Shown here one piece after another: positions 1-64,000 of a stretch of DNA of 64,000 bases. Location of the stretch: the NCBI GenBank assembly GCA_044224405.1, contig JBGAKN010000005.1, positions 15,725-79,724 on the forward strand, read 5' to 3'. The DNA comes from Tagaea sp. Its GTDB lineage: Bacteria > Pseudomonadota > Alphaproteobacteria > CACIAM-22H2. Positions within the stretch are counted from its first letter, which is position 1, and each line of letters begins with the position of its first letter. The notes under the pieces are model-generated. The model searched no databases. It was given only the letters and a program-made list of their open reading frames with translations, and was not told the DNA's origin. The position numbers and the translations under genes were made by a program.

Positions 1-894
1 TACGCCGTGGGCGCGCCGAAAGTCGAATACGACTATGTGATGCGCACGAACAATCTCGGCTTTCCGCAGGCCCGCGATGTCGCATGCGGCGCCGGCACGC
101 TTGCGGTATTCGGCGATTCCTTCACCGAAGGCCAGGGTGCCGCCCCGTGGTTCACGCAGATCGAATCGTTACCCGTCGCGGGCAACCTTCAGCTTGCCAA
201 TCTCGGCTATGTCGGGACCGGAATGATCGACTGGTCGGCGGCCTACACCCACTACCGGCCGTGCCTTGCGCCGCGCAAGGCACTGTTCGTCTTCATCTCG
301 CACGACTGGTTCCGCCCGAGATATGTGATCGGTCCCGATCAGATCGACTGCGTGGAGCTGCGCGCGCCCTGCCGCGAACCCGATCACCTGTGGTTCGCGA
401 TGCCCGACGGCGCCACGCCGGACGACCTGATCGCCACGACGCGCGATCGCGAGCGTGCGCGCTGGGCCGGGCGCGATGGCTGGCGCGACCTGCTCTTGCG
501 CTGGGACTTGGTATTGAAGCGTGAATCCTACCTGTTCGCGTTGCTGCGGAATTCCGCCGTCGCGCTCTTCGGACTTGGCTACAACGTGCAATCCGACGCC
601 ACGCGCGCGACATTCGAACGCGCAAAAACCGTCTTCACGGCGATGGTCGCCGATATCGGGCGCGAAAACGTCGGACTGCTGCTGTTGCCGCAGGCCGAAG
701 AGACGGCCGCACATTCGCCCAATCCCCTGACGCGGGCCCTCGCCGACTGGCTCGCGCAGTCGGGCTTCGCGCCCGACCGCTGCGAACTCGCGAACGACGA
801 CTATCTGCCGAACGACCGGCATCCCAACGCGCGCGGTTACGCGAAGATCGCCGCCTGCGCGCGCCGGTCGATCGAAGCGCTCGCGGCGCGCTAG
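1..894 (+). CDS. SGNH/GDSL-family hydrolase, 5' truncated at window edge
   Basis: The reading frame is open from base 1. It carries a GDS motif (VFGDSFTEGQG) near the N-terminus and a DxxH-type motif (NDRHPNARGY) near the C-terminus, which fits an SGNH esterase/acyltransferase. Confidence 0.5.
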   Translation, partial: YAVGAPKVEYDYVMRTNNLGFPQARDVACGAGTLAVFGDSFTEGQGAAPWFTQIESLPVAGNLQLANLGYVGTGMIDWSAAYTHYRPCLAPRKALFVFISHDWFRPRYVIGPDQIDCVELRAPCREPDHLWFAMPDGATPDDLIATTRDRERARWAGRDGWRDLLLRWDLVLKRESYLFALLRNSAVALFGLGYNVQSDATRATFERAKTVFTAMVADIGRENVGLLLLPQAEETAAHSPNPLTRALADWLAQSGFAPDRCELANDDYLPNDRHPNARGYAKIAACARRSIEALAAR

Positions 895-904
895 ACGGCG
901 CCTT

Positions 905-2542
905 TCATCGCGCCGGCGCGATGGCCTTCAGCGCCCATTTGACCGAAACGCCCTGCGCGCTCGCGGTGCCGGCCGCGACGAGCTGCTCGGCGCGCCGGGC
1001 GCTTCCGCGCGCGGCGAACGACACGCTTTCGCCGATCTCGAGCGCGGCGCCCGCGACCTGCAGGCGCCAGGCCTGGCCGCTGTGCGTGCGCAGCAGGGCG
1101 GCCGCGCCGTTCTGGATCACGGACGCCTGCAGGTCGGGATGGAGATGGAAGCGGATGGCGAAGCGTGCCGAAGGCGCGGTGGGCGCACCGGGTGCGGGAA
1201 CCAGCGTGTCCTCGCCGCGCACGTCGCGCCCGTCACCGGCGACGAACAGGCGGCGCACATGCAGGAATCCGAACAGCGGCACGTAGCCGTCGTGGCTCGC
1301 CTCGAGCCAGACGTTGCCGTCGGCTTCGTCGCGCGCGATCTTCACGTTGGGCGGCCGGCGCATCAGCTTGCCCGGAACGGGCTCGGACGAGCTCGTGTCT
1401 TCGAGCGTCAGCGTCGAGTGCGCGGCCGTCGCGCGCAGCGCCAGCGACCATTCGGAATCGTCGCCGGGGCCGGCACCGCAATTGACGATGATGCGTTCGC
1501 GCCCGCACGAGACCTCGATCGACAGCGTGCCGGCATGCGCGTTCGCGTCGTAGCCGGGCGCTGGCGGATCGCCCGCATCGAGCAGCAGCAGCGTGCGGTC
1601 GGCGGCGACGCGCTCGAATCCGGCCTTGGTCGCGCGCTCGGGTGCTGGCGTGGGGCATTGCGCGCGCGCCAGGACTTCGTCGATCGCGCGCGCGTCCTCG
1701 ATATTGGAATTCTCGAAAAGCGCCAGCCCGCCGTCGCCGTGGCGGAAGAAACGCAAGGCCGGCGCCAGACGCTCGATCGCGCGATGCAGCGTTTCGGGAA
1801 CGACTGCCTGCGCGGACTCGAGCGCCAGGCGCGCGTCGGCAAGAACGGCCAGCGCCGAATACTGCGCGCTGGCGCCACGCGCGGCATGGAACCCGTCGTC
1901 GAGAAGCTGGGCCTGCGCTTCGGCACCGAGCGTACGCGCCACGGCCGCCAGCTTCGATTCCGGCAGCAGGCCGCAGGCATGCGCATAGAGAAGCCCCTTC
2001 AGGGCCGCGAGCCGCGGCACGCCCTGCGGCGCGTTCGCCCAGCTGCGCGCCAGATGGCGTGCCTGCCGGCTGGCGGAGTCGAGCAGCATGGGCCCGAGCC
2101 GGTCGCCGTCGCCGCGCGACAGGAAGGGCGCGTGCGACAGCCAGCCCGCGATGCGCCGGCCGGTCTGCTCGGGATCCCACGGACCGGCCTGCCATTTGGG
2201 GTTGGCGGCGATCCAGTCTTCGACCAGCGCGCGGCTGCGCGTCTGCGCCTGCTCGTTGCCGACGGCCGCGAGATCGTCGAGCCAGCCGAACGAATTGAGT
2301 TCGATACGCGCGGCCTCGGAAAGTTCGCGCGCGGTCCAATCCGGCCGCTCCGCCAGAAGGGCGCGGCCCGCGCAGACGAGCTTGCCCGCCACGATCGCTT
2401 CGCCCCGCGCGCGCAGGCCGGGCAACGGAGGCGGCGCCAGGCGCGTGAGACGCGCGGGTGCACGACCGCCGATCAGGAAGGAATAGAACGGCGAGCCGTT
2501 CCAGAAATCCCGCAGGCGGGAGCGGCGCGCGCGGGCTGCCAT
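905..2542 (-). CDS. heparinase II/III-like family protein
   Basis: 545-aa ORF with global similarity to alphaproteobacterial heparinase II/III-like proteins that typically lie next to rpe. The exact start is uncertain. Confidence 0.55.
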   Translation of the reverse strand: MAARARRSRLRDFWNGSPFYSFLIGGRAPARLTRLAPPPLPGLRARGEAIVAGKLVCAGRALLAERPDWTARELSEAARIELNSFGWLDDLAAVGNEQAQTRSRALVEDWIAANPKWQAGPWDPEQTGRRIAGWLSHAPFLSRGDGDRLGPMLLDSASRQARHLARSWANAPQGVPRLAALKGLLYAHACGLLPESKLAAVARTLGAEAQAQLLDDGFHAARGASAQYSALAVLADARLALESAQAVVPETLHRAIERLAPALRFFRHGDGGLALFENSNIEDARAIDEVLARAQCPTPAPERATKAGFERVAADRTLLLLDAGDPPAPGYDANAHAGTLSIEVSCGRERIIVNCGAGPGDDSEWSLALRATAAHSTLTLEDTSSSEPVPGKLMRRPPNVKIARDEADGNVWLEASHDGYVPLFGFLHVRRLFVAGDGRDVRGEDTLVPAPGAPTAPSARFAIRFHLHPDLQASVIQNGAAALLRTHSGQAWRLQVAGAALEIGESVSFAARGSARRAEQLVAAGTASAQGVSVKWALKAIAPAR

Positions 2543-2545
2543 GCC

Positions 2546-3219
2546 TCAGGTCCCGCGCAGACGCCGCATGTTTTCGGCGTATTTCGAGGGGCCGCCCGCG
2601 AAACCGGCAGTGCCGGCGACGAACACGTCGGCCCCGGCGGCGCGTGCGCGCGGGCCAGTCGAAAGATTGATGCCGCCGTCGACTTCCAGGTCGATGCGAC
2701 GGTCGCCGCCCGCGACGGTCGCGTCGATGCGCGTGCGCAGTGCCGCGATCTTGGAAAGCGCGCCCTCGATGAAGCTCTGGCCGCCGAAGCCGGGGTTGAC
2801 CGACATCACGAGCACGAGATCGAGATCGGCGAGCAGCGGATCGACCGCCTCGACCGGCGTACCGGGATTGAGCGACAGCCCCGCCTTCTTGCCGAGGCTT
2901 CGGATCAGCTGGATCGTGCGGTGGACATGCGGCCCCGCCTCGGGATGGACGGTGAGGATGTCGGCGCCCGCGTCGGCGAATTCCTTCACGTATGGATCGA
3001 CCGGCGAGATCATCAGGTGCACGTCGAGCGGCAGCTTGGTGTGCGGGCGGATCGCCCGCACGATGGCCGGGCCGATCGTGATGTTGGGGACGAAGTGCCC
3101 GTCCATCACGTCGACGTGGATATAGTCGGCACCGGCCGCTTCCATCGCGCGGACTTCCGCGCCGAGCGACGCGAAATCGGCGGAAAGGATCGACGGGGCG
3201 ATGCGAAGGGGCTGCTGCA
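2546..3219 (-). CDS. rpe: ribulose-phosphate 3-epimerase
   Basis: Hallmark Rpe segments are present ([45 protein letters not shown]). A probable TTG start lies at 3219, because the ORF-track M is far upstream in Arg-rich sequence. Confidence 0.85.
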
Positions 3220-3382
3220 AGGCACCACTCGGGGGCTTATTCGAAAGGATGGGTTTGGTGTAACAGGTCGCGGGACACCCCGGCAAGGGATGGTAGGTCG
3301 CGGTGTCCCGGCCCCCGAAATGCGCGATTTGTGCAGTCAAATCGGTCGCATTTATCCAATGGAAAGCGAGAGCCTCGTCGCT

Positions 3383-3388
3383 ATAATC
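3383..3388 (+). promoter_or_regulatory. candidate -10 hexamer (TATAAT) for lptD
   Basis: An exact TATAAT sits about 50 nt upstream of the lptD ATG in the rpe/lptD divergent intergenic region. No strong -35 was found. Confidence 0.25.
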
Positions 3389-3437
3389 GCCGTCCTTTCG
3401 GGGTAAGCGCCTCGAAAGCCCACGCAATTTTCGATCT

Positions 3438-5663
3438 TTGGCGACCTCGACGAAGCGACGAATGGCCCTGCCGACCTCCCGGAATGCGATTGGCGGCGCC
3501 TTTGGCGCGGGCATTCTTGCGCTCGCCCTGCTGTGGGCCACCGGCTCGCATGCGCAGACCCGCGCGGCGGCCGCCGAGCTGCCTGCCCTGTTGACCGCCG
3601 ACGAAGTGGTGGTGGACGAGGATCTGGGCCTCGTGACGGCCCAGGGCCATGTCGAGATCTCGCAAGGCCAGCGCATGCTCAAGGCCGACGCGCTGACCTA
3701 CAACCGGCGGACCAATGTCGTCACCGCGTCGGGCGACGTCAGCATCGTCGAGCCGACCGGCGAGGTCGTCTTCGCCGACTTCGTCGAGCTGACAAGCGAT
3801 CTGCGCGACGGCGCGCTGCGCAACCTGCGCCTGCTCATCGCCGACCAGTCTCGCTTCGCGGCCGTCACCGCGCGCCGCGCGGACGGCAGCAAGACAGTGA
3901 TGCGCAAGGCGACCTACAGCCCTTGCGAACCCTGCCGCGAAGACCCGACGAAAGCGCCGATCTGGCAGATCCGCGCGCAGCGGATCACGCACGATCAGGA
4001 GAAAAAGGAAGTCGTCTACGACAACGCCTGGCTGGAGATCGCCGGCGTGCCGGTCGCGTATACGCCCTATCTCTCGCACCCCGACGGGACCGAGCAGCGC
4101 AAGTCGGGCTTCCTGATGCCCGACGTCTCGACGTCGTCGCGCAATGGCACGATGGTCGCGACGCCCTATTACTGGGCGATCAACCCGACATCCGACCTGA
4201 CGGTCACGCCCGTCGCGATATCGAACGATTATCCGATGATGATCGGCGAATACCGCGAACGCACCCGATCGGGTGCACTCTCGTTCGACGGCTCGATCCT
4301 GCGCACCAAGCGCGAAGGCGAAGGCTTTCCGCAGATCCGCGGCCACGCGCGCGGCATGGGGCGCTTCGACATCGACGATACATGGCGCTGGGGCTACGAC
4401 CTGTCGCGCGCATCCGACAAGACGTTCGTCGACCGCTACCGCATCCGCCAGCGCTTCCGCTTTCTCGAACAGGATGCGCTGGAAAGCCGGGTCTTCACCG
4501 AAGGATTCCGCGACCGCGGTTACGCTTCGCTCAACGCGCTGGCGTTCCAGGGACTGCGACCGGAAGACGATCCCGGCCTTACGCCGCTCGTCCTGCCGGC
4601 GGCCAGCTACAGCTGGGTCGGGGAGCCCGGCGCGATGGGCGGCCGCTACACGCTCGACGCGTCGGCCGTCTCGATCTATCGCGATCGCGACATGCGCACT
4701 CAGCGCGGCACGGTGACCGGCGGCTGGGCGCTGCCCTATACGACGATGTCGGGGGAGATCTATACGCTGTCGGCCGCGCTACAGACGGACGTCTTCAACA
4801 CCAGCAACAGCCTGCCGGGCCGCGACACGTTCCAGCCGTCGGAGAATGGCACGGCGACGCGCGCGGTGCCTCAGGTCGGCCTCTCGTGGCGGCTGCCGAT
4901 GATGCGGCGCGACGGCAATTTCCGAACGATCATCGAGCCGATCGCGGCGGTCTATGCGGCGCCCAACGCCGGCAGCCAGCGTGACCTGCCCAACGAAGAC
5001 AGCCGCGGCCTCACCTTCGACGACACGAACCTGTTCCGCATGAACCGCTTCACCGGCAACGACCGCATCGATTCCGGACAGCGGTTCGTCGTCGGCGCCA
5101 ACACGGATTTCCAGAACGGCAACGGACAGCGGCTCAACGTCTTCGTCGGCCAACAATATCGTACCAACGCCGACCCCGCCCTCCGCACTGGCTCGGGTGC
5201 CGATACGCGGTTTTCCGATTTCGTCGGCCGCGTGATCGCGATCCCGCACGAATGGTTTCAGACCAGCCACCGTTTCCAGTTCGACAGCACGAACCGCGAG
5301 TTGCTGCGCTCGATCTCGGGCGTGACGTTGGGGCCCAATGCGCTGCGCTACGGCCTCTCGCACGCGAAGGTCGACCGCTCGGTGCAGCCGACGGCACGCA
5401 GTTCGATCAACCAGATCTCGCAGACGCTGTCTGCCCGCATGTCGGAGAACTGGCGGATAAACGGCCGCATCGTCAACGCGCTCGGCGCCGACAACGGCAT
5501 CCTTCTCGCCGGAGCGACGCTGATCTACGAGGACGACTGCTTCTTGTGGGGGGTCGATCTCACTCGCCGGAACATCGGTCGCGCGGATATTCCGCCCGAT
5601 ACCGCCCTGCTGTTCCGCTTCGGCTTCCGCAATCTCGGCGAGCTTGCGGTGCGCGGCCTCTAG
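3438..5663 (+). CDS. lptD: LPS-assembly protein LptD (OstA/Imp)
   Basis: 741-aa protein with a signal peptide ([13 protein letters not shown]), an OstA N-terminal region and a C-terminal beta-barrel with the conserved CxC pair (YSPCEPC), typical of alphaproteobacterial LptD. Confidence 0.9.
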
Positions 5664-6158
5664 CTATCGCGTGCGGAAATGCGCCGCGAGCTGGCCCCGG
5701 ATGTCGTCGCCGACGAGTTCGAGGACGCGATCACGCGCACTCTGCTGCGAGACGAGCGTCGCGTATTCCGAACTCGTGATCTCGTAGTCGGTCGAGAAGC
5801 TGGAAACGCCGGTCGTCACGCGCTTGTTCGAACCGTCGAGAAGCTCGTAGGACGCCGTCGCCGAATATCCGGCACGACTGATCACGTCATCCCGGCGCAG
5901 GGCCAGCGTCTGGCGCGGTTCGATCAGGCGGATGACAAGCGTGTAGCGGCTGGACGGCGACTGCCCGAGCGGCGTCAGCCGGTCGAGAAGATAGTTGCGC
6001 AGGATCTGGCCGGATCGATCGGGGATCGGCACGACGCGGATAGCTGCCAACTCGCCCGACACTTCGCTGCCCGGCCACGAGGCATGGATCGGTTCGAACC
6101 CGCACGACGGCAGGGAAAACAGAGCGAGAGCAAGGAAAAGAGCGCGACGGTCGGGCAT
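5664..6158 (-). CDS. lptE: LPS-assembly lipoprotein LptE-like
   Basis: 164-aa protein with a signal peptide followed by a Cys (LFSLPSCG) and LptE-like length and composition. The lipobox is atypical, with Pro at -2. The gene is convergent with lptD and abuts it with 0 nt between the two stop codons. Confidence 0.5.
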   Translation of the reverse strand: MPDRRALFLALALFSLPSCGFEPIHASWPGSEVSGELAAIRVVPIPDRSGQILRNYLLDRLTPLGQSPSSRYTLVIRLIEPRQTLALRRDDVISRAGYSATASYELLDGSNKRVTTGVSSFSTDYEITSSEYATLVSQQSARDRVLELVGDDIRGQLAAHFRTR

Positions 6159-6214
6159 GCGAGGACAACCTAGCAGGCGGATATGGTCGAGGCCAAGCGT
6201 TCGAAGGCCGGGAT

Positions 6215-7078
6215 TCAGGGGTTCCGCTCGACGACGAATGCCCAGAAAAGCGGGTGCCGCGCAGGTGCACCGTCATCGGCCGCCAGAGCCTGGGCCAGCG
6301 CCGCTCGATACGCGTCGGGCTCGGCGTTTCGCCGGTCAGCCCGACCGCGCAGCAGCGGCCATGTGATCCAGCGCCAGTGGAGCGCAACCGACGCCGGGCC
6401 GCCAAGCGCGACGGCCGTGCAGCGTGTGCCGGGCGCCTGCAGCGCCGCGATATCCGCCAGCGCGCCGGCCGGGTACTGCCGGAATCCATGGAACAGATAG
6501 AGCCGCAGGCACGCCGGCGACGGCAGATAGTGGATCTGCAGTGTCGGCCCTGACGCCTTCGCACAGGCGCGCGCGACGGCGGAAAAATAATCGAGATCGG
6601 CCGGGATGTGTTCCGCCGCCGACTGAGAGAAGAAGAAATTGTCGACCGGCGAAATCGTGGCGGCGAAATCACGACCATCGAAGACCAACATGTGTGCGCC
6701 ATCCATGGGCTCGGTCCACGTCGCATTCGCACGGACGTCGAATCCGCGATAGGCGATCGGTATGCCGGCCGCCGCCGCGACCAGCCGGCCCGCACGGCCC
6801 GAGCCGCAGCCCATCTCGTGCATCCGGATCCCGCCGGCCGACCGCGCGAACGCCGCCCAGCCGAAAGCCGCGAGGTGGCGTTCACAGAGCACGCGCGACG
6901 GCGACGGCGTGCCAGTGATGGTGCCAGACGGTGCGCCGTCGAATCGTGCGCGGGCAAGCGCGCCCGATCCGCCGGCAAGTGCGTTGCGCGCCGCGTTGGC
7001 ACCGAGATAGGCGAGCTTCGCGAAGCGGCCGAGCGGGCGGTCACCGTCGATTGCGATCGGCGAAGTGGAACGGTTCAT
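6215..7078 (-). CDS. class I SAM-dependent methyltransferase
   Basis: Motif I HEMGCGSGRAG is present. The start was taken at MNRSTSP, which gives a 4-nt overlap with the upstream GT2 stop. Confidence 0.5.
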   Translation of the reverse strand: MNRSTSPIAIDGDRPLGRFAKLAYLGANAARNALAGGSGALARARFDGAPSGTITGTPSPSRVLCERHLAAFGWAAFARSAGGIRMHEMGCGSGRAGRLVAAAAGIPIAYRGFDVRANATWTEPMDGAHMLVFDGRDFAATISPVDNFFFSQSAAEHIPADLDYFSAVARACAKASGPTLQIHYLPSPACLRLYLFHGFRQYPAGALADIAALQAPGTRCTAVALGGPASVALHWRWITWPLLRGRADRRNAEPDAYRAALAQALAADDGAPARHPLFWAFVVERNP

Positions 7079-8112
7079 CCCGTCACGCGGCGGCGCAGGA
7101 CACCGGCGATCTGGGGCACCAGCAGGCAAGCGGCATCGAGCGGCGCACGCACCGACAGGTGCAGGATCCGTCCGAGTAGCGCGAACCGCGCCGCCCCCAT
7201 CGGACGCACCAGCCAGGTGCGAAACGCCAGCGCGCCTGCCGCACGGCGCGCACTCGCCGCATCGGGCCGACGCGCGAGATAGGCATCCGTCAGGTCAAGC
7301 AGCACGCGCAATGCATGCGCGGGTGCGACGGGCTTCGTGTCGCACACGATCCGCGAACCGTGCACGGCCGCGTATATGCCCGCGAGCTCTTCCGGCGTGA
7401 CACGAACACCCGTCTCAGTCGCCACGCGGCGCGCGCCGAAACGCAGGCTCATCGCCTGCTGTTCGCCCAGCCGCAGGACCGAGATGTTGTTGCCGTGCAC
7501 GCGATAGGCAACCATGTCGGCAGCGAGGTTGGCGATCTGCGAATGCGCGAGCAGGCGGTCCCACAGATCGTAATCCTGATTGGCGCCGTACTGCTCGTCG
7601 AAATAATGGCCGGTGCGCTCGATCACGTCGCGCCGCAGCGTCACGGCCGGGTGATGGAACGGGTTGCGCGTCATGCTGAGCCAGCGCAGCGCCGCATCGT
7701 CCGTCGGCAGCGGCGAGCGTTCGAGGGCGCGCCCCACGCCGTCGATCATGCGCACCGAACCGCCGACGATGCCCACATCGGGATTCGCATCGAGGAAGGC
7801 GACCTGCCGGCGGAAACGGCCCGGCAGGCAGAGATCGTCGGCATCGAGGCGCGCGATATAGGTGCCGCGGCACAGGCGCAGGCCGATATTGAGCGAGGGC
7901 GTCTGCCCGCGATTGCGTTCGTTGACGTGCAGGCGGATGCGCGGATCGCCGACCGCGCGCACGACGTCGACGCTGCCGTCGCTCGATCCGTCGTCCACGA
8001 TCACGAACTCGAAATCGGTGAAATCCTGCGCGAGCACGCTGTCAATCGCGGGGCGTAGGTAGGCGCCGCCGTTGTAGACCGTCATCAGGACGCTGAGCAC
8101 GGGCGATTTCAT
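7075..8112 (-). CDS. glycosyltransferase family 2
   Basis: N-terminus SVLMTVYNGGAYL...FEFVIVDDGSSDGS and DxD region ARLDADD are present. Start MKSPV at 8112 overlaps the upstream stop. Confidence 0.7.
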   Translation of the reverse strand: MKSPVLSVLMTVYNGGAYLRPAIDSVLAQDFTDFEFVIVDDGSSDGSVDVVRAVGDPRIRLHVNERNRGQTPSLNIGLRLCRGTYIARLDADDLCLPGRFRRQVAFLDANPDVGIVGGSVRMIDGVGRALERSPLPTDDAALRWLSMTRNPFHHPAVTLRRDVIERTGHYFDEQYGANQDYDLWDRLLAHSQIANLAADMVAYRVHGNNISVLRLGEQQAMSLRFGARRVATETGVRVTPEELAGIYAAVHGSRIVCDTKPVAPAHALRVLLDLTDAYLARRPDAASARRAAGALAFRTWLVRPMGAARFALLGRILHLSVRAPLDAACLLVPQIAGVLRRRVTG

Positions 8113-8840
8113 TTCGGCTCCAGCACGGCCCAGATCTCGCCCCAGCGCAGCTGGATCTCGCGCACGTGCATGCCGGCAGCGGCGGCCTCGGCCTCGAACT
8201 CGACCTGGGTGTGCTCGGTCTCGTGCGTCGAATCCGAACGCCATTCGATCCCGAGTTCCTTCTTCAGCGGCACCGTCCAGTCACGCTCGAAGTTCGGGAC
8301 GCGGATCAGGAGGCGGCGCGCATTCGTCTCAATCGCGAGGCGGCGCAGCAGCGCGGATCGGTCGGGCAGATGTTCCAGCACGTTCGACATCGCGACGACG
8401 TCGAAACCGCCTCCGGGAATCGCGCGCAGGATGTCGCCCGTCTCGAACGTGACGGCGGGATGCGCATGCAGGCGGCGCGCCTTCTCGATGTTCGCAGGCA
8501 CGATATCCACGCCCACGACCGTGGCGCCGCCATCCGCCGCCATCCGCTGCGCGAGATAGCCGTTGCCGCAGCCGACATCCAGTACGCGCTCGCCGGCCGA
8601 GACTCGTGCGATGAAGAAATCGTGATAGCGCATGTGCCGGTGCTTGGGATGCACGCCATCGCCGTAGCGCACCGCCTCATGGGCAAGCGCGTTGTCGAGG
8701 CGTGCCTGGATCGCGAACAGGAAGCGCAATCCCATGTCCGGCGGCAGTCCGCGCGCGCGCGCGGCCGCGACAAGCCCGATTGCCCGTGCCAGCAGGCCGG
8801 CCGGCACGATGCGCAGCAGCAGTTCGAGCGCGCGCATCAT
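8109..8840 (-). CDS. class I SAM-dependent methyltransferase
   Basis: Motif VLDVGCGNGYL and the post-I acidic motif are present. Start MMRAL at 8840 overlaps the upstream stop by 4 nt. Confidence 0.65.
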   Translation of the reverse strand: MMRALELLLRIVPAGLLARAIGLVAAARARGLPPDMGLRFLFAIQARLDNALAHEAVRYGDGVHPKHRHMRYHDFFIARVSAGERVLDVGCGNGYLAQRMAADGGATVVGVDIVPANIEKARRLHAHPAVTFETGDILRAIPGGGFDVVAMSNVLEHLPDRSALLRRLAIETNARRLLIRVPNFERDWTVPLKKELGIEWRSDSTHETEHTQVEFEAEAAAAGMHVREIQLRWGEIWAVLEPK

Positions 8841-10018
8841 GCCGCGACCGCCGAGAGCACGCGCAGTTCGCGTTCGAGCGTGAGGTCGAGCGAGTCGTTC
8901 GCGACCACATACGCGCGCGCCGCCGTACCGAGGCGTGCCGCGAGAGCGCCTTCCCCGAGAACGCGGGCGAGCGTTGCCCGGATCGCCGCGGCGTCGGTTC
9001 CGCAAAGAAGGCCGGTTTCGCCGTCGCGCAGGACTTCGCGGATGCCGGGGCTGTCGGCACCCACCGATGGGAGTCCGCAGGACATGGCTTCGAGCAACGC
9101 CTTGGGATGGCCTTCGAAATGCGAGGGCAGGACGAACGCGTCCGCCGCCGCGAAGACGGATGGCAGGGTGCCATGCGGCACGTTGCCTAGGAACCGCACG
9201 TCGACGCCCGTGCGCGCGGCGAGTTCCGCCATCCCGGCGCGCAGGCTCCCCTCGCCCACCACGGTCAGCGTCGCGTCGATGCCGGCCATCGCCTCGACCA
9301 GTGCCAGCGGATTCTTCTGCGTTTCGAGCCGCCCGAGAAACAGCACGTTCGGGCGCGTACCCGCGGCACGCGCGACACGTTGGGGGCGAAGCAGATCGGT
9401 ATCGACAAAATTGGGAATGACCGAGCATCTCGACGGCACGACGCCGTGCGTCTCGACCGCCAGTCGCCAGATTTCCGGCGTGGAGCCCACGACATGCGCC
9501 GCCGCGCGGAACGCCGTCCGTTCGGTGCGCAGGGCGCGGCGGGTGCGTGCGTCATCCGGCCCGTATTCGCGCGTGCAGAATGTCGACCACGGATACCCGC
9601 AGCGCGCGACCAGCGGCGCGCGCGCGCGCCAGGCCAGCTTCAATATATGCTGTGCACCGCTCAACTGGTTGGTCTTGACGATGCAGGAACCGGGAAAGAC
9701 GTACGGAAACGTCGCGAACAGCCAGGCCATCCAGACAGGCCAGCTCCAGCCCTGCCGGTTGTGGACGAGGCTGATTCCACCGAGCCGTTCGCGGAATTGC
9801 TCGTCGCCGCCGCGCGACCATGTCGCGATCGTTATCCGTCCGAAATGGCCGAGCAGCCGGCGATAGAGCGCCAGCTCGCGATCGAGCATGCCGATCTTGT
9901 CGTAGAGCTCCAGCGTCGAGGCATATTCGAGAAACAATACGAGATGACGGTCCTTCAGCCGTTGCATATCCGGCGGCGGCAGGGCGTTCTCGGGCAGAAG
10001 TCCGACGGGAAACGACAT
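8837..10018 (-). CDS. glycosyltransferase family 4 (GT-B)
   Basis: C-terminal GT4 signature is present (EGHPKALLEAMSCGLPSVGADSPGIREVL..GETGLL). Confidence 0.7.
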   Translation of the reverse strand: MSFPVGLLPENALPPPDMQRLKDRHLVLFLEYASTLELYDKIGMLDRELALYRRLLGHFGRITIATWSRGGDEQFRERLGGISLVHNRQGWSWPVWMAWLFATFPYVFPGSCIVKTNQLSGAQHILKLAWRARAPLVARCGYPWSTFCTREYGPDDARTRRALRTERTAFRAAAHVVGSTPEIWRLAVETHGVVPSRCSVIPNFVDTDLLRPQRVARAAGTRPNVLFLGRLETQKNPLALVEAMAGIDATLTVVGEGSLRAGMAELAARTGVDVRFLGNVPHGTLPSVFAAADAFVLPSHFEGHPKALLEAMSCGLPSVGADSPGIREVLRDGETGLLCGTDAAAIRATLARVLGEGALAARLGTAARAYVVANDSLDLTLERELRVLSAVAA

Positions 10019-10020
10019 CC

Positions 10021-11010
10021 TCAGCCGACGTTCCGGCGCGTCCGATACCAGCGCCACGCGGTACCGATAATCGTATCGATGTCGGAGTGCTTCGGGACGA
10101 ACCCAAGTTCGGCGCGCGCACGCGACGCGTCGGCGACGAGCGCCGGCGGATCGCCGGGCCGACGTGGCCCGATCCGGGTGGGAACCGCACGGCCCGTCAC
10201 ACGCCGGACCGCGTTGACAATCTGGTGGACCGAAAGCCCCGTGCCCGTGCCCAGATTGAAGGCACCGGATTCGCCGCCGCGCTCCAGCCGGCGCAACGAG
10301 GCAACATGCGCATCCGCGAGATCCGCGACATGGATATAGTCGCGCACGCAGGTTCCGTCGGGCGTAGGCCAGTCCTCGCCGAACATGTCGAGATGCTCGA
10401 TCTCGCCGGCGGCGGCCATCAGCGCGCGCGGAATGAGGTGCGGCTCGGGATCATGCAGTTCACCCGTCTCGCCGCCGGGATCGGCGCCGCAGGCGTTGAA
10501 ATAGCGCAGCGCCGTCCAGTCGAGCCCGTAAGCACGTCCGGCATCGGCGAGGATCCGTTCCACCATCAGCTTGGATTCGCCGTAGGCGTTGACAGGCGAA
10601 ACGGGCGTTGTTTCCGGAATCGGCGGCTTCATGACGTTGCCGTAGACAGCGCAAGTACTGGAGAATACCAGCCGCTTCACGTCCGCGGCCCGCATCGCCT
10701 CCAGCAGCGTCAGCGTGCCGGCAACATTGTTACGGTAATAGAGATAGGGGTCCGCAACCGATTCCGGCACGAAGGCGAACGCCGCGAAATGCACGACGGC
10801 GACCGGCCGGTGGGCGGCGAACACCGCGTCGAGCGCACGCCTGTCACCCAGATCGCCCTTGACGAGCGGCCCCCACTTTACAAGTTCGGCATGGCCGCGC
10901 GACAGGTTGTCAAAGACGACTGGCCGCAGGCCGACGCCCGCAAGCGCCTTGCAGGCGTGACTTCCGACATAGCCGGCACCACCGGTGACGATGACGTTGG
11001 GTTCACCCAT
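10021..11010 (-). CDS. galE: UDP-glucose/UDP-GlcNAc 4-epimerase
   Basis: Full-length SDR epimerase with NAD motif TGGAGYVGSH, catalytic YGESK, and the GalE-typical PTPDGTCVRDYIHVxDLAxAH segment. Confidence 0.8.
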   Translation of the reverse strand: MGEPNVIVTGGAGYVGSHACKALAGVGLRPVVFDNLSRGHAELVKWGPLVKGDLGDRRALDAVFAAHRPVAVVHFAAFAFVPESVADPYLYYRNNVAGTLTLLEAMRAADVKRLVFSSTCAVYGNVMKPPIPETTPVSPVNAYGESKLMVERILADAGRAYGLDWTALRYFNACGADPGGETGELHDPEPHLIPRALMAAAGEIEHLDMFGEDWPTPDGTCVRDYIHVADLADAHVASLRRLERGGESGAFNLGTGTGLSVHQIVNAVRRVTGRAVPTRIGPRRPGDPPALVADASRARAELGFVPKHSDIDTIIGTAWRWYRTRRNVG

Positions 11011-11052
11011 GGATTTTCTATAGTCCCGTGGATTTGCGGATTTTGATGCCGG

Positions 11053-12909
11053 TCATTTCGATCCAGCCGGAGCCTGGTCGAGCCCTTGGACCAGTGCCAT
11101 CTGCTGGTAGGTGGGCGATGCACGCAGGAGCTCTTCGTGCGTCCCGTGCGCGATAAGCTCGCCTTGCTCGATGTGCCAGATCTCGTCGCTGGAAAGTATG
11201 GTCGACAGGCGATGGGCGATCACGATCAGCGTCACCTTGCCGCGCAGCCGCGAGATCGACCGCACGACCTCCTGCTCGCTCAGGCTGTCGAGCGCGCTCG
11301 TCGCCTCGTCGAGCACGAGAATATCGACGTCGCGGTAGAGCGCCCGCGCGATCGCGACGCGCTGGCGCTGTCCGCCGGAAAGCAGGATGCCGCGCTCGCC
11401 AAGGTCTGTTGCAAGCCCGTCGGGGAGGTCGGCAACGAGTTCGTCGAGCATCGCGGCACTGACGACCGCCTCCAGTCGCGAAAGATCGACGTCCTTGCCC
11501 GCCGTTCCGAGCGTGATGTTGTCGGCAAGCGATGCCGCCAGCAGGAACGGCGACTGCGACACGTATCCCACGCGCCCAGGCCAGTCCTTCCGGTTGTTGT
11601 CGGACAGCAATTCACCGTCGACTCTGACTTCGCCGATGGTAGGCGCGAGCAAGCCCGAAAGGATATCCACGAGGGTCGTCTTGCCCGAACCAGACGTTCC
11701 AACGATTCCGTAGGCGCGTCCACGCACAATCGATGCCGAGAGTTCGGCCAGCGAAGGCCGGTCCTTCGACGGATACGTATAGGAAACGCGGTCGATCTCG
11801 ATCTTCTGCCAGTTACGGAACCGTTCCTGGTCGATGAGATCCGCATGGACGCTCCGGGTCTGGTCCAGCATGACCTTCATCTCGTCGACCAGCGGTGCGA
11901 CATCCATCACGCCGGTGATGGACGACACGATGGAGGCGGCGATCGGAAGCAGCCGGATCGCGGCGAGCACATAGAGCGCCAGCAGCGCCGCGACATCGCC
12001 GCGCGACTGGTCGGAGAAGATGGCGATCAGCGCCACCGCGATCATCGTCAGGTATGCGATGACCTCGAAGCCGATGCGGGGCGCGTTGCGCCACAGCAGC
12101 GAGCGCCAGTCCGCCTGCGCATACTGCTCGAAATGGCGGGTGAAGAGCGCGAGGAACTGCGGCCCGGCCGCCGCCATCCGGACATCCTTGGCGCCGCTTA
12201 GCGCCTCGGCACAGACGAGCGTCGAGCTGCGCGAGGCCTGCTGCTTCAACTGGGTAAGGCGCGCTTGCACCGGCTGTGACGCGCGAAGGAACATCGCCGC
12301 AAGTCCGCCAGCGACGATCGCGGCGGCAAGGCCGCCGATCGGGCTCGCCACGATGAGGGTGCCGACGGCCAACAGCGCGAAGACGACATCGCTGGCAAGC
12401 TGGAGGCTGCCGCGGATGACGCGGCGCGACCACTGGACGGTGTTGTGGAGGACAATGTCGCGCAGGACGACGCTGTTGGTCGAAAGCGTCCACGCATAGG
12501 GCGCCTCGAGGAAGCGGCGGAACAGGTCGGCCGCCAGGCGGCGTTCGCAGCCGGCCGCAAAGCGTCCCATCACGTCGACGTGATACCAGGAAACCGTGCT
12601 TTTCAGCAGGACAACGCCGACAACGCCGGCGCAAAAAAGCGCAAAGACCTCCTTGGGCGTCGCAAGCCCGAGGAAATCTGCGACGACACGCACCGATTTC
12701 ATCGTGGTCAGCGCTTCGGGCTCGAGAATGAAGCGCACCAGCGGCAGGATCATCACCATGGCGACGGTCTGGATGATGGCGTTCGCCAGAGTCACGAGCA
12801 CGAGCAGCGGCGCAGTGTGTCTCTCCGCCTTGTTCATCAGGCGGATCGAATCGACAAGCAGGTCGTAGAAGCGCGGCGAGACGCTCGTGGAATTGGCCGG
12901 TTTGGTCAA
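11053..12909 (-). CDS. ABC exporter, fused permease/ATP-binding (MsbA/PglK-like)
   Basis: N-terminal six-helix TMD plus C-terminal NBD with Walker A GTSGSGKTT, signature LSGGQRQR and Walker B ILVLDEATSALD. Confidence 0.8.
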   Translation of the reverse strand: MTKPANSTSVSPRFYDLLVDSIRLMNKAERHTAPLLVLVTLANAIIQTVAMVMILPLVRFILEPEALTTMKSVRVVADFLGLATPKEVFALFCAGVVGVVLLKSTVSWYHVDVMGRFAAGCERRLAADLFRRFLEAPYAWTLSTNSVVLRDIVLHNTVQWSRRVIRGSLQLASDVVFALLAVGTLIVASPIGGLAAAIVAGGLAAMFLRASQPVQARLTQLKQQASRSSTLVCAEALSGAKDVRMAAAGPQFLALFTRHFEQYAQADWRSLLWRNAPRIGFEVIAYLTMIAVALIAIFSDQSRGDVAALLALYVLAAIRLLPIAASIVSSITGVMDVAPLVDEMKVMLDQTRSVHADLIDQERFRNWQKIEIDRVSYTYPSKDRPSLAELSASIVRGRAYGIVGTSGSGKTTLVDILSGLLAPTIGEVRVDGELLSDNNRKDWPGRVGYVSQSPFLLAASLADNITLGTAGKDVDLSRLEAVVSAAMLDELVADLPDGLATDLGERGILLSGGQRQRVAIARALYRDVDILVLDEATSALDSLSEQEVVRSISRLRGKVTLIVIAHRLSTILSSDEIWHIEQGELIAHGTHEELLRASPTYQQMALVQGLDQAPAGSK

Positions 12910-12921
12910 TACGGAAGTTCC

Positions 12922-13674
12922 TTAACTGGCGGCGAGGTCGCGCAGGGCGAGACACGCACGCGTCATGTCGGCGTGAGCAAGGCAGAAGTCAACGATCTTC
13001 CGGGCCCCGAAGGCGGAGTCGGCCGGATGGAGCGTTTCGTAGGCAAGGCGGATGAGATCGTAATCCGCCCGATAGTCGAGACTGATCCACACCCGGCGAC
13101 TCAGCTCGTCAGGGAAGAATTCGACGAAGGTCGGATTGTAGAGGCCGGCATTCGCGGGCGCATAGAACGGCCGCGACACGTGTTCGCGGTCCTCCGGATC
13201 GTTCGTTGTCTGTGCGATCCGATGAAGGGCGCCGGCATCGAACACCTGCACGTCGAGACCGTGCGGCGCGCCAAGGCGCGGGCCCGTCGTATTGGCGACG
13301 TAGCGCGTACCGTCCGCCCGCTGCCGGTAGGTGCCGATGCAGCTGGAAACTATTGCAGGATCCACGAGCGGACAATCGCCCGTGATCTCGACGCAGATGC
13401 CGGCATTCGCGGCGACAAGTGCGCCACTGACCCGCCCAAGGACATCTTCTTCCGAGCCTCGGAATGCCGAGACGCCGCTCGCCGCGGCGAGTGCGGCAAC
13501 GGGATCGTCGGTGGCATTCGTCGTCGTCGCGACGACGATCTCGTCGAGTTCCGGAACCAACTTTAACCGGTCGATCAGGATCGCGAGCATCGGCTTGCCG
13601 CCGGCCGGCATCAACACCTTGCCGGGCAGGCGCGAGCTCGTCATGCGCGCTTCAATGGTCGCTACGGTCTTCAT
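12922..13674 (-). CDS. cytidylyltransferase, CTP_transf_3 family (SpsF/PseF-like)
   Basis: N-terminus IEARMTSSRLPGKVL is typical of the acylneuraminate cytidylyltransferase-like family. Confidence 0.6.
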   Translation of the reverse strand: MKTVATIEARMTSSRLPGKVLMPAGGKPMLAILIDRLKLVPELDEIVVATTTNATDDPVAALAAASGVSAFRGSEEDVLGRVSGALVAANAGICVEITGDCPLVDPAIVSSCIGTYRQRADGTRYVANTTGPRLGAPHGLDVQVFDAGALHRIAQTTNDPEDREHVSRPFYAPANAGLYNPTFVEFFPDELSRRVWISLDYRADYDLIRLAYETLHPADSAFGARKIVDFCLAHADMTRACLALRDLAAS

Positions 13675-14678
13675 CGCCCGGCTTCGCCGGCAATCCGGTC
13701 CGCGATCTGCGAATAAAGGTCATACGAAGCCAACATTTTACTGCCTTCGGCACGCAAGGGCGCATTCTCCAGCAGGTGATCGGCGACATTCGACCAGAGG
13801 CGCGCCATCAGGGATGGCGGATCGTCGCGCCATTCGAGGGTCGGTCGAAGTTCCGGCGCATAGCCCGGTACCGGAGCGGCATTGGCTTGCAACAGCTTGA
13901 GGCGGACGCCCAATCGGTCATCGATGACGATCCGCGCGCGCTCGAACCGCATATCGACATCGAATACGGTCTGTTCGGATGGATCGACCGCAGCATAGAG
14001 AAGCGTCGCCGGGCCGGATCGACCGGTGATTTCCGCGACAAAGGAGGCCGTCGGATCGGCCGCGCCGCCGAAAGACGACGGGCGCACGAGATGCACCGGG
14101 CCGCATTGCAGCCGACCCAGCATCGCGGTCAGCAGGTCGATTGCATGGATGCCATTATGCAGAAGACCGCCGCTGCAATGGACAACGCAGGTCACCGGGC
14201 GGCCGAATTCGCCGCGGGCTACGCGGGCTGCAAGCGGGTCGATCCCGGGAATCTGCCGACGCAGATGGTTGATCACGACCGCGGCACCTCCCGCCTGAAG
14301 GGCGGCGACCGCTTCCGCGCGGCCGCGGGCGACCGTTCCTGCCGGCTTTTCGCAGACGACGGCACGCCATTTCCCCGCACGGGCATCCGCGAGGAACCCG
14401 GCGTGCGTCGGATCCGGGGTGGCGATGCACAATGCATCGCCACCCCGCGCAACGATCGATTCGGGCTGTACTATTTCAGCATCGAGATTCCAGCGTTCGC
14501 GCACCTGGCGGGCGCGCACGGGATCGGAATCGCTGATCCGCTCGATCCGCCACCTCGGATCGGCAAGACAAGCCTTAATATGCGTCGAGATCGCCGCGCC
14601 GGCAGGCGAATCGAAACCTTCCGCGATCCGTCCAAGACCGACGATCGAGACGCCGAGGCTATGGGCGCGGGGCGGCAT
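13671..14678 (-). CDS. Gfo/Idh/MocA-family NAD(P)-dependent oxidoreductase
   Basis: N-terminal Rossmann fold (VSIVGLGRIA) and a conserved EKP motif (VVCEKPAG). Confidence 0.6.
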   Translation of the reverse strand: MPPRAHSLGVSIVGLGRIAEGFDSPAGAAISTHIKACLADPRWRIERISDSDPVRARQVRERWNLDAEIVQPESIVARGGDALCIATPDPTHAGFLADARAGKWRAVVCEKPAGTVARGRAEAVAALQAGGAAVVINHLRRQIPGIDPLAARVARGEFGRPVTCVVHCSGGLLHNGIHAIDLLTAMLGRLQCGPVHLVRPSSFGGAADPTASFVAEITGRSGPATLLYAAVDPSEQTVFDVDMRFERARIVIDDRLGVRLKLLQANAAPVPGYAPELRPTLEWRDDPPSLMARLWSNVADHLLENAPLRAEGSKMLASYDLYSQIADRIAGEAGR

Positions 14679-14680
14679 GC

Positions 14681-15958
14681 CTAGTCGAGCGCCGAAAGCT
14701 CGCGACGTGCGTCGTAGACCTTCGCGAACGCCCGTTTCACGCCGTCGAGTTCAGGCCGGTCCAACTGGTACGAGCAGACATGAACCTCGAGAACCTCGTG
14801 CTCGTACATCTGCTCGGCGACCGGGCACAGCGCGCCCTCGTAGTTCCGGTTGCTCAGGCTGAACGGCCAACCCTCGCGGCCAATGCCGATGCGCCGGCGG
14901 AAGGCCGGCAGCCGGTAGAGCGGCGCCACATATCCCAGCGAGATCGGCACGCCTTCGGCTTCGAGCGCACGCGCGAACGCGGCCCGGCTGACGCCGAGCT
15001 TTGCCGCATCGATCCGCGCCGTCCAGACATAATAGACGTGCCGGCAGCCTGCCCGCACCGCGGGTGCCGTGATCCCGTCCATGCCCGCGACCATATCCGT
15101 GATCTCGTTGGCGATCGACTCGCGCACCGCGACGAGATTCGGCGCCTTCTTGAGCTGCTCGATGCCGATCGCGGCACCGAGTTCGGTAAGACGGAAATTG
15201 AAACCGACCAGATTCGAGATGTCGTCGATGGCGAGCGGCTCGACAATGTTCTCGCCGTGATTCCGGATCGCCCGCAGACGCAACGCGAGACGGTCGTCGT
15301 CCGTCACGCACACGCCGCCTTCGCCCGTGTGGATGTGCTTGTGATAGTTGAGGCTGAAGACGCCGATATGGCCGATCGTTCCCGACATCCGGCCATTCTC
15401 GTGCGCGAGCGGCGACTGGGCGGCATCCTCGACCAACGCCACGCCACGGCTGTCGGCCAGCGCCCGCAGGCGGGCGAGTTCGGCGGGGTGCCCGAAGATA
15501 TTGACCGCCAGGATCGCCCGCGTGCGCGAACCGATCGCCGCGGCGACCTTCTTGACATCCAGGCAGAACGTCGACGGCTCGATGTCGACGAAGACAGGGA
15601 TACCGCCGTAGATCAGCGGCGCCATGACAGTGGCCGACATGGTGTACGGCGGAACGATAACCTCGTCGCCTGGCCCCACGCCGACGGCACCCATTGCCGC
15701 GATCAGGCCCGACGTGTTCGAGTTGACCGCGATCGCGTGACGCGAACCGAACGCGCCGGCCCACGCGCGCTCGAACTCCTGCACCACCGGGCCGCCGTCG
15801 AACTGCGGGCACCATGCGCCGACATAACCCGACAGGTTCCCGGTGCGCATGACTTCAGCCACCGCCACCTGCTCCTCGATGCCGATCGAGCGGTAGGGGA
15901 CGAGCGGAGCGGAAATCTCGGGCCGCCCGCCGAATATCGCGAGTTTTGAAGTCGACAT
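14681..15958 (-). CDS. DegT/DnrJ/EryC1/StrS-family PLP-dependent sugar aminotransferase
   Basis: Family-wide similarity. The PLP-lysine region is SLNYHKHIHTGEGG. Confidence 0.7.
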   Translation of the reverse strand: MSTSKLAIFGGRPEISAPLVPYRSIGIEEQVAVAEVMRTGNLSGYVGAWCPQFDGGPVVQEFERAWAGAFGSRHAIAVNSNTSGLIAAMGAVGVGPGDEVIVPPYTMSATVMAPLIYGGIPVFVDIEPSTFCLDVKKVAAAIGSRTRAILAVNIFGHPAELARLRALADSRGVALVEDAAQSPLAHENGRMSGTIGHIGVFSLNYHKHIHTGEGGVCVTDDDRLALRLRAIRNHGENIVEPLAIDDISNLVGFNFRLTELGAAIGIEQLKKAPNLVAVRESIANEITDMVAGMDGITAPAVRAGCRHVYYVWTARIDAAKLGVSRAAFARALEAEGVPISLGYVAPLYRLPAFRRRIGIGREGWPFSLSNRNYEGALCPVAEQMYEHEVLEVHVCSYQLDRPELDGVKRAFAKVYDARRELSALD

Positions 15959-15967
15959 CTAGCGTAC

Positions 15968-16609
15968 CTATCCTGCCCGCTTTTCGAAAAGCCACCAGGT
16001 GAGATTGTCGAGACCGGTCAGCGGCTTCCAGAAGAAGCCGTAGTCGACGATCTGCAGGTCGGGGAAGTTCTCGAGATAGAACGAGCCGAAATCCCGCTTG
16101 AACAGGAAGCCCTTCTCGCCGCGATAGATGATGTCTTCGGGGTTCGGCGAGAAATATTCGGCACAGGCGATATAGCGTCGGGAGACGCGGTGTATCTGCC
16201 GGCACGCGGCCAGCAGGTTCGCCGGCGCGATATGGATCAGCACACCGCTCGTGAACGCCATGTCGAAGGCGCCGTCCGGCGCCTTGATGTCCTCGGCGGA
16301 GCCCATCACGATCCGGTCCTGCGGGACGATCCCGTCGGCGACGAGGCGTGCGCGCGCCTTCTCGAATGGTTCAAGCGCCGAAAGCTTCGCGCGCGTCAAG
16401 CAGCCGAGCGCACGAAGGTTGTTGCCAACATTTGCACCGACTTCAAGGAAGCTTTCCGGCGGCCGGTGCGCAAGCGGCGACAGCATGCGCGCCCACATCG
16501 CCGTCCGCGACTGGAGCAATTCGGCCGACGGCGCGTTGCGGTCGACATAACCGTCCCCAAAGCTGCCCTTCCAGAATCTGAGTTGATCGGTTTCCATGCT
16601 CTCCGCCAT
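15968..16609 (-). CDS. class I SAM-dependent methyltransferase (pseudaminic-acid-biosynthesis-associated methylase-like)
   Basis: Motif LEVGANVGNNL is present. It sits inside the nonulosonate gene block. Start taken at MAESMETDQ. Confidence 0.45.
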   Translation of the reverse strand: MAESMETDQLRFWKGSFGDGYVDRNAPSAELLQSRTAMWARMLSPLAHRPPESFLEVGANVGNNLRALGCLTRAKLSALEPFEKARARLVADGIVPQDRIVMGSAEDIKAPDGAFDMAFTSGVLIHIAPANLLAACRQIHRVSRRYIACAEYFSPNPEDIIYRGEKGFLFKRDFGSFYLENFPDLQIVDYGFFWKPLTGLDNLTWWLFEKRAG

Positions 16610-16613
16610 TTTT

Positions 16614-17369
16614 CTAGCCGTTGGTCCTGCCAATACGCTTCGTGTCCCGGTGCGCCGCGTTGATCTGCGCGATCTCCGGTCTCGATTCGAGAATGCGGCA
16701 GATATTCCGCCAGTCGTCGCCGCTACCGTCTGCGGGAAGGATCGCGAACAGCGCCCTGAAAAACTCCAGGTCCGCCGGATAGTCCAGCGTCCATCTGTGC
16801 TCGACCCGGACGCCACCTGGCCCCTTCAGCGCCGCACGCCGGATGCCGGGTTCGCGCCGCAACCACGGGGTAACATGCTCCCGGTCTTCGGATGCCGTCG
16901 CGTGCCGCGCCGCCTGTTCCAGCGCGTCGCGGGTCATCGCTTCGCAGTCCAGTCCGTGCGGGAATCCCGGCGGCATGTTGTTCGCCGCGTAGTCGGCCGA
17001 TTCGGCGCGACGCAAGGCCAGTACCTCGCCGCAGAGCTGCGGATCGATAAGTGGGCAGTCGGACGTCACGCGCAGGACCTCCTCCGCATCGAAGGCCGCG
17101 GCTGCAAGCCGGTAACGCTCGAGCACGTCGGCGGTCGGCCCGCGCACGACGGTGGCACCGGCGCGCGCGGCTTCCGCAGCGACTGGATCGTCGGCCGGCG
17201 CATCGGCGACAGCACAGCAGACGGCCGTTGCGCTCGGTATCCGCGCACAGCGTGCCAGCACTTCGGCAAGAACCGTGCGTGCGCCGAGACGCTCGAGCAC
17301 CTTGCCCGGCAACCGCGTCGATCCGAAGCGCGCCTGCACGACGATCAGCGTTCTCGGGGCCGCACTCAT
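16614..17369 (-). CDS. cytidylyltransferase, CTP_transf_3 family (second SpsF/PseF-like copy)
   Basis: Motif QARFGSTRLPGKVL is present. It is a paralog of 12922-13674. Confidence 0.6.
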   Translation of the reverse strand: MSAAPRTLIVVQARFGSTRLPGKVLERLGARTVLAEVLARCARIPSATAVCCAVADAPADDPVAAEAARAGATVVRGPTADVLERYRLAAAAFDAEEVLRVTSDCPLIDPQLCGEVLALRRAESADYAANNMPPGFPHGLDCEAMTRDALEQAARHATASEDREHVTPWLRREPGIRRAALKGPGGVRVEHRWTLDYPADLEFFRALFAILPADGSGDDWRNICRILESRPEIAQINAAHRDTKRIGRTNG

Positions 17370-18124
17370 GTCCGCCGAACCGGAAGGCCGGCTTCGCGCA
17401 GAGCCTCGCGAACCTCGCGTGGCGTCGTTTCGGTAAACTGGAATATCGCGCCCGCCGCGACGCTCGATGCCCCGCCGTCGCGCACGGCGGCGACGAAATC
17501 GGCCGCACAGCTTGCCCCGCCTGACGCAATCACTGGGATCCGGACCGCGCGCGCCACCTGGCCGATCAGCTCGGTGTCGTAACCGCACATTGCCCCGTCG
17601 CGTTCGACGGATGTGAGCAGGATTTCGCCGGCGCCGCGCGCCTCAGCCTCACGGGCCCACGCAACAGGATCGCGTCCGGTCGGGCGCGTCGCCGAATGGG
17701 AATGGACCTCGTAGCCCGACGGTGTGCGACGCACGTCGATCGCCACGACGATGCACTGGACGCCGAAGCGCAGCGCCCCCTCCTCGATAAGCGACGGCTG
17801 GGCAAGTGCGGCGGTATTGATGCTGACCTTGTCGGCGCCGACCATCAGCAGTTTCTCGATGTCGCCAACGTCGCGCACGCCGCCGCCCACGGTCAGCGGC
17901 ATGCTGCAATCGTCGGCCAGTTCGTCGATCAGGCCGAAATCCGGCGCGCGGCCGTCGCGGGTGGCGGCGATGTCGAGGAAAAGCAGTTCGTCGACATCGC
18001 GCAGGTTGAAGACGCGGACCGCCTGGGCGGCCGTGCCGATCCGACGGTCGGCGGCGAAGCCGACGCCTTTGACGAGACCGACATCGCGATGAAGCAGCGT
18101 CGGGATGATGCGGATCTTCAGCAT
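17366..18124 (-). CDS. imidazole glycerol phosphate synthase cyclase-subunit paralog (HisF/WbuZ-like)
   Basis: Start MLKIRIIPTLL.. and (beta/alpha)8 HisF motifs are present. It is embedded in the glycan locus next to HisH and amidotransferase paralogs. Confidence 0.75.
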   Translation of the reverse strand: MLKIRIIPTLLHRDVGLVKGVGFAADRRIGTAAQAVRVFNLRDVDELLFLDIAATRDGRAPDFGLIDELADDCSMPLTVGGGVRDVGDIEKLLMVGADKVSINTAALAQPSLIEEGALRFGVQCIVVAIDVRRTPSGYEVHSHSATRPTGRDPVAWAREAEARGAGEILLTSVERDGAMCGYDTELIGQVARAVRIPVIASGGASCAADFVAAVRDGGASSVAAGAIFQFTETTPREVREALREAGLPVRRT

Positions 18125-18747
18125 CAGGACTGCCCGATCGCCAGGAAATTGCGCAGCACGCGCTGGCCCGGCTTCTGGCTCTTTTCGGGATGGAATTGGG
18201 TCCCGTAGATGTTTTCCCTGCGGACCGACGAGACGATCCCGCCGCAAGCCGGCGTCCTTGCCGCGACATTCCCGGCCGGACAGGCAAAATGATAGGAGTG
18301 CACGAAATAAAAATCGGTACCCGGCTCGATTCCTTCAAACAGCGGCGAACCGGGGAGCGCAACGACCGCGTTCCAACCCACATGCGGGACGCGCTCGTCC
18401 GGCGAGCCCGGCTCCAGTTTGCGCACCTCACCCGGCACGAGTCCGAGGCCTGCGACCGCTTCATGCTCGTGGCCGATCTCGGCAAGAAGCTGCATCCCCA
18501 GACAGATCCCGAGCATCGGCACATGTCGGCGTGCGAGTTCCCCACGCAGTTCGTCCGCCAGTCCGCTTTCGACGAGATTGCGCATGGCCGCCGGAAAGGC
18601 GCCGACGCCGGGCAGGACAATGTGGCTTGCCGCCGACAGCCGGCCGGCCGTGCGCACGAGATCGACCGTCGCGCCCTGCTTGACGATCGCGCGCGCGATC
18701 GAATCGATATTGCACAGGCGGTAGTCGATGATGGCGACTTCAGGCAT
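18124..18747 (-). CDS. glutamine amidotransferase HisH paralog (WbuY-like)
   Basis: Class I GATase catalytic Cys region GICLGMQLL and a C-terminal HPEKS segment. Start MPEVAIIDY. Confidence 0.75.
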   Translation of the reverse strand: MPEVAIIDYRLCNIDSIARAIVKQGATVDLVRTAGRLSAASHIVLPGVGAFPAAMRNLVESGLADELRGELARRHVPMLGICLGMQLLAEIGHEHEAVAGLGLVPGEVRKLEPGSPDERVPHVGWNAVVALPGSPLFEGIEPGTDFYFVHSYHFACPAGNVAARTPACGGIVSSVRRENIYGTQFHPEKSQKPGQRVLRNFLAIGQS

Positions 18748-18764
18748 CGGTATGGGCCACTGCC

Positions 18765-19910
18765 TCAGGTTACCGGCGCGACCCGGATCGGCCTGCCGGT
18801 CGCGTCCTTCAGCAGCTTGCCGGCGGCATCCGACTTGAAGATCTTCTTGTTCGTGAAGCGATCGCAGATCGCGACGAACTCGTCGGTGGTCATTCCGATC
18901 TCGGCGAGGATCTCGGCGAGCGGCCGGCCGAGATAGGTGGCAGGGAACGCACCGTCGTGCCGCCGGACGATCTCGAGACCGTCGCGCCGCGTCAGGCGGC
19001 CCCGCCGGACATGGTTGTTGACGATGTCGGTGGCGCGGCCGAACCCGAATTTCAGGTATTTGAAATAGTCGTGGATGCCGGTCTGGTAGTTGTCGAGATT
19101 CTCGTAATTGACGCTTGCGCCCTCGACGGTCTGCGGGAACGTCTCGAAACCGAACGCCTGGGAGATGAGCGCGTTCTGGTAGCCGTCCCACGGGAAATAG
19201 TAGCCGAGGAAGAGGCCCGTGACGCCCACGCGCTTGAGTTCGGCATCGGACGGATACTGGTATTGGATGAGGTATTTGGAATCGATCTGCGCCTCTGCTG
19301 CCAGATCGGCGACGCGCAGGCCGAGAAGCCCGCCGAACTCCTCGAGCCAGCGTCGGTCGAGCGTGCTGCTTTCCTGGTTGGTTGCAGGGCCGCCATACTC
19401 GTTCTGCGGGTTCTCGCCCCAGACGATGAGCCGGATTCCCATCTGCACGGCCACGCGCACGGGGATCGTGAAGATCGTCACGTGTTCAGGCCACGAGATG
19501 TCGCCGACCTCGCGCAAGGCAAGGCGGTTGAGCTGGCGGCGGATCACCGGGTTGACCGTGACCTCGACATAGTCGACGCCAAGCCGCTTGATGTTCTCGA
19601 TGTTCCGCCGGCCGAGATCCGACAGCGAGTCCGTCGTCGCCGTGACGCAGAGCGGGTTCAGACCCTGCTGGAGGAGACGGATCACCTGGTAGGTGCTGTC
19701 CTTGCCGCCGGAAACCGGAACGATGCAGTCGTAGTTGGAACGGTCGGCGCTACGGTGGCGATCAAAAATCTTGGTGAATTCTTCCTGCCGCCGGTCCCAG
19801 TCGATCTCCGTGCGACGCGAGAACGCAGCGCAGGCCGCGCACACGCCGTTCGAATCGAATGTCAGATCCGGCTTGGAGTCGGGATAGAGGCAGGATTTGC
19901 AGTGACGCAT
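18765..19910 (-). CDS. N-acetyl sugar amidotransferase (PP-loop ATP pyrophosphatase; WbuX/PseA-like)
   Basis: N-terminal Cys cluster (CKSCLYPD...CAACAAF) and PP-loop SGGKDS. Start taken at MRHCKSC. Confidence 0.7.
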   Translation of the reverse strand: MRHCKSCLYPDSKPDLTFDSNGVCAACAAFSRRTEIDWDRRQEEFTKIFDRHRSADRSNYDCIVPVSGGKDSTYQVIRLLQQGLNPLCVTATTDSLSDLGRRNIENIKRLGVDYVEVTVNPVIRRQLNRLALREVGDISWPEHVTIFTIPVRVAVQMGIRLIVWGENPQNEYGGPATNQESSTLDRRWLEEFGGLLGLRVADLAAEAQIDSKYLIQYQYPSDAELKRVGVTGLFLGYYFPWDGYQNALISQAFGFETFPQTVEGASVNYENLDNYQTGIHDYFKYLKFGFGRATDIVNNHVRRGRLTRRDGLEIVRRHDGAFPATYLGRPLAEILAEIGMTTDEFVAICDRFTNKKIFKSDAAGKLLKDATGRPIRVAPVT

Positions 19911-19947
19911 CGCGAAGACCCCGTGAGGTGTTGGACGTTGTCGGCCG

Positions 19948-21138
19948 TCAGCCGAAGAGCGTGCTGCGCAGTGCCGCGACCGTCCACTCGACGTCGGCAT
20001 CCGACATCATCGGGAAGATCGGCAGCGAAAGGCAGCGCCGGTAATAGGCTTCCGCGCCCGGCAGGCTGATCTCGCCGTACCGGTCGCGATAATAGGGCTG
20101 CCAGTACAGCGGAATGTAGTGGACCTGCGTGCCGATCCCCTTCGCGCGCAGGGCGCGCATGACCGCGGCACGGTGCGTCTTCAACGCGTCGAAATCGATC
20201 AGGACGGCATAGAGGTGCCAGCCATGCAGGGAACCCGCGCGCCGGGTGATCGGCCGCAGGGCCGGAGCCAGCGGGCGCAGCAACTCGTCATAGAGCGCCG
20301 CGATCTCGCAGCGACGTCGGTAGAAGCCTTCAAGCTTGCGAAGCTGCGACTGACCCAGAGCGCAGAGCAGGTCCGGAAGCCGGTAACCCCAGCCGATTTC
20401 GGGCATCTCGTGATACCAGGGGTTGGGCTCCCCGTCCGGTCCGAAGGCGAGATCCCGGTTGCGCAGACGTGCCGGATCGCGCTCGATCCCGTGTGCGCGG
20501 ATCATGCGCATGCGGCGGGCGAGATCGGCGTCGGCGGTCGTGGCGACGCCGCCTTCGGCCGTCGCGATTGCCTTGACCGGATGGGTCGAGAAGATCGCCG
20601 CCCGGCTGTGCGGCGTGCTGCCGATGCCCGGCGCGCCCAAGCTGTGGCACGCATCTTCGACGATCGCCAGCGAATGGCGCTGCGTCGCTGCGGCCACTGC
20701 GGCGACATCCACCGTCTGCCCGTTGAGATGGACCGGGAAGACGGCGCGCGGACGCCCGAGTTTCGCGGCGCGCGGGAGCGCCGCCTCGACGGTCTCCGCG
20801 GTCGCAAGACCGGTCTCGGGGTCAACGTCGCAGAAAGCGACTTCCGCCTCGCAGTAACGCGAGGCGTTGGCCGTCGCGAGGAAAGTGATGGCCGGCACAA
20901 TGCTGACATCGCCCTGCCCCAGGCCGATGCCCTGTGCCGCGATATGAAGTGCCGCCGTACCGGTGCTGCAGGCCACGGCATTCCGGCTCGAGACCGCAAT
21001 GGCAAAATCGTGCTCGTAGGCCTCCACGCGCGGACCGGCGGTAAGGAAGTCGTCCTTCAGCGCCGCGGTGACGACGGCGATGTCGTCGTCGTCGATCGTC
21101 TGGCGTCCGTACGGCAGAAATCCGGAAGCGTTCGTCAT
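19948..21138 (-). CDS. pseC: UDP-4-amino-4,6-dideoxy-N-acetyl-beta-L-altrosamine transaminase
   Basis: DegT-family enzyme with the PseC-typical N-terminus FLPYGRQTIDDDDI. Confidence 0.7.
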   Translation of the reverse strand: MTNASGFLPYGRQTIDDDDIAVVTAALKDDFLTAGPRVEAYEHDFAIAVSSRNAVACSTGTAALHIAAQGIGLGQGDVSIVPAITFLATANASRYCEAEVAFCDVDPETGLATAETVEAALPRAAKLGRPRAVFPVHLNGQTVDVAAVAAATQRHSLAIVEDACHSLGAPGIGSTPHSRAAIFSTHPVKAIATAEGGVATTADADLARRMRMIRAHGIERDPARLRNRDLAFGPDGEPNPWYHEMPEIGWGYRLPDLLCALGQSQLRKLEGFYRRRCEIAALYDELLRPLAPALRPITRRAGSLHGWHLYAVLIDFDALKTHRAAVMRALRAKGIGTQVHYIPLYWQPYYRDRYGEISLPGAEAYYRRCLSLPIFPMMSDADVEWTVAALRSTLFG

Positions 21139-21168
21139 CTTGCGTGGCCGTTTCCCGTCTTGTCCGGT

Positions 21169-22221
21169 TCAGTCGATCAGGTCGAACGACAGCGGTGTGC
21201 CGCGCGCGAGATCCCGGCGCGCCTTGCGGCCGAGCACGTTTGCGGCATGGCGCGGCGCAAGCCCGTATCCCGGACGGATCGCCCGCACATTGCGCGTCGT
21301 CAGGGCTTCGCCCGCCCGGATATTCTCGACGACATAGAGCGACCTGCGCAGATCGCGCTGTGGTGCTTCGCTTTCGCTGACCGCGTAGTCGATGCGACCG
21401 AGCGCCATATGCGCGTTTCGGGTCGCCACGACGAGCCGTTCGAGTTCGTGCGGCTCGAGCGAGAAGGCCGAGTCCGGCCCGCCGTCGGCGCGGCGCAGCG
21501 TCACGTGCTTCTCGATCAGGGTGGCTCCCAGTGCCGTCGCCGCGACCGAAACCTCGATGTCGATCGTGTGGTCCGATAGGCCGATCGGCACGCCCAGCAG
21601 GTCTCGCATATGCGGGATCGTGCGCAGATTCATGGCTTCGGGCGGCGCCGGATAGGCGCTGATGCAGTGCAGGACGACGAGCTCGCGCCCGCCCGCAGCA
21701 TGGAACGCATCGACAGCCTCCATCATCTCGGCCACGCTCGCGAGGCCGGTCGACATGATCGTCGGCTTGCCGGTGTGTGCGATGCGCTCGATGAGCGGGA
21801 TGTCGACGAGTTCGAAGGACGCGACCTTGTAGGCCGGCGCGCCGAGGCTTTCGAGCAGGTCGACCGCGGCCGGATCGAAGGGCGTGCTGAACACAGTGAT
21901 GCCGAGCCGCCGGCCGATGGCAAACAGCTCGGGATGCCATTCATAGGGTGTCATCGCCTCGCCGTAGAGCTCGTAGAGGCGGCGCCCTTTCCACAACCCC
22001 GCCTCCAGCGCGAAGCCCGGTCCGTCGTGGTCGATCGTCATCGAGTCCGGCGTATAGGTCTGCAGCTTGATTGCGTCGGCACCCGCGCGGGCGGCGGCCT
22101 CCATGATCTCTCGCGCGCGGCCGAGATCGCCGTTGTGGTTCGCCGAAAGCTCCGCGACGATATACGGGCGATGGCCATCGCCGATCTTGCGGCCGGCAAT
22201 CGTGATTTCGCGTTTCTTCAT
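21169..22221 (-). CDS. pseI: pseudaminic acid synthase (NeuB family)
   Basis: NeuB-family N-terminus (PYIVAELSANHNGDL), TIM barrel and a C-terminal SAF/AFP-like domain. The 350-aa length is typical of PseI. Confidence 0.75.
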   Translation of the reverse strand: MKKREITIAGRKIGDGHRPYIVAELSANHNGDLGRAREIMEAAARAGADAIKLQTYTPDSMTIDHDGPGFALEAGLWKGRRLYELYGEAMTPYEWHPELFAIGRRLGITVFSTPFDPAAVDLLESLGAPAYKVASFELVDIPLIERIAHTGKPTIMSTGLASVAEMMEAVDAFHAAGGRELVVLHCISAYPAPPEAMNLRTIPHMRDLLGVPIGLSDHTIDIEVSVAATALGATLIEKHVTLRRADGGPDSAFSLEPHELERLVVATRNAHMALGRIDYAVSESEAPQRDLRRSLYVVENIRAGEALTTRNVRAIRPGYGLAPRHAANVLGRKARRDLARGTPLSFDLID

Positions 22222-22258
22222 CGTGTCCTCGCCAAGCTTCCGTGCGCCTGCGGTCCGA

Positions 22259-23296
22259 TCAGCGCGTCTGCTCGATTACGTCGGCCAGCTGCGCGTCGCT
22301 GAACCATTCCGTGTTGTTGTCGCTGCCGTAGCGGAACGTGTCGGGAACCGCACGGGCACCGGCTTCCTTGAGATGCTTGTCGGTCCACGGCCCGATCGTC
22401 GGGCAGATAACATAACGGTCGTCGAGTTCGAGCGTGGTGCGGGCCTCGTCCTCGGGAATCATGACCTCGTGCAGCTTCTCGCCGGGGCGGATGCCGACCG
22501 TCCGCTGCGGCAGGTTCGGCGCAAGCGTGCGCGCGACGTCGGTCACGCGCACCGACGGGATCTTCGGCACGAAGATCTCGCCGCCACGCATCGTCGCCAG
22601 AGACGAGAGGACAAACGCCACGCCCTGATCGAGCGTGATCCAGAAGCGGGTCATGCGCGGATCGGTGATCGGCAGCTCGCGCGCGCCGCCCGCGATCATG
22701 TCGCGGAAGACCGGGACGACGCTTCCACGCGAACCGAGCACGTTGCCGTACCGAACGACGGAGAAACGCGGGCCCGACTTGCCGCCCAGATTGTTCGCGG
22801 CGATGAAGATCTTGTCGGAAGCGAGCTTGGACGCGCCGTAGAGGTTGATCGGATTCGCGGCTTTGTCGGTCGAAAGGGCAATGATCCGCCGCACGTTGCA
22901 GCGCAGCGCCGCCTTGACGACGTTTTCGGCGCCATGGACGTTCGTCATGATGCATTCGAACGGGTTGTACTCCGCCGTCGGCACGATCTTCAGTGCCGCA
23001 GCGTGGACGACGACGTCTACTTCCCGCATGGCAAGCTGCAGCCGATCGCAGTCACGCACATCGCCGATGAAGTAGCGGATATGCGGGAACTCGTTTTCGG
23101 GGAACTGGCGCGACATGTCGTGCTGTTTCTGCTCGTCGCGCGAGAAGATGATCACCTTCGATGGCTTGTGCTTGGCGAGCACGTTCCGGGCGAAGGCCTT
23201 TCCGAAGGAGCCCGTTCCGCCGGTGATGAGGATTGAAGCTCCATCGAGATCCGGGACGGGATTCTCGAAGCTGCGCATGGGCGATGCTGCTTTCAT
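22259..23296 (-). CDS. pseB: UDP-N-acetylglucosamine 4,6-dehydratase (inverting)
   Basis: Motif ILITGGTGSFGK and the PseB/FlaA1-type extended SDR with catalytic YGASK. Confidence 0.8.
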   Translation of the reverse strand: MKAASPMRSFENPVPDLDGASILITGGTGSFGKAFARNVLAKHKPSKVIIFSRDEQKQHDMSRQFPENEFPHIRYFIGDVRDCDRLQLAMREVDVVVHAAALKIVPTAEYNPFECIMTNVHGAENVVKAALRCNVRRIIALSTDKAANPINLYGASKLASDKIFIAANNLGGKSGPRFSVVRYGNVLGSRGSVVPVFRDMIAGGARELPITDPRMTRFWITLDQGVAFVLSSLATMRGGEIFVPKIPSVRVTDVARTLAPNLPQRTVGIRPGEKLHEVMIPEDEARTTLELDDRYVICPTIGPWTDKHLKEAGARAVPDTFRYGSDNNTEWFSDAQLADVIEQTR

Positions 23297-23321
23297 GTCG
23301 GTTCCGATTCCGTTGTTGCCG

Positions 23322-24389
23322 TCAGGCGATCAGTGTTCCGGCGAGAATGCCGGCGGTAATCCTGTCGATCGCGTCGCCGTGCGCCGCGCGCACGGATCGC
23401 GCGACCTTCGGCGCTTCCGGTGCTGCGATCCAATCGGCTAGTCCGACTTCGTCGCGGATGACCGCGATGCCGAACTCGCTTTCGTTGAGGCAGAAATAGC
23501 TCGGGTTGGCGCCTGCCGGCCGGAACGACGCCGCCGGCACGCCGGCAATCGCGAGCTCGATCAACATCATCGAGGAAAGGCCGACTGCCATGCGCGTGGT
23601 CTCCGGGCAGACCCACGACGGATCGGCGTCGAGACGCACGTCCTGGGCACGATTGGCGAAGACGAAGCGCCGCCACCCCTCCGAATCGTCCTGAGGATGG
23701 GGGCGGATGACGACCGGAAGCGCCGGCCTCACTTTGTCGCGCGCGACGATCACCGACTTGGCGACGTCAAATTCGTGCACGTGAGCGTCCGGAAAAAGGG
23801 CGTTTGCCGGCTCGGAGATGAAACGCAGATCGCTGCCCCTGCCCGACACTGCATTGCGGGCGAGCAGGTCGGCGAAATGCGGATTGCCCGTGACCGTCGC
23901 GCGCACGCGCCCGTCGAAGGTCGTCCGGATATCGTCCGCCATGCGCTCATCCACGACGAGCATATGGTCGATGAGAAGTTCGCCGTCCCGCCCCTCGAGC
24001 CGGCGCCTATACTCGGTCCACATGTCGCAGATCGCCGCACAAGGAATGCCGCGCGCGCGAGCAAGCCTCCACGTGGTCTTCTCCATGGTGCTGACCGCGC
24101 TCGTGCCCGTCAGTACGCAGTCCCAGCCGCCGTCCGCGAGCAGGGCGTCGAGCTCCGCCTCGTCCAGATCCCATGCGAGCGCGCGCGTCGGCAGCACGGG
24201 CCGCCGCACGGGCGGAAGCCCGCTCGCGCGCGCCAGCATTTCGCCGACCTCGTATTCGACGACGGGCGTTCCCAGGAACGACGCTTCAATGCCGGTTCCG
24301 GGCGCACTCCACCGGCGCAGCAGCGGCACCAGCAGGTTGGTGCCACCGCGATCGTGGCCGACGAGAAGGACGCGGCGCGCTGCAGTCAT
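23322..24389 (-). CDS. hypothetical protein, possible GT-B-like (carries a beta-strand-HP motif, VVIRPHP)
   Basis: No confident family assignment. An HP motif after a hydrophobic strand is shared with three other locus proteins. Confidence 0.3.
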   Translation of the reverse strand: MTAARRVLLVGHDRGGTNLLVPLLRRWSAPGTGIEASFLGTPVVEYEVGEMLARASGLPPVRRPVLPTRALAWDLDEAELDALLADGGWDCVLTGTSAVSTMEKTTWRLARARGIPCAAICDMWTEYRRRLEGRDGELLIDHMLVVDERMADDIRTTFDGRVRATVTGNPHFADLLARNAVSGRGSDLRFISEPANALFPDAHVHEFDVAKSVIVARDKVRPALPVVIRPHPQDDSEGWRRFVFANRAQDVRLDADPSWVCPETTRMAVGLSSMMLIELAIAGVPAASFRPAGANPSYFCLNESEFGIAVIRDEVGLADWIAAPEAPKVARSVRAAHGDAIDRITAGILAGTLIA

Positions 24390-25738
24390 GCCGAAGCCAG
24401 TACGAGAAGGTCGGCCGAAACGAGCGCTTCGAGCGGACGCACAAGCGTCCAGACAGGGACGCCCATCCGATCAGCGATCGACAAAAGGTCGTGCTCGCCG
24501 TCGCCGAAGTTGAGAAGATTCAGGATCTTCACCTGGAAATCGGGAATGCCGGCGGAGACATACTGCGAGTAGAGGCCGCGCTTGCCGAGCTGCGGCTCGC
24601 ACATCGGGTTCGTCCGGATCGGACGACAGTTGGTCTCAATGGCCTGCACGAGGCGCAAATAGGCCTCAAGCGAGCCCTGCATCCCGGCTTCGCTGACGAA
24701 GTCGAGATTGTCCTTCGAGGTGTGATACTCGGCGAACTCGCCGTAACGCGACCGCATCAGCGATCCGACCGGCAAGTTGAGTCCCGGCGAGCAGTACTGG
24801 CGCTCGTCGCTGCCGACCGGGTCGAAGTCGCGCAGCAGGCAGGTCCGGCCTTTCGCCGCAGCCATGTGTCGCGCAACGTGCTCGCCCGCGCGGTCAATGA
24901 TCGTGCCGGCACGGCGCGAACGCAGGAACGTGAAAGGGCCGTCGTCACCGACGCAAGTAACGACGCTGCCTGCGATCATGTTGCGACTGAGCGCTTCGTG
25001 ATGCTGCGACAGGAACGCGATGGCGCCGATCGTCTCCGGCACGAACACGGCCCGGAAGCCGTAGGGCGCACCGGGGATTGCGCGCAGTGTCTCCATCAGC
25101 GCGGCCAGAAGAACGATGCCAGAAAGCTGGTCGTTGGCGAGTGAGGGGTGGCAGATATAGGTCGAGAAGAATATCTCGCCCGGGCTCTCCCCGGGCAGAC
25201 GGAGTTGCGCATAGTCGAGCGCACCCGGCGCGAGCGTGCTGTCGACCACCACTTCGTACTCGCCCTCGGGAAGCGCTTCGCGCTGGCGATGGGTGAGGCA
25301 GAAGCCCCAGTTCTCGTTGTAGTAGCTCGCGCGATAGGGAATCGCGTCGGGATAATCGGGCAGCGAATGCAGTTGCGGCTGCAGTTCGGCCAGCGTCATC
25401 TTGCGCCGCACCGGGCAGCTGTAGCTGACGAGATGGAGATTATTCGCCTTGAAATCGATGATGCGCCGGCCCGCAGCGTCCTTGATGTAAGCGTCGCGGA
25501 TATTCCACTCGTTTGGCACGCGCCAATCGAAGCAGGCGGTACCCGTCGGAACGCGGATGCGCTCGAGCTGCAGCGTCTCGCCGACCACGTCGAGTGTGTC
25601 GCGCACGCCGGCACCGGTGATGCTGCGGCAAAGCGGGAACAGCCGGTGCATGCGCGGCATCAAGGCCGGCAGACCGTCGGCGATCGCCTGCTCAATCGCG
25701 GCGGCGCGGGTGAAATGTCTGGAGGGTTCGAGGCTCAT
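24386..25738 (-). CDS. hypothetical protein, DUF4910/M28-peptidase-fold-like
   Basis: 450-aa protein resembling aminopeptidase-like domain proteins found in glycan and antibiotic clusters. This is a weak call. Confidence 0.3.
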   Translation of the reverse strand: MSLEPSRHFTRAAAIEQAIADGLPALMPRMHRLFPLCRSITGAGVRDTLDVVGETLQLERIRVPTGTACFDWRVPNEWNIRDAYIKDAAGRRIIDFKANNLHLVSYSCPVRRKMTLAELQPQLHSLPDYPDAIPYRASYYNENWGFCLTHRQREALPEGEYEVVVDSTLAPGALDYAQLRLPGESPGEIFFSTYICHPSLANDQLSGIVLLAALMETLRAIPGAPYGFRAVFVPETIGAIAFLSQHHEALSRNMIAGSVVTCVGDDGPFTFLRSRRAGTIIDRAGEHVARHMAAAKGRTCLLRDFDPVGSDERQYCSPGLNLPVGSLMRSRYGEFAEYHTSKDNLDFVSEAGMQGSLEAYLRLVQAIETNCRPIRTNPMCEPQLGKRGLYSQYVSAGIPDFQVKILNLLNFGDGEHDLLSIADRMGVPVWTLVRPLEALVSADLLVLASA

Positions 25739-25749
25739 CTGGGCTGCCG

Positions 25750-26574
25750 TCAGAGGAACGAATAGTCTTTGGTCGGGTCCGGCAGGCGGAAGCCCTCGCG
25801 GCTACGGAACTCCTTGAGATGGGCATTGCCCGGTACGGAGTACATGTAGTCGAGATAGGCCTGCAGGTTCGTCGGATTGGACGCGGCGATCGTGAAGAAG
25901 ATCGCATACTTGCCACCCGGCGGCATCTGCACGCCCGGCGCCTGGGGCGTCGCGCAATGGATCATGCGCATGTCCCACAGCACGCAATCGCCGGCGCGCG
26001 TCTCGATGGCCCGCGCGCGCGGATGATCGCGCATCTTCTTGTCCCAGTCGAAGATCCGGCCACCGCTGAAACGATGAAGAAGACGTCGCCACCACGAGTT
26101 GCGAACGAGCTTGCGCAGCGCGGCCTTTTCCGCCGTCAGCTTCACGTAAGGATCCGGTTCGAGATGCGAACCCGGCACCAGACTGATGCCACCGCCTCCG
26201 AAATTGTCCTGCAGATAGATCACCACAGTGACGATCCGGAAATCCGGCAACCGGTGGAAGCCGTTTCCACTCATCTCAGCGCCAGTCGTGTCGGTATGGA
26301 AAGCACCGAAGCCGTGCCGCGCGATCGAATGGTGCGGCACGAGAACGAAAGGGCTTCCCAGAACTTCGGCGAGACACTCGCGGAGCTGCGGCACGTCGAT
26401 GAGCTCGCGTACGCGCGGATAGGTGATGGCCGTCTCGTTGATGACGGTCCCGCCGAACTTGTCGAACTCGGCGGTTACGAAGTCGCGCCATTCGGCCATC
26501 CGCGCCTGCGGAATGACGCCGGGAACGACGAGATAGCCGTCGCGTCCGTACTGCTCGCGGTGGGACTGGGTCAT
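25750..26574 (-). CDS. phytanoyl-CoA dioxygenase (PhyH)-family Fe(II)/2-oxoglutarate oxygenase
   Basis: PhyH-like length and a HxD...H arrangement (HTDT...H). Start taken at MTQSHREQYGRDGY. Confidence 0.55.
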   Translation of the reverse strand: MTQSHREQYGRDGYLVVPGVIPQARMAEWRDFVTAEFDKFGGTVINETAITYPRVRELIDVPQLRECLAEVLGSPFVLVPHHSIARHGFGAFHTDTTGAEMSGNGFHRLPDFRIVTVVIYLQDNFGGGGISLVPGSHLEPDPYVKLTAEKAALRKLVRNSWWRRLLHRFSGGRIFDWDKKMRDHPRARAIETRAGDCVLWDMRMIHCATPQAPGVQMPPGGKYAIFFTIAASNPTNLQAYLDYMYSVPGNAHLKEFRSREGFRLPDPTKDYSFL

Positions 26575-28349
26575 GCGGAATGGCTCTCCGTTGCCGAACC
26601 CCGGCGCGAACTGGACCGGGCCTTGAGATCGTGGACGACCAGATCGAGAAGCTGGCGGATGTCCTGCACGCCCATCGCTGCTTCGTCGGAAAGACGCACG
26701 TCGAACATGTCCTCGACCATCGCCAGGAGCTGGACGTGGCCCAGCGAATCCCACTGCGCGATCGCCGTGCGCGGCGTGTCGAGCGAGATTTCGACCGGCG
26801 GAACCGCGAATAGCTGCGCGATCGAAGCGGTCAGCTTCGCGCCGATCGCGGCAACGTCGACGCCGCGCCCCGTCGTACGGCTGGCGACATAGAGCTCGAC
26901 GAGCCGGTCACGCACGACCTTGCCGAGCTTGTTGACCGGCAGCGCATCGATCTGAAGGATCTGTGTCGGCACCTTGTACGAGGCGACCCGCGAGCGGAGC
27001 GCGCCGAGCAGGCGCGGCGGCTCGATCGGCGCGTCGGAGGTCACGTAGGCGACGACGTCTTGGCCTAGGATCGGATGCGGCACGCCGACCGCGGCCGCCG
27101 ACCTGATCCCGGGAATCGCGCACAGCGCCTCCTCGATCTCCAGAGGGAAGATCTTGTACGCGCCGCGGCTGATCACCGTCTTCGCACGCCCGACAAGAAC
27201 GATGTTGCCGTCCGGATCGATGCGCCCGAGATCGCCGGTCTGCAGCCAGCCGTCGACGAAGCTGGGCGGTTCCGTGCCGATGAAGCGGCTCGCGACGTTG
27301 GGGCCCGTGACCTGGAGCTCCCCCACTTCGCCCACGTCCATCTCGATGCCGGCCGCATCGACGATGCGGACGCGGTTGACGTCGAGCGGAAGCCCCGCCA
27401 CGCCGGGCCGCCGGATCTTCGGATCGAGGCTGTTGAGCGCGATGCCGCACGTGCATTCCGTAAGGCCATAGCCCTGGAGCAGCGGGATTCCGAAACGCGT
27501 CTCAAAGGCGGCCTGGTCCGCAGGCGGAAGATAAGCCGAGGCAGTGCCTATGAAGCCCAGATGCGTACGCGTCGACGGCGCCGGCTCGGCGGGCGACCGG
27601 TTGAGGATCGCGACGTGGCTAGGCACGAGCTGGACGAACTCGATCTTGCCGTCCGCGATATCACGCCAGAACGTCTGCGGATCGAGCTTGCGGCGCATGT
27701 GGATCGTGCCGCCGGTCAGCAGCGGCATCAGCAGGCTGCGATAGAGGCCGGAAACATGCGCGTAGGTCAGGATCGACCCGTGCTGCATCGGGCGATCGAA
27801 AGCATAGGCGCGCAGCATCGAATCGAGTTCCGCGAGGATGTTCGCGTGCGTGTGGACGACGCCCTTGGGTTGGCCGGTCGTGCCGGAGGAGAAGATCGCG
27901 AAGGCCGGCGATTGGGCCGTGCTGTCCGGAGTGCGGCGCGTTGCATGCCCCGGCGTAGCCGACAGGTCGATGTTGCGCACGCCGTCGATATGCATGGTGC
28001 GTCGCACGACGGCTTCCGGACCGACAAGACGCACATAGTCGGCAAGCTGGGCGTCGGGAATCTCGGCGTCGAGCAGCGCAAGGCACGCACCCTGCCAAAG
28101 GCCGGCAAGGATCAGGGCGGCGAGCCGGCTCGAATTCTCCATACACACGAGCAGCGTCGCGCCGGGTCCGAGGCCCGCCCGGGAAAGTTCCTCGCGCACG
28201 GCGGCAACGTTCCCGTCCAACTCGGCATAAGTAAGCGTCGCCCCGGTGTCGAGATCGCGAAAGGCAACGCGCGCGCCATGCGCGTCGAAGGACTGCGCGA
28301 GCGCGGCGGCGACATTGGCGTATGACGTGATGCGTTGGTTCGATGCCAT
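26571..28349 (-). CDS. acyl-/aminoacyl-AMP ligase (adenylation domain) fused to an acyl-carrier-protein domain
   Basis: AMP-binding motifs (SSGTTGQPKGV, YGLTE, GDLGRIDPDGNI, GRAK) are followed by a C-terminal carrier domain with the phosphopantetheinylation motif DSLGHVQL. Confidence 0.7.
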   Translation of the reverse strand: MASNQRITSYANVAAALAQSFDAHGARVAFRDLDTGATLTYAELDGNVAAVREELSRAGLGPGATLLVCMENSSRLAALILAGLWQGACLALLDAEIPDAQLADYVRLVGPEAVVRRTMHIDGVRNIDLSATPGHATRRTPDSTAQSPAFAIFSSGTTGQPKGVVHTHANILAELDSMLRAYAFDRPMQHGSILTYAHVSGLYRSLLMPLLTGGTIHMRRKLDPQTFWRDIADGKIEFVQLVPSHVAILNRSPAEPAPSTRTHLGFIGTASAYLPPADQAAFETRFGIPLLQGYGLTECTCGIALNSLDPKIRRPGVAGLPLDVNRVRIVDAAGIEMDVGEVGELQVTGPNVASRFIGTEPPSFVDGWLQTGDLGRIDPDGNIVLVGRAKTVISRGAYKIFPLEIEEALCAIPGIRSAAAVGVPHPILGQDVVAYVTSDAPIEPPRLLGALRSRVASYKVPTQILQIDALPVNKLGKVVRDRLVELYVASRTTGRGVDVAAIGAKLTASIAQLFAVPPVEISLDTPRTAIAQWDSLGHVQLLAMVEDMFDVRLSDEAAMGVQDIRQLLDLVVHDLKARSSSRRGSATESHSA

Positions 28350-28378
28350 GATTCTCGTTCCGGTCGGGCGGCCGCTTG

Positions 28379-29176
28379 TTAGCGCGCCCAGGGACGGCGC
28401 TGTGGCGGTGCCGCCAGCAGGCCGTATATGTTCCGCTTCAGGATTGCCATCGTCGATTCGTACATGGCCGCCGCGCGATAGCACCACACGCCGCTGTCGC
28501 CGAGCGCCTCGAAGGCGACTTCGCCTCGATTCGTCATGCGATCGACCAGGCGGTTGGTATCCCACTCGATGTCGGAATCCCTCCATTTCACGTGGTGAAA
28601 ATAGGGGCCCGGCTGCACGCGGCTGCCGACGACGACGGGGATCGACAGTTCTTTACTGTAGCGGTAGGGCACGCCCGCGAAGACTTCGGCGAGGTGGATG
28701 AAGAACCCGCCGCGATGGGGCGAGCGGCCGATACTGACGACGAGCGCATCGCCCTCGACAAGCCGGTGCGTGACCGACCCGTAGCCGTAGGAATGCGCGG
28801 CAGCATTCTCGCAGAGTTCCTTCGCGCGCGGCCCTATGGCGGCAAACGAGAACACCGGATGCACCGACCGGCTGGCACCGGTCCGGACACGCAAATGCTC
28901 GCTGACCGCGCCGGTTTCCGAAGCACTCGTCTCGTGCACGTAGGGACTGTCCGGACCGGTACGGTGATAGGTGAACGTCGGCGCGCAAAGCGTCACGCCA
29001 TCACCCGCCGCCTCGTTAAGCGCGTCGTAGAGAGCGGCCACGCCGGCCCGCTCCCCCGCCCCCGCCCCGCGGCCAAGCGCGGCAAGGTCCGTGATGACGA
29101 CGACATATCGTTGGCCGGCCACGCCGAGACGTCCGAAAAGCGAGCGGATTTCACCGATGTCGACGCCTGCGAACAT
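28379..29176 (-). CDS. AAC(3)-family (Antibiotic_NAT-like) N-acyltransferase
   Basis: 265-aa protein with AAC(3)-like features (GVTLCAPTFTY, HLAEV). Confidence 0.45.
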   Translation of the reverse strand: MFAGVDIGEIRSLFGRLGVAGQRYVVVITDLAALGRGAGAGERAGVAALYDALNEAAGDGVTLCAPTFTYHRTGPDSPYVHETSASETGAVSEHLRVRTGASRSVHPVFSFAAIGPRAKELCENAAAHSYGYGSVTHRLVEGDALVVSIGRSPHRGGFFIHLAEVFAGVPYRYSKELSIPVVVGSRVQPGPYFHHVKWRDSDIEWDTNRLVDRMTNRGEVAFEALGDSGVWCYRAAAMYESTMAILKRNIYGLLAAPPQRRPWAR

Positions 29177-29186
29177 CCCTCTCGGC

Positions 29187-30032
29187 CTAGCGCTTCTTGA
29201 ACGCGCACACGAGCGAGCGCGACGCTTCGCCGAAGGGCTCGAGCGCGAACGACCCGTGGAAGGACGCCTCGAATCCGAGCGCCTGCGCGATCGCGGAGAG
29301 CTCGCGTACTGAGAAAAACTTGTAAAGCTCGCGCTTCTCGCGGGCGCCGCCGCCGGCGCGTGGCAGGTAGATCGACAGGTTCTGCACGACCATGTGCGCC
29401 CAATCGACTATCGTCGTCTCGTAGAGCGCGTAGACGAACGCATCGCGGTCATCGCCCTTGTGCCAGGTTCGCGTGCGCGTATCCCGCCGTAGCGCGTCGA
29501 GCTGGGTCGGCGAAAGCACGTCGAACTCCATCAGCAGGAGCCCGCCGGGCACGAGAACTCTGGCCGCCTCGGCCGCGATTCGCCGGGGCAACGCCACGTC
29601 GCAGGGATAGAGATAGGACAGCGCGCCGTCGATCGCGATCGCGAGATCGAGCGGCCGATCGGGCCATGCGAACGCGCCGGCCGACATGTTGACGTTCCGC
29701 ACGCGCGTTGCGCCGAGGGCTAATCCCCACTCCTGCGCGAAACGGTGCCGCGAGGCCGAGACCTCGACCCCCGTGCCGCTTCCGAGCATACCCGCCGCGT
29801 CCAGCGCGTAGAGAAGCCTGCCGCTTCCAGCGCAGAGTTCGAGCACGTCTAGGCGGCGGCCGGCCGGCGCGAGCTTGCGGATCGCGTCCACGGCATCGGC
29901 CGACTTCCGCAGCAGCAGCGAACGATATGCCTCGAGTGCCGCGACGTCGGGATAGTTCGACGCGGCCTCGACCTCGGCATAGGCGGCCTCGTTGACCTTC
30001 GGGTCCCAGGTGATCGGCGGATACGGTTCCAT
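29187..30032 (-). CDS. class I SAM-dependent methyltransferase
   Basis: Motif LELCAGSGRLL is present. Start taken at MEPYPPITW to avoid a 56-nt overlap with the upstream gene. Confidence 0.5.
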   Translation of the reverse strand: MEPYPPITWDPKVNEAAYAEVEAASNYPDVAALEAYRSLLLRKSADAVDAIRKLAPAGRRLDVLELCAGSGRLLYALDAAGMLGSGTGVEVSASRHRFAQEWGLALGATRVRNVNMSAGAFAWPDRPLDLAIAIDGALSYLYPCDVALPRRIAAEAARVLVPGGLLLMEFDVLSPTQLDALRRDTRTRTWHKGDDRDAFVYALYETTIVDWAHMVVQNLSIYLPRAGGGAREKRELYKFFSVRELSAIAQALGFEASFHGSFALEPFGEASRSLVCAFKKR

Positions 30033-30045
30033 CTTCTGTACGTCC

Positions 30046-31737
30046 TCAGGCCTTTGCGGCTTCGATCCGCTTGAGAATGCGCTCGGCAGAAAGGAAATCA
30101 CCCATCCTCGCCTCGAAGGTCGGCGCGTCCATGACGATCAGGTCGATGTAGGTAAGAAACTGCGCCATGTCGTCGCCCGACAACTGTTCGAAAACCGACC
30201 GCTGCGCCACATAGGTCGGCTTGTCGTACGGATACGGATACTGGGCCACCCAGTGGTAGACGAAATAGAACAGCAGCGCGAGATCGCGGCGACGCTCGTC
30301 GAGCGACCCCGCCGCCGCGACGGCCGGCAGGCTCTTCAGATGGTCGAAATACTCCTGCCGAGTCTTCGCGTCGTACGTGAAGCCGCGATGCGAATAGACG
30401 ACGTCGCTGGCGACGGCCACGTGCTTTCCCATGGTAGCCATCTCGAGCCCCGTCGAGGACGAGAAAACGACGCCGTAGAGGCAGCGCTCCATCAGCCGAT
30501 AGGTGTTCACCTTGGCTTGGCCGGGGATGATCACGAGCCGCTCACCCGGCGAGATTCCCGACGTCGCGAGCAACTGGTGGACCGGATCCCTGCCGCCCCA
30601 CCAGAGCCCCTCGCCGGGGTGCGCTCGCACGACGACGACTTCGTCGGTCTCGCGCAGCAGGTATTCGACCGTCTGCACGAGCCATTCGCGCATGGTCGGA
30701 AACAGGTTCGTGATCTTCCCATACCCCGCGTCGAACACGACGTTCGGGCAGACGAGGACGAACGGGCGTTCGGGGTCGATACCCGCGGTGCGGAACGCCT
30801 CGGCGGTTGATTGGTCGACCGCGCGTTGGAGCTCCCAGAGCCATGTTTCGGTTGAATTCTGCGACCGCGCGCGAATCGACCCCAAAGCCTGCGCAACGAA
30901 GCGCGAGAAATACGGCTCGGCCGTGTAGCCCAGCTCCTCGCGCTTGCGCCAGATGGCACCAATGTCATCTCCGGCCAGGAAATGGTCGCCGTGGTTGATG
31001 ACCCGCACGCCCCGGAAGGCGAACTTCTCGGTGCCGTTGACCTCGTGCCCGAACTCGCGCAGGACCCGACAGGCGTGCGATCCCTCAAACGTTGTGCCGT
31101 TGCCGACGATGCAAATGTCGTATCGGTGCTTCGAGAAATGGTTCCGGAGCGCGATCTGGGCCGTGCGGCCTGCCGCGTTCATGTGATCCAGCAGCGCCCG
31201 GATGGCCGGATCCTGCATGTCGATATTCTCGCGCTGCAGGGCCATGACCATGTCATAGCGTGCCTGCTTCTCGACCGCGGTCTCGTCGAACGCGACGGGC
31301 GCCAGATCGTCTGACAGGTCGATCGTGCGGATCGCGCCGCGGCTGAGGCGCTCGACCTGCGCCAGCGCCGCCTTGAGATAGGGCTTCGCGGTCGGCGAAT
31401 CGGCCAGCGGTTGCTTGTTCGGGCTCTGCAGCTTTGGCAGGTAACCGAGCGTGATCCGATGCCCGCGCCAGGCGAGCATCACGGCCAGCAACAGATGCGA
31501 CGTGAACACGCCGCGATAAGCCACGAATATGAAGACATGGCGCGACGGCGGCAGCGGTTCGCGGCGAGGCGCGGCGAGGCCGTCGATCCACGCCGGCACC
31601 ATCACGTGCAGGTTCCACTTGTCGTTCGGTAGCAACTGGCGCACCAGCGGCGACAGCAGCGAGATCACCGCACGCCCGACCGGCCCCGGATGCCGATGCG
31701 CATAGAACCGGCCGAAGATCCCGTCGACGAGCCCCAT
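30046..31737 (-). CDS. capsule-polysaccharide-biosynthesis (KpsS/KpsC-like, Capsule_synth) family protein, candidate CMP-ulosonate transferase
   Basis: GT-B-like C-terminus with VVVRAHPGEG and SSSTGLEMATMGKHV. It is a paralog of 31776-33374. Start taken at MGLVDGI. Confidence 0.45.
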   Translation of the reverse strand: MGLVDGIFGRFYAHRHPGPVGRAVISLLSPLVRQLLPNDKWNLHVMVPAWIDGLAAPRREPLPPSRHVFIFVAYRGVFTSHLLLAVMLAWRGHRITLGYLPKLQSPNKQPLADSPTAKPYLKAALAQVERLSRGAIRTIDLSDDLAPVAFDETAVEKQARYDMVMALQRENIDMQDPAIRALLDHMNAAGRTAQIALRNHFSKHRYDICIVGNGTTFEGSHACRVLREFGHEVNGTEKFAFRGVRVINHGDHFLAGDDIGAIWRKREELGYTAEPYFSRFVAQALGSIRARSQNSTETWLWELQRAVDQSTAEAFRTAGIDPERPFVLVCPNVVFDAGYGKITNLFPTMREWLVQTVEYLLRETDEVVVVRAHPGEGLWWGGRDPVHQLLATSGISPGERLVIIPGQAKVNTYRLMERCLYGVVFSSSTGLEMATMGKHVAVASDVVYSHRGFTYDAKTRQEYFDHLKSLPAVAAAGSLDERRRDLALLFYFVYHWVAQYPYPYDKPTYVAQRSVFEQLSGDDMAQFLTYIDLIVMDAPTFEARMGDFLSAERILKRIEAAKA

Positions 31738-31775
31738 GGACCGCCATTTCAGGACCTCGCGGATGCGCCGGAGAA

Positions 31776-33374
31776 TCACGCCCGCCCCCCCAGGCAGCCG
31801 CGCACGACCCGCCAGACGTTGTAGCTGTCGATCGACGCCCCGAGCCATTCGCGTATCAGCTCGACCTCGTCGTACAGCGCCGGGCGCGCGGCAAGAAGCT
31901 GGCGCGCCACCGCCGGATGCAGGCTGCCGTCGAGAACCCGCGTGTCGCAGGTGAGTGTCAGCGTGTCCGCGCCGGCCGGCGGCGCCAGCGCGGTCGCCGC
32001 GAATGCGAAGGCGCGCTCGCTCTGCTCGGCCGTGGGCGGTGCCAGATCGGCGATTCCGCGCAGCAGGCGCTCGTAATCCTCGCGCGAGGTCGCACAGTGG
32101 GTGAAGCCCCAGTCGGTGTACATGCTCCGATCGGCGCACAGCACGGGCTTGCCCATCGCGGCCGCCTCGATGCCGATCGAACCATGGATCGTGACGAAGA
32201 CGTCGGCCGCTTCCTGCATGGCCAGCGAATCGGTCCGCTCGGGTACGATGCGGATATTGGGCGGCAGCTTGCCAATCAGGTCGGAAATCCGGAGGTCGTC
32301 GTACCAGAGGTCGCACGGATGCGGCTTGATAGCCCAGTTGAGATGCGTGAGCGGGCGGATGGTCTCGATCGTATGGAGCAGCCAGTCCAGCGGCTCGGTG
32401 AAATTGCGCATCGCCTGCGTGTGGGGGAAGTCATACCACGCATGGGAATAGACGACGGCGAGCTTGCGCGAGGGATCGAAACCGAATTCGCGGAGGAACT
32501 GCTCGCGCGAACGGCCGCGCTGTTCGGCATGGACCGAATAGCGCAGCACGACGAAATCGGATCGCCCGGCGTAACGCTCGTCGAGATATTCGCGGCCGCG
32601 CGCGACCAGCGCGGCACGCGCTTCGACCGGCAGCGCCTGATACTCGTCAAAACGCAGATGCTCGTTGGGCGCGCGGTAGTCGTCCGGCCGGCGCATGCGG
32701 CGAATACGGATGCTGCCGTAGTGGGCCGTCATGTAGAAAAACGGGACGCTGCGCCGGATCGCTTGCCAGCACAGCGCAGCCCACTCGTTCTTCCAGGCAT
32801 GGCTCGACACGACCCCGGTGACGCGATTGTCGGCGAACAGGCCGGAATAGAAGTCCGACCAGCGCAGGAGGTCGGCGACGGTCTCGCGCCATACCGGATT
32901 GCCTTCGACGGTCGGCTGCGGATGCCGCAGTCGCTTGAGCGCGGTATCGACGAAGACATAAGCCGGCATCTCGTCCGGGAGCTCAAGCGACAGCAGGTCG
33001 CGCAGCGTCCGCGGCCGGCCCAAGATCTCGTCCGCACGGCGCAGATGGCCTTCTTCGGTCGGCGCAGGATGCTCGAAGCGCACGACGCCCAGCGCCTCGA
33101 GATTCCGCCGGCTGTCCGCATAGATGGCCGACGTCGGCTCCTGCATCACGGCAACGACATCGGCCGGACGATCCTTGAGCGCGGCATGAAGGAACATCCA
33201 CAGCCGCAGCCAGTGATTCGGATTCGACCACATGCCCTCGACGACCAGCGTGTCGCGTGCGCCGTGGCTGATCGGCGGACGGCTGGCGCGCAGAAGCGCG
33301 CGGATCGCCCACATCCAGAGGCCATCACGCGTGCGCCGAACGACGGCGCGGAGTCTTTCGTGGAATCGGGACAT
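31776..33374 (-). CDS. capsule-polysaccharide-biosynthesis (Capsule_synth) family protein, candidate CMP-ulosonate transferase
   Basis: Contains WAIKPHP and HGSIGIEAAAMGKPV, paralogous to 30046-31737. Confidence 0.45.
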   Translation of the reverse strand: MSRFHERLRAVVRRTRDGLWMWAIRALLRASRPPISHGARDTLVVEGMWSNPNHWLRLWMFLHAALKDRPADVVAVMQEPTSAIYADSRRNLEALGVVRFEHPAPTEEGHLRRADEILGRPRTLRDLLSLELPDEMPAYVFVDTALKRLRHPQPTVEGNPVWRETVADLLRWSDFYSGLFADNRVTGVVSSHAWKNEWAALCWQAIRRSVPFFYMTAHYGSIRIRRMRRPDDYRAPNEHLRFDEYQALPVEARAALVARGREYLDERYAGRSDFVVLRYSVHAEQRGRSREQFLREFGFDPSRKLAVVYSHAWYDFPHTQAMRNFTEPLDWLLHTIETIRPLTHLNWAIKPHPCDLWYDDLRISDLIGKLPPNIRIVPERTDSLAMQEAADVFVTIHGSIGIEAAAMGKPVLCADRSMYTDWGFTHCATSREDYERLLRGIADLAPPTAEQSERAFAFAATALAPPAGADTLTLTCDTRVLDGSLHPAVARQLLAARPALYDEVELIREWLGASIDSYNVWRVVRGCLGGRA

Positions 33375-33378
33375 CGCT

Positions 33379-33957
33379 CTATGCGGCGCGGATCGCGCCC
33401 TCGAAACGGGTGCGGATATGCGCCTTGGAAAGCGGGATCACGCCGACGCCGTCGGGCATGCCCACCGCAGTACGGACGACAATAACGTGCGGTCCGACGG
33501 TCCCGAAAGCATCAGCGAGCGCCTGTCGCGCTTCGCCGGGCCGCTCCACGGTCCGCACGCTGTCGATGCCTGCTGCGCGCGCAACCGCATCGAGGCGCAG
33601 GCGGCCGGCGGTGAAAGACGGCTGGAAGCCGGTCGAGCCGTTGGCGGCGTTGTCGATGATTATCTGGACGAGGTTTCCCGGCCGAAGGTGCCCCAGCGTC
33701 GCGAAGGCGCCCATGTTCATCGTGACCGACGCATCCCCGTCGATCGCCACGACGGGCCGCGCGGTCGACAGGGCCACGCCCAGCGCCACGCTCGTCGCCA
33801 GCCCCATCGAACCGAGCATGTAGAAGTTCTGGGCGCGGTCGCGGATCCTGAAGAGTTCCTGCGCCGGATGGCCCAGATTGCACACGACCAGGGCATCGCC
33901 GAAAGCTTCGGCCAGTTCCTGGAGCGCCTCGTAGCGCCGATAAGGATTGGTCTTCAC
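33379..33957 (-). CDS. thiamine-diphosphate-dependent decarboxylase, beta subunit (ComE / phosphonopyruvate-decarboxylase-like)
   Basis: 192-aa ThDP-binding C-terminal-type domain (GSMGLATSVALG, GDAS..MN). Confidence 0.6.
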   Translation of the reverse strand: MKTNPYRRYEALQELAEAFGDALVVCNLGHPAQELFRIRDRAQNFYMLGSMGLATSVALGVALSTARPVVAIDGDASVTMNMGAFATLGHLRPGNLVQIIIDNAANGSTGFQPSFTAGRLRLDAVARAAGIDSVRTVERPGEARQALADAFGTVGPHVIVVRTAVGMPDGVGVIPLSKAHIRTRFEGAIRAA

Positions 33958-34520
33958 TTCGCGACCCTCCAGTACGAGAACGGCAGCAGGATCGCCAGCG
34001 AGCTCGCCGCAAGCGCGCTCTCGCGCAACGCGTCGGCGACCAGCGGCAGATCGGAAACGGCACCGGCCGTCGCGTGCCGGATACCCACCAAATCAAAAAG
34101 CGACTGGGTGATGCCGCCCATCATCCTCTGCGCTTCGATCGGCTCGCCATCGCTGCCGCGATGGCTGACGATGAACGTCATCGGCATCGCGTAGTAGTTG
34201 ACCAGAGCCATGATGGCGTTGATCGAATTTCCGAGCCCCGAATTCTGCATCACGATCGCCGGCCGCTTTCCGGCGAGGCCGGCGCCGAACGCGATGCCCA
34301 GCCCTTCTTCCTCGCGCGAAACCGGGCTGTGAAAAACCGCCTGGTCCGTGGCCAAGCGGTCGATGAGGTCGCTGAGAAGCTTGCAAGGCACGGAAACGAA
34401 GAAATCGAGCTTCGCCGCGCGCAGCACGTCATAGAGCGCCGCCGTCGGGTCGGCGGCAACCGGCGCGCTCGGCCTTTGCATAACCATATTCCTGTCACTC
34501 ATGCCTGGTTCACCTCCCAA
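33954..34520 (-). CDS. thiamine-diphosphate-dependent decarboxylase, alpha subunit (ComD / phosphonopyruvate-decarboxylase-like)
   Basis: 188-aa ThDP-enzyme N-terminal pyrimidine-binding-type domain. It overlaps the beta-subunit start by 4 nt. Confidence 0.6.
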   Translation of the reverse strand: MGGEPGMSDRNMVMQRPSAPVAADPTAALYDVLRAAKLDFFVSVPCKLLSDLIDRLATDQAVFHSPVSREEEGLGIAFGAGLAGKRPAIVMQNSGLGNSINAIMALVNYYAMPMTFIVSHRGSDGEPIEAQRMMGGITQSLFDLVGIRHATAGAVSDLPLVADALRESALAASSLAILLPFSYWRVAK

Positions 34521-34524
34521 AAAT

Positions 34525-35904
34525 TCACGCAGCCGCGCGCGATTCGACGAAATCGGCCAACCGGAGCGCGTATGGCGCTTCGAACGGCGTCACGAAAAAC
34601 TCGGTTGCCCGTTTCAACTGGGCGGCAAAGCCGACGTCGCGCGAACGCGCGACGATCTCGGCGACGCCGGCCGCGAGTTCGCCGCGCCCGCTGGCGATCG
34701 CGAATTCAGGCCGCTCGAAAAAGTCGCCGAAATGCACGAATTCCCGATTGATCGACAAGAACCAATTGCCGACATCGGCATCGTCCACGAAACAGAGCGG
34801 CGGCTTGCCGTTCATCGCGGCCTCGAGAAGGATCGTCGAAAGCGGCGAGACGACCGCATCGACGCTGGCCAGCACGTCCCGCGTGTGGCGATAGTCGGGC
34901 GTGGTGATGCCTTGTCGGCCGGCGCCGGCACGTCGGACATACTCGGCCATCGTCGTTTCGAAGGCGACATGCTTCCAGGCGCGGGCCGCGATCCGGCCGC
35001 CATCACGCCCGCAATTGCCCCATGGATGCGGCCGGTAGACGATCGACACGCCGGCGAGCCGGCCGCTTTCGACCTCGCGTTCGAGCACGTCAAGATCCGC
35101 GTACTCGTCGCACCCCTTGCTTGAGCCGGCGTAGAGCACGACGGTGCGCGCCGGATCAATGGCGTGCCGCCGGCAGAACTCGTCACGATCCATCGACGGT
35201 GGCGAACGATAGACTTCGAACTGCGCCGCACCGAACTCGACGACCGATTCGGACGGCATGCCCGCGAACCGCAGCGCATGGGCGCGCGTCTGGGGGCCCC
35301 AGACCAGCAGCCGATCCGGGTGGCCCACCATCGCCCTTTTGGTCGAGGGGTTGTCCCACGAATTCATGATCGCCACGAGCGGCGTGTGCCGACGCCCGAG
35401 GACGTCGACGAGATCGTTCAGATAGAGGCCCGAGAGGACCGTCGGATGCACCACCGCGTCCGGACGCTCCGCTTCGAGCAGGGCCTCGAGCGCCGCGCAT
35501 CCCACGCGCAAGGCCTTCGCCAGCAGTATCCGCCGATAGACGGGCCACACGAACGGTAGGCCGTAGAACCGGTAGATGCGTGCCGTCCATTCGCCGATCG
35601 CGTTGGCGTGGTGGCGCGCCACTGCCGAAGTGTGCGGGTCAAGCCTCCCGCGCAGGCTGTCGATCTGGAACATCCGCTGCCAGATCGCGTTGCGCTCAGC
35701 TGATTCCGGAAGGCGGATCAGGCGGTCGGCAGGCAGCATCGAGATGTCGAGCTCGCGAATGCGCTTGTGGCCTTCCGGAAGGGTCACGTAGCGCACATCG
35801 TGCCGGGACTCGATCTCCGCGAACGCGCCCGACGCGACGAAATGCCGGACGATGATCGGATGATCGAGAAAGACGAGGACCTTGAGGCGTCGGGACACGC
35901 TCAA
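34525..35904 (-). CDS. hypothetical GT-B-like protein (HP motif SIVYRPHPWG)
   Basis: 459 aa. No confident family; an HP motif is shared with 23322, 30046 and 31776. Confidence 0.3.
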   Translation of the reverse strand: MSVSRRLKVLVFLDHPIIVRHFVASGAFAEIESRHDVRYVTLPEGHKRIRELDISMLPADRLIRLPESAERNAIWQRMFQIDSLRGRLDPHTSAVARHHANAIGEWTARIYRFYGLPFVWPVYRRILLAKALRVGCAALEALLEAERPDAVVHPTVLSGLYLNDLVDVLGRRHTPLVAIMNSWDNPSTKRAMVGHPDRLLVWGPQTRAHALRFAGMPSESVVEFGAAQFEVYRSPPSMDRDEFCRRHAIDPARTVVLYAGSSKGCDEYADLDVLEREVESGRLAGVSIVYRPHPWGNCGRDGGRIAARAWKHVAFETTMAEYVRRAGAGRQGITTPDYRHTRDVLASVDAVVSPLSTILLEAAMNGKPPLCFVDDADVGNWFLSINREFVHFGDFFERPEFAIASGRGELAAGVAEIVARSRDVGFAAQLKRATEFFVTPFEAPYALRLADFVESRAAA

Positions 35905-36620
35905 CCGCTCCGTTCGCCCGACGCGAGCAACACCTTCTCGACTGCGGCAAAATCGTCTTCGGTGTCGATCGAGACCGCCGGGCCGTGCGCCACGACCGCG
36001 CCGCTGCGCGCGCCCATGATTGCGCCATGCTCAAGAAGGCAGGTGCGCGAGAACGCGTAACTCAATCCGTTCCGGTAATAGACCGGCACGAGCTGCTGGC
36101 GCGCGATGATCTGGCCGCCTTCGGGGTCCCAATAACGGAGACTGCCGCCCTCGCCCACCACGAGCGCCTTCATCGGATGGTACTTGATGTCGGCAGGCGA
36201 CACGGTCCACACCGCATCGAGCCCCTCGTCGACCAGCTTGACGAAGGTCGCTCGGACAAGGTCGGCGGTCCGCAGCGGCGAGGTCGGCTGCAGCATGAGC
36301 ACCACGTCGTACCGTACGCCGTCGATGCGCTCGCATTCGTGCAGCGCATGGCGCAGGACCTCAAGATCGCCGATGCGGTCGCCCGAAAGATGTTCCGGGC
36401 GACGGAACGGCGCCGCCAGCCCCGATGCCTCGGCGACTTTCACGATCTCCTCGTGATCGGTCGACACCACGGCACGATCGATATCGGCGATCGAGCGCAC
36501 CAGATGGCCGACGCGGGCCACGATCGGCACGCCCAGCACGGTACGGAGGTTCTTGAGCTTGACGCCCTTGCTGCCCCCGCGGGCCGGGCATACCGCCAGA
36601 ATGCGCGCGTTCTTGTACAT
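35901..36620 (-). CDS. N-acylneuraminate (nonulosonate) cytidylyltransferase, NeuA/KdsB-like
   Basis: Canonical N-terminus AVCPARGGSKGVKLKNL of CMP-sialic/ulosonic acid synthetases. Confidence 0.75.
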   Translation of the reverse strand: MYKNARILAVCPARGGSKGVKLKNLRTVLGVPIVARVGHLVRSIADIDRAVVSTDHEEIVKVAEASGLAAPFRRPEHLSGDRIGDLEVLRHALHECERIDGVRYDVVLMLQPTSPLRTADLVRATFVKLVDEGLDAVWTVSPADIKYHPMKALVVGEGGSLRYWDPEGGQIIARQQLVPVYYRNGLSYAFSRTCLLEHGAIMGARSGAVVAHGPAVSIDTEDDFAAVEKVLLASGERSG

Positions 36621-36627
36621 CGGTCGA

Positions 36628-37386
36628 TCAGCGCGACTTGCCGATCACAAAGCCCTTCTGGCGGATCGAATAGTAGATGCCGGGCTTCTCGCCGCCCGAG
36701 GCGATGAAAGCCGTGCGAACGCGCGCAAGCGCGCGGCTCTGCCGATAATGGCAATCCGACTCACGGATGTCGGTGAACCCTGCGATCGCCAGCCAGCTCG
36801 CGATCGCCTTGCGCGACGGAACGTGCGTGACGTTCGAGCTGATATGGTACTTGCGCTTCGTCTCGCCGGTCGGCGACGGATACCAGATCTCGACGCAGTT
36901 CTCGTCCCGCAACCCGCGACGGCGCGCGATGCTGCTTTCGATCGCCAGCAGCCCGTCGGGCTTCGTCAGATCGAAAAGCTTGGTGATCATCCGAAGCTGC
37001 TCGGGATTGTGGTAGAGCACGCCCGTGCACCAGACGAGATCGAACGGCTCGAGCTCCTCGACCCACGGCTCGTACATCATGTTTCCGTAGCGAAGCTCCA
37101 CGCTCGGCCGCGCGATCTTCGAGTACCAGCCGTCTAGATTGTCCTTCTTGTCTTCAAGCTCGATCAGCAGCAGGTGCTCCGGCTCGAGCGTCAGCAGGCG
37201 CGCGGTGTCGCGGCCGTCCTTCGGGCCGATCTCGAGAATGCGCAGCGGCCGTTTTCCACCCAGACGCGCGACGACATCCTCGAACAGCAGAGTTCGATAG
37301 TCCTTCACCGACCAGCCCATGATCCGGCGAATGACATGTTTCGCCGAATCCGGCACCAGGCTACGCAGCATCTGCAATGCGGTCAT
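36628..37386 (-). CDS. class I SAM-dependent methyltransferase
   Basis: Motif ILEIGPKDGRD is present. It overlaps the HAD gene start by 4 nt. Confidence 0.45.
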   Translation of the reverse strand: MTALQMLRSLVPDSAKHVIRRIMGWSVKDYRTLLFEDVVARLGGKRPLRILEIGPKDGRDTARLLTLEPEHLLLIELEDKKDNLDGWYSKIARPSVELRYGNMMYEPWVEELEPFDLVWCTGVLYHNPEQLRMITKLFDLTKPDGLLAIESSIARRRGLRDENCVEIWYPSPTGETKRKYHISSNVTHVPSRKAIASWLAIAGFTDIRESDCHYRQSRALARVRTAFIASGGEKPGIYYSIRQKGFVIGKSR

Positions 37387-38018
37387 CTTGTTCCGACGGG
37401 TTGGAGAAATTTCTGGGGGATCCGGGCTTCAACCCAGTCGGCTGCAGCCACCGGCGATCGACGGAAAAGCGCGCTCGGGCCGTCGTCCACCCTGGCGAAC
37501 GCGCAGCCGCAAGCCGCGGCCGAACGATCGTCGTCGTCACCGTCGCCCACGACAAGGGCGCCAGACGCAGACTCCGCGGCAAGGATCGCGCGGAGATTCT
37601 CGACCTTCATCTCGAAGCCACCACGCGAACCGCGCAGGCGATCGGCAAGTCCAGCCGCCGCAAGGATGGCCTGCAGCTCGTCCGCCGGCGTGGCCGAGCT
37701 GACATGGACGGCGTGGGCGCGCGCGGCGAGCTCGGCAAGAAACTTCCGCGCCCACCCGTCAGCCAGGCGGACGAGGATCGCCTCGCGCACGATCCGCGTG
37801 TAGCGGCCGGCGAATTCGCCCGCTAGCTCCGGCCGCCCGAGGGCCTCGGCAACGCGCGCCATCGTCGTGAACCGATCGCCACGGCCGCCGGCCGCGAAAA
37901 ACCGGTCGAGCGCCGCCGGCGCACCGGGAACGTCGCGCACCGCATCATGGTAAGCGTCGCGCTTCACACCGTTCGAATCGACGAGCGTGCCGTCGAAGTC
38001 GAATACGAGGACCGCCAT
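37383..38018 (-). CDS. HAD-superfamily phosphatase
   Basis: HAD motif I VLVFDFDGTLVDS and C-terminal GDGDDD. Start taken at MAVLVFDFDG. Confidence 0.6.
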   Translation of the reverse strand: MAVLVFDFDGTLVDSNGVKRDAYHDAVRDVPGAPAALDRFFAAGGRGDRFTTMARVAEALGRPELAGEFAGRYTRIVREAILVRLADGWARKFLAELAARAHAVHVSSATPADELQAILAAAGLADRLRGSRGGFEMKVENLRAILAAESASGALVVGDGDDDDRSAAACGCAFARVDDGPSALFRRSPVAAADWVEARIPQKFLQPVGTR

Positions 38019-38026
38019 CGGCGCGA

Positions 38027-39562
38027 TCAGAGCTGGTAGCGGCCCCAGTGGTCGACCACGGTCTTCCGCTGCTCGCGCGTCAGCGCCTGGATCGCGGCTT
38101 CCTGATAGACCGAATCGTTGTTGTAGTGGGTCGAGGAAACCTCCTCGACGACCGCGCCGGTCTCGCTCCAGAAACGATGCCACACCCCGGGAAGGACGAG
38201 CTGGGTTTCACCGGCGCGCAGCGTGCGCACGCGCCCGTCGACTTCGACCGTCAGCTCGCCCGAAAGCACCTGGAAGGTCTCTTCCTTGCGCTTGTGAAAA
38301 TGCAGCGGATGGCGCTGACCAGGAAGCTGGATCAGCAGCTTCTTGCAATATTCGCGATTGACGCAGGTGATCAGCGTCGTGCCGACCTCGCGGAACTTCT
38401 CGATGCCGTAATGATGCGAAAATTCGACCTGGAAGCTCGTATCGAGCGCCACCTGGGATTCGGCGAGCATCGCCTTGACGTCGTGGATCGCGTGCTTGAG
38501 GAGCAGCACGCCTCCGTCGGCCGGCCGGCTGGCTGCGGCGACGTCGATCGCGCCGTCGCGCGCGATGGCGCGGGTCACGACGATGCCTTCGCGCCAACTG
38601 CCGCTGTCGAGCTGACTGTCGGCGCACGGCATCGCGAAATAGACCATGTCGCGCGTCAACGGCGTGTCGGCCTTCACGGGAACGCGCGCGAAGACCCCGC
38701 GCCGCAGGCTGACGATCGACGCCGCTTCGACCGCGGTCGCCGGCGGCCGGCTGGCGCCGCCGCATATCGTGCGCGCCTTGCCGTAGGCCGAGAACCATAC
38801 GTCGAGCTGGGCGGGCGTCGACGAATAGGCGTTGAGCTTGATCGTGTCCGTCGTCACGCCGACATGGCGCTCGAACATCCGCGCGCCCTTCGCCACGGCG
38901 ATCGCCACCGGCATCGTGTCGTCGGGATTTTCGTGTGTCGACCAGCCGATCGTCACGCCCGGATAGCGCCGACGCAGCGCGTCGATCTGGTTGAGCTGCA
39001 TGTCGCTGTCAGGCGTCGGGTAGATCGAGACGCAGTGCATCAGCGCGAAACGCGCAGCGCGATTCGAGAAGAAGCTGACGAGATTGTCGATATCGGCGAT
39101 CGTGAGGCCGCCCGTCGAAGCGACGATCGGGAGACCGGCCGTCGTCGCCTTCTCGAGCAGCGGCCAGTCGGCGGCCGAGCAGCTCGCGATCTTCAGTACA
39201 TCGAACCCCATTTCGCGGATGAGGTCGACCGAGGCCTCGTCGAACGGCGTGCACATCGAAATCATTTCCTGCGCGCGAACCTCGTCGAGCAGCGCCTGGA
39301 ACCCGGCGCGATCAAGGCGCGTCGAGAGGAAGCGGCCAACATGCTTGTTGTCGCTCGACGCGCGATGGGCCGAATGGATGAACGTGTCGAGGTCGCGGAA
39401 CTGGAATTTCATAGCGGCGCGCACGCCGTGCTTGCGCGCGGCGGCAGCGCATTCCGAGATGATGCGCCGCCCGTGGGCGACGTCTCCTTGGTGGTTGTTG
39501 GCGACATCCAGGACGAAGAGATCATCGAACAGGAAGCTCGGCTTGATCAGGCTCGGTTGCAT
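38027..39562 (-). CDS. NeuB-family ulosonic acid (phospho)synthase fused to a C-terminal type-II PMI-like cupin
   Basis: NeuB N-terminus FVLDVANNHQGD plus a SAF-like middle region. The C-terminal cupin (HFHKRKEETFQVLSGELTVEVDGRVRTLRAGETQLVLPGVWHRFW...EEVSS) matches the mannose-6-phosphate-isomerase cupin of ManC/AlgA-type enzymes. Confidence 0.6.
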   Translation of the reverse strand: MQPSLIKPSFLFDDLFVLDVANNHQGDVAHGRRIISECAAAARKHGVRAAMKFQFRDLDTFIHSAHRASSDNKHVGRFLSTRLDRAGFQALLDEVRAQEMISMCTPFDEASVDLIREMGFDVLKIASCSAADWPLLEKATTAGLPIVASTGGLTIADIDNLVSFFSNRAARFALMHCVSIYPTPDSDMQLNQIDALRRRYPGVTIGWSTHENPDDTMPVAIAVAKGARMFERHVGVTTDTIKLNAYSSTPAQLDVWFSAYGKARTICGGASRPPATAVEAASIVSLRRGVFARVPVKADTPLTRDMVYFAMPCADSQLDSGSWREGIVVTRAIARDGAIDVAAASRPADGGVLLLKHAIHDVKAMLAESQVALDTSFQVEFSHHYGIEKFREVGTTLITCVNREYCKKLLIQLPGQRHPLHFHKRKEETFQVLSGELTVEVDGRVRTLRAGETQLVLPGVWHRFWSETGAVVEEVSSTHYNNDSVYQEAAIQALTREQRKTVVDHWGRYQL

Positions 39563-39613
39563 GGCAGGTTTCCGGAAAGGGGCGGGAAGGTTTTGCGGGG
39601 CGGCCGGTTACGT

Positions 39614-40708
39614 TCAGCCGGAGATCGCGCCCGGACCGGGCGGGGCCGCGTGGTCGATCCGCACGCGCCGGCCGGTGCGCGCGGATTCGTGCGCTGCCGC
39701 GATCACCAGCATGGTCTCGACGCCGCGAGCGAGCGCGAGCGGCGATTCCTGGGGCTTGCCGCCGGCCAAGGCCGCCTCGATATGCTGGAGTTCGCGGATG
39801 AAGTCGTCCGGCCTGGTCTTGGCAACGTCCTCGGAACCTTCGCGACCCGGCTGGGTCCACCAGCGCACGACATCGAAGCCCGGACGCACGCCGCACGCCC
39901 ATTCGAGCGAGCCGCGCTCGCCCTGGACCCGCGCCCACTTGCGGTGCGGCACGGTCACGACGTCCTGCACCACACGGCCTGCGAGGCCGCCCTCGGTGCG
40001 GAGATTCAGCAGCGCGATGCGGTCGTAATCGACCTTGCCGTCGTTCACGTAGTCGAGCGTCGCCTGGACCTCGACGACGCGTCCGACGCCCGTCACGTGC
40101 GCGAGGAACTGCCAGAAATTGATCGCGTGCGAATGCTCGCCGGTGGCGCCCCCACCGCGCTTCCAGAAGCCCAGATAGCTGTCGTGCGGACCGGCGAGCC
40201 AGGGATGCGCGGCAAAGATGCCACCCCAATGCTCGCGGAATTCGACGTCGATCGTCTGCATGCGGCCAAGATCGCCGCCCGCCAGCCGCTTTTGCGCGAG
40301 CTCCGCGGCAAGTCCCACGACATGATCGTAGCCCACGAACACGGCCGTTCCCTGGGCGCGCGCCTTGTCGACGAGGGCCGCGAGCCCTGCGAGATCGGGC
40401 ATGCACAGCGGCTTCTCTACCTGCAGGGCGCGCGGCTTTTCATCGAGCGCGGCCATCGCGAGGGCAAGATGGTGGTCGGGCGGCGTTCCGACGCAGATCA
40501 GATCGTAGCCGCCTTTGGGGGCTTTGGCCGGTTCGTGCAGGCCGATTGCCGGATCCCATTTGCCGTAGCGGCCGGGATAGAGCGATTCGCGCGTGCGCAC
40601 GAGAGCCGCCGGATCGACGTCGCAGATGTCGACCGACCAACCCAGTCGACGCGAAGCGTTGGCGAGATGATTGCCGATCGAGCCGGCGCCATGGATTTTG
40701 ACGCGCAT
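39614..40708 (-). CDS. Gfo/Idh/MocA-like NAD-binding oxidoreductase
   Basis: N-terminal Rossmann fold RVKIHGAGSIGNH and a conserved EKP (QVEKPLC). Confidence 0.5.
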   Translation of the reverse strand: MRVKIHGAGSIGNHLANASRRLGWSVDICDVDPAALVRTRESLYPGRYGKWDPAIGLHEPAKAPKGGYDLICVGTPPDHHLALAMAALDEKPRALQVEKPLCMPDLAGLAALVDKARAQGTAVFVGYDHVVGLAAELAQKRLAGGDLGRMQTIDVEFREHWGGIFAAHPWLAGPHDSYLGFWKRGGGATGEHSHAINFWQFLAHVTGVGRVVEVQATLDYVNDGKVDYDRIALLNLRTEGGLAGRVVQDVVTVPHRKWARVQGERGSLEWACGVRPGFDVVRWWTQPGREGSEDVAKTRPDDFIRELQHIEAALAGGKPQESPLALARGVETMLVIAAAHESARTGRRVRIDHAAPPGPGAISG

Positions 40709-40889
40709 TTTCCTGGTCGTGAGCTGGTGGAGGGGACGGTTGGCGGGGCCTGGAAAGCTACCGCACAGCGGGTGCAGGCAGAGCCTGCAGGCCGACAGGA
40801 GACGGGCGAGGCAGCCCGCGTTCCGAAGACGTCTGGAGGGACGTTGTTCGTGGCGTGAACATAGAGGGCAAGACCCTCCCGGTCAAGAC

Positions 40890-41030
40890 GCCGCATGCTA
40901 CCGCGACGGCTTTACAAAAATTCATATAATATATTGATAAACAAATAAATAATACGATTTTCCCGCAGCAAACAGGTACGATGTTTTGGGGTATTTAAAT
41001 ACCGTTATTTTGATCGGCATGCGACTCGAC
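40890..41030. promoter_or_regulatory. AT-rich island inside the 404-nt gap that interrupts the minus-strand gene array
   Basis: Contains tttacaaaaattcatataatatattgataaacaaataaataatacgatttt and ggggtatttaaataccgttattttgatc. Several TATAAT/TTGATA-like hexamers occur in a genome that is otherwise about 70% GC. Confidence 0.4.
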
Positions 41031-41112
41031 GAAAGGCACGCCCCCTCTCGTGGATATGCCATTGCCGGCGTGTCCATATCGTGTCGCCAGGGCATGAGAC
41101 GCCTCGCCGAAA

Positions 41113-41802
41113 TCAAGAAATCTCGCGCAGCACCGCAAACGCTTCGGCCGCCCGATAGCCGCATTGAGCCCCTCGGAGAGCGGCGAGCGCTCGGACCGCC
41201 TCGAGCGACCGCGCATGCGGGAACGGCCGCATCTCGGACCGATAGGCTTCGAGCGCCGCGATCTTTGCCGATAGATGCGCTTCGACCGACACCCATCGGT
41301 TCGGAACGAAAGGCGGCGCAAGCGAAGCGGGAACCCATTCGGTGCTCGAGAGCACTTCGAAAGCGTAGATCGCGCGCACCGACGCGCCGGGCAACGGCCG
41401 GCACGCCGTCAAGACGGCTCCTGCGACGACGCGATGGTCGACGTTGAGATCGCCGGGATGATGGGTATAGACGACCGTGGGGCGCAGGCGCGAAACCAGC
41501 TCTTCCACGCTCTTCACGACGTCGAGCAGCGGCACCGTATCCATCCGGTTGTCGGGAAAACCGGCCATGAAAGGTTCCGGCACGCCGAGTGCCGCCGCCG
41601 CAGCGCGCGCATCGGTCTTGAGCCGATCAAGCTCCTGCGAACGCGCGCCGGCATCGCGGCGCATGTCGCGCGACGTGACACCCTCCGCCATGATTGCGAT
41701 ATGCACCGACGCGCCTTCGCTCGCATACCGGGCGAGCGTGGCGCCACAACCGAGAACTTCGTCGTCGGGATGGGCAGCGACTGCGAGGACAACCTCTTTC
41801 AT
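41113..41802 (-). CDS. PIG-L/LmbE-family N-acetyl-sugar deacetylase
   Basis: Motifs AHPDDEVLGCG and a HxxH region are present. Confidence 0.7.
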   Translation of the reverse strand: MKEVVLAVAAHPDDEVLGCGATLARYASEGASVHIAIMAEGVTSRDMRRDAGARSQELDRLKTDARAAAAALGVPEPFMAGFPDNRMDTVPLLDVVKSVEELVSRLRPTVVYTHHPGDLNVDHRVVAGAVLTACRPLPGASVRAIYAFEVLSSTEWVPASLAPPFVPNRWVSVEAHLSAKIAALEAYRSEMRPFPHARSLEAVRALAALRGAQCGYRAAEAFAVLREIS

Positions 41803-41805
41803 GTC

Positions 41806-42489
41806 CTATTCGTCCTTTCGCGGAAGAAACTCGACCCGTGCCGAAAGACGGCCGTCGACGAGTTCGGCATCTGTAAACTCGAGTCGCAGCGGGCCCCGAT
41901 CGACGAACGCCTTCGGGTACCCCTCGGCGTCAAGCATGCGTATGTGGTCATAAAGCGCCTGCGTCGTCGCGTCGGCGGGCAGCGCGCTCTGTGCGGGCGT
42001 ACGACGCGTGAAAACGACTGCTTCGCCCTGCTGGGGAACAGCCACCGGCTCGCGTGCGACGATCTCGGCGATCATGTCGTAAACCAGATCGGCCGCCCGT
42101 TCGAAGATGGCTTGCGCCGAACCGGCGAGATCGAGCGGCCGCTTCATGTAGACGGGTCCGGCATCGAGCTCGCGCTCCATGCGCAGGGCGGTCAGCTTCG
42201 TCGCGGCGTGTCCGCGTAAGATGAGATTCTGCAACGGGCTGCCGCCGCGTCCGTAAGGAACGTCGGTCATATGGAAGCAGACGGACTCCCACCTGCTCCA
42301 CACGGTTTCGGGGACGAGCCAGTTCCAGTGCGGAAAGAAGACGTAGCGTGGATCAAGCTTCTCCAGCAGGCGCAGGTCGAGCTCCTCGCGCCGAGAGACG
42401 AAGTGCCATTCGCCCGGCAGGCGGCCGACATGCCGCTCGAAGGCAGCGTGGTTCCACGCGTGCCGTGCTGCAACGAGATAGCGCTTCAT
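41806..42489 (-). CDS. sugar N-formyltransferase (Fmt/ArnA-N-terminal-like formyl_transferase domain)
   Basis: Formyltransferase-fold motifs (FFPHWNWLVP, SLxN, HxTD-like). Start MKRYLVAA at 42489 overlaps the upstream stop. Confidence 0.6.
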   Translation of the reverse strand: MKRYLVAARHAWNHAAFERHVGRLPGEWHFVSRREELDLRLLEKLDPRYVFFPHWNWLVPETVWSRWESVCFHMTDVPYGRGGSPLQNLILRGHAATKLTALRMERELDAGPVYMKRPLDLAGSAQAIFERAADLVYDMIAEIVAREPVAVPQQGEAVVFTRRTPAQSALPADATTQALYDHIRMLDAEGYPKAFVDRGPLRLEFTDAELVDGRLSARVEFLPRKDE

Positions 42490-43931
42490 GCCGAAACCTC
42501 CCGCGCGTACCGGTCCGGGCCGACTTGACGATAGCCGGCCGCATGAAACATGCGTCGCGAAGCTTCGTTCGCCGGCGCGACTTCGGCAAGCAGCCGTTCG
42601 CGCGGCATCAATTCGTCCAGAAGCCCGAGCGCGATCCGCCCGATGCCGCGACCGACGAGCTCGGGCGCCACGAGGATCGAGATTTCCCACCCGTCGGTCC
42701 CGCGATCTGCGCGCAACACGCCCGCCGGACGGCGGCCCGACTCGATGATCTGAAAGACGCAATCCGTGCGCGCGAGGCGCCGTTCGAACCACGCCACGTG
42801 CTCCTCCCACGCCGGAGCGGCGGGGTTACGGAAGTGCCGGCGCACATCGGGATCGCACTGCCATGAAAATAGCGTCTTGCAATCCGTCCGCACGGCCGGG
42901 CGCAGATAAACCGGCACGCCGGCGCGATCCGGCGGCGGAGCGATCGCGCGCGCGACCCGCCGGGCACCTTGTCCGTCGCACAGCGATCGCGCGCTGTCCG
43001 CCATCGCGGCGTAGCGGGCGGGATCCTCCAGCAGATCCCGCGCTTCGCGCGCCAAACGACCCGGCTCGAGTTCGGAAAGCGCGCCCAGGACGATTCCCGC
43101 ACCCGCGCCCGCGATCGATGCCGCGTTCGCGCGCTGGTTGTCGGCCGTGATAACGGCCAAGCCCGGCACACCGAGGCAGCACCGCTCCCAGATCGTGCCA
43201 CCGGCGGCGCTGACGACCAGATCGGCGCCGGCGATCTCGTCGGCAAGATCGGTCCAGTCCTGGACGAGATCCACGCCGCTTGGCGCCGGCGCCGACCAGT
43301 CGGCAGCGCCAATCGCACGCACGGCGACGCCGGCGACGCCGGCGAGTTCGCTGGCCAGCGCGACGACCTGCGCCGTCGGGGTCGAGGCGCCGAGCGTGAC
43401 GAGCACGCGTTTACGTCCTGGCGCAAGCCGGCGCGGCGGGCCGCGACGGGCCGCGAATGCAGGCCGCAACAGTGCATAGGCAGGGCCGACGAGCGCATGC
43501 GCAGGCGCATACACGCCCGCTGTCGCTTCCGGCGCCGGATTGACGACGATATCGCCGGCGAGCGAAGCCGCACCCATGTCGTCGAAGCGTACAAGAAGGC
43601 GCGCTGAGGTACGTACCGACGTGGCAAAGGCATCGCCCAGCTCATACTGGTCGACGATCGCGGCGTCCGCCTGCCCGCCGCAGCCCGCCAGCGCGATCCC
43701 GACATGTCGGTCGGGCGGTCCGTCGAGCGCGATCACGTCCGCGGTTTCCGCGACGATGCGCCGGACCATCTCAAGCCCGTCGCGCGCAGAAGCGAAAACG
43801 CAACGCCAGCCCAGCGATGCCAGTGCGTCGGCAAGCGCCGCGCAACGCGTCAAATGGCCGGCCCCGATCCGGCTGTCGCCGTCAGCACGGAAAAGGGCCG
43901 TCGGCGGGTTCATGCGCAACCTGCCCGACAT
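42486..43931 (-). CDS. pseG: UDP-2,4-diacetamido-2,4,6-trideoxy-beta-L-altropyranose hydrolase (PseG) fused to a GNAT acetyltransferase (PseH-like)
   Basis: N-terminal FRADGDSRIGAGHLTRC and a MurG-like GT-B fold, with a C-terminal roughly 160-aa GNAT domain (YLRPAVRTD...GIGRIALGLL). Confidence 0.65.
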   Translation of the reverse strand: MSGRLRMNPPTALFRADGDSRIGAGHLTRCAALADALASLGWRCVFASARDGLEMVRRIVAETADVIALDGPPDRHVGIALAGCGGQADAAIVDQYELGDAFATSVRTSARLLVRFDDMGAASLAGDIVVNPAPEATAGVYAPAHALVGPAYALLRPAFAARRGPPRRLAPGRKRVLVTLGASTPTAQVVALASELAGVAGVAVRAIGAADWSAPAPSGVDLVQDWTDLADEIAGADLVVSAAGGTIWERCCLGVPGLAVITADNQRANAASIAGAGAGIVLGALSELEPGRLAREARDLLEDPARYAAMADSARSLCDGQGARRVARAIAPPPDRAGVPVYLRPAVRTDCKTLFSWQCDPDVRRHFRNPAAPAWEEHVAWFERRLARTDCVFQIIESGRRPAGVLRADRGTDGWEISILVAPELVGRGIGRIALGLLDELMPRERLLAEVAPANEASRRMFHAAGYRQVGPDRYAREVSA

Positions 43932-44025
43932 ATGCGGCCGCTGGAAACGCTGATCAATTTCCGGCTCTCGCTATGCTGCCCAAGTTGTTGGGAAGAAAAA
44001 AGAAACGTCGACAATTCGGCTCGAC

Positions 44026-44040
44026 GTTCACTGAGTGAAC
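44026..44040. promoter_or_regulatory. perfect palindrome GTTCAC-tga-GTGAAC, candidate operator
   Basis: 6-3-6 dyad located 10 nt upstream of the GT9 ATG. The same half-sites recur at 52208-52222. Confidence 0.4.
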
Positions 44041-44049
44041 ATATAGATT

Positions 44050-45099
44050 ATGGAGCTTCCAAGTGTCAAGAACACCGTCAACGACGGCGGCGGGCGAAAG
44101 CGGATGGGACTAGGCGGAAACCTGATGTGGACCGGCGTCATCGCGGTGATGGCCCGCGACCGCCGTCCCCTGATGCTCGTCAAGCAGCCCAAGCTCAGCG
44201 ACCTGCTGACCGGCCGCTTCCACGACGCCGAGGGCGACCTCTCAGGGGACCCGGTTTTCGAAGGCAATCCCCACGTTCGCTTCCTGCCGGCGAAACCGAA
44301 GGCCGCGCTCGCGCGGCGGGTCGACATGCTGTTCCTGGCGGCGCTCGAAAAGTTCGGAGTCCGCCAGATTTGGGAGCGCATGCTGCATCGTCGCGCGCTG
44401 GCCCGGCCGGGGCCGCTCCACGTGTTCGTGGACATGGAGATCCACTCCTACGCGGCCGGCCAGTCCGGTCCGCCCGGACGACGGCGGTTCCATTGGAAAG
44501 CCGGCGGCCATGCCATCGGCACGATGCTTGCCGGCTTTGCACCCGGCCGCGCGCCGGCACCGCCCGAAATGCATCTGTCTGCGTCGGATCGAGCGCGCGC
44601 CGCCGATGTGCTGCGCGCCGCCGGCATCGAGGGCGCGTTCGTCGCAATCGAGCCCGAGACGAATCCCGAATTCTTCGGCGACCTTCGCGCCTGGCCGTTC
44701 GACCGGTGGCAGGCCGTCGTCGACGCGCTCGCCGCCGACGGAGTCCGCGTCGTGCAGCTTGGTCTTGCCAATGCGCGCGCGCTGCGCAACGCCGACGACC
44801 TGCGCGGCCAGACCGACTTCCGCGCCGCCTGCGCCGTGCTCGAACGCGCACGGCTGTTCCTCGGAACCGAAAGCGGCCTCATGCATGCCGCGCGCGCGAT
44901 GCGGACCGACGCCGTCATCGTATGGGGCGGCGTGACGCTGCCCGATTTCGCTGGGTATCAGGATTTCCATGACGTCGTCCATCAACGCGTCGCCTGTGCG
45001 CCCTGCGGCAATCAGGGTTGGTGCGACAACGGGCGCATCTGCATGCTGGAGATACAGGCTGACGCCGTGATCGCGCGCGCGCGCGCGCGCCTCGGGTAA
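44050..45099 (+). CDS. glycosyltransferase family 9 (heptosyltransferase-like)
   Basis: GT9 C-terminal motifs LFLGTESGLMHAARAM and AVIVWGG are present. Confidence 0.65.
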   Translation: MELPSVKNTVNDGGGRKRMGLGGNLMWTGVIAVMARDRRPLMLVKQPKLSDLLTGRFHDAEGDLSGDPVFEGNPHVRFLPAKPKAALARRVDMLFLAALEKFGVRQIWERMLHRRALARPGPLHVFVDMEIHSYAAGQSGPPGRRRFHWKAGGHAIGTMLAGFAPGRAPAPPEMHLSASDRARAADVLRAAGIEGAFVAIEPETNPEFFGDLRAWPFDRWQAVVDALAADGVRVVQLGLANARALRNADDLRGQTDFRAACAVLERARLFLGTESGLMHAARAMRTDAVIVWGGVTLPDFAGYQDFHDVVHQRVACAPCGNQGWCDNGRICMLEIQADAVIARARARLG

Positions 45100-45178
45100 C
45101 GGCCAACCTATCTTGCTATTGTAGAAAACACGCGGTTTTTGCCATACTGCTTTACGGGTTCGGGGAAAAGGGTTCGCT

Positions 45179-46120
45179 GTGCAGTTGAACATTCTCAACG
45201 ACGTCGTTCGCGACGTCGGCCGCATCATTGCAGAGCCGGGTCGTTACGTTGCTCGCCGACGCCATACCCGCGATCTTCCGCCGCCGAAGCTCCATATCGA
45301 TCCGGCGCTCGGCTACCATTTGACCACCGCCGACAAGTTTGCCGGCCTGCCCGCCCTGCTCGACCAGATGCGTGCCCTCGCGCGCACGCGCCTCGCGCAC
45401 CTCGACCGCTCCGCCTTCGACGCAGGCATCGAGAGCAAGTCACTCAAGCCGTTCTACTTCAATCTCATCAGCCGTCAGGATGTGGTCGACAACCCCGGCA
45501 TCATGTCCTTCGCGCTGAATCGCGAGCTGCTTGCGATCCTCGCGGACTATTACGGCATGCTGCCCGAGCTCAGCCATGTCGCGCTTTTCTACTCCGGCTT
45601 CTCGACTCCGTTCGTGCCCGGCGAGACCAAGCCGGTGGGCACGCAGCGCTTCCACTGGGACAATCACGACCGCCGTCACGTCAAGGTGTTCTGCTATCTC
45701 GAGGACGTCACCGAGCGCGACGGGCCGCTCACGCTGCTGCCAGCCGCCAAGGCCTACGAGTTCCGCCAGCGTACGGGACGCGGTCTGCGCACTCGCCCGG
45801 TCAAGGACGACGCGGAGATGTTCGAGCATTTCTCGCCCAAGGACCTCGTGCCGATCGTCGGGCCGGCGGGAACGGTTGCGATTGTCGACACGACGCGCTG
45901 CCTGCACGCCGGAAGCCGCTGCCTCGACGGCGGCGCGCGCAAGACTCTCGTCATCCACTACGCGCTGTTCTCGCAGTACTCGACGACGCGTACGCTCGAC
46001 TTCCAGGATCTCAACGTGGCGACGTCGCCCGAACTCCTGCCCACGTTCGAGGCCAACGCGCTCAACGACCTGATTTTCCGTCTCGCGCCGGAGTACCGGC
46101 CGGACGCGCGCCGGCCTTAA
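45179..46120 (+). CDS. hypothetical protein, possible PhyH-like Fe(II)/2OG oxygenase
   Basis: Motifs HWDNHD ... HAGS are present. It is the only recognisable ORF among the alternative frames here. Confidence 0.35.
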   Translation: MQLNILNDVVRDVGRIIAEPGRYVARRRHTRDLPPPKLHIDPALGYHLTTADKFAGLPALLDQMRALARTRLAHLDRSAFDAGIESKSLKPFYFNLISRQDVVDNPGIMSFALNRELLAILADYYGMLPELSHVALFYSGFSTPFVPGETKPVGTQRFHWDNHDRRHVKVFCYLEDVTERDGPLTLLPAAKAYEFRQRTGRGLRTRPVKDDAEMFEHFSPKDLVPIVGPAGTVAIVDTTRCLHAGSRCLDGGARKTLVIHYALFSQYSTTRTLDFQDLNVATSPELLPTFEANALNDLIFRLAPEYRPDARRP

Positions 46121-46887
46121 TCCGGCTTCCGGGCGATCGCCAGCAGCATGTGCGCGACGGCGGTGCCCGGCACGAACGGCGTCAGCAGTCGGGCCACCGG
46201 CGGCGCGAACCGCCCGAGCCGACGCAGCGCGCGCTGAAGCCCGCTCGTCTTGCCGATCGGCCGGATCGATTCCACCTCGAAGCCGGCCATCGACAGTTCG
46301 CGAGCGAGCTCCCGCCGATTGAGCCGCCATTGGTAGAAGCGGAGATTCTGGCCGGCCGGCTCGGGGCCGGGATAGGCCGTGTCGGAAACGGCATGGCGCA
46401 GATTGTCGAACGGCACGGAGATCGCCAGCCGTCGCCCCGGGCGCAGCATACGCCACGCCTCGCGCAGGCAGGACTGCTGGCCATCCTCGAAATGCTCGAA
46501 CACGCCCCACGAGAAATAGAAATCGATGCTGGAGTCTGGCAGCCCCGTCGCGCGGATATCGCCCACGCGGAACGAAGCGCCGCCAAAGAGACGGTTGAGT
46601 TCGGCGACCGTTTCCTCGGCGATGTCGAGACCGATCGCCTCAAAGCCGCGACGGCGCATATGCTGTGTCCAAGCGCCGAGTCCGCATCCCCCGTCGAGAA
46701 CGCGCGCGCCGGCCGGCAGCGCGTCGAGGACATGCGCGATTCCCCGGTACTCCTCGCAGCGCGTGACGTCGGCGATCGCGTTCTCCGGCCCGCCTTCGCG
46801 CCGCCAAATCGCGGCCCAATGATCGGCGATGAAGCGTGTTTCGTCCCGATCTTCGCCCCGCCGGACGACCATGTGATCCTTGCGCAT
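46117..46887 (-). CDS. class I SAM-dependent methyltransferase
   Basis: Motif VLDGGCGLGAW is present. Confidence 0.6.
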   Translation of the reverse strand: MRKDHMVVRRGEDRDETRFIADHWAAIWRREGGPENAIADVTRCEEYRGIAHVLDALPAGARVLDGGCGLGAWTQHMRRRGFEAIGLDIAEETVAELNRLFGGASFRVGDIRATGLPDSSIDFYFSWGVFEHFEDGQQSCLREAWRMLRPGRRLAISVPFDNLRHAVSDTAYPGPEPAGQNLRFYQWRLNRRELARELSMAGFEVESIRPIGKTSGLQRALRRLGRFAPPVARLLTPFVPGTAVAHMLLAIARKPD

Positions 46888-46889
46888 CC

Positions 46890-47882
46890 CTACCTCCCGC
46901 GAAACCGCCAGCGCACGCGCGCGGCGGCAAGCAATCCTGGCCGTCGGGCCTCGAGACGGCCGGCCCGCCGCATATCGACAAGTTCGCGCGCGAAGGCGTC
47001 ATAGTCGTCGGCGATCGTGCCGATGCTAGGAACGCTTATCCCCGCATGGAACGTCTCGTACTCGCGCGCGACGCATTCCAAAAGGCCGGGGATCTCCGCG
47101 TGATCGGCGAACAGCAGCCCGCCCCCACCCATCAGCTCGGGATGCCCGCCATCGGCGCGCGCCACCGCCGGCAAGCCGATCGTGAGCGCCTCGATCAGGC
47201 TGTTCGAACACGGATCCTTGCGCGACGCCGTAAGAAAGACGTCGTGGGCGCCGAGCTCGGCGGCAAGTCCCGGCGAGTCCATTGGCGCAAGCGAGCGGAT
47301 GGACGCGAAACCGACAGGCGAGTTTCCCACGAATGTCATCTCGAAACGCGCGAAGTCGAGATTGCTGTCGAGCCACGAATAGGCGTCGAATCCCTTGTTC
47401 GGATTCGACGACCAGCTTGTCGCGATGACCCGCACACGTCCGGCCGGCAGCCGCGCCGCTCGGCGCCGGAACACATTCGGGTCGGCCGCATTGCCGATCA
47501 CCGCCTCAGGCCCGCTCGCCGCCCATCCGAGTTCGCGGTTCGCCTCGCGGCACCAGCGTGTCTGGAAAACCGTCGCGTCGGCGATGAGCGCGTTCGCCTC
47601 CATCGCCAACCCGTCGCGCGGATCGTCAGGCCGGTTGTAGAGGCGCATCGGACCATCGACCCGATGGACGAAGACCGCGTCCGGATTCGCCCGGCGCAGC
47701 GTCACGGCGGCAGGTACCTCCTGATAGCTGTTGAACAGCACGACATCGGCGCGCGCGCCGTCCGCCGCGATCTGGCCGCGACGGCCAAGTTCGCGTCCGA
47801 GCGCGCGCAGGAACTGATTGCCGCCGCCCGTCGGCGCGTCGGTCGTCGGAAACGCGATATGAAAGAGCGGTGGCTGACTCAT
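46890..47882 (-). CDS. glycosyltransferase family 4
   Basis: Start MSQPPLFHIAFP..GGGNQF and a C-terminal LIEALTIGLP segment. Confidence 0.55.
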   Translation of the reverse strand: MSQPPLFHIAFPTTDAPTGGGNQFLRALGRELGRRGQIAADGARADVVLFNSYQEVPAAVTLRRANPDAVFVHRVDGPMRLYNRPDDPRDGLAMEANALIADATVFQTRWCREANRELGWAASGPEAVIGNAADPNVFRRRAARLPAGRVRVIATSWSSNPNKGFDAYSWLDSNLDFARFEMTFVGNSPVGFASIRSLAPMDSPGLAAELGAHDVFLTASRKDPCSNSLIEALTIGLPAVARADGGHPELMGGGGLLFADHAEIPGLLECVAREYETFHAGISVPSIGTIADDYDAFARELVDMRRAGRLEARRPGLLAAARVRWRFRGR

Positions 47883-48625
47883 GGGCGGCGCAGCGTCAAC
47901 GCCTGCTGCGTGTGGATCGACCAGGAAGGTCGCCGCCAGAGGAATGGGTTGGCGCCGCGCGAAGCGGCGAGATTGACGGCAAGGCGCATGAGCCGGCCCC
48001 AACGGCTGCCCGAGGTGCGGTAGATCTCGAACCATATCGCGGGATGGGTCGCCCGGCTTGCGGCGACAGGGCCGAAATGTCGCTCGCAGAGCGCGGCGAA
48101 TTCCTCGCCGAACCACTCCTGCACGTGCATGGGATCGAACGGCCGTTCACTCACGCGCAGCGGCGTCGTTACCACCAGCGCGCCGCCGGGACGCACCAGG
48201 CGCCGCGCCTCGGCGAGAAGCCGTTCGGGCTGCCGCACGTGCTCGATGACGTCGGCCGATACGGCGGCGTCGAACGAGCCGTCCACCAGACCGGTCGCGT
48301 AGGCGTCCGAGACTTCGAAATCCCCTTCCCATCCGCGCTCGGCAAAGCAGCGCCGCGCGAGCGCGACGGCGTCCGCGCTGGGATCGATGCCCACGACGCG
48401 CGCGCCGAGCCGGCTGCGGATAAGGCCGGTAAGCGCGCCGTCGCCACAGCCGATGTCGAGAAGTCGCGCGCCCGGCCCCACGCCCGCCGCGCGCAGGCAA
48501 TCGATGGCGAGATCGTAGCGACCCATCGTATAGGCGTTGAGCGAACCCACCGGCCCTTCGATCTCGCGCCAGTGATAGGCACCTTTCTTCGCATACTTGT
48601 CGAAGGCGATTTCGGGCGCGTTCAA
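47879..48625 (-). CDS. class I SAM-dependent methyltransferase
   Basis: Motif LLDIGCGDGAL is present. A TTG start at 48625 overlaps the upstream TGA (TTGA); an alternative ATG start lies at 48526. Confidence 0.55.
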   Translation of the reverse strand: MNAPEIAFDKYAKKGAYHWREIEGPVGSLNAYTMGRYDLAIDCLRAAGVGPGARLLDIGCGDGALTGLIRSRLGARVVGIDPSADAVALARRCFAERGWEGDFEVSDAYATGLVDGSFDAAVSADVIEHVRQPERLLAEARRLVRPGGALVVTTPLRVSERPFDPMHVQEWFGEEFAALCERHFGPVAASRATHPAIWFEIYRTSGSRWGRLMRLAVNLAASRGANPFLWRRPSWSIHTQQALTLRRP

Positions 48626-49755
48626 GCGACTCTCCTGTCCGAACCGGGCATCGGCGTTTCGAGGATCGCGTCGAGCGCGTCGCCCATGCGATCGGAGTTG
48701 AAATGGGTCTCGACCAGCCGACGCGCCGTCCGGCCGACCGCGGCACGCCCTTCGTCGTCGCGAAGCGTCGCACGCACGCGTGCGCCGAGCGCGGCAGGAT
48801 CCTCCGGCGGGACGAGATAGCAGGACTCGCCGTCGCGCAGCCGCCCCCGGTCCCATAATCCTTCGATGTCGGAGATCAGGACCGGCCTGCCGCAAGCCAT
48901 CGCCTGCAGGCAGGCGCTCTGGCCAGATGGCTGGATCGTGGGGCGGATCGGCAGCACGACGAGTGCTGCCCCGCGATAGAGATCGCGGACCTGCTCGTCG
49001 CTCAGCGCACCGGCATGCCAATCGCCGCGCAGATGCTCGACATTGGCCGGGAGCGCCGGAAGCCGATGATTCGTGACGATCCGCAGATTCGGAAGGTCGG
49101 GGCCCCAAGCCGCGATCAAGGTGGACCAGTCGCGCTGGAGATCATTTCCGATTGCCAGAACATATGGCGCGCCGGCCGTCGCGCCGGGTTCCGCCGGCGA
49201 CCAGAAGCGCGCGTCGACGCCGAAAGGTATGTCGCTCACGCCCGGATGCCCCGGAAGACGTGCGCGAAGGAAACCCGCTTCGGCCGTCGACAGGGTGACG
49301 ATTTCGGCATGCCGCAACAGCATGGCGAACAAGGCACGCTGCGGCTGCGGCAGGCTGTCAGCGAGAATTCCCATGGCTATGACGACGACGCGCGCGTCGA
49401 GCCGGCCTGTCGCCTTCAGCGTCGCGAGCGCATAGGCGATTCCCGTCGTCGTCGCGACGACTGTCCCCGCCGCCTCCAGCCGCGCCCGCACGGCACGAGC
49501 GGAGAAATGCGACGCGATGATGCTCGGGAAACCAGGCAGCACGGCTGCGATCGGCGCACGCGCGACTCGCCACGCCCAGCCGCGCGCCGCGCCGACGCTT
49601 TGCGCGCCGGCCAGTCGGGCGACGTCGTCGGCATCGAGCACATCGACATGGCGGCCGAGCCGCGCGAGTCGCGCGGCACCGTAGAAGAATTCGTCTGGCC
49701 CCGCCGGACGCTCGGGCGTCCCGCGCCGGCCGGACTTGTAGAGGAAGAGCGTCAT
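48622..49755 (-). CDS. glycosyltransferase family 4 / GT-B
   Basis: C-terminal GT-B EX7E-like region (SGQSACLQAMACGRPVLISD). Confidence 0.55.
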   Translation of the reverse strand: MTLFLYKSGRRGTPERPAGPDEFFYGAARLARLGRHVDVLDADDVARLAGAQSVGAARGWAWRVARAPIAAVLPGFPSIIASHFSARAVRARLEAAGTVVATTTGIAYALATLKATGRLDARVVVIAMGILADSLPQPQRALFAMLLRHAEIVTLSTAEAGFLRARLPGHPGVSDIPFGVDARFWSPAEPGATAGAPYVLAIGNDLQRDWSTLIAAWGPDLPNLRIVTNHRLPALPANVEHLRGDWHAGALSDEQVRDLYRGAALVVLPIRPTIQPSGQSACLQAMACGRPVLISDIEGLWDRGRLRDGESCYLVPPEDPAALGARVRATLRDDEGRAAVGRTARRLVETHFNSDRMGDALDAILETPMPGSDRRVA

Positions 49756-49782
49756 CTCCTCACTGCGGCCGTCAGGCCTCTC

Positions 49783-50928
49783 CTAGCCGGCGAGGGCCGC
49801 GCGCAGCGCGCCCGCAACCCGGTCGATTTCGGCGTCCTCGAGATAAGCGTGCATCGGCAGGCTCAGCACTTCCTGCGACAGCCGATCGCTGACGGGCAAG
49901 CCGTTTCCCGCGACCGGATAGTGCGCGTACGCCGTCTGCCGGTGCATCGGCCGCATGTAATAGATCGCTGTCGGGATTCCCGCCTTCTTCAACGTCTCGA
50001 CGGCATGCGCGCGGCGTTCGGATGCAACGCGTACCGTGTACTGCGCCCAGGTCGATACACAGCCTTCGGCGACCTTCGGCACGACGCAGCAATCACCGAG
50101 GGCTGCGCCATAACGCGCCGCAACGCGCTGGCGCATGACGATCTCGTCCTCGAATATCGCGAGCTTGTGCAACAGAACGGCGGCCTGCAGGGTGTCGAGG
50201 CGCCCGTTCATGCCGATGCGGACATTGTCGTATTTGTCCTCACCTTGGCCGTGGACACGAATGCTTTCGAGCACCGCACGCTGTTCGGCATCGTGGATGA
50301 AGATCGCGCCGCCATCCCCGTAGCAGCCGAGCGGCTTGGCCGGGAAGAAGCTCGTTGCCGCGAAGTCGCCCAATCCACCCACGCGACGGCCCTTGTAGGT
50401 ACCGCCGAAGCCCTGCGCGCAATCCGCCAGCAGCCACATCGAATTGGCCCGCGTAATCGGCAGAAGCGCATCGTAATCGACCGGATGCCCGAAAAGATCG
50501 ACGGAGATCACGCCTACCGGACGCAGACCGAGCTTGCGCGCGGTGGCGATGCCCGCCTCCAGCGAGGTCGGGCTCATGCAAAAAGATGCTTCATCTACAT
50601 CGACGAAAACGGGCGTGGCGTTCAGCCATGCGGCGACTTCGCCTGTCGCAGCGAAGGTGAAGGAAGGAACCAGCACCGCGTCGCCCGGCCCGATCCCCTT
50701 CATCATCAGGAGCATGCCAAGCGCATCGGTGCCATTCGCACAGGCAAGCGCGTGGGGCGCCCCGCAGAATGCCGCGAGCTTCGACTCGAGTTCGCCCACT
50801 TCCCTGCCGAGGATATACTGGCCCGACCGCACAACATCGATGATCGACTTCTCGAGCGCGGCTCCAAGCCTTGCGCGCTGCCGGTGCAGGTCGATGAACG
50901 GCATCGGTCCGTTCGAGATTGCGTTCAT
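49783..50928 (-). CDS. DegT/DnrJ/EryC1/StrS-family sugar aminotransferase
   Basis: Family similarity. The PLP Lys region is SFFPAKPLG. Confidence 0.7.
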   Translation of the reverse strand: MNAISNGPMPFIDLHRQRARLGAALEKSIIDVVRSGQYILGREVGELESKLAAFCGAPHALACANGTDALGMLLMMKGIGPGDAVLVPSFTFAATGEVAAWLNATPVFVDVDEASFCMSPTSLEAGIATARKLGLRPVGVISVDLFGHPVDYDALLPITRANSMWLLADCAQGFGGTYKGRRVGGLGDFAATSFFPAKPLGCYGDGGAIFIHDAEQRAVLESIRVHGQGEDKYDNVRIGMNGRLDTLQAAVLLHKLAIFEDEIVMRQRVAARYGAALGDCCVVPKVAEGCVSTWAQYTVRVASERRAHAVETLKKAGIPTAIYYMRPMHRQTAYAHYPVAGNGLPVSDRLSQEVLSLPMHAYLEDAEIDRVAGALRAALAG

Positions 50929-50967
50929 GGTCGGTATGCTTTCGGGTCGGGTGTTGATGCGGCCGCT

Positions 50968-51468
50968 TCAGGCGGGAACGACAGTGTCACGAGGCAGGCG
51001 CATTCGGACTTCGCGGCCCAGCAGTTCGAGAAGCAGGACGACGCGCTCGCCGTCGGCGGCCGACTGAAGACGGCCAACGAGATCGGCGAACGGTCCCTTC
51101 AGGATGCGGACCGGGTCGCCGATGCGCGCGCCCGAAAGCTGGTCAGTCGCATCGAAGGCGCGTCCGGACTCGCCCGCGCGGATTTCCTCGATCACGCCCT
51201 CGGGCAGGGGCGTCGGCACGTCACCGTTGCGCACCAGGTCGCACACGCCGAAAGTCGACAGGATCGGGCGCCAGCGCGTGAACATGGTATCGAGCGCGAC
51301 GAACAGGTAACGCGGGAAAAGCGGGCGCTCGACGACGTCTGTCTTGCGCGCGTGCGTGCGGCGCCGACGGTAGCGCGGAAGATAGACTTCGTACCCCTGG
51401 CGCAGCAGATTCGCGCGCGCGCGTGATTCCCCGTTGGGCTGGGTATAGACGACGTACCAGCCGCTCAC
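50968..51468 (-). CDS. NusG-family transcription antiterminator paralog (RfaH/UpxY-like)
   Basis: NGN domain (WYVVYTQPNGESRA..L...GYEVYLP) and a C-terminal KOW motif (GDPVRILKGPFADLVGRL). Confidence 0.65.
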   Translation of the reverse strand: MSGWYVVYTQPNGESRARANLLRQGYEVYLPRYRRRRTHARKTDVVERPLFPRYLFVALDTMFTRWRPILSTFGVCDLVRNGDVPTPLPEGVIEEIRAGESGRAFDATDQLSGARIGDPVRILKGPFADLVGRLQSAADGERVVLLLELLGREVRMRLPRDTVVPA

Positions 51469-52133
51469 GTGATTTCCGCCGCGCGGCGCGCGGCCCTCTG
51501 GCCCAGACGGAGAAGCGCCGGCGCCACGATGTCGGCCGGATCGAAGCCCAGGCGCGTGGCCGACGACAGCGCGGCTTCATAGACGCCCAGCGGATCGCGC
51601 ATGTCGCAAACGGCGAGCGCGTCGGCATGGCCGGCGAACCCATCCGCGTCGACGGCCACGGGCAACCCCAGGAAGCCTTCGCCCGCGCGAGCCGCATCGA
51701 CGATGCCGACGACTTCTATACCCACCTCGCGTGCGGACAGCGTGGCCGCTTCCGATAGCTCGGAAACGCCGAGCAGGACGACGCGGCTGCGCCCCCCGGC
51801 ACGCAGCGTCTGGAAAAGCGTGCTGTACTGGCTGCGCGCGTCGCGAAACAGGTCGAAAGAAAAGCGCAGGTACTCGACGGTCAGTCGGCTTTTTTCAGCG
51901 AATCCCGACGGCGTCAGGTAGTAGGCATACCTGTTAAGCGGTGCGGTCGAGATCTTGATCAGCCCTTTGCGCACGCAGCGCCGCAGCACCGCGTTAGCGA
52001 GGCCGAGCGCGATGCCGAGCTGACTCGACAGGCCGCGCTGGGTGACACGCGCATCGCCCTCGACGACGGAAAGTACGTCGAGCAGAAGCGTGGTGTCTTC
52101 CCGGTCGATCTTCGAGCTCTGGACGTCGGCCAT
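51465..52133 (-). CDS. winged-helix transcriptional regulator with a C-terminal CoA-binding/Rossmann-like domain
   Basis: N-terminal wHTH (RVTQRGLSSQLGIALGLANAVLRRCVRKGLI) and C-terminal RVVLLGVSE...GIEVVGIVD resembling the N-terminal domains of WbaP/CapD-type proteins. It overlaps the NusG paralog start by 4 nt. Confidence 0.4.
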   Translation of the reverse strand: MADVQSSKIDREDTTLLLDVLSVVEGDARVTQRGLSSQLGIALGLANAVLRRCVRKGLIKISTAPLNRYAYYLTPSGFAEKSRLTVEYLRFSFDLFRDARSQYSTLFQTLRAGGRSRVVLLGVSELSEAATLSAREVGIEVVGIVDAARAGEGFLGLPVAVDADGFAGHADALAVCDMRDPLGVYEAALSSATRLGFDPADIVAPALLRLGQRAARRAAEIT

Positions 52134-52207
52134 GGGCAGGGTTCGGAAAGTTTCGGAGCGCGGTCCGGCGATTCGAGTTGATTGCATTGTCCCGAATGTT
52201 CTAGCTT

Positions 52208-52222
52208 GTTCACGATGTGAAC
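52208..52222. promoter_or_regulatory. perfect palindrome GTTCAC-gat-GTGAAC, candidate operator in a divergent promoter
   Basis: Lies between the regulator/NusG operon (minus) and asnB (plus). The half-sites are identical to those at 44026-44040. Confidence 0.4.
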
Positions 52223-52308
52223 GTCAACCGTTGTTAGCCTCCGGTTTTTTCTGACATATCAACCCATTATGCTCACCCCTGCGACATCGAACCAGAACCG
52301 GAGCGCCC

Positions 52309-54222
52309 ATGTGCGGCATTGCCGGCCTCGTTGACCGCCGCCGTCGGCTGACCGACGAGCGCCTGCGCGGGACGGTCGCGGCGATGACAGACGCCATCGC
52401 CCATCGCGGCCCCGACGGCGACGGGCTCTGGGCCGATGCGGAGGCCGGAGTAGGCTTCGGTCACCGGCGCCTGGCGATCATCGACGTGTCCCCGCTTGGC
52501 GCACAACCGATGCAATCGGCCTGCGGGCGCTACGTCGCGACCTATAACGGCGAGATCTACAATTTCGCCGAACTGCGCGCGGACCTCGCCGCCGCCGGCG
52601 TTTCCTTCCGCGGCGGTTCCGATACCGAAGTGGTCCTCGAAGGTTTCGTCCGCTGGGGTGTCGAGGCGACGATCGCGCGATGCGTAGGCATGTTCGCCTT
52701 CGCGCTGTGGGATCGCAAGACGCGCACGCTGCGCCTGATCCGCGACCGCATGGGCGTCAAGCCGCTCTACTATGCCCATTTCGACACGCGCCTTCTGTTC
52801 GGCTCCGAGCTGAAGGCACTGCGCGCCGTCGCCGACTGGCAGCCGACGCTCGACCGCGATGCACTTGTCGGCTACGTGCGACACGGCTACGTCGCGGCGC
52901 CGAACACGATCTATGCCCAGGCGAAAAAGCTGCCCCCCGGCCATATCCTGACGTGGGAAGAAGGCAGCGAACCGCAGATAGCGCCCTACTGGGACGCGCG
53001 CGAGGCGGCCCTGCGCGGCCGCGCGCGCTGGGAAGAGGCCATCGATCCGGCCGAAACGCTCGACCGGCTTGAGACATTGCTCAAGGACGCGGTCGCCAAG
53101 CGCATGGTCTCCGACGTTCCGCTCGGCGCGTTCCTGTCGGGCGGCATCGATTCGTCACTCGTCGTCGCGCTGATGCAGGCGCAGAGCACGCGTCCGGTAA
53201 AAACCTTCACGATTGGCTTCGAAGAGGCCGGCTACGACGAGGCGACGCACGCCAAGGCCGTCGCCGCGCATCTCGGCACCGAGCACACGGAACTCTACGT
53301 CGAGCCGCGCCACGCGCTCGACGTGGTGCCGAAGCTCGCCGACATGTACGACGAGCCGTTCGCCGACTCGTCGCAGATTCCCACGTTCCTCGTCTCGCAG
53401 ATGACGCGCCGGCACGTGACCGTCGCGCTGTCGGGTGACGGCGGCGACGAGCTGTTCGCGGGCTACAACCGCTATGTCTGGGCCGAAACGCTTTGGTCGT
53501 GGATCGCGAAGGCTCCGACACCGCTACGCCGCATGGCCGCGGCGGCAGCCGAGCGCGTGCCCGGTGGTCTCGCGCGCCTGCTTCCCGTCGTCCGTCCGCA
53601 CGAGAAGCTCGCCAAGCTCGCCGAGATCCTGCGCCTTGACGGCATCGACGCTGTCTATCGTCGGCTGGTCAGCCAATGGCCCGAGCCAGCGGCGCTGGCA
53701 CGCACCGGCCGCGAGCCGCACAGGCCACTATTCGACGGAAGCCTCGCTGCCGCCTGCCCCGAGCCTGTCGCGCGCATGCAGCTGGTCGATACGCTCACCT
53801 ACCTGCCCGACGATATCCTCGCCAAGGTCGACCGCGCGACGATGGCAGTCGGGCTCGAAGGACGCGAACCGCTGCTCGACCACCGACTCTACGAGTTCGC
53901 GTGGACACTGCCGCCGTCGTTCAAGCTGAACGCGGGTGAAGGCAAGTGGCCGCTGCGCCGCGTACTCGAGCGCTACGTGCCGCGCGCGCTGTTCGAGCGG
54001 CCGAAGATGGGATTCGGCGTGCCGATCGATGCCTGGCTGCGCGGTCCGTTGCGCGACTGGGCGGAAGATTTGCTCGACGCCGGGACGCTTGCGGCCGACG
54101 GGCTGTTCGATCCGGCCCCCGTGCGCGCGGCATGGGATGCGCATCTGGCCGGCAAGCGCGAGATGCACTACCCGCTGTGGGTCGTGCTGATGTTCCAGTC
54201 CTGGAAGCGGCGCTGGGCCTAG
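52309..54222 (+). CDS. asnB: asparagine synthase (glutamine-hydrolysing) family amidotransferase (WbpS-like)
   Basis: N-terminal MCGIAG Ntn nucleophile, a PP-loop SGGIDSS and 637-aa length. Confidence 0.85.
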   Translation: MCGIAGLVDRRRRLTDERLRGTVAAMTDAIAHRGPDGDGLWADAEAGVGFGHRRLAIIDVSPLGAQPMQSACGRYVATYNGEIYNFAELRADLAAAGVSFRGGSDTEVVLEGFVRWGVEATIARCVGMFAFALWDRKTRTLRLIRDRMGVKPLYYAHFDTRLLFGSELKALRAVADWQPTLDRDALVGYVRHGYVAAPNTIYAQAKKLPPGHILTWEEGSEPQIAPYWDAREAALRGRARWEEAIDPAETLDRLETLLKDAVAKRMVSDVPLGAFLSGGIDSSLVVALMQAQSTRPVKTFTIGFEEAGYDEATHAKAVAAHLGTEHTELYVEPRHALDVVPKLADMYDEPFADSSQIPTFLVSQMTRRHVTVALSGDGGDELFAGYNRYVWAETLWSWIAKAPTPLRRMAAAAAERVPGGLARLLPVVRPHEKLAKLAEILRLDGIDAVYRRLVSQWPEPAALARTGREPHRPLFDGSLAAACPEPVARMQLVDTLTYLPDDILAKVDRATMAVGLEGREPLLDHRLYEFAWTLPPSFKLNAGEGKWPLRRVLERYVPRALFERPKMGFGVPIDAWLRGPLRDWAEDLLDAGTLAADGLFDPAPVRAAWDAHLAGKREMHYPLWVVLMFQSWKRRWA

Positions 54223-54226
54223 GCCG

Positions 54227-54958
54227 TCAGCCGACCGAACGCACGACCAGGGCCACTTGCTGGTGCGAGAACGCGAAATAGTCGGCGATGACGCCCGCCC
54301 GTTCGGCGAACTCGCGCCATGCTTTGTGCTCGCCCTGGCGCCAGCCGCGATAGCCGAAATATTCGTCGAAGACGATCACCGTACCCGGCACGATACGCGA
54401 GCCGATCTCGGCAAGCGCGGCGCGCGCCGCGGGATACGTGTCGCAGTCGATATGCACGAAGGCGAACGGGCCCGGGTTCTCCGACAGGAACCCGGGAAGC
54501 GTCGCGTCGAACCAGCCTTTGACCAGCGTCACGTTCGGCCCGACGGGCGGCAGCGTGCCGCCACGGTCGAACGTGCCCTTCGGGCAGCCGGCGCCCGCCC
54601 AGTCCTCCTGAAGCCCTTCGAAGCTGTCGAACCCGAAGATGCGTCGCGCGCCGAGCCGCCGCGCGAAATGATTGATCGACTGGCCGTTCCACACGCCGAA
54701 CTCGGCACACAGGCCCTGGATCGGCGCGCGGGCGAGCGCGAAATCCCACAACGCCTCGCGCGACTTGAACGTCAGCGCGCCGGACATGTGCGCGGCCGCA
54801 TAGTCGGCGCTGTCGGCGATCGATCTTTGATGCAGTTCATCGACGACCGAGTGGCCGGTCGCCGTACGCATCTTCAGAAACGCGACCAGCGGCACGAGCG
54901 TGCGGTCCAGCACGCGTACGACCATTGACCGAAATCCGCCACCACCGATCTGTGCCAT
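54227..54958 (-). CDS. TylF/MycF-family O-methyltransferase
   Basis: Motifs LCAEFGVWNGQS and FVHIDCDTY are present. Confidence 0.55.
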   Translation of the reverse strand: MAQIGGGGFRSMVVRVLDRTLVPLVAFLKMRTATGHSVVDELHQRSIADSADYAAAHMSGALTFKSREALWDFALARAPIQGLCAEFGVWNGQSINHFARRLGARRIFGFDSFEGLQEDWAGAGCPKGTFDRGGTLPPVGPNVTLVKGWFDATLPGFLSENPGPFAFVHIDCDTYPAARAALAEIGSRIVPGTVIVFDEYFGYRGWRQGEHKAWREFAERAGVIADYFAFSHQQVALVVRSVG

Positions 54959-54964
54959 CGTCCC

Positions 54965-56821
54965 CTAGCTCCCACCTGAAGTGCCGCAGTCCGGCGCCGA
55001 CAGACGCAGCGCCCGCACCATACCCGCAAAACCAATCGGCGCGCCGGCAAGTCCGAAATCGCCGGCTGGCGCCCTTCGCTCAAGTTCGACCGATTCGGCG
55101 CGTTCGGCAAATCCCGCCGGTCGCGCGATGCCAAATCCGATCACCGCGACGGAGCGGCCGGCCTCGCCGGCGACATCAATCCGCCAGTCCTGCGGCGCTT
55201 GCGCGTTGCCCACGCCGACACAGATCGGCGCCGCGCATGTCGCCGCGACACGGCGCGCCATCGCCTCGGCTGATGGCCGGTCGGCCTTCTCGATCACGCG
55301 GCCGCCGGTATCGACCGCGGTCCGCGCGATGCAGCGACCGCCAGTGCGCGCGAAATATCCCCCGTCGATCACGCCGGCGCGCCAGAACAAGATATTGCGC
55401 AACGGAACCGCTGCCGGATCGACGATCGCGGCGACCACCGCTTCGACCTCGGGTGCCGCACCCCCGATTGCCGCGCGCACCACGCCGCCCGCCCCCATGA
55501 TACCGGCATCCGGATAGCGGAAGCCGACCACGTCGGTCCCTTCGCGTACCGTCAGAAGCTCACCCGGACCCGGCACCGGAACGCGCCAGACATAGATCCA
55601 GGCGCCGGCAGCCGAGCCGGCGATCCACAGCACGCCGGCCAGACAGGCGATCGCGCGCCGGCCCCGGGCGGCCAACCTGGAGAGTCCGGACGCGAGTAGC
55701 GCGACGCCCGGCGCCAGCAGATAGATCGGATAGCCGATCATCGGCATCGCCTGGCTGCCCGTCGAGGGCCCGGAGAAGAAAAGGAAGATCGCGCCGAATC
55801 CGGCCAGCGCCGAACCGGCCCAGACGACCAGAAGCATTTGGGCACGCAGGTCTGCGCGGAGCGACGACATGCGCAGCGCACCCGCCAGAGCAGCCGGAAC
55901 GGCCGCGAGCACGCCGAGGCCAAAAAGCAGCAAGAGAATCCGCGCGCGATCGACCCACATCCATCCCAGCGCCCCGACCGACGGCGCCTGACCCGGCAAG
56001 CCGACGATGTATTGCGCAAAAGGATATGCGAACAGGACGACGTCGGATGGATGCGTCACGCCGCGCGCGAAGACATAGATATTGATCGCGACGATCCATG
56101 CGCAGCACGCCGCCGGCAGCAGCATCCAGCGCGAGCCGAACATCCGCCGCAGGTCGCCCGGCGCATCGCGGCTGGCGACTGCAATCCCGGCGAGGAGCGC
56201 CGCGATTCCAAATGGCGCCAGCACATCCGACACCAGCAGGTTCCCAAGTGCCGCAGCGAGCAGTGCCGGACCATTGCGCCGTCCTTCGAGCGCGCGCTGG
56301 GCAGCCCAGAGCGCGAAAGCCTGGCCGAAGACGACAGCCACCAGCCACGAAGCACCAAACCCGCGCGACAGTGCGAGCCAAACCGGTGAAGCGCACAGCG
56401 CGAGCCCGCCGAGAACCGACAGGCCTGCCGGAAGGCCGGCGCCGCGCAGCGTGGCCGTGAACGCGAGGGCACCCAGGACATAGAAAAGACCGGCGGACGC
56501 CAGATACGGTCCGACACCGGTGGTGCCGAGTACGCTTTCGGCCAGATCCAGGAAGATCGCCTGCAGCAGTGGCGGTAGTGGGCCGTGAAAATAGAAGGAG
56601 AGATTCGCGAACCAGAACGCCGCCTGCAGGGTTGCCTGCGCAGGGTCGGCAAGGTCCCAGCGCCACGGCGCCAATTCGCGCAGTGCCTCGACCTGGCGCA
56701 GCATGTAGACGTCGTTTTCGGAGGCAAAATGACGGTTGGGGTCGATAGCGAGCGCCAGAACGGCGACCGTCGCGACGACGAAATAGATCCAGATATCCGA
56801 TCGCGGATGCACGACTGGCAT
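54965..56821 (-). CDS. polytopic inner-membrane protein (possible polymerase / ArnT-PMT-like transferase) with a C-terminal soluble domain
   Basis: At least 10 predicted TM helices precede a roughly 200-aa Gly/Ala-rich tail. The start is uncertain, with alternatives at 56842 and 56881. Confidence 0.35.
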   Translation of the reverse strand: MPVVHPRSDIWIYFVVATVAVLALAIDPNRHFASENDVYMLRQVEALRELAPWRWDLADPAQATLQAAFWFANLSFYFHGPLPPLLQAIFLDLAESVLGTTGVGPYLASAGLFYVLGALAFTATLRGAGLPAGLSVLGGLALCASPVWLALSRGFGASWLVAVVFGQAFALWAAQRALEGRRNGPALLAAALGNLLVSDVLAPFGIAALLAGIAVASRDAPGDLRRMFGSRWMLLPAACCAWIVAINIYVFARGVTHPSDVVLFAYPFAQYIVGLPGQAPSVGALGWMWVDRARILLLLFGLGVLAAVPAALAGALRMSSLRADLRAQMLLVVWAGSALAGFGAIFLFFSGPSTGSQAMPMIGYPIYLLAPGVALLASGLSRLAARGRRAIACLAGVLWIAGSAAGAWIYVWRVPVPGPGELLTVREGTDVVGFRYPDAGIMGAGGVVRAAIGGAAPEVEAVVAAIVDPAAVPLRNILFWRAGVIDGGYFARTGGRCIARTAVDTGGRVIEKADRPSAEAMARRVAATCAAPICVGVGNAQAPQDWRIDVAGEAGRSVAVIGFGIARPAGFAERAESVELERRAPAGDFGLAGAPIGFAGMVRALRLSAPDCGTSGGS

Positions 56822-56822
56822 T

Positions 56823-57938
56823 CTAACGCGCGGCAATGCCATGCGGCGATGGAAGCGCCGCGAGCCATCCTGCAACCGCACGGCCGGCGGTCAGATGCCC
56901 GAACCTCGACAGATGGCCGTTGCCTTCGAGCAGACCCTTCTTCGCGTCCCATTGCAGCAGATACAGCGCCTGTCCGGCATCGGGGATCGCTGCAAAGACC
57001 GGTTCGAGATCCAGGAACGGAAATCCGAACTCGGCACTGAGACGTCGCGCGACGGGCGCCGTCGTGGGACGTACGTCTGCGACGATGGAGTCGTAGCTCG
57101 GTATCGAAACGACGGCGACGGGAATGCCGGCGGCGACGGCGGTCTGCGCGAAGGCGCGGAAGTCGCCTTCGTACGCGGCGACGTAGCGCGCGGTTTCGGC
57201 CCCGGAATCCGGGTGAACCAACGCCGCATCGCCTTCACCCCGCCGCAGGTTGATGCCCGACGCTTGCAGCAGTGCTGCCCGCTTGATCGCGGAGGCGATG
57301 TTGTAAAGCGCTGAATTCTGCCAGAGCGCAATGCGCAGGCGCGCGATCCATTCGCTCGGCCCGCCGCCGGCCACGGCGCCGGAAATCCGGGTCGCGTTGC
57401 CGGTCAGCACGCGGCGATAGTCGAAGACATCGTTTTCAAAGACGCCAAGCACGATCAGGTCCGGCTTGAACGGCACCCCCTTGTCGCGCAGCCAGGCAAG
57501 CTCGTCGTAGATCGTGTAGCCGGATACGCCGGCGTTGAAGACTTGAACCAGCTTGGCGTCCGGGCGGCGGCGCAACTCGGACTGGGTCCATGCCGACCAC
57601 GTGTCTTCGCTGGCGACATAGGGACCGAATGTCTGCGAATCGCCGATGACGACAATCTTGCGCGCGCCGTCGATCGGCTCTTCGGCCGTCCGGAATCCCT
57701 GGCTGTTGGTTTCGACGTGATAGGGGCGGCGCCACCAGATGACCCAGTGACCATCCTGGCGCGCGACGAGATCGCTAGGCCCGTCGAAATTGAAACCGTA
57801 GCGCTCGGTTCCGAGCGTATCGCCGGCGTTGTCGGTCGCCGCGGGTGCGCGCCACATCCAAATTCGTGCCGCAGTCTCGGCAAGCAGGATCGTCGCCATG
57901 ACGATGACAGAATAGACGATCAGATCGCGTCGACGCAC
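56823..57938 (-). CDS. membrane-anchored SGNH/GDSL hydrolase (AlgX/AlgJ/PatB-like candidate O-acetyl esterase/transferase)
   Basis: N-terminal TM helix, GDS motif IVVIGDSQTFG and a C-terminal GxxH. The GTG start is preceded by GGAGG. Confidence 0.5.
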   Translation of the reverse strand: MRRRDLIVYSVIVMATILLAETAARIWMWRAPAATDNAGDTLGTERYGFNFDGPSDLVARQDGHWVIWWRRPYHVETNSQGFRTAEEPIDGARKIVVIGDSQTFGPYVASEDTWSAWTQSELRRRPDAKLVQVFNAGVSGYTIYDELAWLRDKGVPFKPDLIVLGVFENDVFDYRRVLTGNATRISGAVAGGGPSEWIARLRIALWQNSALYNIASAIKRAALLQASGINLRRGEGDAALVHPDSGAETARYVAAYEGDFRAFAQTAVAAGIPVAVVSIPSYDSIVADVRPTTAPVARRLSAEFGFPFLDLEPVFAAIPDAGQALYLLQWDAKKGLLEGNGHLSRFGHLTAGRAVAGWLAALPSPHGIAAR

Positions 57939-57957
57939 GCCATGCCTCCAGATTGAC

Positions 57958-57990
57958 AGTCATTGTAATGACTAAGGCCGAACTTGCCAA
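57958..57990 (-). promoter_or_regulatory. sigma70-like promoter (TTGGCA-17-TACAAT) overlapped by a 16-bp palindrome AGTCATTGTAATGACT
   Basis: On the minus strand the -35 maps to 57990-57985 and the -10 to 57967-57962, with GGAGG and the GTG start about 20 nt downstream. The palindrome at 57958-57973 covers the -10. Confidence 0.4.
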
Positions 57991-58017
57991 ATGCACATCG
58001 GCGCTTTTGCCGACCGC

Positions 58018-59175
58018 TCATGCGCCGGCACTGGCAAGCGAACGATACAGGCGCGCATATGCCGCCGCACAGATCTGCGCGTTGAACTCCGCCGTCGCGC
58101 GTGCGCGGCCGGCAGCACCCATCGCGCCACGCAGCACCAGATCTGCGCCGACGGCGGCAAGCGCGGACAACAGCGAGACCGGGTCGTGCGGGGCCACGAG
58201 CAGACCCGTCGTCCCGTCGTCGACCGCATCCGGAATGCCGCCCGTGCGCGTCGCGACGACGGGCAGGCCGGCCGCCATCGCCTCGATGACGGCGTTCGGG
58301 AATCCTTCCTCGTGGCTTGCCAGCACGCCGATATCGGCTGCAGCCAGAATATCCGGCACGTCGCCGCGCGGTCCCAGCCAGCGCACGCGCCCGGCGATGC
58401 CGGCCGCTTCGGCCTGCGCCTGCAACGCGGGGCCGATGCCGTCATCGCGGCCCGCACACCACAGTTCCCATGCCGGCAGGCCACGCGCGGCGGCGAGTGC
58501 GGCGAGCAGGTCGGCGTGTCCCTTGTAGGCGATCAGATTGGCGACGCAGACGAAGACCAGCGTATCGGGCGCGGTGCCGATCGCGGCACGTACCGCCGCG
58601 CGTGGCGCCGGAGCGGCAAACCTCGAAAGATCTATTCCGTTGCGGATCAGATGCAGGCGATCGCGCGGTGCGCCTTCCGCAACGAGATCGTCGAGAACGG
58701 CCTGGCTGTTTCCGAGCAGTGCGTGCATGCGTCCATGCAAGGCCCGTTCGACGCGCGCCAGTAACGGCCACTTCGCCTGATAGTCGTTGAGCGAGCGCCG
58801 GCTCATCACGCGCCGGGCACCGCTCGTCAGCAGCGCCACCGGCGCGCCCGCCAGATAGGCCTCGGGCAGGAAGAAGTGGACGATGGCCGGCCGCCAGCGT
58901 CGCAAGAACGCGGCGAGAGAAAGGCCGGCACGCATAGCGCGCAGCGCCCGGCCGGCGAAGCCGCCGGCACGCGAACCCGCTTCGCTGCCGGGCGGCGCGA
59001 TCACGCGGATGCCCGCCGCCTCGAACCTGTCGGCGAGCGCGCCGCGCCCCGTAAGCGTGTGGACCGCAATCTCGAAGCCCGATGCGGCGATCGCGGGCAA
59101 CACCTGCAGCAGATGCATCTCCGCCCCACCGACATCGAGGCTGCCGATCACGATCAGCACGCGCGGGCGGTTCAT
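58018..59175 (-). CDS. glycosyltransferase family 4
   Basis: Start MNRPRVLIVIGSLDVGGAE and a C-terminal EGFPNAVIEAMAAGLPVVAT...GTTGLL. Confidence 0.7.
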   Translation of the reverse strand: MNRPRVLIVIGSLDVGGAEMHLLQVLPAIAASGFEIAVHTLTGRGALADRFEAAGIRVIAPPGSEAGSRAGGFAGRALRAMRAGLSLAAFLRRWRPAIVHFFLPEAYLAGAPVALLTSGARRVMSRRSLNDYQAKWPLLARVERALHGRMHALLGNSQAVLDDLVAEGAPRDRLHLIRNGIDLSRFAAPAPRAAVRAAIGTAPDTLVFVCVANLIAYKGHADLLAALAAARGLPAWELWCAGRDDGIGPALQAQAEAAGIAGRVRWLGPRGDVPDILAAADIGVLASHEEGFPNAVIEAMAAGLPVVATRTGGIPDAVDDGTTGLLVAPHDPVSLLSALAAVGADLVLRGAMGAAGRARATAEFNAQICAAAYARLYRSLASAGA

Positions 59176-60206
59176 GCCGTCCCCCGCATCCGAAGCGCGA
59201 GTAGGGCCGGCCCGAGCACGGGCACCTTGCGCGCGAAACGGCGCCACGGATGAAGCGCATGCTCGCGACGTGCTTCGATCACGCGGCGCGCCAGATCGCC
59301 CGCGGCAAATTCCGGCGTCGGGCCGAAGCGGCGCCAGAAGGCACGATCGGCCCATGCGTCGTACCCTACGATGGCTTTCGCATTGAAATCGACAATGGCC
59401 TGACGCTGCCCGTCGGCCGCCATCAAGGCCGCCGCGCGCGAGAAGCTGGAATTGCACAGCGCCAGCATGTCCGCTTCGCGCATCGCGACGAGATCGTCGA
59501 GCACCGCGCCAAGGCCGGTATCAGGTGCCGCCAACGGCGCATAGTCCGCGAATTCGGCGGTGATCGACGCACGATCGTCGGTCGCGAGATAGAGGCGCGG
59601 GTTCGGCAGCGCCGGCCAGATACGCGCAAGCCAGTCGCGGTACCACGCGACAGGCGCAATTCGGAAATGCGGATTTGCCACCGGGTCGAAGGAAGCGAAA
59701 TCACCGCGACGCACATGGATGGCGACCAGCGTCGTGCCGGAAGGCGCATGCGCCGCCCGCCATGCCGCGACTTTCGCTTCGACATCCGGGCGCAGGCGCA
59801 GCAGCCGGCGCGCGTGACCGCGGTGGCGTGTCCAGCTTTCCGGGATTTCCTGGAAATAGCCGTCGAAATCCATATCGACCGGCGGATCGTCGGCGTTCCA
59901 CAGGGCGAGTGCCGCACGATCCTCGAACGGGCCGAAGCGCATGACGGGGAGGTCACCCTTGCGCAGCTTCGCGGCCGGCGGCGGCACTTCGAGGGCTTTG
60001 CCTTCCGGCCATTCCGGCATCGCGACGGACAGGCCGTTGCGCAGCGCATAGAAATTAAGAAACAGGTACTGAATGAGCCGATTGCCCAGCCGCCCGTTCT
60101 GGCCGAAATTCGACATCGCGACGATGCCGCGCACGGCGTTGCCGGTCGGCAGCAATCCAGCGTCGAAATCCCGGCGACGCGCGGCGATGGCAGCGATGTC
60201 GGTCAT
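59172..60206 (-). CDS. hypothetical glycosyltransferase, GT11 (alpha-1,2-fucosyltransferase)-like
   Basis: An N-terminal GNRLIQY and an HVRRGDF motif resemble GT11/GT23-type signatures. The real start may be MSNFGQ at 60116. Confidence 0.35.
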   Translation of the reverse strand: MTDIAAIAARRRDFDAGLLPTGNAVRGIVAMSNFGQNGRLGNRLIQYLFLNFYALRNGLSVAMPEWPEGKALEVPPPAAKLRKGDLPVMRFGPFEDRAALALWNADDPPVDMDFDGYFQEIPESWTRHRGHARRLLRLRPDVEAKVAAWRAAHAPSGTTLVAIHVRRGDFASFDPVANPHFRIAPVAWYRDWLARIWPALPNPRLYLATDDRASITAEFADYAPLAAPDTGLGAVLDDLVAMREADMLALCNSSFSRAAALMAADGQRQAIVDFNAKAIVGYDAWADRAFWRRFGPTPEFAAGDLARRVIEARREHALHPWRRFARKVPVLGPALLALRMRGTA

Positions 60207-60247
60207 CGGCTAGTCTAGTCGCACGAACGAAACGGAGCCCGCAACCC

Positions 60248-60931
60248 TTGTCGCTGCTTTCGCGTCTCTTCGGCCGCAAGGCCAAGCCCGCCGGACCCCC
60301 GCCGCTGCTCGATCTCGCCGACCTCGCCCGGACTCACGGGCTGGCGATCGAGGGGGTCGTGCATGTCGGCGCCAATCACGGCGGCGAGGTTGCGACTTAC
60401 AAGGCGCTGGGTGCCCGGCGCATCGTGCTGGTCGAGGCGAACCCCGAACTTGCCCGCGCACTCGAAAAGACGTTCGCGGGCGATCCCGCGATCACCATCG
60501 CATCCGTCGCGGCCGGCGAAGCGGACGGCGAGGCGGATTTCCACCTGACCTCGTTCGACCAGTCGAGCTCGCTGCTGAAGCTCAAGCGTCACGCCAACAT
60601 CTATCCCGAGATCGTCGCGTCCGGCACGATCCGCGTGCCCGTGCGCCGGCTCGACGGCGTGCTTGCCAGGCGCGGGCTCGATGGCGCGCGCTTCGACCTG
60701 CTGTCGCTCGATATTCAGGGCGCCGAGCTGATGGCGCTGCGCGGATGCCCCGATTTGCTCGCGCGCGTTTCGGCCGTGAGCTGCGAACTCTGCTTCGAGG
60801 AACTCTACGAGGGTTGCGCGCTCGCATCCGACATCGACGCGCATCTCGCGAAATCCGGTTTCGTGCGCGTCGCCACGACGACTCCCTACCATTCGAGCTG
60901 GGGCGACGGTTTTTACGTGCGAAAGGGCTGA
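60248..60931 (+). CDS. FkbM-family methyltransferase
   Basis: Motifs VVHVGANHGGE and RFDLLSLDIQGAEL are present. Confidence 0.6.
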   Translation: MSLLSRLFGRKAKPAGPPPLLDLADLARTHGLAIEGVVHVGANHGGEVATYKALGARRIVLVEANPELARALEKTFAGDPAITIASVAAGEADGEADFHLTSFDQSSSLLKLKRHANIYPEIVASGTIRVPVRRLDGVLARRGLDGARFDLLSLDIQGAELMALRGCPDLLARVSAVSCELCFEELYEGCALASDIDAHLAKSGFVRVATTTPYHSSWGDGFYVRKG

Positions 60932-60940
60932 CGGACGACG

Positions 60941-61630
60941 ATGGGCGCGATTGATTTCGGTATTCCCAAGCAACTGGCGCTGCTGCTGCGCGACAAGCTG
61001 GCGCTGAAGCTGTTCGTCGAGACGGGCACGTTCCGCGGCGATACCGCCCAGTGGGCGGCCGGTCAGTTCGCCAAGGTATGGACCGTGGAGGCCAACGCCG
61101 ATCTGTTCACATCCACGCGCGAGCGCCTCAAAGGCACGACCAACATCGTGTGCGTGCAGGGCGACAGCCGGGCGGGCCTGCGCGAGATCGTCCCGCAGCT
61201 CGACGCCCCTGCCCTGTTCTGGCTAGACGCGCATTGGTGCGGCGCCGACCAGACCGATACGGCAGGTGCGGAAGACCAATGCCCGCTGATCGACGAGATC
61301 GCCATCATCAACGCCAGCCCGCACGAGCATGTCGTGCTGGTCGACGACGCGCGCTATTTCCTCGCCCCGCCGCCGTCGCCCAACCGGCTCGAAATGTGGC
61401 CCGATACCGAGGCGACGGTCGCCGCATTGAAAGCCGGCCGCAGCGACCGCTACGTCGCCGTCATCGACGACGTGTTCATCCGAGTGCCGATGGCAATGCG
61501 CGGCGAGGTGCAGGGCCATGTCGACCGGCTGACCGCGCATCGCGAAGCCCGTGCGCGCAAGCGCGACGCGCGCCCGTTGCGCCGCTTCAAACGCTTCCTA
61601 AAAGCCCTAGTGCTGTATCTTAAGATCTGA
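60941..61630 (+). CDS. hypothetical protein, class-I-MTase-like (TylF/CmcI-like fold)
   Basis: Motifs FVETGTFRGDTAQWAA and FWLDAHW are present. This is a weak call. Confidence 0.3.
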   Translation: MGAIDFGIPKQLALLLRDKLALKLFVETGTFRGDTAQWAAGQFAKVWTVEANADLFTSTRERLKGTTNIVCVQGDSRAGLREIVPQLDAPALFWLDAHWCGADQTDTAGAEDQCPLIDEIAIINASPHEHVVLVDDARYFLAPPPSPNRLEMWPDTEATVAALKAGRSDRYVAVIDDVFIRVPMAMRGEVQGHVDRLTAHREARARKRDARPLRRFKRFLKALVLYLKI

Positions 61631-61675
61631 AGTCTGGTACTGGGAGTGGGCAGCTACGTCTTTCGACCATCGGTT

Positions 61676-61972
61676 CTATTTATTTTTCAACCTATAATAC
61701 TCAAGCGGTAACGCCATAAGGAACAGCTTGGAAAGCGATGGCACGAAAAACATTACAATCGCGGTTTTGATCAGGAAATTATTCGAATCAACCGATTCCT
61801 CGACACTCAAGCCGCGCAGCAGTACGTCGACGTATATCAAGGTCATCGACAGCAGTGACGGAAAATACCAGAAACAGACCTCGGCAAGATAAAAGCGCCG
61901 TTCGGCCTTGGACAAAAGAATATCTGTTTCGATCTCATGCAGGTCGTGGATTTTATTGCTCTCTTTTGACAT
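61676..61972 (-). CDS. hypothetical small hydrophobic protein inside a low-GC island
   Basis: 98 aa with two hydrophobic segments. Its AT-rich codon usage is unlike the rest of the window, and it may not be expressed. Confidence 0.2.
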   Translation of the reverse strand: MSKESNKIHDLHEIETDILLSKAERRFYLAEVCFWYFPSLLSMTLIYVDVLLRGLSVEESVDSNNFLIKTAIVMFFVPSLSKLFLMALPLEYYRLKNK

Positions 61973-62041
61973 GGGCTTTCTCGAACAACTAATCTACGCA
62001 AGCGACATCATGCCAGAAGTCAAATATTTCCGCATGAGGAA

Positions 62042-63012
62042 TCAGATGTCGCGCCTACGGGTATTCGCAAGCCGAATTTTTTGCTTCAGTTTGGCGCCTT
62101 TCACCCCGCCACCAGCGCGATAGATCGCAAGCGTCGCTTCGATCAATTCCTCGTGCCGCCACAGGATCCCCGCCTTCGCCTGCAGATAGGCGAAGTGCGC
62201 GAGGCTCAGCGGGCCGACGCCGAACAGTTTGCGCCCACGCTTCCACGCGCGGTCAGCACAGCGGCGGAACGCAGCAAGACGCGGCGCGGTCCCGAGATCG
62301 GGATGGTCGCGCAGGAAGTTGAGCGCTGTCAGCGTTTCGTCGTGCAGGATCTGCGCGTCGTTCTTCATCAGTCGGCCGGGCTCGTCGGCTGGCCCGAGGC
62401 AGACGACCGCGTCGAACACGCCGATGCGTGCGCCCGGAACGGCCGCCACGCGCGGACAGATGCCCTGATCCTGGATGAATACCCGCTCGTCGCAGCCGCC
62501 AGCCGCGAGAAACAGCTCGCGTCGCACGAGTAGGTTCGAAGCACCCGACTGGCAGGTCGTCAATGCATCGCACACCGGATCGTCGAACACACGCGTGTGC
62601 GGGTCGGCGGGCAATGGCAAAAAATGCGGGCCTTCCGGCCCGTACCAGCCCATCCCGCCATAGACGAGGCCGAGCCCGTGGCGCTCGGCCTCGCCAAGCA
62701 GCAGGCGCACGGCACCGGGGGCGAGAAGGTCGTCGGCATCGACGAGCTTCAGCCACGTGCCCGTCGCCATGCGTGCGCCGGCGTTGGTGGCGGGCCCCGG
62801 CCCGGCATTCTCCTGGATCAGTATCCGCACGTTCGACGCATTGCGTGCGGCGATGTGCTTGCGCAGCAGTTCGGCCGAATTGTCGGTCGAACCGTCGTCG
62901 ACGAAGACGATCTCGGTCGCGCCGAGCCCCTCCTGCGCAAGGATGGCGTCGAGACACGCGGCCAGATAGGGCGCCTTGTTGTAGACCGTGACGACGAACG
63001 AGACGTCCGTCA
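62042..63012 (-). CDS. glycosyltransferase family 2
   Basis: Start MTDVSFVVTVYNKAPYL ... IVFVDDGSTDNS ... VDADD. Confidence 0.7.
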
Positions 63013-63816
63013 TCCGCCGACCTGCGCCACCGCCGGCGCGATGTCGGCGCGAACGAAAGTGAGCTGGCCCGCATGCCGCGCGGCGATGCGCCCAGCCCAC
63101 AGCGCATGCGTCGGCTCGAACATCGCCTGGATCGCACGCCGGTCGGGTTCGGAGTGGAACTCCAGATGCACGATCCGGATCGCAGGAAGGAATGGCGCAA
63201 GCGAGGAGAGGATCGGCAGTTCCGCGCCTTCCGTGTCGATCTTCAGGAGATCGATGGACGCAACGCCGGCCGCTGCCAGTGCGGGCCCGGCGGCGCGGAT
63301 CACGACCTCGCTGGCGACGGCATCGGTCATGTGGTGCCGGTACAGCGAGGCCGTCACGCTCGAATCGCGACCCATATAGAGCGGCAGGCGCGCGTCGCCG
63401 GCACCGAGTCCGAAGGCGAAAAGCTCGGCGCCCGCCACCGCGGCATTGCGCGACAGGAACGAGAGGGCCGCCGGGTTCGGCTCGAAACACAGGATGCGCG
63501 CCGAAGGATAGGCCAACCGCAGCCGCGCCGCCGCGATGCCGACGTTGGCGCCGATGTCGACGATGGTGGAGATGCCGCCGATGCCGGGGATCGTCGGGTA
63601 GCAATCTTCGCCGAGCACCTCGTGCGCGACATAGGCGATGCCCGGATCGTTCGGCACGTCGAGCGCCAGCGTCCGCCCGTCGCCGCCGTGCACGACGATC
63701 CGGCGCGCGGTCCCGGCCGACGCGCCGAACAGGCGCGCAAGCTTGCGGTCGAGCCGTTCGCCGAGGCTGCGTCTGCGGCGCGCGCCGTCGAGCCAGAATT
63801 CGTCGTTTGAGACCAT
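63010..63816 (-). CDS. FkbM-family methyltransferase
   Basis: Motifs IVDIGANVGI and LLKIDTEGAEL are present. Start taken at MVSNDEF. Confidence 0.55.
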   Translation of the reverse strand: MVSNDEFWLDGARRRRSLGERLDRKLARLFGASAGTARRIVVHGGDGRTLALDVPNDPGIAYVAHEVLGEDCYPTIPGIGGISTIVDIGANVGIAAARLRLAYPSARILCFEPNPAALSFLSRNAAVAGAELFAFGLGAGDARLPLYMGRDSSVTASLYRHHMTDAVASEVVIRAAGPALAAAGVASIDLLKIDTEGAELPILSSLAPFLPAIRIVHLEFHSEPDRRAIQAMFEPTHALWAGRIAARHAGQLTFVRADIAPAVAQVGG

Positions 63817-63922
63817 TGAAGCCCCTCGATAGCGGGGCGGGGCGCAAAGGGCAAGGACGACGCTGGGCTGCGCTATTGTATCGTCGCCTGCCGCCCGATT
63901 CGCTATCCTGCCGCCGCTCACA

Positions 63923-64000
63923 TGAAGATCTGCCAGCTCTGCGCCGTCGATTTCACGCTCTATCATTTCCTGCTGCCGCTGATGCGCGCGTTGCGCGATG
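63923..64000 (+). CDS. 5' fragment of a putative GT-B glycosyltransferase (runs off the window)
   Basis: MKICQLCAVDFTLYHFLLPLMRALRD resembles the N-terminus of group-1 glycosyltransferases. Confidence 0.3.

Follow-up and report, generated by a model that had tools for sequence, protein, structure and literature searches.

A split ThDP-dependent decarboxylase pair of the ComDE lineage in a nonulosonate surface-glycan locus of Tagaea sp., with a possible role in sulfonate decoration

In a 64,000-nucleotide stretch of the genome of Tagaea sp. (hereafter the window, meaning that whole stretch), two overlapping genes for a split thiamine-diphosphate (ThDP)-dependent decarboxylase lie within a locus for LPS and nonulosonate biosynthesis, raising the question of which 2-oxo acid such an enzyme would act on there, and to what end. 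A sequence-only reading had assigned the pair to the ComDE/phosphonopyruvate decarboxylase (Ppd) superfamily, which the domain, family and motif matches described below bear out. It had also treated such enzymes as companions of PEP mutase, and considered a neighbour-made ulosonate as the substrate; neither proposal fared as well.

The alpha/beta gene pair

Both open reading frames are intact (Table 1) and divide the enzyme cleanly, with the alpha subunit matching only TPP_enzyme_N (PF02776; E = 2.2e-9), the beta subunit matching only TPP_enzyme_C (PF02775; E = 6.3e-18), and the TH3/middle domain absent, as in the architecture of ComDE, whose separate subunits measure about 170-190 aa. The catalytic glutamate corresponds to alpha E70 in an REEEG motif (numbered on a 188-aa form), and is invariant in all groups aligned. 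The beta subunit carries the Mg/diphosphate motif G74-D75-A76 ... D102-N103, in which the third residue is Ala for Gly, as throughout its subclade; the pair therefore possesses the ComDE combination of a PYR-domain Glu and GDG-X(25-27)-N(N), in a GDA variant. Among NCBIfam models, the alpha subunit matched sulfopyruvate decarboxylase alpha (TIGR03845; E = 3.8e-43), its 147.2 bits falling marginally short of the cut-off of 147.95, and the beta subunit matched sulfopyruvate decarboxylase beta (TIGR03846; E = 4.8e-54), with 183 bits clearly under the cut-off of 221.5. The phosphonopyruvate decarboxylase model TIGR03297 scored more weakly (beta 128.9 bits, alpha 91 bits; cut-off 312.5). From these sequence features, the two genes are predicted to encode one heteromeric, split ThDP-dependent 2-oxo-acid decarboxylase of the ComDE lineage.

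The beta start is preceded by GGAGGG 8-13 nt upstream, and the alpha ATG at 34502 by GGGAGG approximately 10 nt upstream. The alpha start had earlier been set at 34520, an upstream TTG giving the 188-aa form; public records carry the exact alpha product in its 182-aa form, as well as the exact beta product. Spacing throughout is tight (22 nt to the upstream gene, a 4-nt alpha/beta overlap, and 4 nt from the beta stop to the next gene start), and the pair is co-directional with its neighbours in the middle of a long operon-like run.

Table 1. Coordinates of the decarboxylase genes and surrounding features in the window.
Feature	Position	Strand	Matches and motifs
ThDP decarboxylase alpha (PYR-domain) subunit, 182 aa	33954..34502	(-)	PF02776, TIGR03845, catalytic Glu
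ThDP decarboxylase beta (PP-domain) subunit, 192 aa, GTG start	33379..33957	(-)	PF02775, TIGR03846, Mg/diphosphate motif
GTGA overlap of alpha stop and beta start, predicted translational coupling	33954..33957	(-)	...GCG AAG TGA / GTG AAG ACC
459-aa HP-motif glycosyltransferase-like gene, just upstream of alpha; final member of the conserved NeuB-cupin module	34525..35904	(-)	
Caps2, putative CMP-ulosonate transferase of 532 aa, KpsC-like (Capsule_synth-like); start 4 nt past the beta stop	31776..33374	(-)	
Caps1, ~534-aa paralogue of Caps2, start uncertain	30046..31650	(-)	
Variable block of ~23.5 kb, ThDP pair first, with no counterpart in a relative's syntenic locus	11053..34502	(-)	
Conserved module: GFO/IDH/MocA, NeuB+cupin, HAD, CmoB-like methyltransferase, CTP_transf_3	35901..40708	(-)	Pfam, NCBIfam

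The surrounding locus and an inserted block

The pair had been placed between candidate ulosonate transferases and a NeuA-like CMP-synthetase. Its embedding among CMP-ulosonate genes stands, while the exact position differs: the 459-aa transferase-like gene lies upstream and the two KpsC-like genes downstream, with the CMP-transferase one gene further upstream. The 459-aa product gave a weak match to the BFO_1060-family glycosyltransferase model NF046086, is 53% identical to a 471-aa protein encoded at the equivalent position of the related locus L179, and has an HP...EAAxxGKP region in common with Caps2. Matches of Caps2 were marginal, both to PF05159 (E = 0.0065, under cut-off) and to the KpsC structures 6MGB and 8FUW (E ~0.07); Caps1 matched PF05159 with E = 0.0045, and aligned with Caps2 at 25% identity across 166 C-terminal residues (E = 2e-12); PDB matches in searches with these proteins were marginal. 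No Caps homologues were found in the ~180 listed ThDP loci, and a plasmid search returned none for Caps2 and three weak ones for Caps1.

Comparison with the related loci L179 and L180 revealed that the conserved module is collinear there at 55-88% identity, with the methyltransferase and the ThDP genes both missing; together with the transferase, the GFO-NeuB/cupin-HAD-CMP-transferase-GT order is retained at 53-88% identity with zero ThDP genes. In L179 the 471-aa transferase gene is followed directly by an epimerase gene, and the homologues of these two neighbours lie apart in the window, at 34534-35889 and 10027-11001. The intervening block opens with the ThDP pair, Caps2 and Caps1, a methyltransferase, an AAC(3)-like N-acyltransferase and an AMP-binding-ACP protein. 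These are followed by PhyH, DUF4910, PseB-like, NeuB+SAF, DegT, WbuX and HisF-like genes, and then by nucleotidyltransferases, DegT/GFO genes and an ABC exporter. On this synteny the 23.5 kb segment is predicted to be a strain-specific insertion, and from its gene content to equip a surface-sugar locus with a second nonulosonate pathway as well as two KpsC-like transferases and an ABC exporter. Approximately 3.5 kb past the right edge of the window, covered by a 5.2 kb Logan contig, continues with GT4, epimerase and SDR genes.

Among the matches listed, this arrangement of the ThDP pair was found in one organism only. An apparent second occurrence (L001), with neighbour tblastn identities of 93-97%, proved to be 100% identical DNA interrupted by an assembly gap, and thus lends no independent support and allows no dN/dS estimate.

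Phylogenetic placement and gene contexts of relatives

To place the pair among ComDE, Ppd/AepY and other split ThDP relatives, as the sequence-only reading had proposed, a neighbor-joining tree with bootstrap was built from 116 pseudo-fused alpha+beta sequences. Relatives were drawn from genome and metagenome scans, and the counts given below cover the matches listed and are to be read as "at least". The window's pair groups with L008, L005, L007, L009, L085 and L010 at 100% bootstrap, within a wider 11-member clade also at 100%, and the AepY side (AepY, P0111, P0115, L146 and L156) is divided off by a split with 100% bootstrap; its place is hence among sequences whose neighbourhoods imply sulfopyruvate. 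In tblastn searches of plasmids, the pair was 42% identical to roseobacter comDE and at most 36% identical to aepY. It also matches the consensus at 79 of the 93 columns conserved in relatives linked to ComA, ComB or cysteate synthase. At the 13 columns separating ComDE from AepY, the window has the ComDE-type residue at all 13 and the AepY-type residue at none, although the mutase-linked L146 and P0111 and a RhiEF-like pair also lack the AepY residues; we therefore rejected these columns as substrate markers, and use them, as markers of the AepY clade, only as evidence against membership of it. Taken together, these analyses place the pair, by sequence, on the sulfopyruvate branch rather than the AepY/Ppd branch. 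The expectation of an accompanying PEP mutase applies to the latter, and the partner truly missing from the window is a source of sulfopyruvate.

Clade position does not in itself fix the substrate. Nested on a long branch within the radiation on the ComDE side is L170, a putative split Ppd of RhiEF-like type carried by a Priestia plasmid, which has 9 of the 13 ComDE-type residues; its products are annotated only as TPP proteins, and its locus also includes ATP-grasp genes and a gene of the ICL/PEP-mutase family. Members of the family are, in addition, known with other substrates. The subclade of the window is further distinguished by beta-subunit changes in and near the cofactor/active-site loop (GDG to GDA, Y106N, T114S and D121R), to which the window alone adds alpha S105A and A78F at near-invariant positions.

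The gene neighbourhoods of the clade are indicative of sulfonate metabolism. Cysteate synthase is encoded directly upstream in L006, L010, L002, L004 and L175, with TIGR03844 scores of 372.7 and 385.8 (cut-off 324.9). A SafD/PhnY-like aldehyde dehydrogenase is encoded directly downstream in L005, L006, L010, L002, L086, L090 and L018. In L009 the gene immediately downstream encodes TauE/SafE, and L008 and L085 are accompanied by ABC genes and TauA-like binding proteins. Across 163 listed related loci, partner genes comprised at least 50 for cysteate synthase, 16 for ComA, 12 for ComB and 2 for PEP mutase. The nearest relatives form an uncharacterised cassette of cysteate synthase, split ThDP alpha/beta and SafD-like aldehyde dehydrogenase (L006, L010, L005 and L175, with a fused version in L002), whose members are 53-67% identical to the window in the beta subunit, fall in the same 100%-bootstrap clade, and have the GDA/N106/S114/R121 signature in common with it. 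In contrast to the cassette, the window lacks cysteate synthase and the aldehyde dehydrogenase, and has KpsC-like transferases and a nonulosonate pathway.

Of the described systems, ComDE of coenzyme M biosynthesis (Methanocaldococcus jannaschii type, EC 4.1.1.79) likewise consists of two small subunits, PYR and PP, without a middle domain, has the catalytic Glu and ThDP/Mg motif, and provided the best NCBIfam matches. The pair is, however, only ~35-45% identical to it, missed both equivalog cut-offs, has no ComA, ComB or ComC nearby, and belongs to an LPS/nonulosonate locus in a high-GC proteobacterium-like genome. Archaeal ComDE decarboxylates 3-sulfopyruvate, and neither pyruvate nor phosphonopyruvate (PMC11350588). 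Catabolic ComDE of roseobacters (Leisingera and Sulfitobacter plasmids), the best annotated match, is likewise split with a stop/start overlap, yet sits in DHPS/sulfolactate operons with hpsN-like, SDR/ADH, TRAP transporter and alpha-hydroxy-acid oxidase genes, none of which was found in the window. AepY/Ppd and the split RhiEF (PDB 9IZ3/9IZ4) belong to the same superfamily and fold, and RhiEF is the only solved structure that matched the pair (beta E = 2.6e-23; alpha E = 1.7e-11). A literature search found no paper associated with PDB entries 9U8Q, 9U8R and 9U8S. LumK/LumL, a two-subunit ThDP heterocycle decarboxylase of riboflavin catabolism cited by its authors alongside RhiEF and ComDE (PMC12746152), acts on a substrate that is neither sulfo nor phosphono; it resembles the pair in its published description, and its pathway and context are unrelated to those of the window.

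Candidate substrates and a possible glycan role

The absence of PEP mutase remarked on by the sequence-only reading was confirmed for the 64 kb by Pfam scans of ~60 plausible ORFs, by tblastn with a Pfam-verified PEP mutase, and by hmmsearch --max with a six-sequence profile against the six-frame translation (best E = 2); Pfam, tblastn and profile searches likewise found no AEP transaminase. Equally missing from the 64 kb were cysteate synthase, ComA and ComB (tblastn and profile HMMs, six-frame translation) and a sulfoacetaldehyde-type aldehyde dehydrogenase (tblastn and profile HMMs). More broadly, neither the 64 kb nor the 3.5 kb past its right edge includes a gene that would make sulfopyruvate (ComA/B/C, cysteate synthase, or sulfolactate dehydrogenase/oxidase) or obviously consume sulfoacetaldehyde. 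The NeuB-cupin, HAD and GFO proteins were considered as stand-ins for ComA, ComB and ComC and rejected, since in NeuB enzymes PEP serves as the nucleophile that attacks an aldehyde and not as a sulfite acceptor, and since the NeuB-cupin module is conserved without ThDP genes. Sulfoacetaldehyde as the aldehyde substrate of NeuB-cupin was also dismissed, as its C5 product could not be expected to cyclise for CMP activation.

With a probability that we put at roughly 45%, the pair would be a ComDE-type sulfopyruvate decarboxylase, making sulfoacetaldehyde for a C2-sulfonate glycan substituent from a substrate produced elsewhere in the genome. What the enzyme acts on, what becomes of the aldehyde and how both relate to the glycan we infer as follows. 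The genes may have been acquired as the first of the 23.5 kb block when it joined the conserved LPS locus, bringing a second, heavily tailored nonulosonate pathway, the KpsC-like transferases and the exporter. The most likely reaction would be 3-sulfopyruvate to sulfoacetaldehyde and CO2 (EC 4.1.1.79), with sulfopyruvate supplied from outside the window, for example through cysteate synthase and a general aminotransferase or by sulfolactate oxidation. Sulfoacetaldehyde could then act as donor of a taurine amide, N-2-sulfoethyl, isethionyl or sulfoacetyl group on the glycan of the block. The locus setting of the pair hints at such decoration, and sulfonated bacterial glycans have precedents in the N-(2-sulfoethyl)-Ala-Gly of Clostridioides difficile type B flagellin (PMC5207245) and the taurine amides of Staphylococcus aureus CP1 (PMC12043029).

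It is unlikely, in our estimation, that the substrate is another 2-oxo acid, whether a 3-deoxy-2-ulosonic acid (open-chain Kdn, Kdo or nonulosonate) or oxaloacetate, hydroxypyruvate or 3-phosphohydroxypyruvate, giving an aldehyde for glycan tailoring or for the AMP-ACP acylation module. The missing sulfopyruvate source, the scores under the equivalog cut-offs, the tight coupling to CMP-ulosonate transferase-like genes, and the subclade- and window-specific substitutions near the cofactor loop are all consistent with it, and unrelated substrates have precedent in LumK/LumL and in the aromatic-degradation context of P0115. The same subclade substitutions nevertheless occur in L006 and L010, directly behind cysteate synthase. 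For an ulosonate made by the neighbouring genes, nothing in the analysis speaks in its favour, the synteny is unfavourable in that L179 and L180 keep a complete NeuB-cupin module without ThDP genes, and no NeuB gene adjoins any of the ~330 listed relatives. Ulosonic acids, moreover, occur for the most part as cyclic hemiketals, and the CMP-transferase encoded in the locus uses them up. Should the substrate prove not to be sulfopyruvate, the GDA/N106/R121 subclade would represent a new specificity in a recently diversifying family (RhiEF, LumKL).

We find it quite improbable that the pair has RhiEF/AepY function as a split phosphonopyruvate decarboxylase, with PEP mutase elsewhere in the genome and a glycan bearing 2-aminoethylphosphonate or a related phosphonate. 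Split Ppd enzymes such as RhiEF do exist, the Priestia RhiEF-like pair nests on the ComDE side, and several cytidylyltransferases of the window could in principle activate a phosphonate. Against this, PEP mutase and AEP transaminase went undetected, TIGR03297 scored far under its cut-off, and the clade of the window has sulfonate-type neighbours only, with the 100% split dividing it from all mutase-linked sequences but the long-branched RhiEF-like one. PEP mutase, from which Ppd receives its only known substrate, was furthermore present in the same locus for every verified Ppd examined, adjacent in five and ~2-5 kb off in two (L170 and L171). L146 serves as an internal control, being a split Ppd relative in a glycan locus (DegT/GFO/CMP-transferase) that adjoins PEP mutase (E = 1e-151) and falls on the Ppd side of the tree. 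L146, with its adjacent mutase, and the window, with none, separate cleanly by phylogeny. In practice, a glycan locus with a "Ppd/ComDE-like" gene should be considered phosphonate-marked only where it also encodes PEP mutase.

We regard as very unlikely that the pair is a passenger without a glycan role, carried in with the block or serving general sulfonate metabolism; its position at the very edge of the insertion, the absent partner genes, and the catabolic or transport contexts of other clade members would fit, but both genes are undamaged with all cofactor motifs present, and are tightly spaced on one strand amid a long co-directional operon. Least probable is a carboligase in which the post-decarboxylation ThDP carbanion attacks a keto-sugar (e.g. 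a PseB-like 4-keto product) and so adds a two-carbon branch in the manner of YerE-type enzymes. Only the chemistry of ThDP in general and a 4,6-dehydratase encoded in the block suggest such a role, whereas the sugar-branching ThDP enzymes known to us are acetolactate-synthase-like or PDH-E1-like and not ComDE/Ppd, and the alignment shows nothing separating the window from its decarboxylase relatives.

Returning to sulfopyruvate decarboxylation, the fuller picture of a nonulosonate LPS or capsule polymer carrying a C2-sulfonate (taurine amide, N-2-sulfoethyl or sulfoacetyl), with a dedicated ComDE-type decarboxylase making the donor in situ, is tentative, and we hold it to be rather doubtful. 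The known settings of sulfopyruvate decarboxylase are coenzyme M biosynthesis and the catabolism of sulfolactate and DHPS, and to our knowledge hardly any sulfonated LPS or capsule has been described from Gram-negative bacteria; literature searches for the enzyme together with nonulosonic acid or polysaccharide returned nothing relevant. If correct, the proposal would thus provide a third physiological role for the enzyme and the first gene-encoded route of sulfonate decoration in a Gram-negative surface glycan. A sulfopyruvate decarboxylase in a glycan operon would point to a sulfonated LPS or capsule with altered surface charge and antigenicity, a modification that routine composition analysis would overlook. 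Within the same subclade, L006 (62% identity) also lies in a glycan-type cluster, comprising epimerases, CTP_transf_3, sugar methyltransferases and an ABC exporter.

The gene pair and its glycan locus

The pair encodes the alpha and beta halves of a split ThDP decarboxylase, as the sequence-only reading had proposed, an observation now confirmed far beyond chance. The best curated matches were the sulfopyruvate decarboxylase (ComDE) models TIGR03845 for alpha (E 3.8e-43, 147.2 bits, cut-off 147.95) and TIGR03846 for beta (E 4.8e-54, 183 bits, cut-off 221.5), while the phosphonopyruvate decarboxylase (AepY/Ppd) model TIGR03297 was far weaker (91 and 129 bits vs cut-off 312.5). The catalytic Glu is in place, as is the Mg/diphosphate motif. 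The genes overlap at GTGA, the beta GTG start lying on the alpha TGA stop with GGAGGG ahead of it, and 4 nt separate the beta stop from the next gene's start. The alpha start, previously placed at a TTG at 34520, was reassigned to an ATG at 34502 behind GGGAGG; public records call exactly the same 182-aa and 192-aa products.

Pfam and NCBIfam scans of ~60 plausible ORFs identified a large LPS-type glycan locus around the pair, running from LptD/LptE through FkbM methyltransferases at the right edge. Upstream lie GFO/IDH/MocA, NeuB-cupin fusion, HAD, CmoB-like methyltransferase, PseF-like cytidylyltransferase and 459-aa transferase-like genes. Downstream are genes for two KpsC-like 530-aa proteins (Caps1 and Caps2), a methyltransferase, an AAC(3)-like N-acyltransferase, an AMP-binding-ACP protein, PhyH and DUF4910, followed farther on by a PseB-like dehydratase, a second NeuB (with SAF), DegT, WbuX and HisF-like amidotransferase genes, nucleotidyltransferases and an ABC exporter. 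None of the three transferase-like proteins has a solid family assignment. All three share an HP...EAAxxGKP region at the C-terminus, and KpsC beta-Kdo transferase structures are weak matches to Caps2 (E ~0.07). In the light of CMP-sugar-dependent GT-B enzymes in general, these features fit the earlier description of candidate ulosonate transferases. With two NeuB genes and several cytidylyltransferases besides, the product of the locus may be a polymer made up of two distinct ulosonates.

Features of the window discussed in the text
Feature	Coordinates	Strand	Description
ThDP decarboxylase alpha	33954-34502	minus	182 aa, PYR domain PF02776
ThDP decarboxylase beta	33379-33957	minus	192 aa, PP domain PF02775
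Five-gene module	34525-40708	minus	GFO/IDH/MocA, NeuB with C-terminal cupin (lyxose/mannose-isomerase-like), HAD, CTP_transf_3, ~460-aa HP-motif transferase
CmoB/Methyltransf_9-like methyltransferase	36628-37386	minus	between HAD and CMP-transferase
GT471 homologue	34534-35889		459-aa transferase-like
Transferase-like proteins	30046-33374 and 34525-35904	minus	C-terminal HP...EAAxxGKP region
Dense tailoring set around second NeuB	17366-29176	minus	WbuX and HisF-like gene (acetamidino formation), DUF4910/DUF2172 with wHTH domain, PhyH dioxygenase
Tailoring set, further members	17366-29176	minus	AMP-binding-ACP didomain, AAC(3)-like N-acyltransferase
382-aa protein in tailoring set	23322-24470	minus	no family or PDB match
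Epimerase	10027-11001
LptD/LptE	3.4-6.3 kb

The syntenic loci L179/L180 of a related genome (GCA_016850285.1) have the order GT9, GFO, NeuB/cupin, HAD, CMP-transferase, GT471 (a 471-aa transferase), epimerase, GT4, MT, GT2, MT, LptE, LptD, collinear with the window at 53-88% identity, and contain no ThDP genes. In the window, 23.5 kb separates the homologues of GT471 and the epimerase, and this extra block begins with the ThDP pair. Since L179/L180 lack the block that the pair opens, the pair is to be grouped with the KpsC-like genes, the ABC exporter and the second nonulosonate pathway. The setting among ulosonate genes stands, but decarboxylation of the NeuB-cupin ulosonate becomes less likely, since the pair lies outside that module and L179/L180 keep the module without ThDP genes.

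The five-gene module (8875-14291 in L179/L180) is kept beside GT9 and LptD/LptE at 53-88% identity, and is possibly an uncharacterised LPS-core ulosonate pathway; the CmoB-like gene is missing from L179's otherwise collinear copy. NeuB-cupin fusions form a very large family (6471 proteins at E<=1e-20) with generic names only.

Position within the decarboxylase family

The best annotated-plasmid matches were roseobacter comDE genes in DHPS/sulfolactate operons (42% identity), with aepY at <=36%. In a search of species-representative genomes and metagenomes, the closest beta subunits among the matches listed came from loci L008 (67%), L006 (62%), L005 (61%), L010 (53%) and L009 (52% identity), and ~100 further beta subunits showed 55-68% identity. 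A PALP gene lies directly upstream of the ThDP genes in L006, L010, L002, L004 and L175, with a SafD/PhnY-like aldehyde dehydrogenase directly downstream in relatives including L006, L010 and L002; the PALP genes tested clear the cysteate synthase equivalog cut-off (372.7 and 385.8 vs 324.9). In L009 the pair is directly followed by TauE/SafE; in L008 and L085 its flanking genes encode TauA-like binding proteins and ABC components. Profile searches of 163 related loci found cysteate synthase in 50, ComA in 16, ComB in 12, aldehyde dehydrogenase in 7 and PEP mutase in only 2. Identity, nearest relatives, neighbours and profile counts agree in placing the pair on the ComDE side.

A distance-based NJ tree recovered the window's group at 100% support, and a 100% split set AepY, P0111 (adjoining a PEP mutase-nucleotidyltransferase fusion), P0115, L146 and L156 apart from it. 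In L146 (Ga0190359_1001093, 234-12412), a glycan-type locus holds a split phosphonopyruvate decarboxylase next to a PEP mutase (E 1e-151), and genes for DegT, GFO and CMP-transferase lie at a distance of 6-9 kb. L146 is a useful control: it has the arrangement that the sequence-only reading expected, and it groups with AepY and P0111 on the Ppd side, apart from the window; that reading's PEP-mutase-accompanied type was not borne out for the window's pair, which tree, identities and neighbours place on the ComDE side. The window agrees with the ComDE consensus at 79 of 93 conserved columns, and is ComDE-type at all 13 (13/13) separating ComDE from AepY; these mark the AepY clade rather than substrate, and so are used only against AepY membership.

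Missing partners, proposed function and alternatives

As anticipated, no PEP mutase was detected in the 64 kb: PF13714 matched zero scanned ORFs, tblastn with a Pfam-verified query gave a best E of 1.9, and a six-sequence profile (hmmsearch --max, six-frame translation) a best E of 2. Nor did tblastn and profile searches of the window find AEP transaminase, cysteate synthase, ComA, ComB, SafD-like aldehyde dehydrogenase or alpha-hydroxy-acid oxidase (best E 0.24). With phosphonate and sulfonate partners both absent from the window, the pair is orphaned for both known pathways, not for phosphonate alone. Although predicted to work like ComDE, it scores below both curated cut-offs and is without sulfopyruvate-source genes in 64 kb, and is therefore not filed as a plain ComDE equivalog.

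We propose, at a probability of roughly 0.45, that the alpha/beta heteromer would carry out ThDP-dependent decarboxylation of 3-sulfopyruvate to sulfoacetaldehyde, from which a sulfonate substituent of the inserted block's glycan would be built. Gene contexts in the clade suggest sulfopyruvate as substrate, probably supplied from elsewhere in the genome; no consumer gene for sulfoacetaldehyde was found within the window. The case for a link to the glycan is indirect, by analogy with L006 and known sulfonated glycans. L006 (CAMTUN010000006.1, beta-proteobacterial MAG, 1-20552), of the same subclade, carries cysteate synthase, split ThDP alpha/beta, SafD-like aldehyde dehydrogenase and ABC exporter among epimerases, D-2-hydroxyacid dehydrogenase, HpcH aldolase, CTP_transf_3, FkbM/CmcI/TylF methyltransferases, PhyH and two radical SAM genes; this cluster is a candidate producer of a sulfonated glycoconjugate. 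Precedents include N-2-sulfoethyl-Ala-Gly on C. difficile flagellin (PMC5207245) and taurine amides on S. aureus CP1 (PMC12043029).

That the pair acts on another 2-oxo acid is unlikely given the clade's contexts, but would be consistent with the absent substrate-supply genes, the scores under curated cut-offs, changes across the subclade (GDG to GDA, Y106N, T114S, D121R) and in the window alone (alpha S105A and A78F), and the LumK/LumL precedent of a two-subunit ThDP decarboxylase for another substrate; its ulosonate version is very improbable. More doubtful than the general 2-oxo-acid case, in view of the tree, is a phosphonopyruvate decarboxylase whose PEP mutase lies far off, even with split RhiEF as precedent and a RhiEF-like pair from Priestia that nests on the ComDE side. 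A passenger without glycan role is slightly less probable again, and a carboligase the least probable.

The literature searched held no description of a ComDE-type decarboxylase in a surface-glycan operon without pathway partners. The arrangement is counted in one organism only: the one other contig with the exact beta subunit, among the matches listed, is L001 (ERZ28654051 scaffold_62595), identical to window 32280-34826 (100% DNA identity) except for a ~50-nt assembly discontinuity, and thus the same organism sampled in an independent metagenome assembly.

Variant gene contexts among relatives

Elsewhere in the window's clade (L009, 7948-11310, with TauE/SafE; L183-L186, 7342-10582), the first or second gene upstream of the ThDP pair encodes a creatinase/M24-like hydrolase, an arrangement that may represent a catabolic route for an N-substituted sulfonate. 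The Priestia megaterium plasmid locus (L170, NZ_CP085446.1, 4852-13540) has its RhiEF-like pair between IS6 copies, with two ATP-grasp genes, an M20 peptidase and an ICL/PEP-mutase-family gene, and looks like a mobile rhizocticin-like phosphonopeptide cluster. The closest fused homologue among the matches listed, P0001 in L002 (JACPFK010000025.1, 1-13306), is part of a series of genes (cysteate synthase, ThDP, aldehyde dehydrogenase, PAPS_reduct) that adjoins shell genes of a bacterial microcompartment (BMC, EutN) and another aldehyde dehydrogenase.

Follow-up and report, generated by a model that had tools for sequence, protein, structure and literature searches.

RfaH of E. coli and Salmonella is a two-domain protein (NGN plus KOW) associated with an ops element on the non-template strand of the leaders of long polysaccharide operons, and in the E. 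coli JUMPstart consensus a stem ends 1 nt before G1 of ops. In Bacteroides, capsule loci begin with the gene for UpxY, a NusG paralog that controls the locus, and a further small regulatory gene there encodes the trans-inhibitor UpxZ. According to the survey by Wang et al. (2020, PMC7593976), RfaH recruitment is known only for the E. coli protein, 18% of rfaH genes are alphaproteobacterial, and the neighbourhood of nusG itself, a gene that only extremely reduced genomes lack, is invariant. The RfaH cluster 'CL4' of that survey may correspond to the alphaproteobacterial clade described here; the survey mentions neither ops nor a hairpin nor an operator for CL4 proteins. In the literature searched, we found no description of a regulator of the type presented below, of ops or of JUMPstart in Alphaproteobacteria.

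We analysed a stretch of 64,000 nucleotides from Tagaea sp., referred to here as the window. Judged by its sequence, the gene pair at the centre of this work is an alphaproteobacterial version of the known RfaH/ops system, which sustains transcription across very long gene clusters for surface sugars. We consider it likely that the pair forms part of a cassette, conserved in Alphaproteobacteria, that controls a surface-polysaccharide locus at two levels. The genes concerned are these:

50968 to 51468, minus strand: gene for the RfaH-type NusG paralog (166 aa, NGN plus KOW, GTG start)
51465 to 52133, minus strand: regulator gene (222 aa; wHTH at about aa 18-95, a long helix, and a Rossmann-like domain at about aa 115-210)
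46117 to 50928, minus strand: genes co-transcribed 3' of rfaH (DegT aminotransferase, two GT1 glycosyltransferases, methyltransferase)
5664 to 40708, minus strand: probable RfaH target array (about 33 co-directional genes, about 35 kb; from the gene map and Pfam)

The initial annotation had described a pair of ORFs overlapping by 4 nt, embedded in the locus and co-transcribed. Both ORFs were indeed found on the minus strand, within the polysaccharide locus; the TGA stop of the regulator and the GTG start of rfaH share 4 nt, the junction reading ...ATC AC[G TGA] GCG..., and the GC3 of both is of the coding type (0.79-0.80). The regulator start at 52133 was chosen as in homologous gene calls, the longest ORF extending to 52187. 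At E<=1e-3, the RfaH-type protein and the regulator gave 1624 and 5087 homologue matches, respectively. For comparison we used 80 related alphaproteobacterial genome loci (L005-L084), gathered by a search of genome contigs with an alignment; a regulator homologue lies immediately 5' of rfaH in 76 of them. Unlike the enterobacterial gene, rfaH is not monocistronic here but follows the regulator gene with the 4-nt overlap, and only 39 nt separate it from the next gene downstream.

The 166-aa protein matches Pfam NusG/NGN at E=1.3e-20. Among the NCBIfam models it scores best with RfaH (TIGR01955, 125.5 bits), followed by UpxY (NF033644, 77.2), NusG (TIGR00922, 55.3) and LoaP (NF033641, 33.9), and its top PDB match is E. 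coli RfaH (4e-13), aligned over residues 1-157, that is, the NGN plus KOW region. On these two grounds the earlier assignment to the specialised NusG paralogs holds, and the protein is best classed as an RfaH-type antiterminator rather than as a housekeeping NusG, UpxY or LoaP. That the protein is instead the housekeeping NusG of the genome, placed in a polysaccharide locus by chance, is extremely improbable: the protein does have the NGN plus KOW architecture, but the TIGR00922 score lies far under its cut-off of 135.7, the neighbours of the gene are the wHTH regulator and the DegT aminotransferase and neither secE nor rplK, and a cognate ops co-occurs with the gene family in 70 of the 80 loci. 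Both the HMM scores and the gene context argue against a housekeeping nusG.

The protein is not a replica of E. coli RfaH. It stays under both RfaH equivalog cut-offs (125.5 vs 144.5 bits for TIGR01955 and 87 vs 124 for NF006534). The NGN alignment to the E. coli protein is ungapped and keeps R23, Q24, Y54 and T72, whereas three of the five ops-contact residues compared are changed (K10Q, H20N and R73F); across the family alignment R23 and Q24 are invariant, K10 is replaced by Q, R or H, position 20 is N or H, and R73 is replaced by F or V. E48 of the autoinhibitory salt bridge (E48-R138) is likewise replaced, by R, and R142, the equivalent of R138, is invariant in the family. In the AF2 model the CTD is partly helical with a pLDDT of 52-76, a confidence too low to tell an alpha from a beta state, so that RfaH-like fold switching is only putative.

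Two ops-like sites were located in the 404-nt leader of the array:

40752 to 40803, minus strand: hairpin-ops element, scored with covariance model R1 (stem-loop and GCACCCGCTG, then ops TGCGGTAGCTTT)
40894 to 40905, minus strand: second ops-like 12-mer CGCGGTAGCATG (9 of 10 specified E. coli ops positions, T11 and G12 included)

The ops 12-mer of the first element occupies 40754-40765, in an element that lies about 87 nt 3' of the array promoter and about 47 nt 5' of the ATG at 40708; the predicted hairpin terminates 2 nt ahead of it. With R1 the element scores 28.4 bits, being itself one of the 67 sequences that trained the model, and its hairpin is a poor fit to the family, most loci reaching 40-58 bits; position 12 of this otherwise conserved ops is T, not G. 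The second site is the only other one in the window under E=0.01 (14.9 bits); it is devoid of the CACCCG hairpin box, and R1 aligns its ops part only. Since its position is 5' of the -35 hexamer in the array promoter, it would be reachable only by read-through transcripts from 43931, and it is uncertain what function it has. A search with R1, filters off, revealed no further ops in the window.

The core GCGGTAGC occurs three times in the window (both strands, 128 kb), and two of these occurrences fall on the sense strand of the 404-nt leader, where about 0.009 would be expected by chance; both sites, 40754-40765 and 40894-40905, correspond to the cognate ops (GGCGGTAGnnTG) and lie on the non-template strand. 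The loose consensus GGCGGTAGNNT with one mismatch is not enriched window-wide (12 found vs 12.4 expected), so that the weight rests on the position and strand of the leader sites and then on their conservation across genomes. The initial annotation had reported no ops at this leader and had suggested that the recognition signal may be novel. The first statement is contradicted by the two sense-strand cores, and the case for a novel signal falls with it, as the leader carries an ordinary ops conserved in related loci. Of the three leaders named there for an ops search, 40709-41112 contains the element, while 43932-44049 and 52134-52308 contain a palindromic operator instead. A long co-directional array had been suggested as the target; we regard the array of about 33 genes with ops in its leader as a probable target, the link being drawn from the position of ops. 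By Pfam, its genes code for the synthesis of nonulosonic acids and amino sugars, for methyltransferases and glycosyltransferases, for an ABC exporter and for an AMP-ligase that has a carrier domain.

No Rfam family matches the leader or the typical hairpin-ops element, and the JUMPstart family RF01707 gave no match at E<=10 in window positions 40600-41200 or at the element of locus L029; the E. coli leader, used as positive control, scored 60.5 bits. The first ops site was also considered as an intrinsic terminator and rejected, given its weak stem and the lack of a T tract.

In the comparison set, a hairpin-ops element of 24 nt is present in 70 of the 80 loci, once per locus and always on the sense strand, with the consensus TCACCCGRAnT-GCGGTAGCRTGG. 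All ops positions from G2 to C9 are kept, and T11 and G12 are found in 65 and 62 of 68 elements, respectively; C9, T11 and G12 were not imposed by the search. The core is the same as that of E. coli ops (G2-C9, T11, G12). The ops core is unchanged in Alphaproteobacteria although several ops-contact residues of RfaH differ. The first genes 3' of the element encode sugar-nucleotide enzymes and polysaccharide exporters. The median distance from the rfaH stop to the element is 74 nt, so that in most relatives, unlike in enterobacteria, rfaH sits just 5' of the ops that RfaH presumably uses. In the window, as in its closest relatives, 6-10 kb separate the element from rfaH and the element has its own promoter, so that RfaH would have to act on it in trans.

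A paralog of the UpxY or LoaP kind, acting only in cis on its own operon through a non-ops leader signal and leaving GCGGTAGC of the leader irrelevant, would be another way to read the locus. As with UpxY, the NusG paralog stands at the head of a polysaccharide locus with a second small regulatory gene; it is encoded within the polysaccharide operon, in most relatives the element is just 3' of rfaH in one transcription unit, and UpxY is the second-best model. However, the scores are far under the UpxY and LoaP cut-offs (77 vs 100 and 34 vs 125 bits), the sequence is nearer to RfaH than to UpxY (125 vs 77 bits), and the co-occurring element is a canonical ops, equal to that of E. coli at every core position. 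The partner, too, is not a trans-inhibitor of the UpxZ type but a wHTH protein predicted to bind DNA, at an operator in the promoter. A cis-only mode is at odds with the distant element of the window and its closest relatives. Between rfaH and the genes at 46117 to 50928, R1 with filters off and a reading of the spacer revealed no ops, and the rfaH-DegT interval holds no other conserved element. We consider this alternative unlikely and retain the reading of an RfaH-type protein recruited at ops.

The hairpin in front of ops is conserved along with it. The CACCCG box can pair over at least 5 of 6 bases in 60 of 67 elements (vs 34% in shuffles), the mean MFE of the elements is -16.8 kcal/mol (-11.9 in shuffles), 76.7% of the cells are paired (at most 56% when the partner is slid), and G-C/A-U exchanges are present. 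The 3' end of the stem falls 1-6 nt ahead of G2 of ops in 66 of the 67 elements, and the stem-loop ends 1-5 nt before ops, much as in JUMPstart; the stem itself is CGGGUGA/UCACCCG here and CUGGU/GCCAG in JUMPstart, and RF01707 does not detect the element. The hairpin with GCGGTAGC might be a structured RNA or a protein-binding DNA site unrelated to RfaH: it might serve in RNA processing or attenuation, or the regulator might use it as a second operator. The covariation is modest, both stem arms being conserved in sequence, and there is a partial likeness between the arms (GGTGA/TCACC) and the half-sites of the operator (GTGAAC/GTTCAC). Against this, conservation is highest in the unpaired 3' part, whose sequence is that of the 12-nt E. 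coli ops, with C9, T11 and G12; the distance between the arms ranges from 3 to about 17 nt, as would be expected of an RNA stem rather than of a dimer site; and the layout of a stem followed by ops is that of the E. coli JUMPstart. An element unrelated to RfaH is improbable on this evidence, and an RfaH recruitment site preceded by a stem remains our preferred interpretation.

A palindrome, GTTCAC-N3-GTGAAC, recurs at the predicted promoters of the locus:

52198 to 52227, minus strand: promoter of the regulator-rfaH operon (TTGACG, 18-nt spacer, TAGAAC)
52208 to 52222: operator GTTCACgatGTGAAC, an exact palindrome filling the spacer of the regulator-rfaH promoter
44026 to 44040, no strand assigned: operator GTTCACTGAGTGAAC, a second exact copy, in a divergent intergenic region
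40846 to 40886, minus strand: promoter of the long array from a consensus scan (TTGACC at 40881-40886, 17-nt spacer, TATGTT at 40858-40863)
40846 to 40860: operator GTTCACgccACGAAC, a third copy with 2 mismatches, overlapping the -10 and the start site of the array

The second copy overlaps the -10 (TATATG, 44040-44045) of a minus-strand promoter, with TTGACA at 44064-44069 as -35, for the genes from 43931 to 41113. The hexamers, start sites and promoters at all three operator sites are predictions; for the array promoter, the closest relative (L003/L005) shows the same layout, TTGACC-N17-TATGTTCACgacGTGAAC. In nearly all related loci the palindrome covers the regulator promoter with the geometry TTGAC[GTTCAC-N3-GTGAAC]-N4-TA. 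At up to one mismatch it gave 97 matches in 1.48 Mb vs 2 in a shuffle, nearly all of them within about 150 nt 5' of the regulator gene. Where ops is distant from rfaH (the window, L005, L006, L059 and L076), an extra palindrome precedes ops. The LexA box of Alphaproteobacteria is a direct repeat, GTTC-N7-GTTC, and was ruled out for this inverted repeat.

The winged helix of the regulator is recognised by Pfam (HTH_24, E=2e-7). The exopolysaccharide-locus model MarR_EPS (TIGR04176) gives 57 bits, under its cut-off of 88, and aligns only the N-terminal wHTH (aa 17-94, or 35-112 in the longest ORF, to 82 of 105 model positions); the regulator shares with that family a winged helix and an association with exopolysaccharide loci but has in addition a Rossmann-like domain at its C-terminus, about 110 aa long. 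In the AF2 model this C-terminal half is a beta-alpha-beta Rossmann-like fold with pLDDT >93, the wHTH part being of low confidence. Foldseek returned generic Rossmann and CoA-binding folds only (E about 3e-3), and no Pfam match of the CoA_binding type appeared in the regulator even at E<=10. Of the domains described initially, the wHTH and the Rossmann-like domain are confirmed, whereas the resemblance to WbaP/CapD was not reproduced at sequence level; by fold, the C-domain may be of the CoA_binding type or, with the wHTH, form a Rex-type combination. The C-domain may bind a ligand, as its generic Rossmann-like fold suggests.

The palindrome might instead be recognised by another transcription factor, one with a global role, and the wHTH protein would then have another target or role, given that the operator role of the palindrome is predicted and that the wHTH part is modelled with low confidence. 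We find this somewhat unlikely: in about 70 loci of several orders the palindrome is almost exclusive to the 5' side of the regulator gene, a position just 5' of a factor's own gene being the usual signature of autoregulation, and it follows ops where ops is displaced. Our preferred candidate for the binder is thus the regulator itself.

In the two-tier control that we propose, the wHTH/Rossmann-like regulator would bind GTTCAC-N3-GTGAAC, probably as a dimer, and act on the promoter of its own operon (regulator-rfaH-DegT-GT-GT-MT), on that of the genes from 43931 to 41113 and on that of the long array. It would most likely repress the three promoters, and a ligand of the nucleotide type, bound by the C-domain, would adjust its hold on the DNA. 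In the second tier, RNA polymerase starting at the array promoter would transcribe the stem-loop and then ops, and pause there; RfaH would load at ops and secure elongation, shutting out NusG and Rho and suppressing pausing, such that the roughly 35 kb and 33 genes could be transcribed without polarity. The ops mechanics of this model follow PMC11001881.

More tentatively, and with less than even confidence, we propose that initiation is coupled to elongation by an obligate switch, common to the whole class and made up of the wHTH/Rossmann-like protein and RfaH. The first, from a family so far unstudied, would be a repressor that senses a metabolite by binding NAD(H), CoA or a nucleotide sugar, a single operator type would gate both RfaH synthesis and the ops-bearing promoters, and the hairpin before ops would act in the RNA as a pause hairpin, giving RfaH more time to load. 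If so, the surface-polysaccharide operons of Rhodospirillales and Hyphomicrobiales, Bradyrhizobium and Nitrobacter included, would be licensed twice by one cassette. The unchanged ops and the altered contact residues amount to a natural experiment in the recognition of ops by RfaH. The analysis provides exact candidate regulator, operator and ops sites in many genomes, among them plant symbionts and nitrifiers, and makes the regulation of O-antigen, capsule and EPS in Alphaproteobacteria directly testable.

The initial annotation described a NusG-family protein overlapping a winged-helix regulator by 4 nt, and both ORFs, their domains and the overlap were found when the window (GC ~66%) was mapped by ORFs and third-position GC. 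The gene pair and its surroundings are configured as follows:

51465-52133, minus strand: regulator gene (222 aa), directly upstream of the paralog, with an HTH_24 winged helix
50968-51468, minus strand: NusG-family (RfaH-type) gene (166 aa), Pfam NusG/NGN E=1.3e-20
46117-50928, minus strand: DegT aminotransferase, two GT1 glycosyltransferases and a methyltransferase, downstream of the paralog
past the 46117-50928 block, plus strand: two convergent genes
43931 to 41113, minus strand: three genes including a GT28/GNAT fusion and a PIG-L deacetylase
40709-41112: 404-nt gap or leader between these three genes and the array
40708 to 5664, minus strand: essentially unbroken array of ~33 genes, ~35 kb

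The longest ORF of the regulator extends to 52187, but the gene calls of its relatives start at the ATG at 52133; the junction with the paralog reads ACG TGA, the next start being GTG, and an asparagine synthase gene is divergent from the regulator gene. The regulator matches TIGR04176 ("MarR family EPS-associated") partially, at 57 bits, below the threshold of 88. Its C-terminal half is predicted by AlphaFold to be a beta-alpha-beta Rossmann-like domain (pLDDT >93), with a near-invariant acidic residue, D146, at the end of the second strand. This domain had no Pfam match even at E<=10 and no PDB relative in a profile search, and Foldseek returned only generic Rossmann and CoA-binding matches (E ~3e-3), such that the proposed likeness to WbaP/CapD N-termini was not demonstrated.

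The reading of the NusG-family protein as a specialised paralog of the RfaH type is well supported, RfaH being both its best NCBIfam model and its best PDB relative. It scored 125.5 bits with RfaH (below the NCBI equivalog cut-off of 144.5), 77.2 with UpxY, 55.3 with NusG and 33.9 with LoaP; the best solved relative was E. coli RfaH (4e-13; best NusG, 5e-10), with whose structures residues 1-157 of 166 align, and its database relatives are alphaproteobacterial and labelled "RfaH" by their sources. The NGN domain aligns with that of E. coli RfaH without gaps. In a 29-sequence alignment of the paralog family, R23, Q24, Y54 and T72 are invariant, and the departures from E. coli RfaH are K10 to Q/R/H, H20 to N/H, R73 to F/V and E48 to R. 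AlphaFold modelled the NGN confidently and the CTD with low confidence (pLDDT 52-76), partly helical and compatible with either CTD fold behaviour; mixed low-confidence predictions of this kind are reported to be common among RfaH homologues encoded beside long operons (2026 preprint, PMC13015549).

The assumption of a polysaccharide locus held, the locus being one for a surface polysaccharide (nonulosonic acid). The array encodes two NeuB homologues, a PseB-like dehydratase and DegT aminotransferases, and it has two genes of the CMP-cytidylyltransferase type; also present are glycosyltransferases, an ABC exporter, several methyltransferases, TPP-enzyme halves and an AMP-ligase that bears a carrier domain. 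The NeuB-family genes lie at 38027-39562 and 21169-22221 (minus strand; one fused to a cupin domain) and the cytidylyltransferase genes at 35901-36620 and 12922-13674, which suggests two nonulosonic-acid pathways within one array. The AMP-ligase with its phosphopantetheine carrier domain, a PhyH-type dioxygenase and the split TPP enzyme (26571-28586, 25750-26754 and 33379-34520, minus strand) point to an unusual acyl or keto-acid sugar decoration. Six large minus-strand ORFs of about 355-640 aa with coding-type GC3 (54965-56881, 31776-33374, 30046-31770, 34525-35904, 18765-20000 and 23322-24389) match no Pfam family at E<=1e-3; the first has a homologue (599 aa, no Pfam match) at the same position in the related loci L001 and L002. 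A gene for LptD (LPS transport; 3438-5663, plus strand) adjoins the array, which fits an LPS/O-antigen role of the locus.

We then considered the recruitment signal of the paralog, since it had been claimed that the leader holds no ops-like element and that the signal may be novel. The ops core GCGGTAGC has three matches in the window on both strands, and two of them fall within the sense (minus) strand of the 404-nt leader, where ~0.009 would be expected by chance from the window match counts. One belongs to a family-type element:

40894-40905, minus strand: ops-like 12-mer CGCGGTAGCATG
40754-40765, minus strand: ops 12-mer TGCGGTAGCTTT
40752-40803, minus strand: family-type hairpin-ops element GCACCCGCTGT-GCGGTAGC

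The copy at 40894-40905 has T11 and G12 and lacks the CACCCG box; as the -35 of the predicted array promoter is downstream of it, it would be transcribed only by read-through from the 43931 operon. Upstream of it, 40910-41010 (minus strand) is AT-rich in an otherwise 66% GC window and contains a perfect 14-nt palindrome, GGTATTTAAATACC; this stretch could be an extra promoter, a nucleoid-protein site or a scar left by recombination when the 43931-41113 genes were inserted.

For comparison we used 80 genome loci, each with a relative of the paralog (47-77% identity), from Rhodospirillales and Hyphomicrobiales, including Bradyrhizobium, Nitrobacter, Afipia, Asaia, Azospirillum, Telmatospirillum and Caenispirillum. 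They share a 24-nt sense-strand element, [T/G]TCACCCGRAnT-GCGGTAGCRTGG, and a covariance model built from it found it just once per locus in 70 of the 80, at a median of 74 nt from the rfaH stop (<=200 nt for 62/67 elements). The ops positions that were not imposed are conserved (C9 in 68/68, T11 in 65/68, G12 in 62/68); in E. coli, G2 and C9 pair in the ops DNA hairpin and U11 is the pause (PMC11001881). The first genes after the element encode sugar-nucleotide enzymes, an ABC-2 permease, a Wzx-type flippase or a PAPS-reductase-family (CysD-like) protein. In the window, L003/L005 (the closest genome relative) and L006, the element is not behind rfaH but 6-10 kb from it, preceding a GFO/IDH/MocA and NeuB-cupin operon, and ops position 12 is T instead of G in this clade; the rfaH-DegT spacer of the window holds no ops remnant. 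As the leader holds ops, kept in 70/80 loci, the signal is not novel at its core, and that suggestion is refuted. Among the three leaders proposed for the search, 40709-41112 thus carries ops, and 43932-44049 and 52134-52308 carry a palindrome and no significant ops site; scanning the window with the covariance model, filters off, gave no significant site beyond the two in the leader.

Three Rhodospirillales loci without the standard element (L009 ~11165-11202, L010 ~11138-11175, L011 ~11157-11194) have, after rfaH, an AT-rich spacer and a Flp-pilin-like ORF (MLDLIR...GATAIEYGLIAALVSI), and ~680 nt downstream a conserved variant, GGGTTGAACCAYTTCACTGTTCCGGTAGCCAT, in which ops position 2 is C and not G; they may represent a pilus-linked RfaH with an altered ops. 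In another locus, L083, the order is permuted, with hairpin-ops ~4.3 kb past rfaH and ~90 nt upstream of the regulator homologue (14752-14802 and 14888-15295).

The CACCCGRA box forms the 3' arm in a predicted hairpin, YCGGGTGA-loop-TCACCCGR. At least 5/6 box bases are paired in the MFE fold of 60/67 elements versus 34% of controls with a shuffled 5' part (mean MFE -16.8 versus -11.9 kcal/mol), and 76.7% of cells are paired versus <=56% with the partner slid. Pair exchanges occur (CG/UG/UA at one pair, AU/GU/CG/GC at another), although sequence conservation of both arms keeps the covariation modest. The distance from the end of the stem to ops G2 downstream is 1-6 nt, and to the expected U11 pause 10-15 nt. 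This stem-then-ops layout is not new: in the Rfam JUMPstart consensus (RF01707), a 5-bp stem ends 1 nt before GGCGGUAGCGUG. The alphaproteobacterial stem differs in sequence, and RF01707, which gave 60.5 bits with an E. coli O-antigen leader as positive control, matched neither the window leader nor a typical element from Alphaproteobacteria, even with the threshold relaxed to E<=10. Therefore, the element is a counterpart of JUMPstart that RF01707 fails to detect.

By tblastn, 76 of the 80 loci have a two-domain regulator homologue immediately preceding the rfaH homologue. A metagenomic regulator (48% identical) is likewise overlapped by 4 nt by a 165-aa NusG gene; one 53%-identical regulator has no NusG gene, yet lies within a polysaccharide locus. 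The palindrome GTTCAC-N3-GTGAAC is exact in both 52134-52308 and 43932-44049, and a copy with 2 mismatches is found in the 404-nt leader:

52208-52222, 44026-44040 and 40846-40860: palindrome copies at three promoter regions
44026-44069: predicted promoter TTGACA-N18-TATATG/GTTCAC, palindrome over the -10 and start site
40846-40886: predicted array promoter TTGACC-N17-TATGTT/CAC, palindrome over the -10 and start site

The last was found independently by a consensus scan and is kept in L003/L005. With <=1 mismatch, 97 copies occur in 1.48 Mb of related loci versus 2 after shuffling, nearly all within ~150 nt upstream of the regulator gene, where the palindrome is conserved in ~70 loci, often in tandem 23-34 nt apart. 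Its geometry there is fixed, TTGAC[GTTCAC-N3-GTGAAC]-N4-TAnnnn, filling the spacer between -35 and -10-like boxes, and an extra copy precedes ops in the cases with ops away from rfaH (window, L005, L006, L059 and L076).

The palindrome is probably the operator of the regulator. In the simplest reading, the regulator would bind it, autoregulate and also govern the very transcription units in which ops is found; it may act as a repressor, because the palindrome overlaps core promoter elements, and might respond to a nucleotide-type ligand, given D146 and the Rossmann-like fold.

Alphaproteobacteria account for 18% of rfaH genes, and non-enterobacterial rfaH clusters adjoin cell-envelope genes (Wang et al., 2020, PMC7593976). 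Full-text literature searches returned no account for Alphaproteobacteria of ops, of JUMPstart or of the regulator with its operator. New relative to the described RfaH system are a partner regulator that is nearly obligate, belongs to an unstudied wHTH plus Rossmann-like family and has a sharply defined putative operator; the position of ops, usually immediately after rfaH; and the distinct JUMPstart-like stem.
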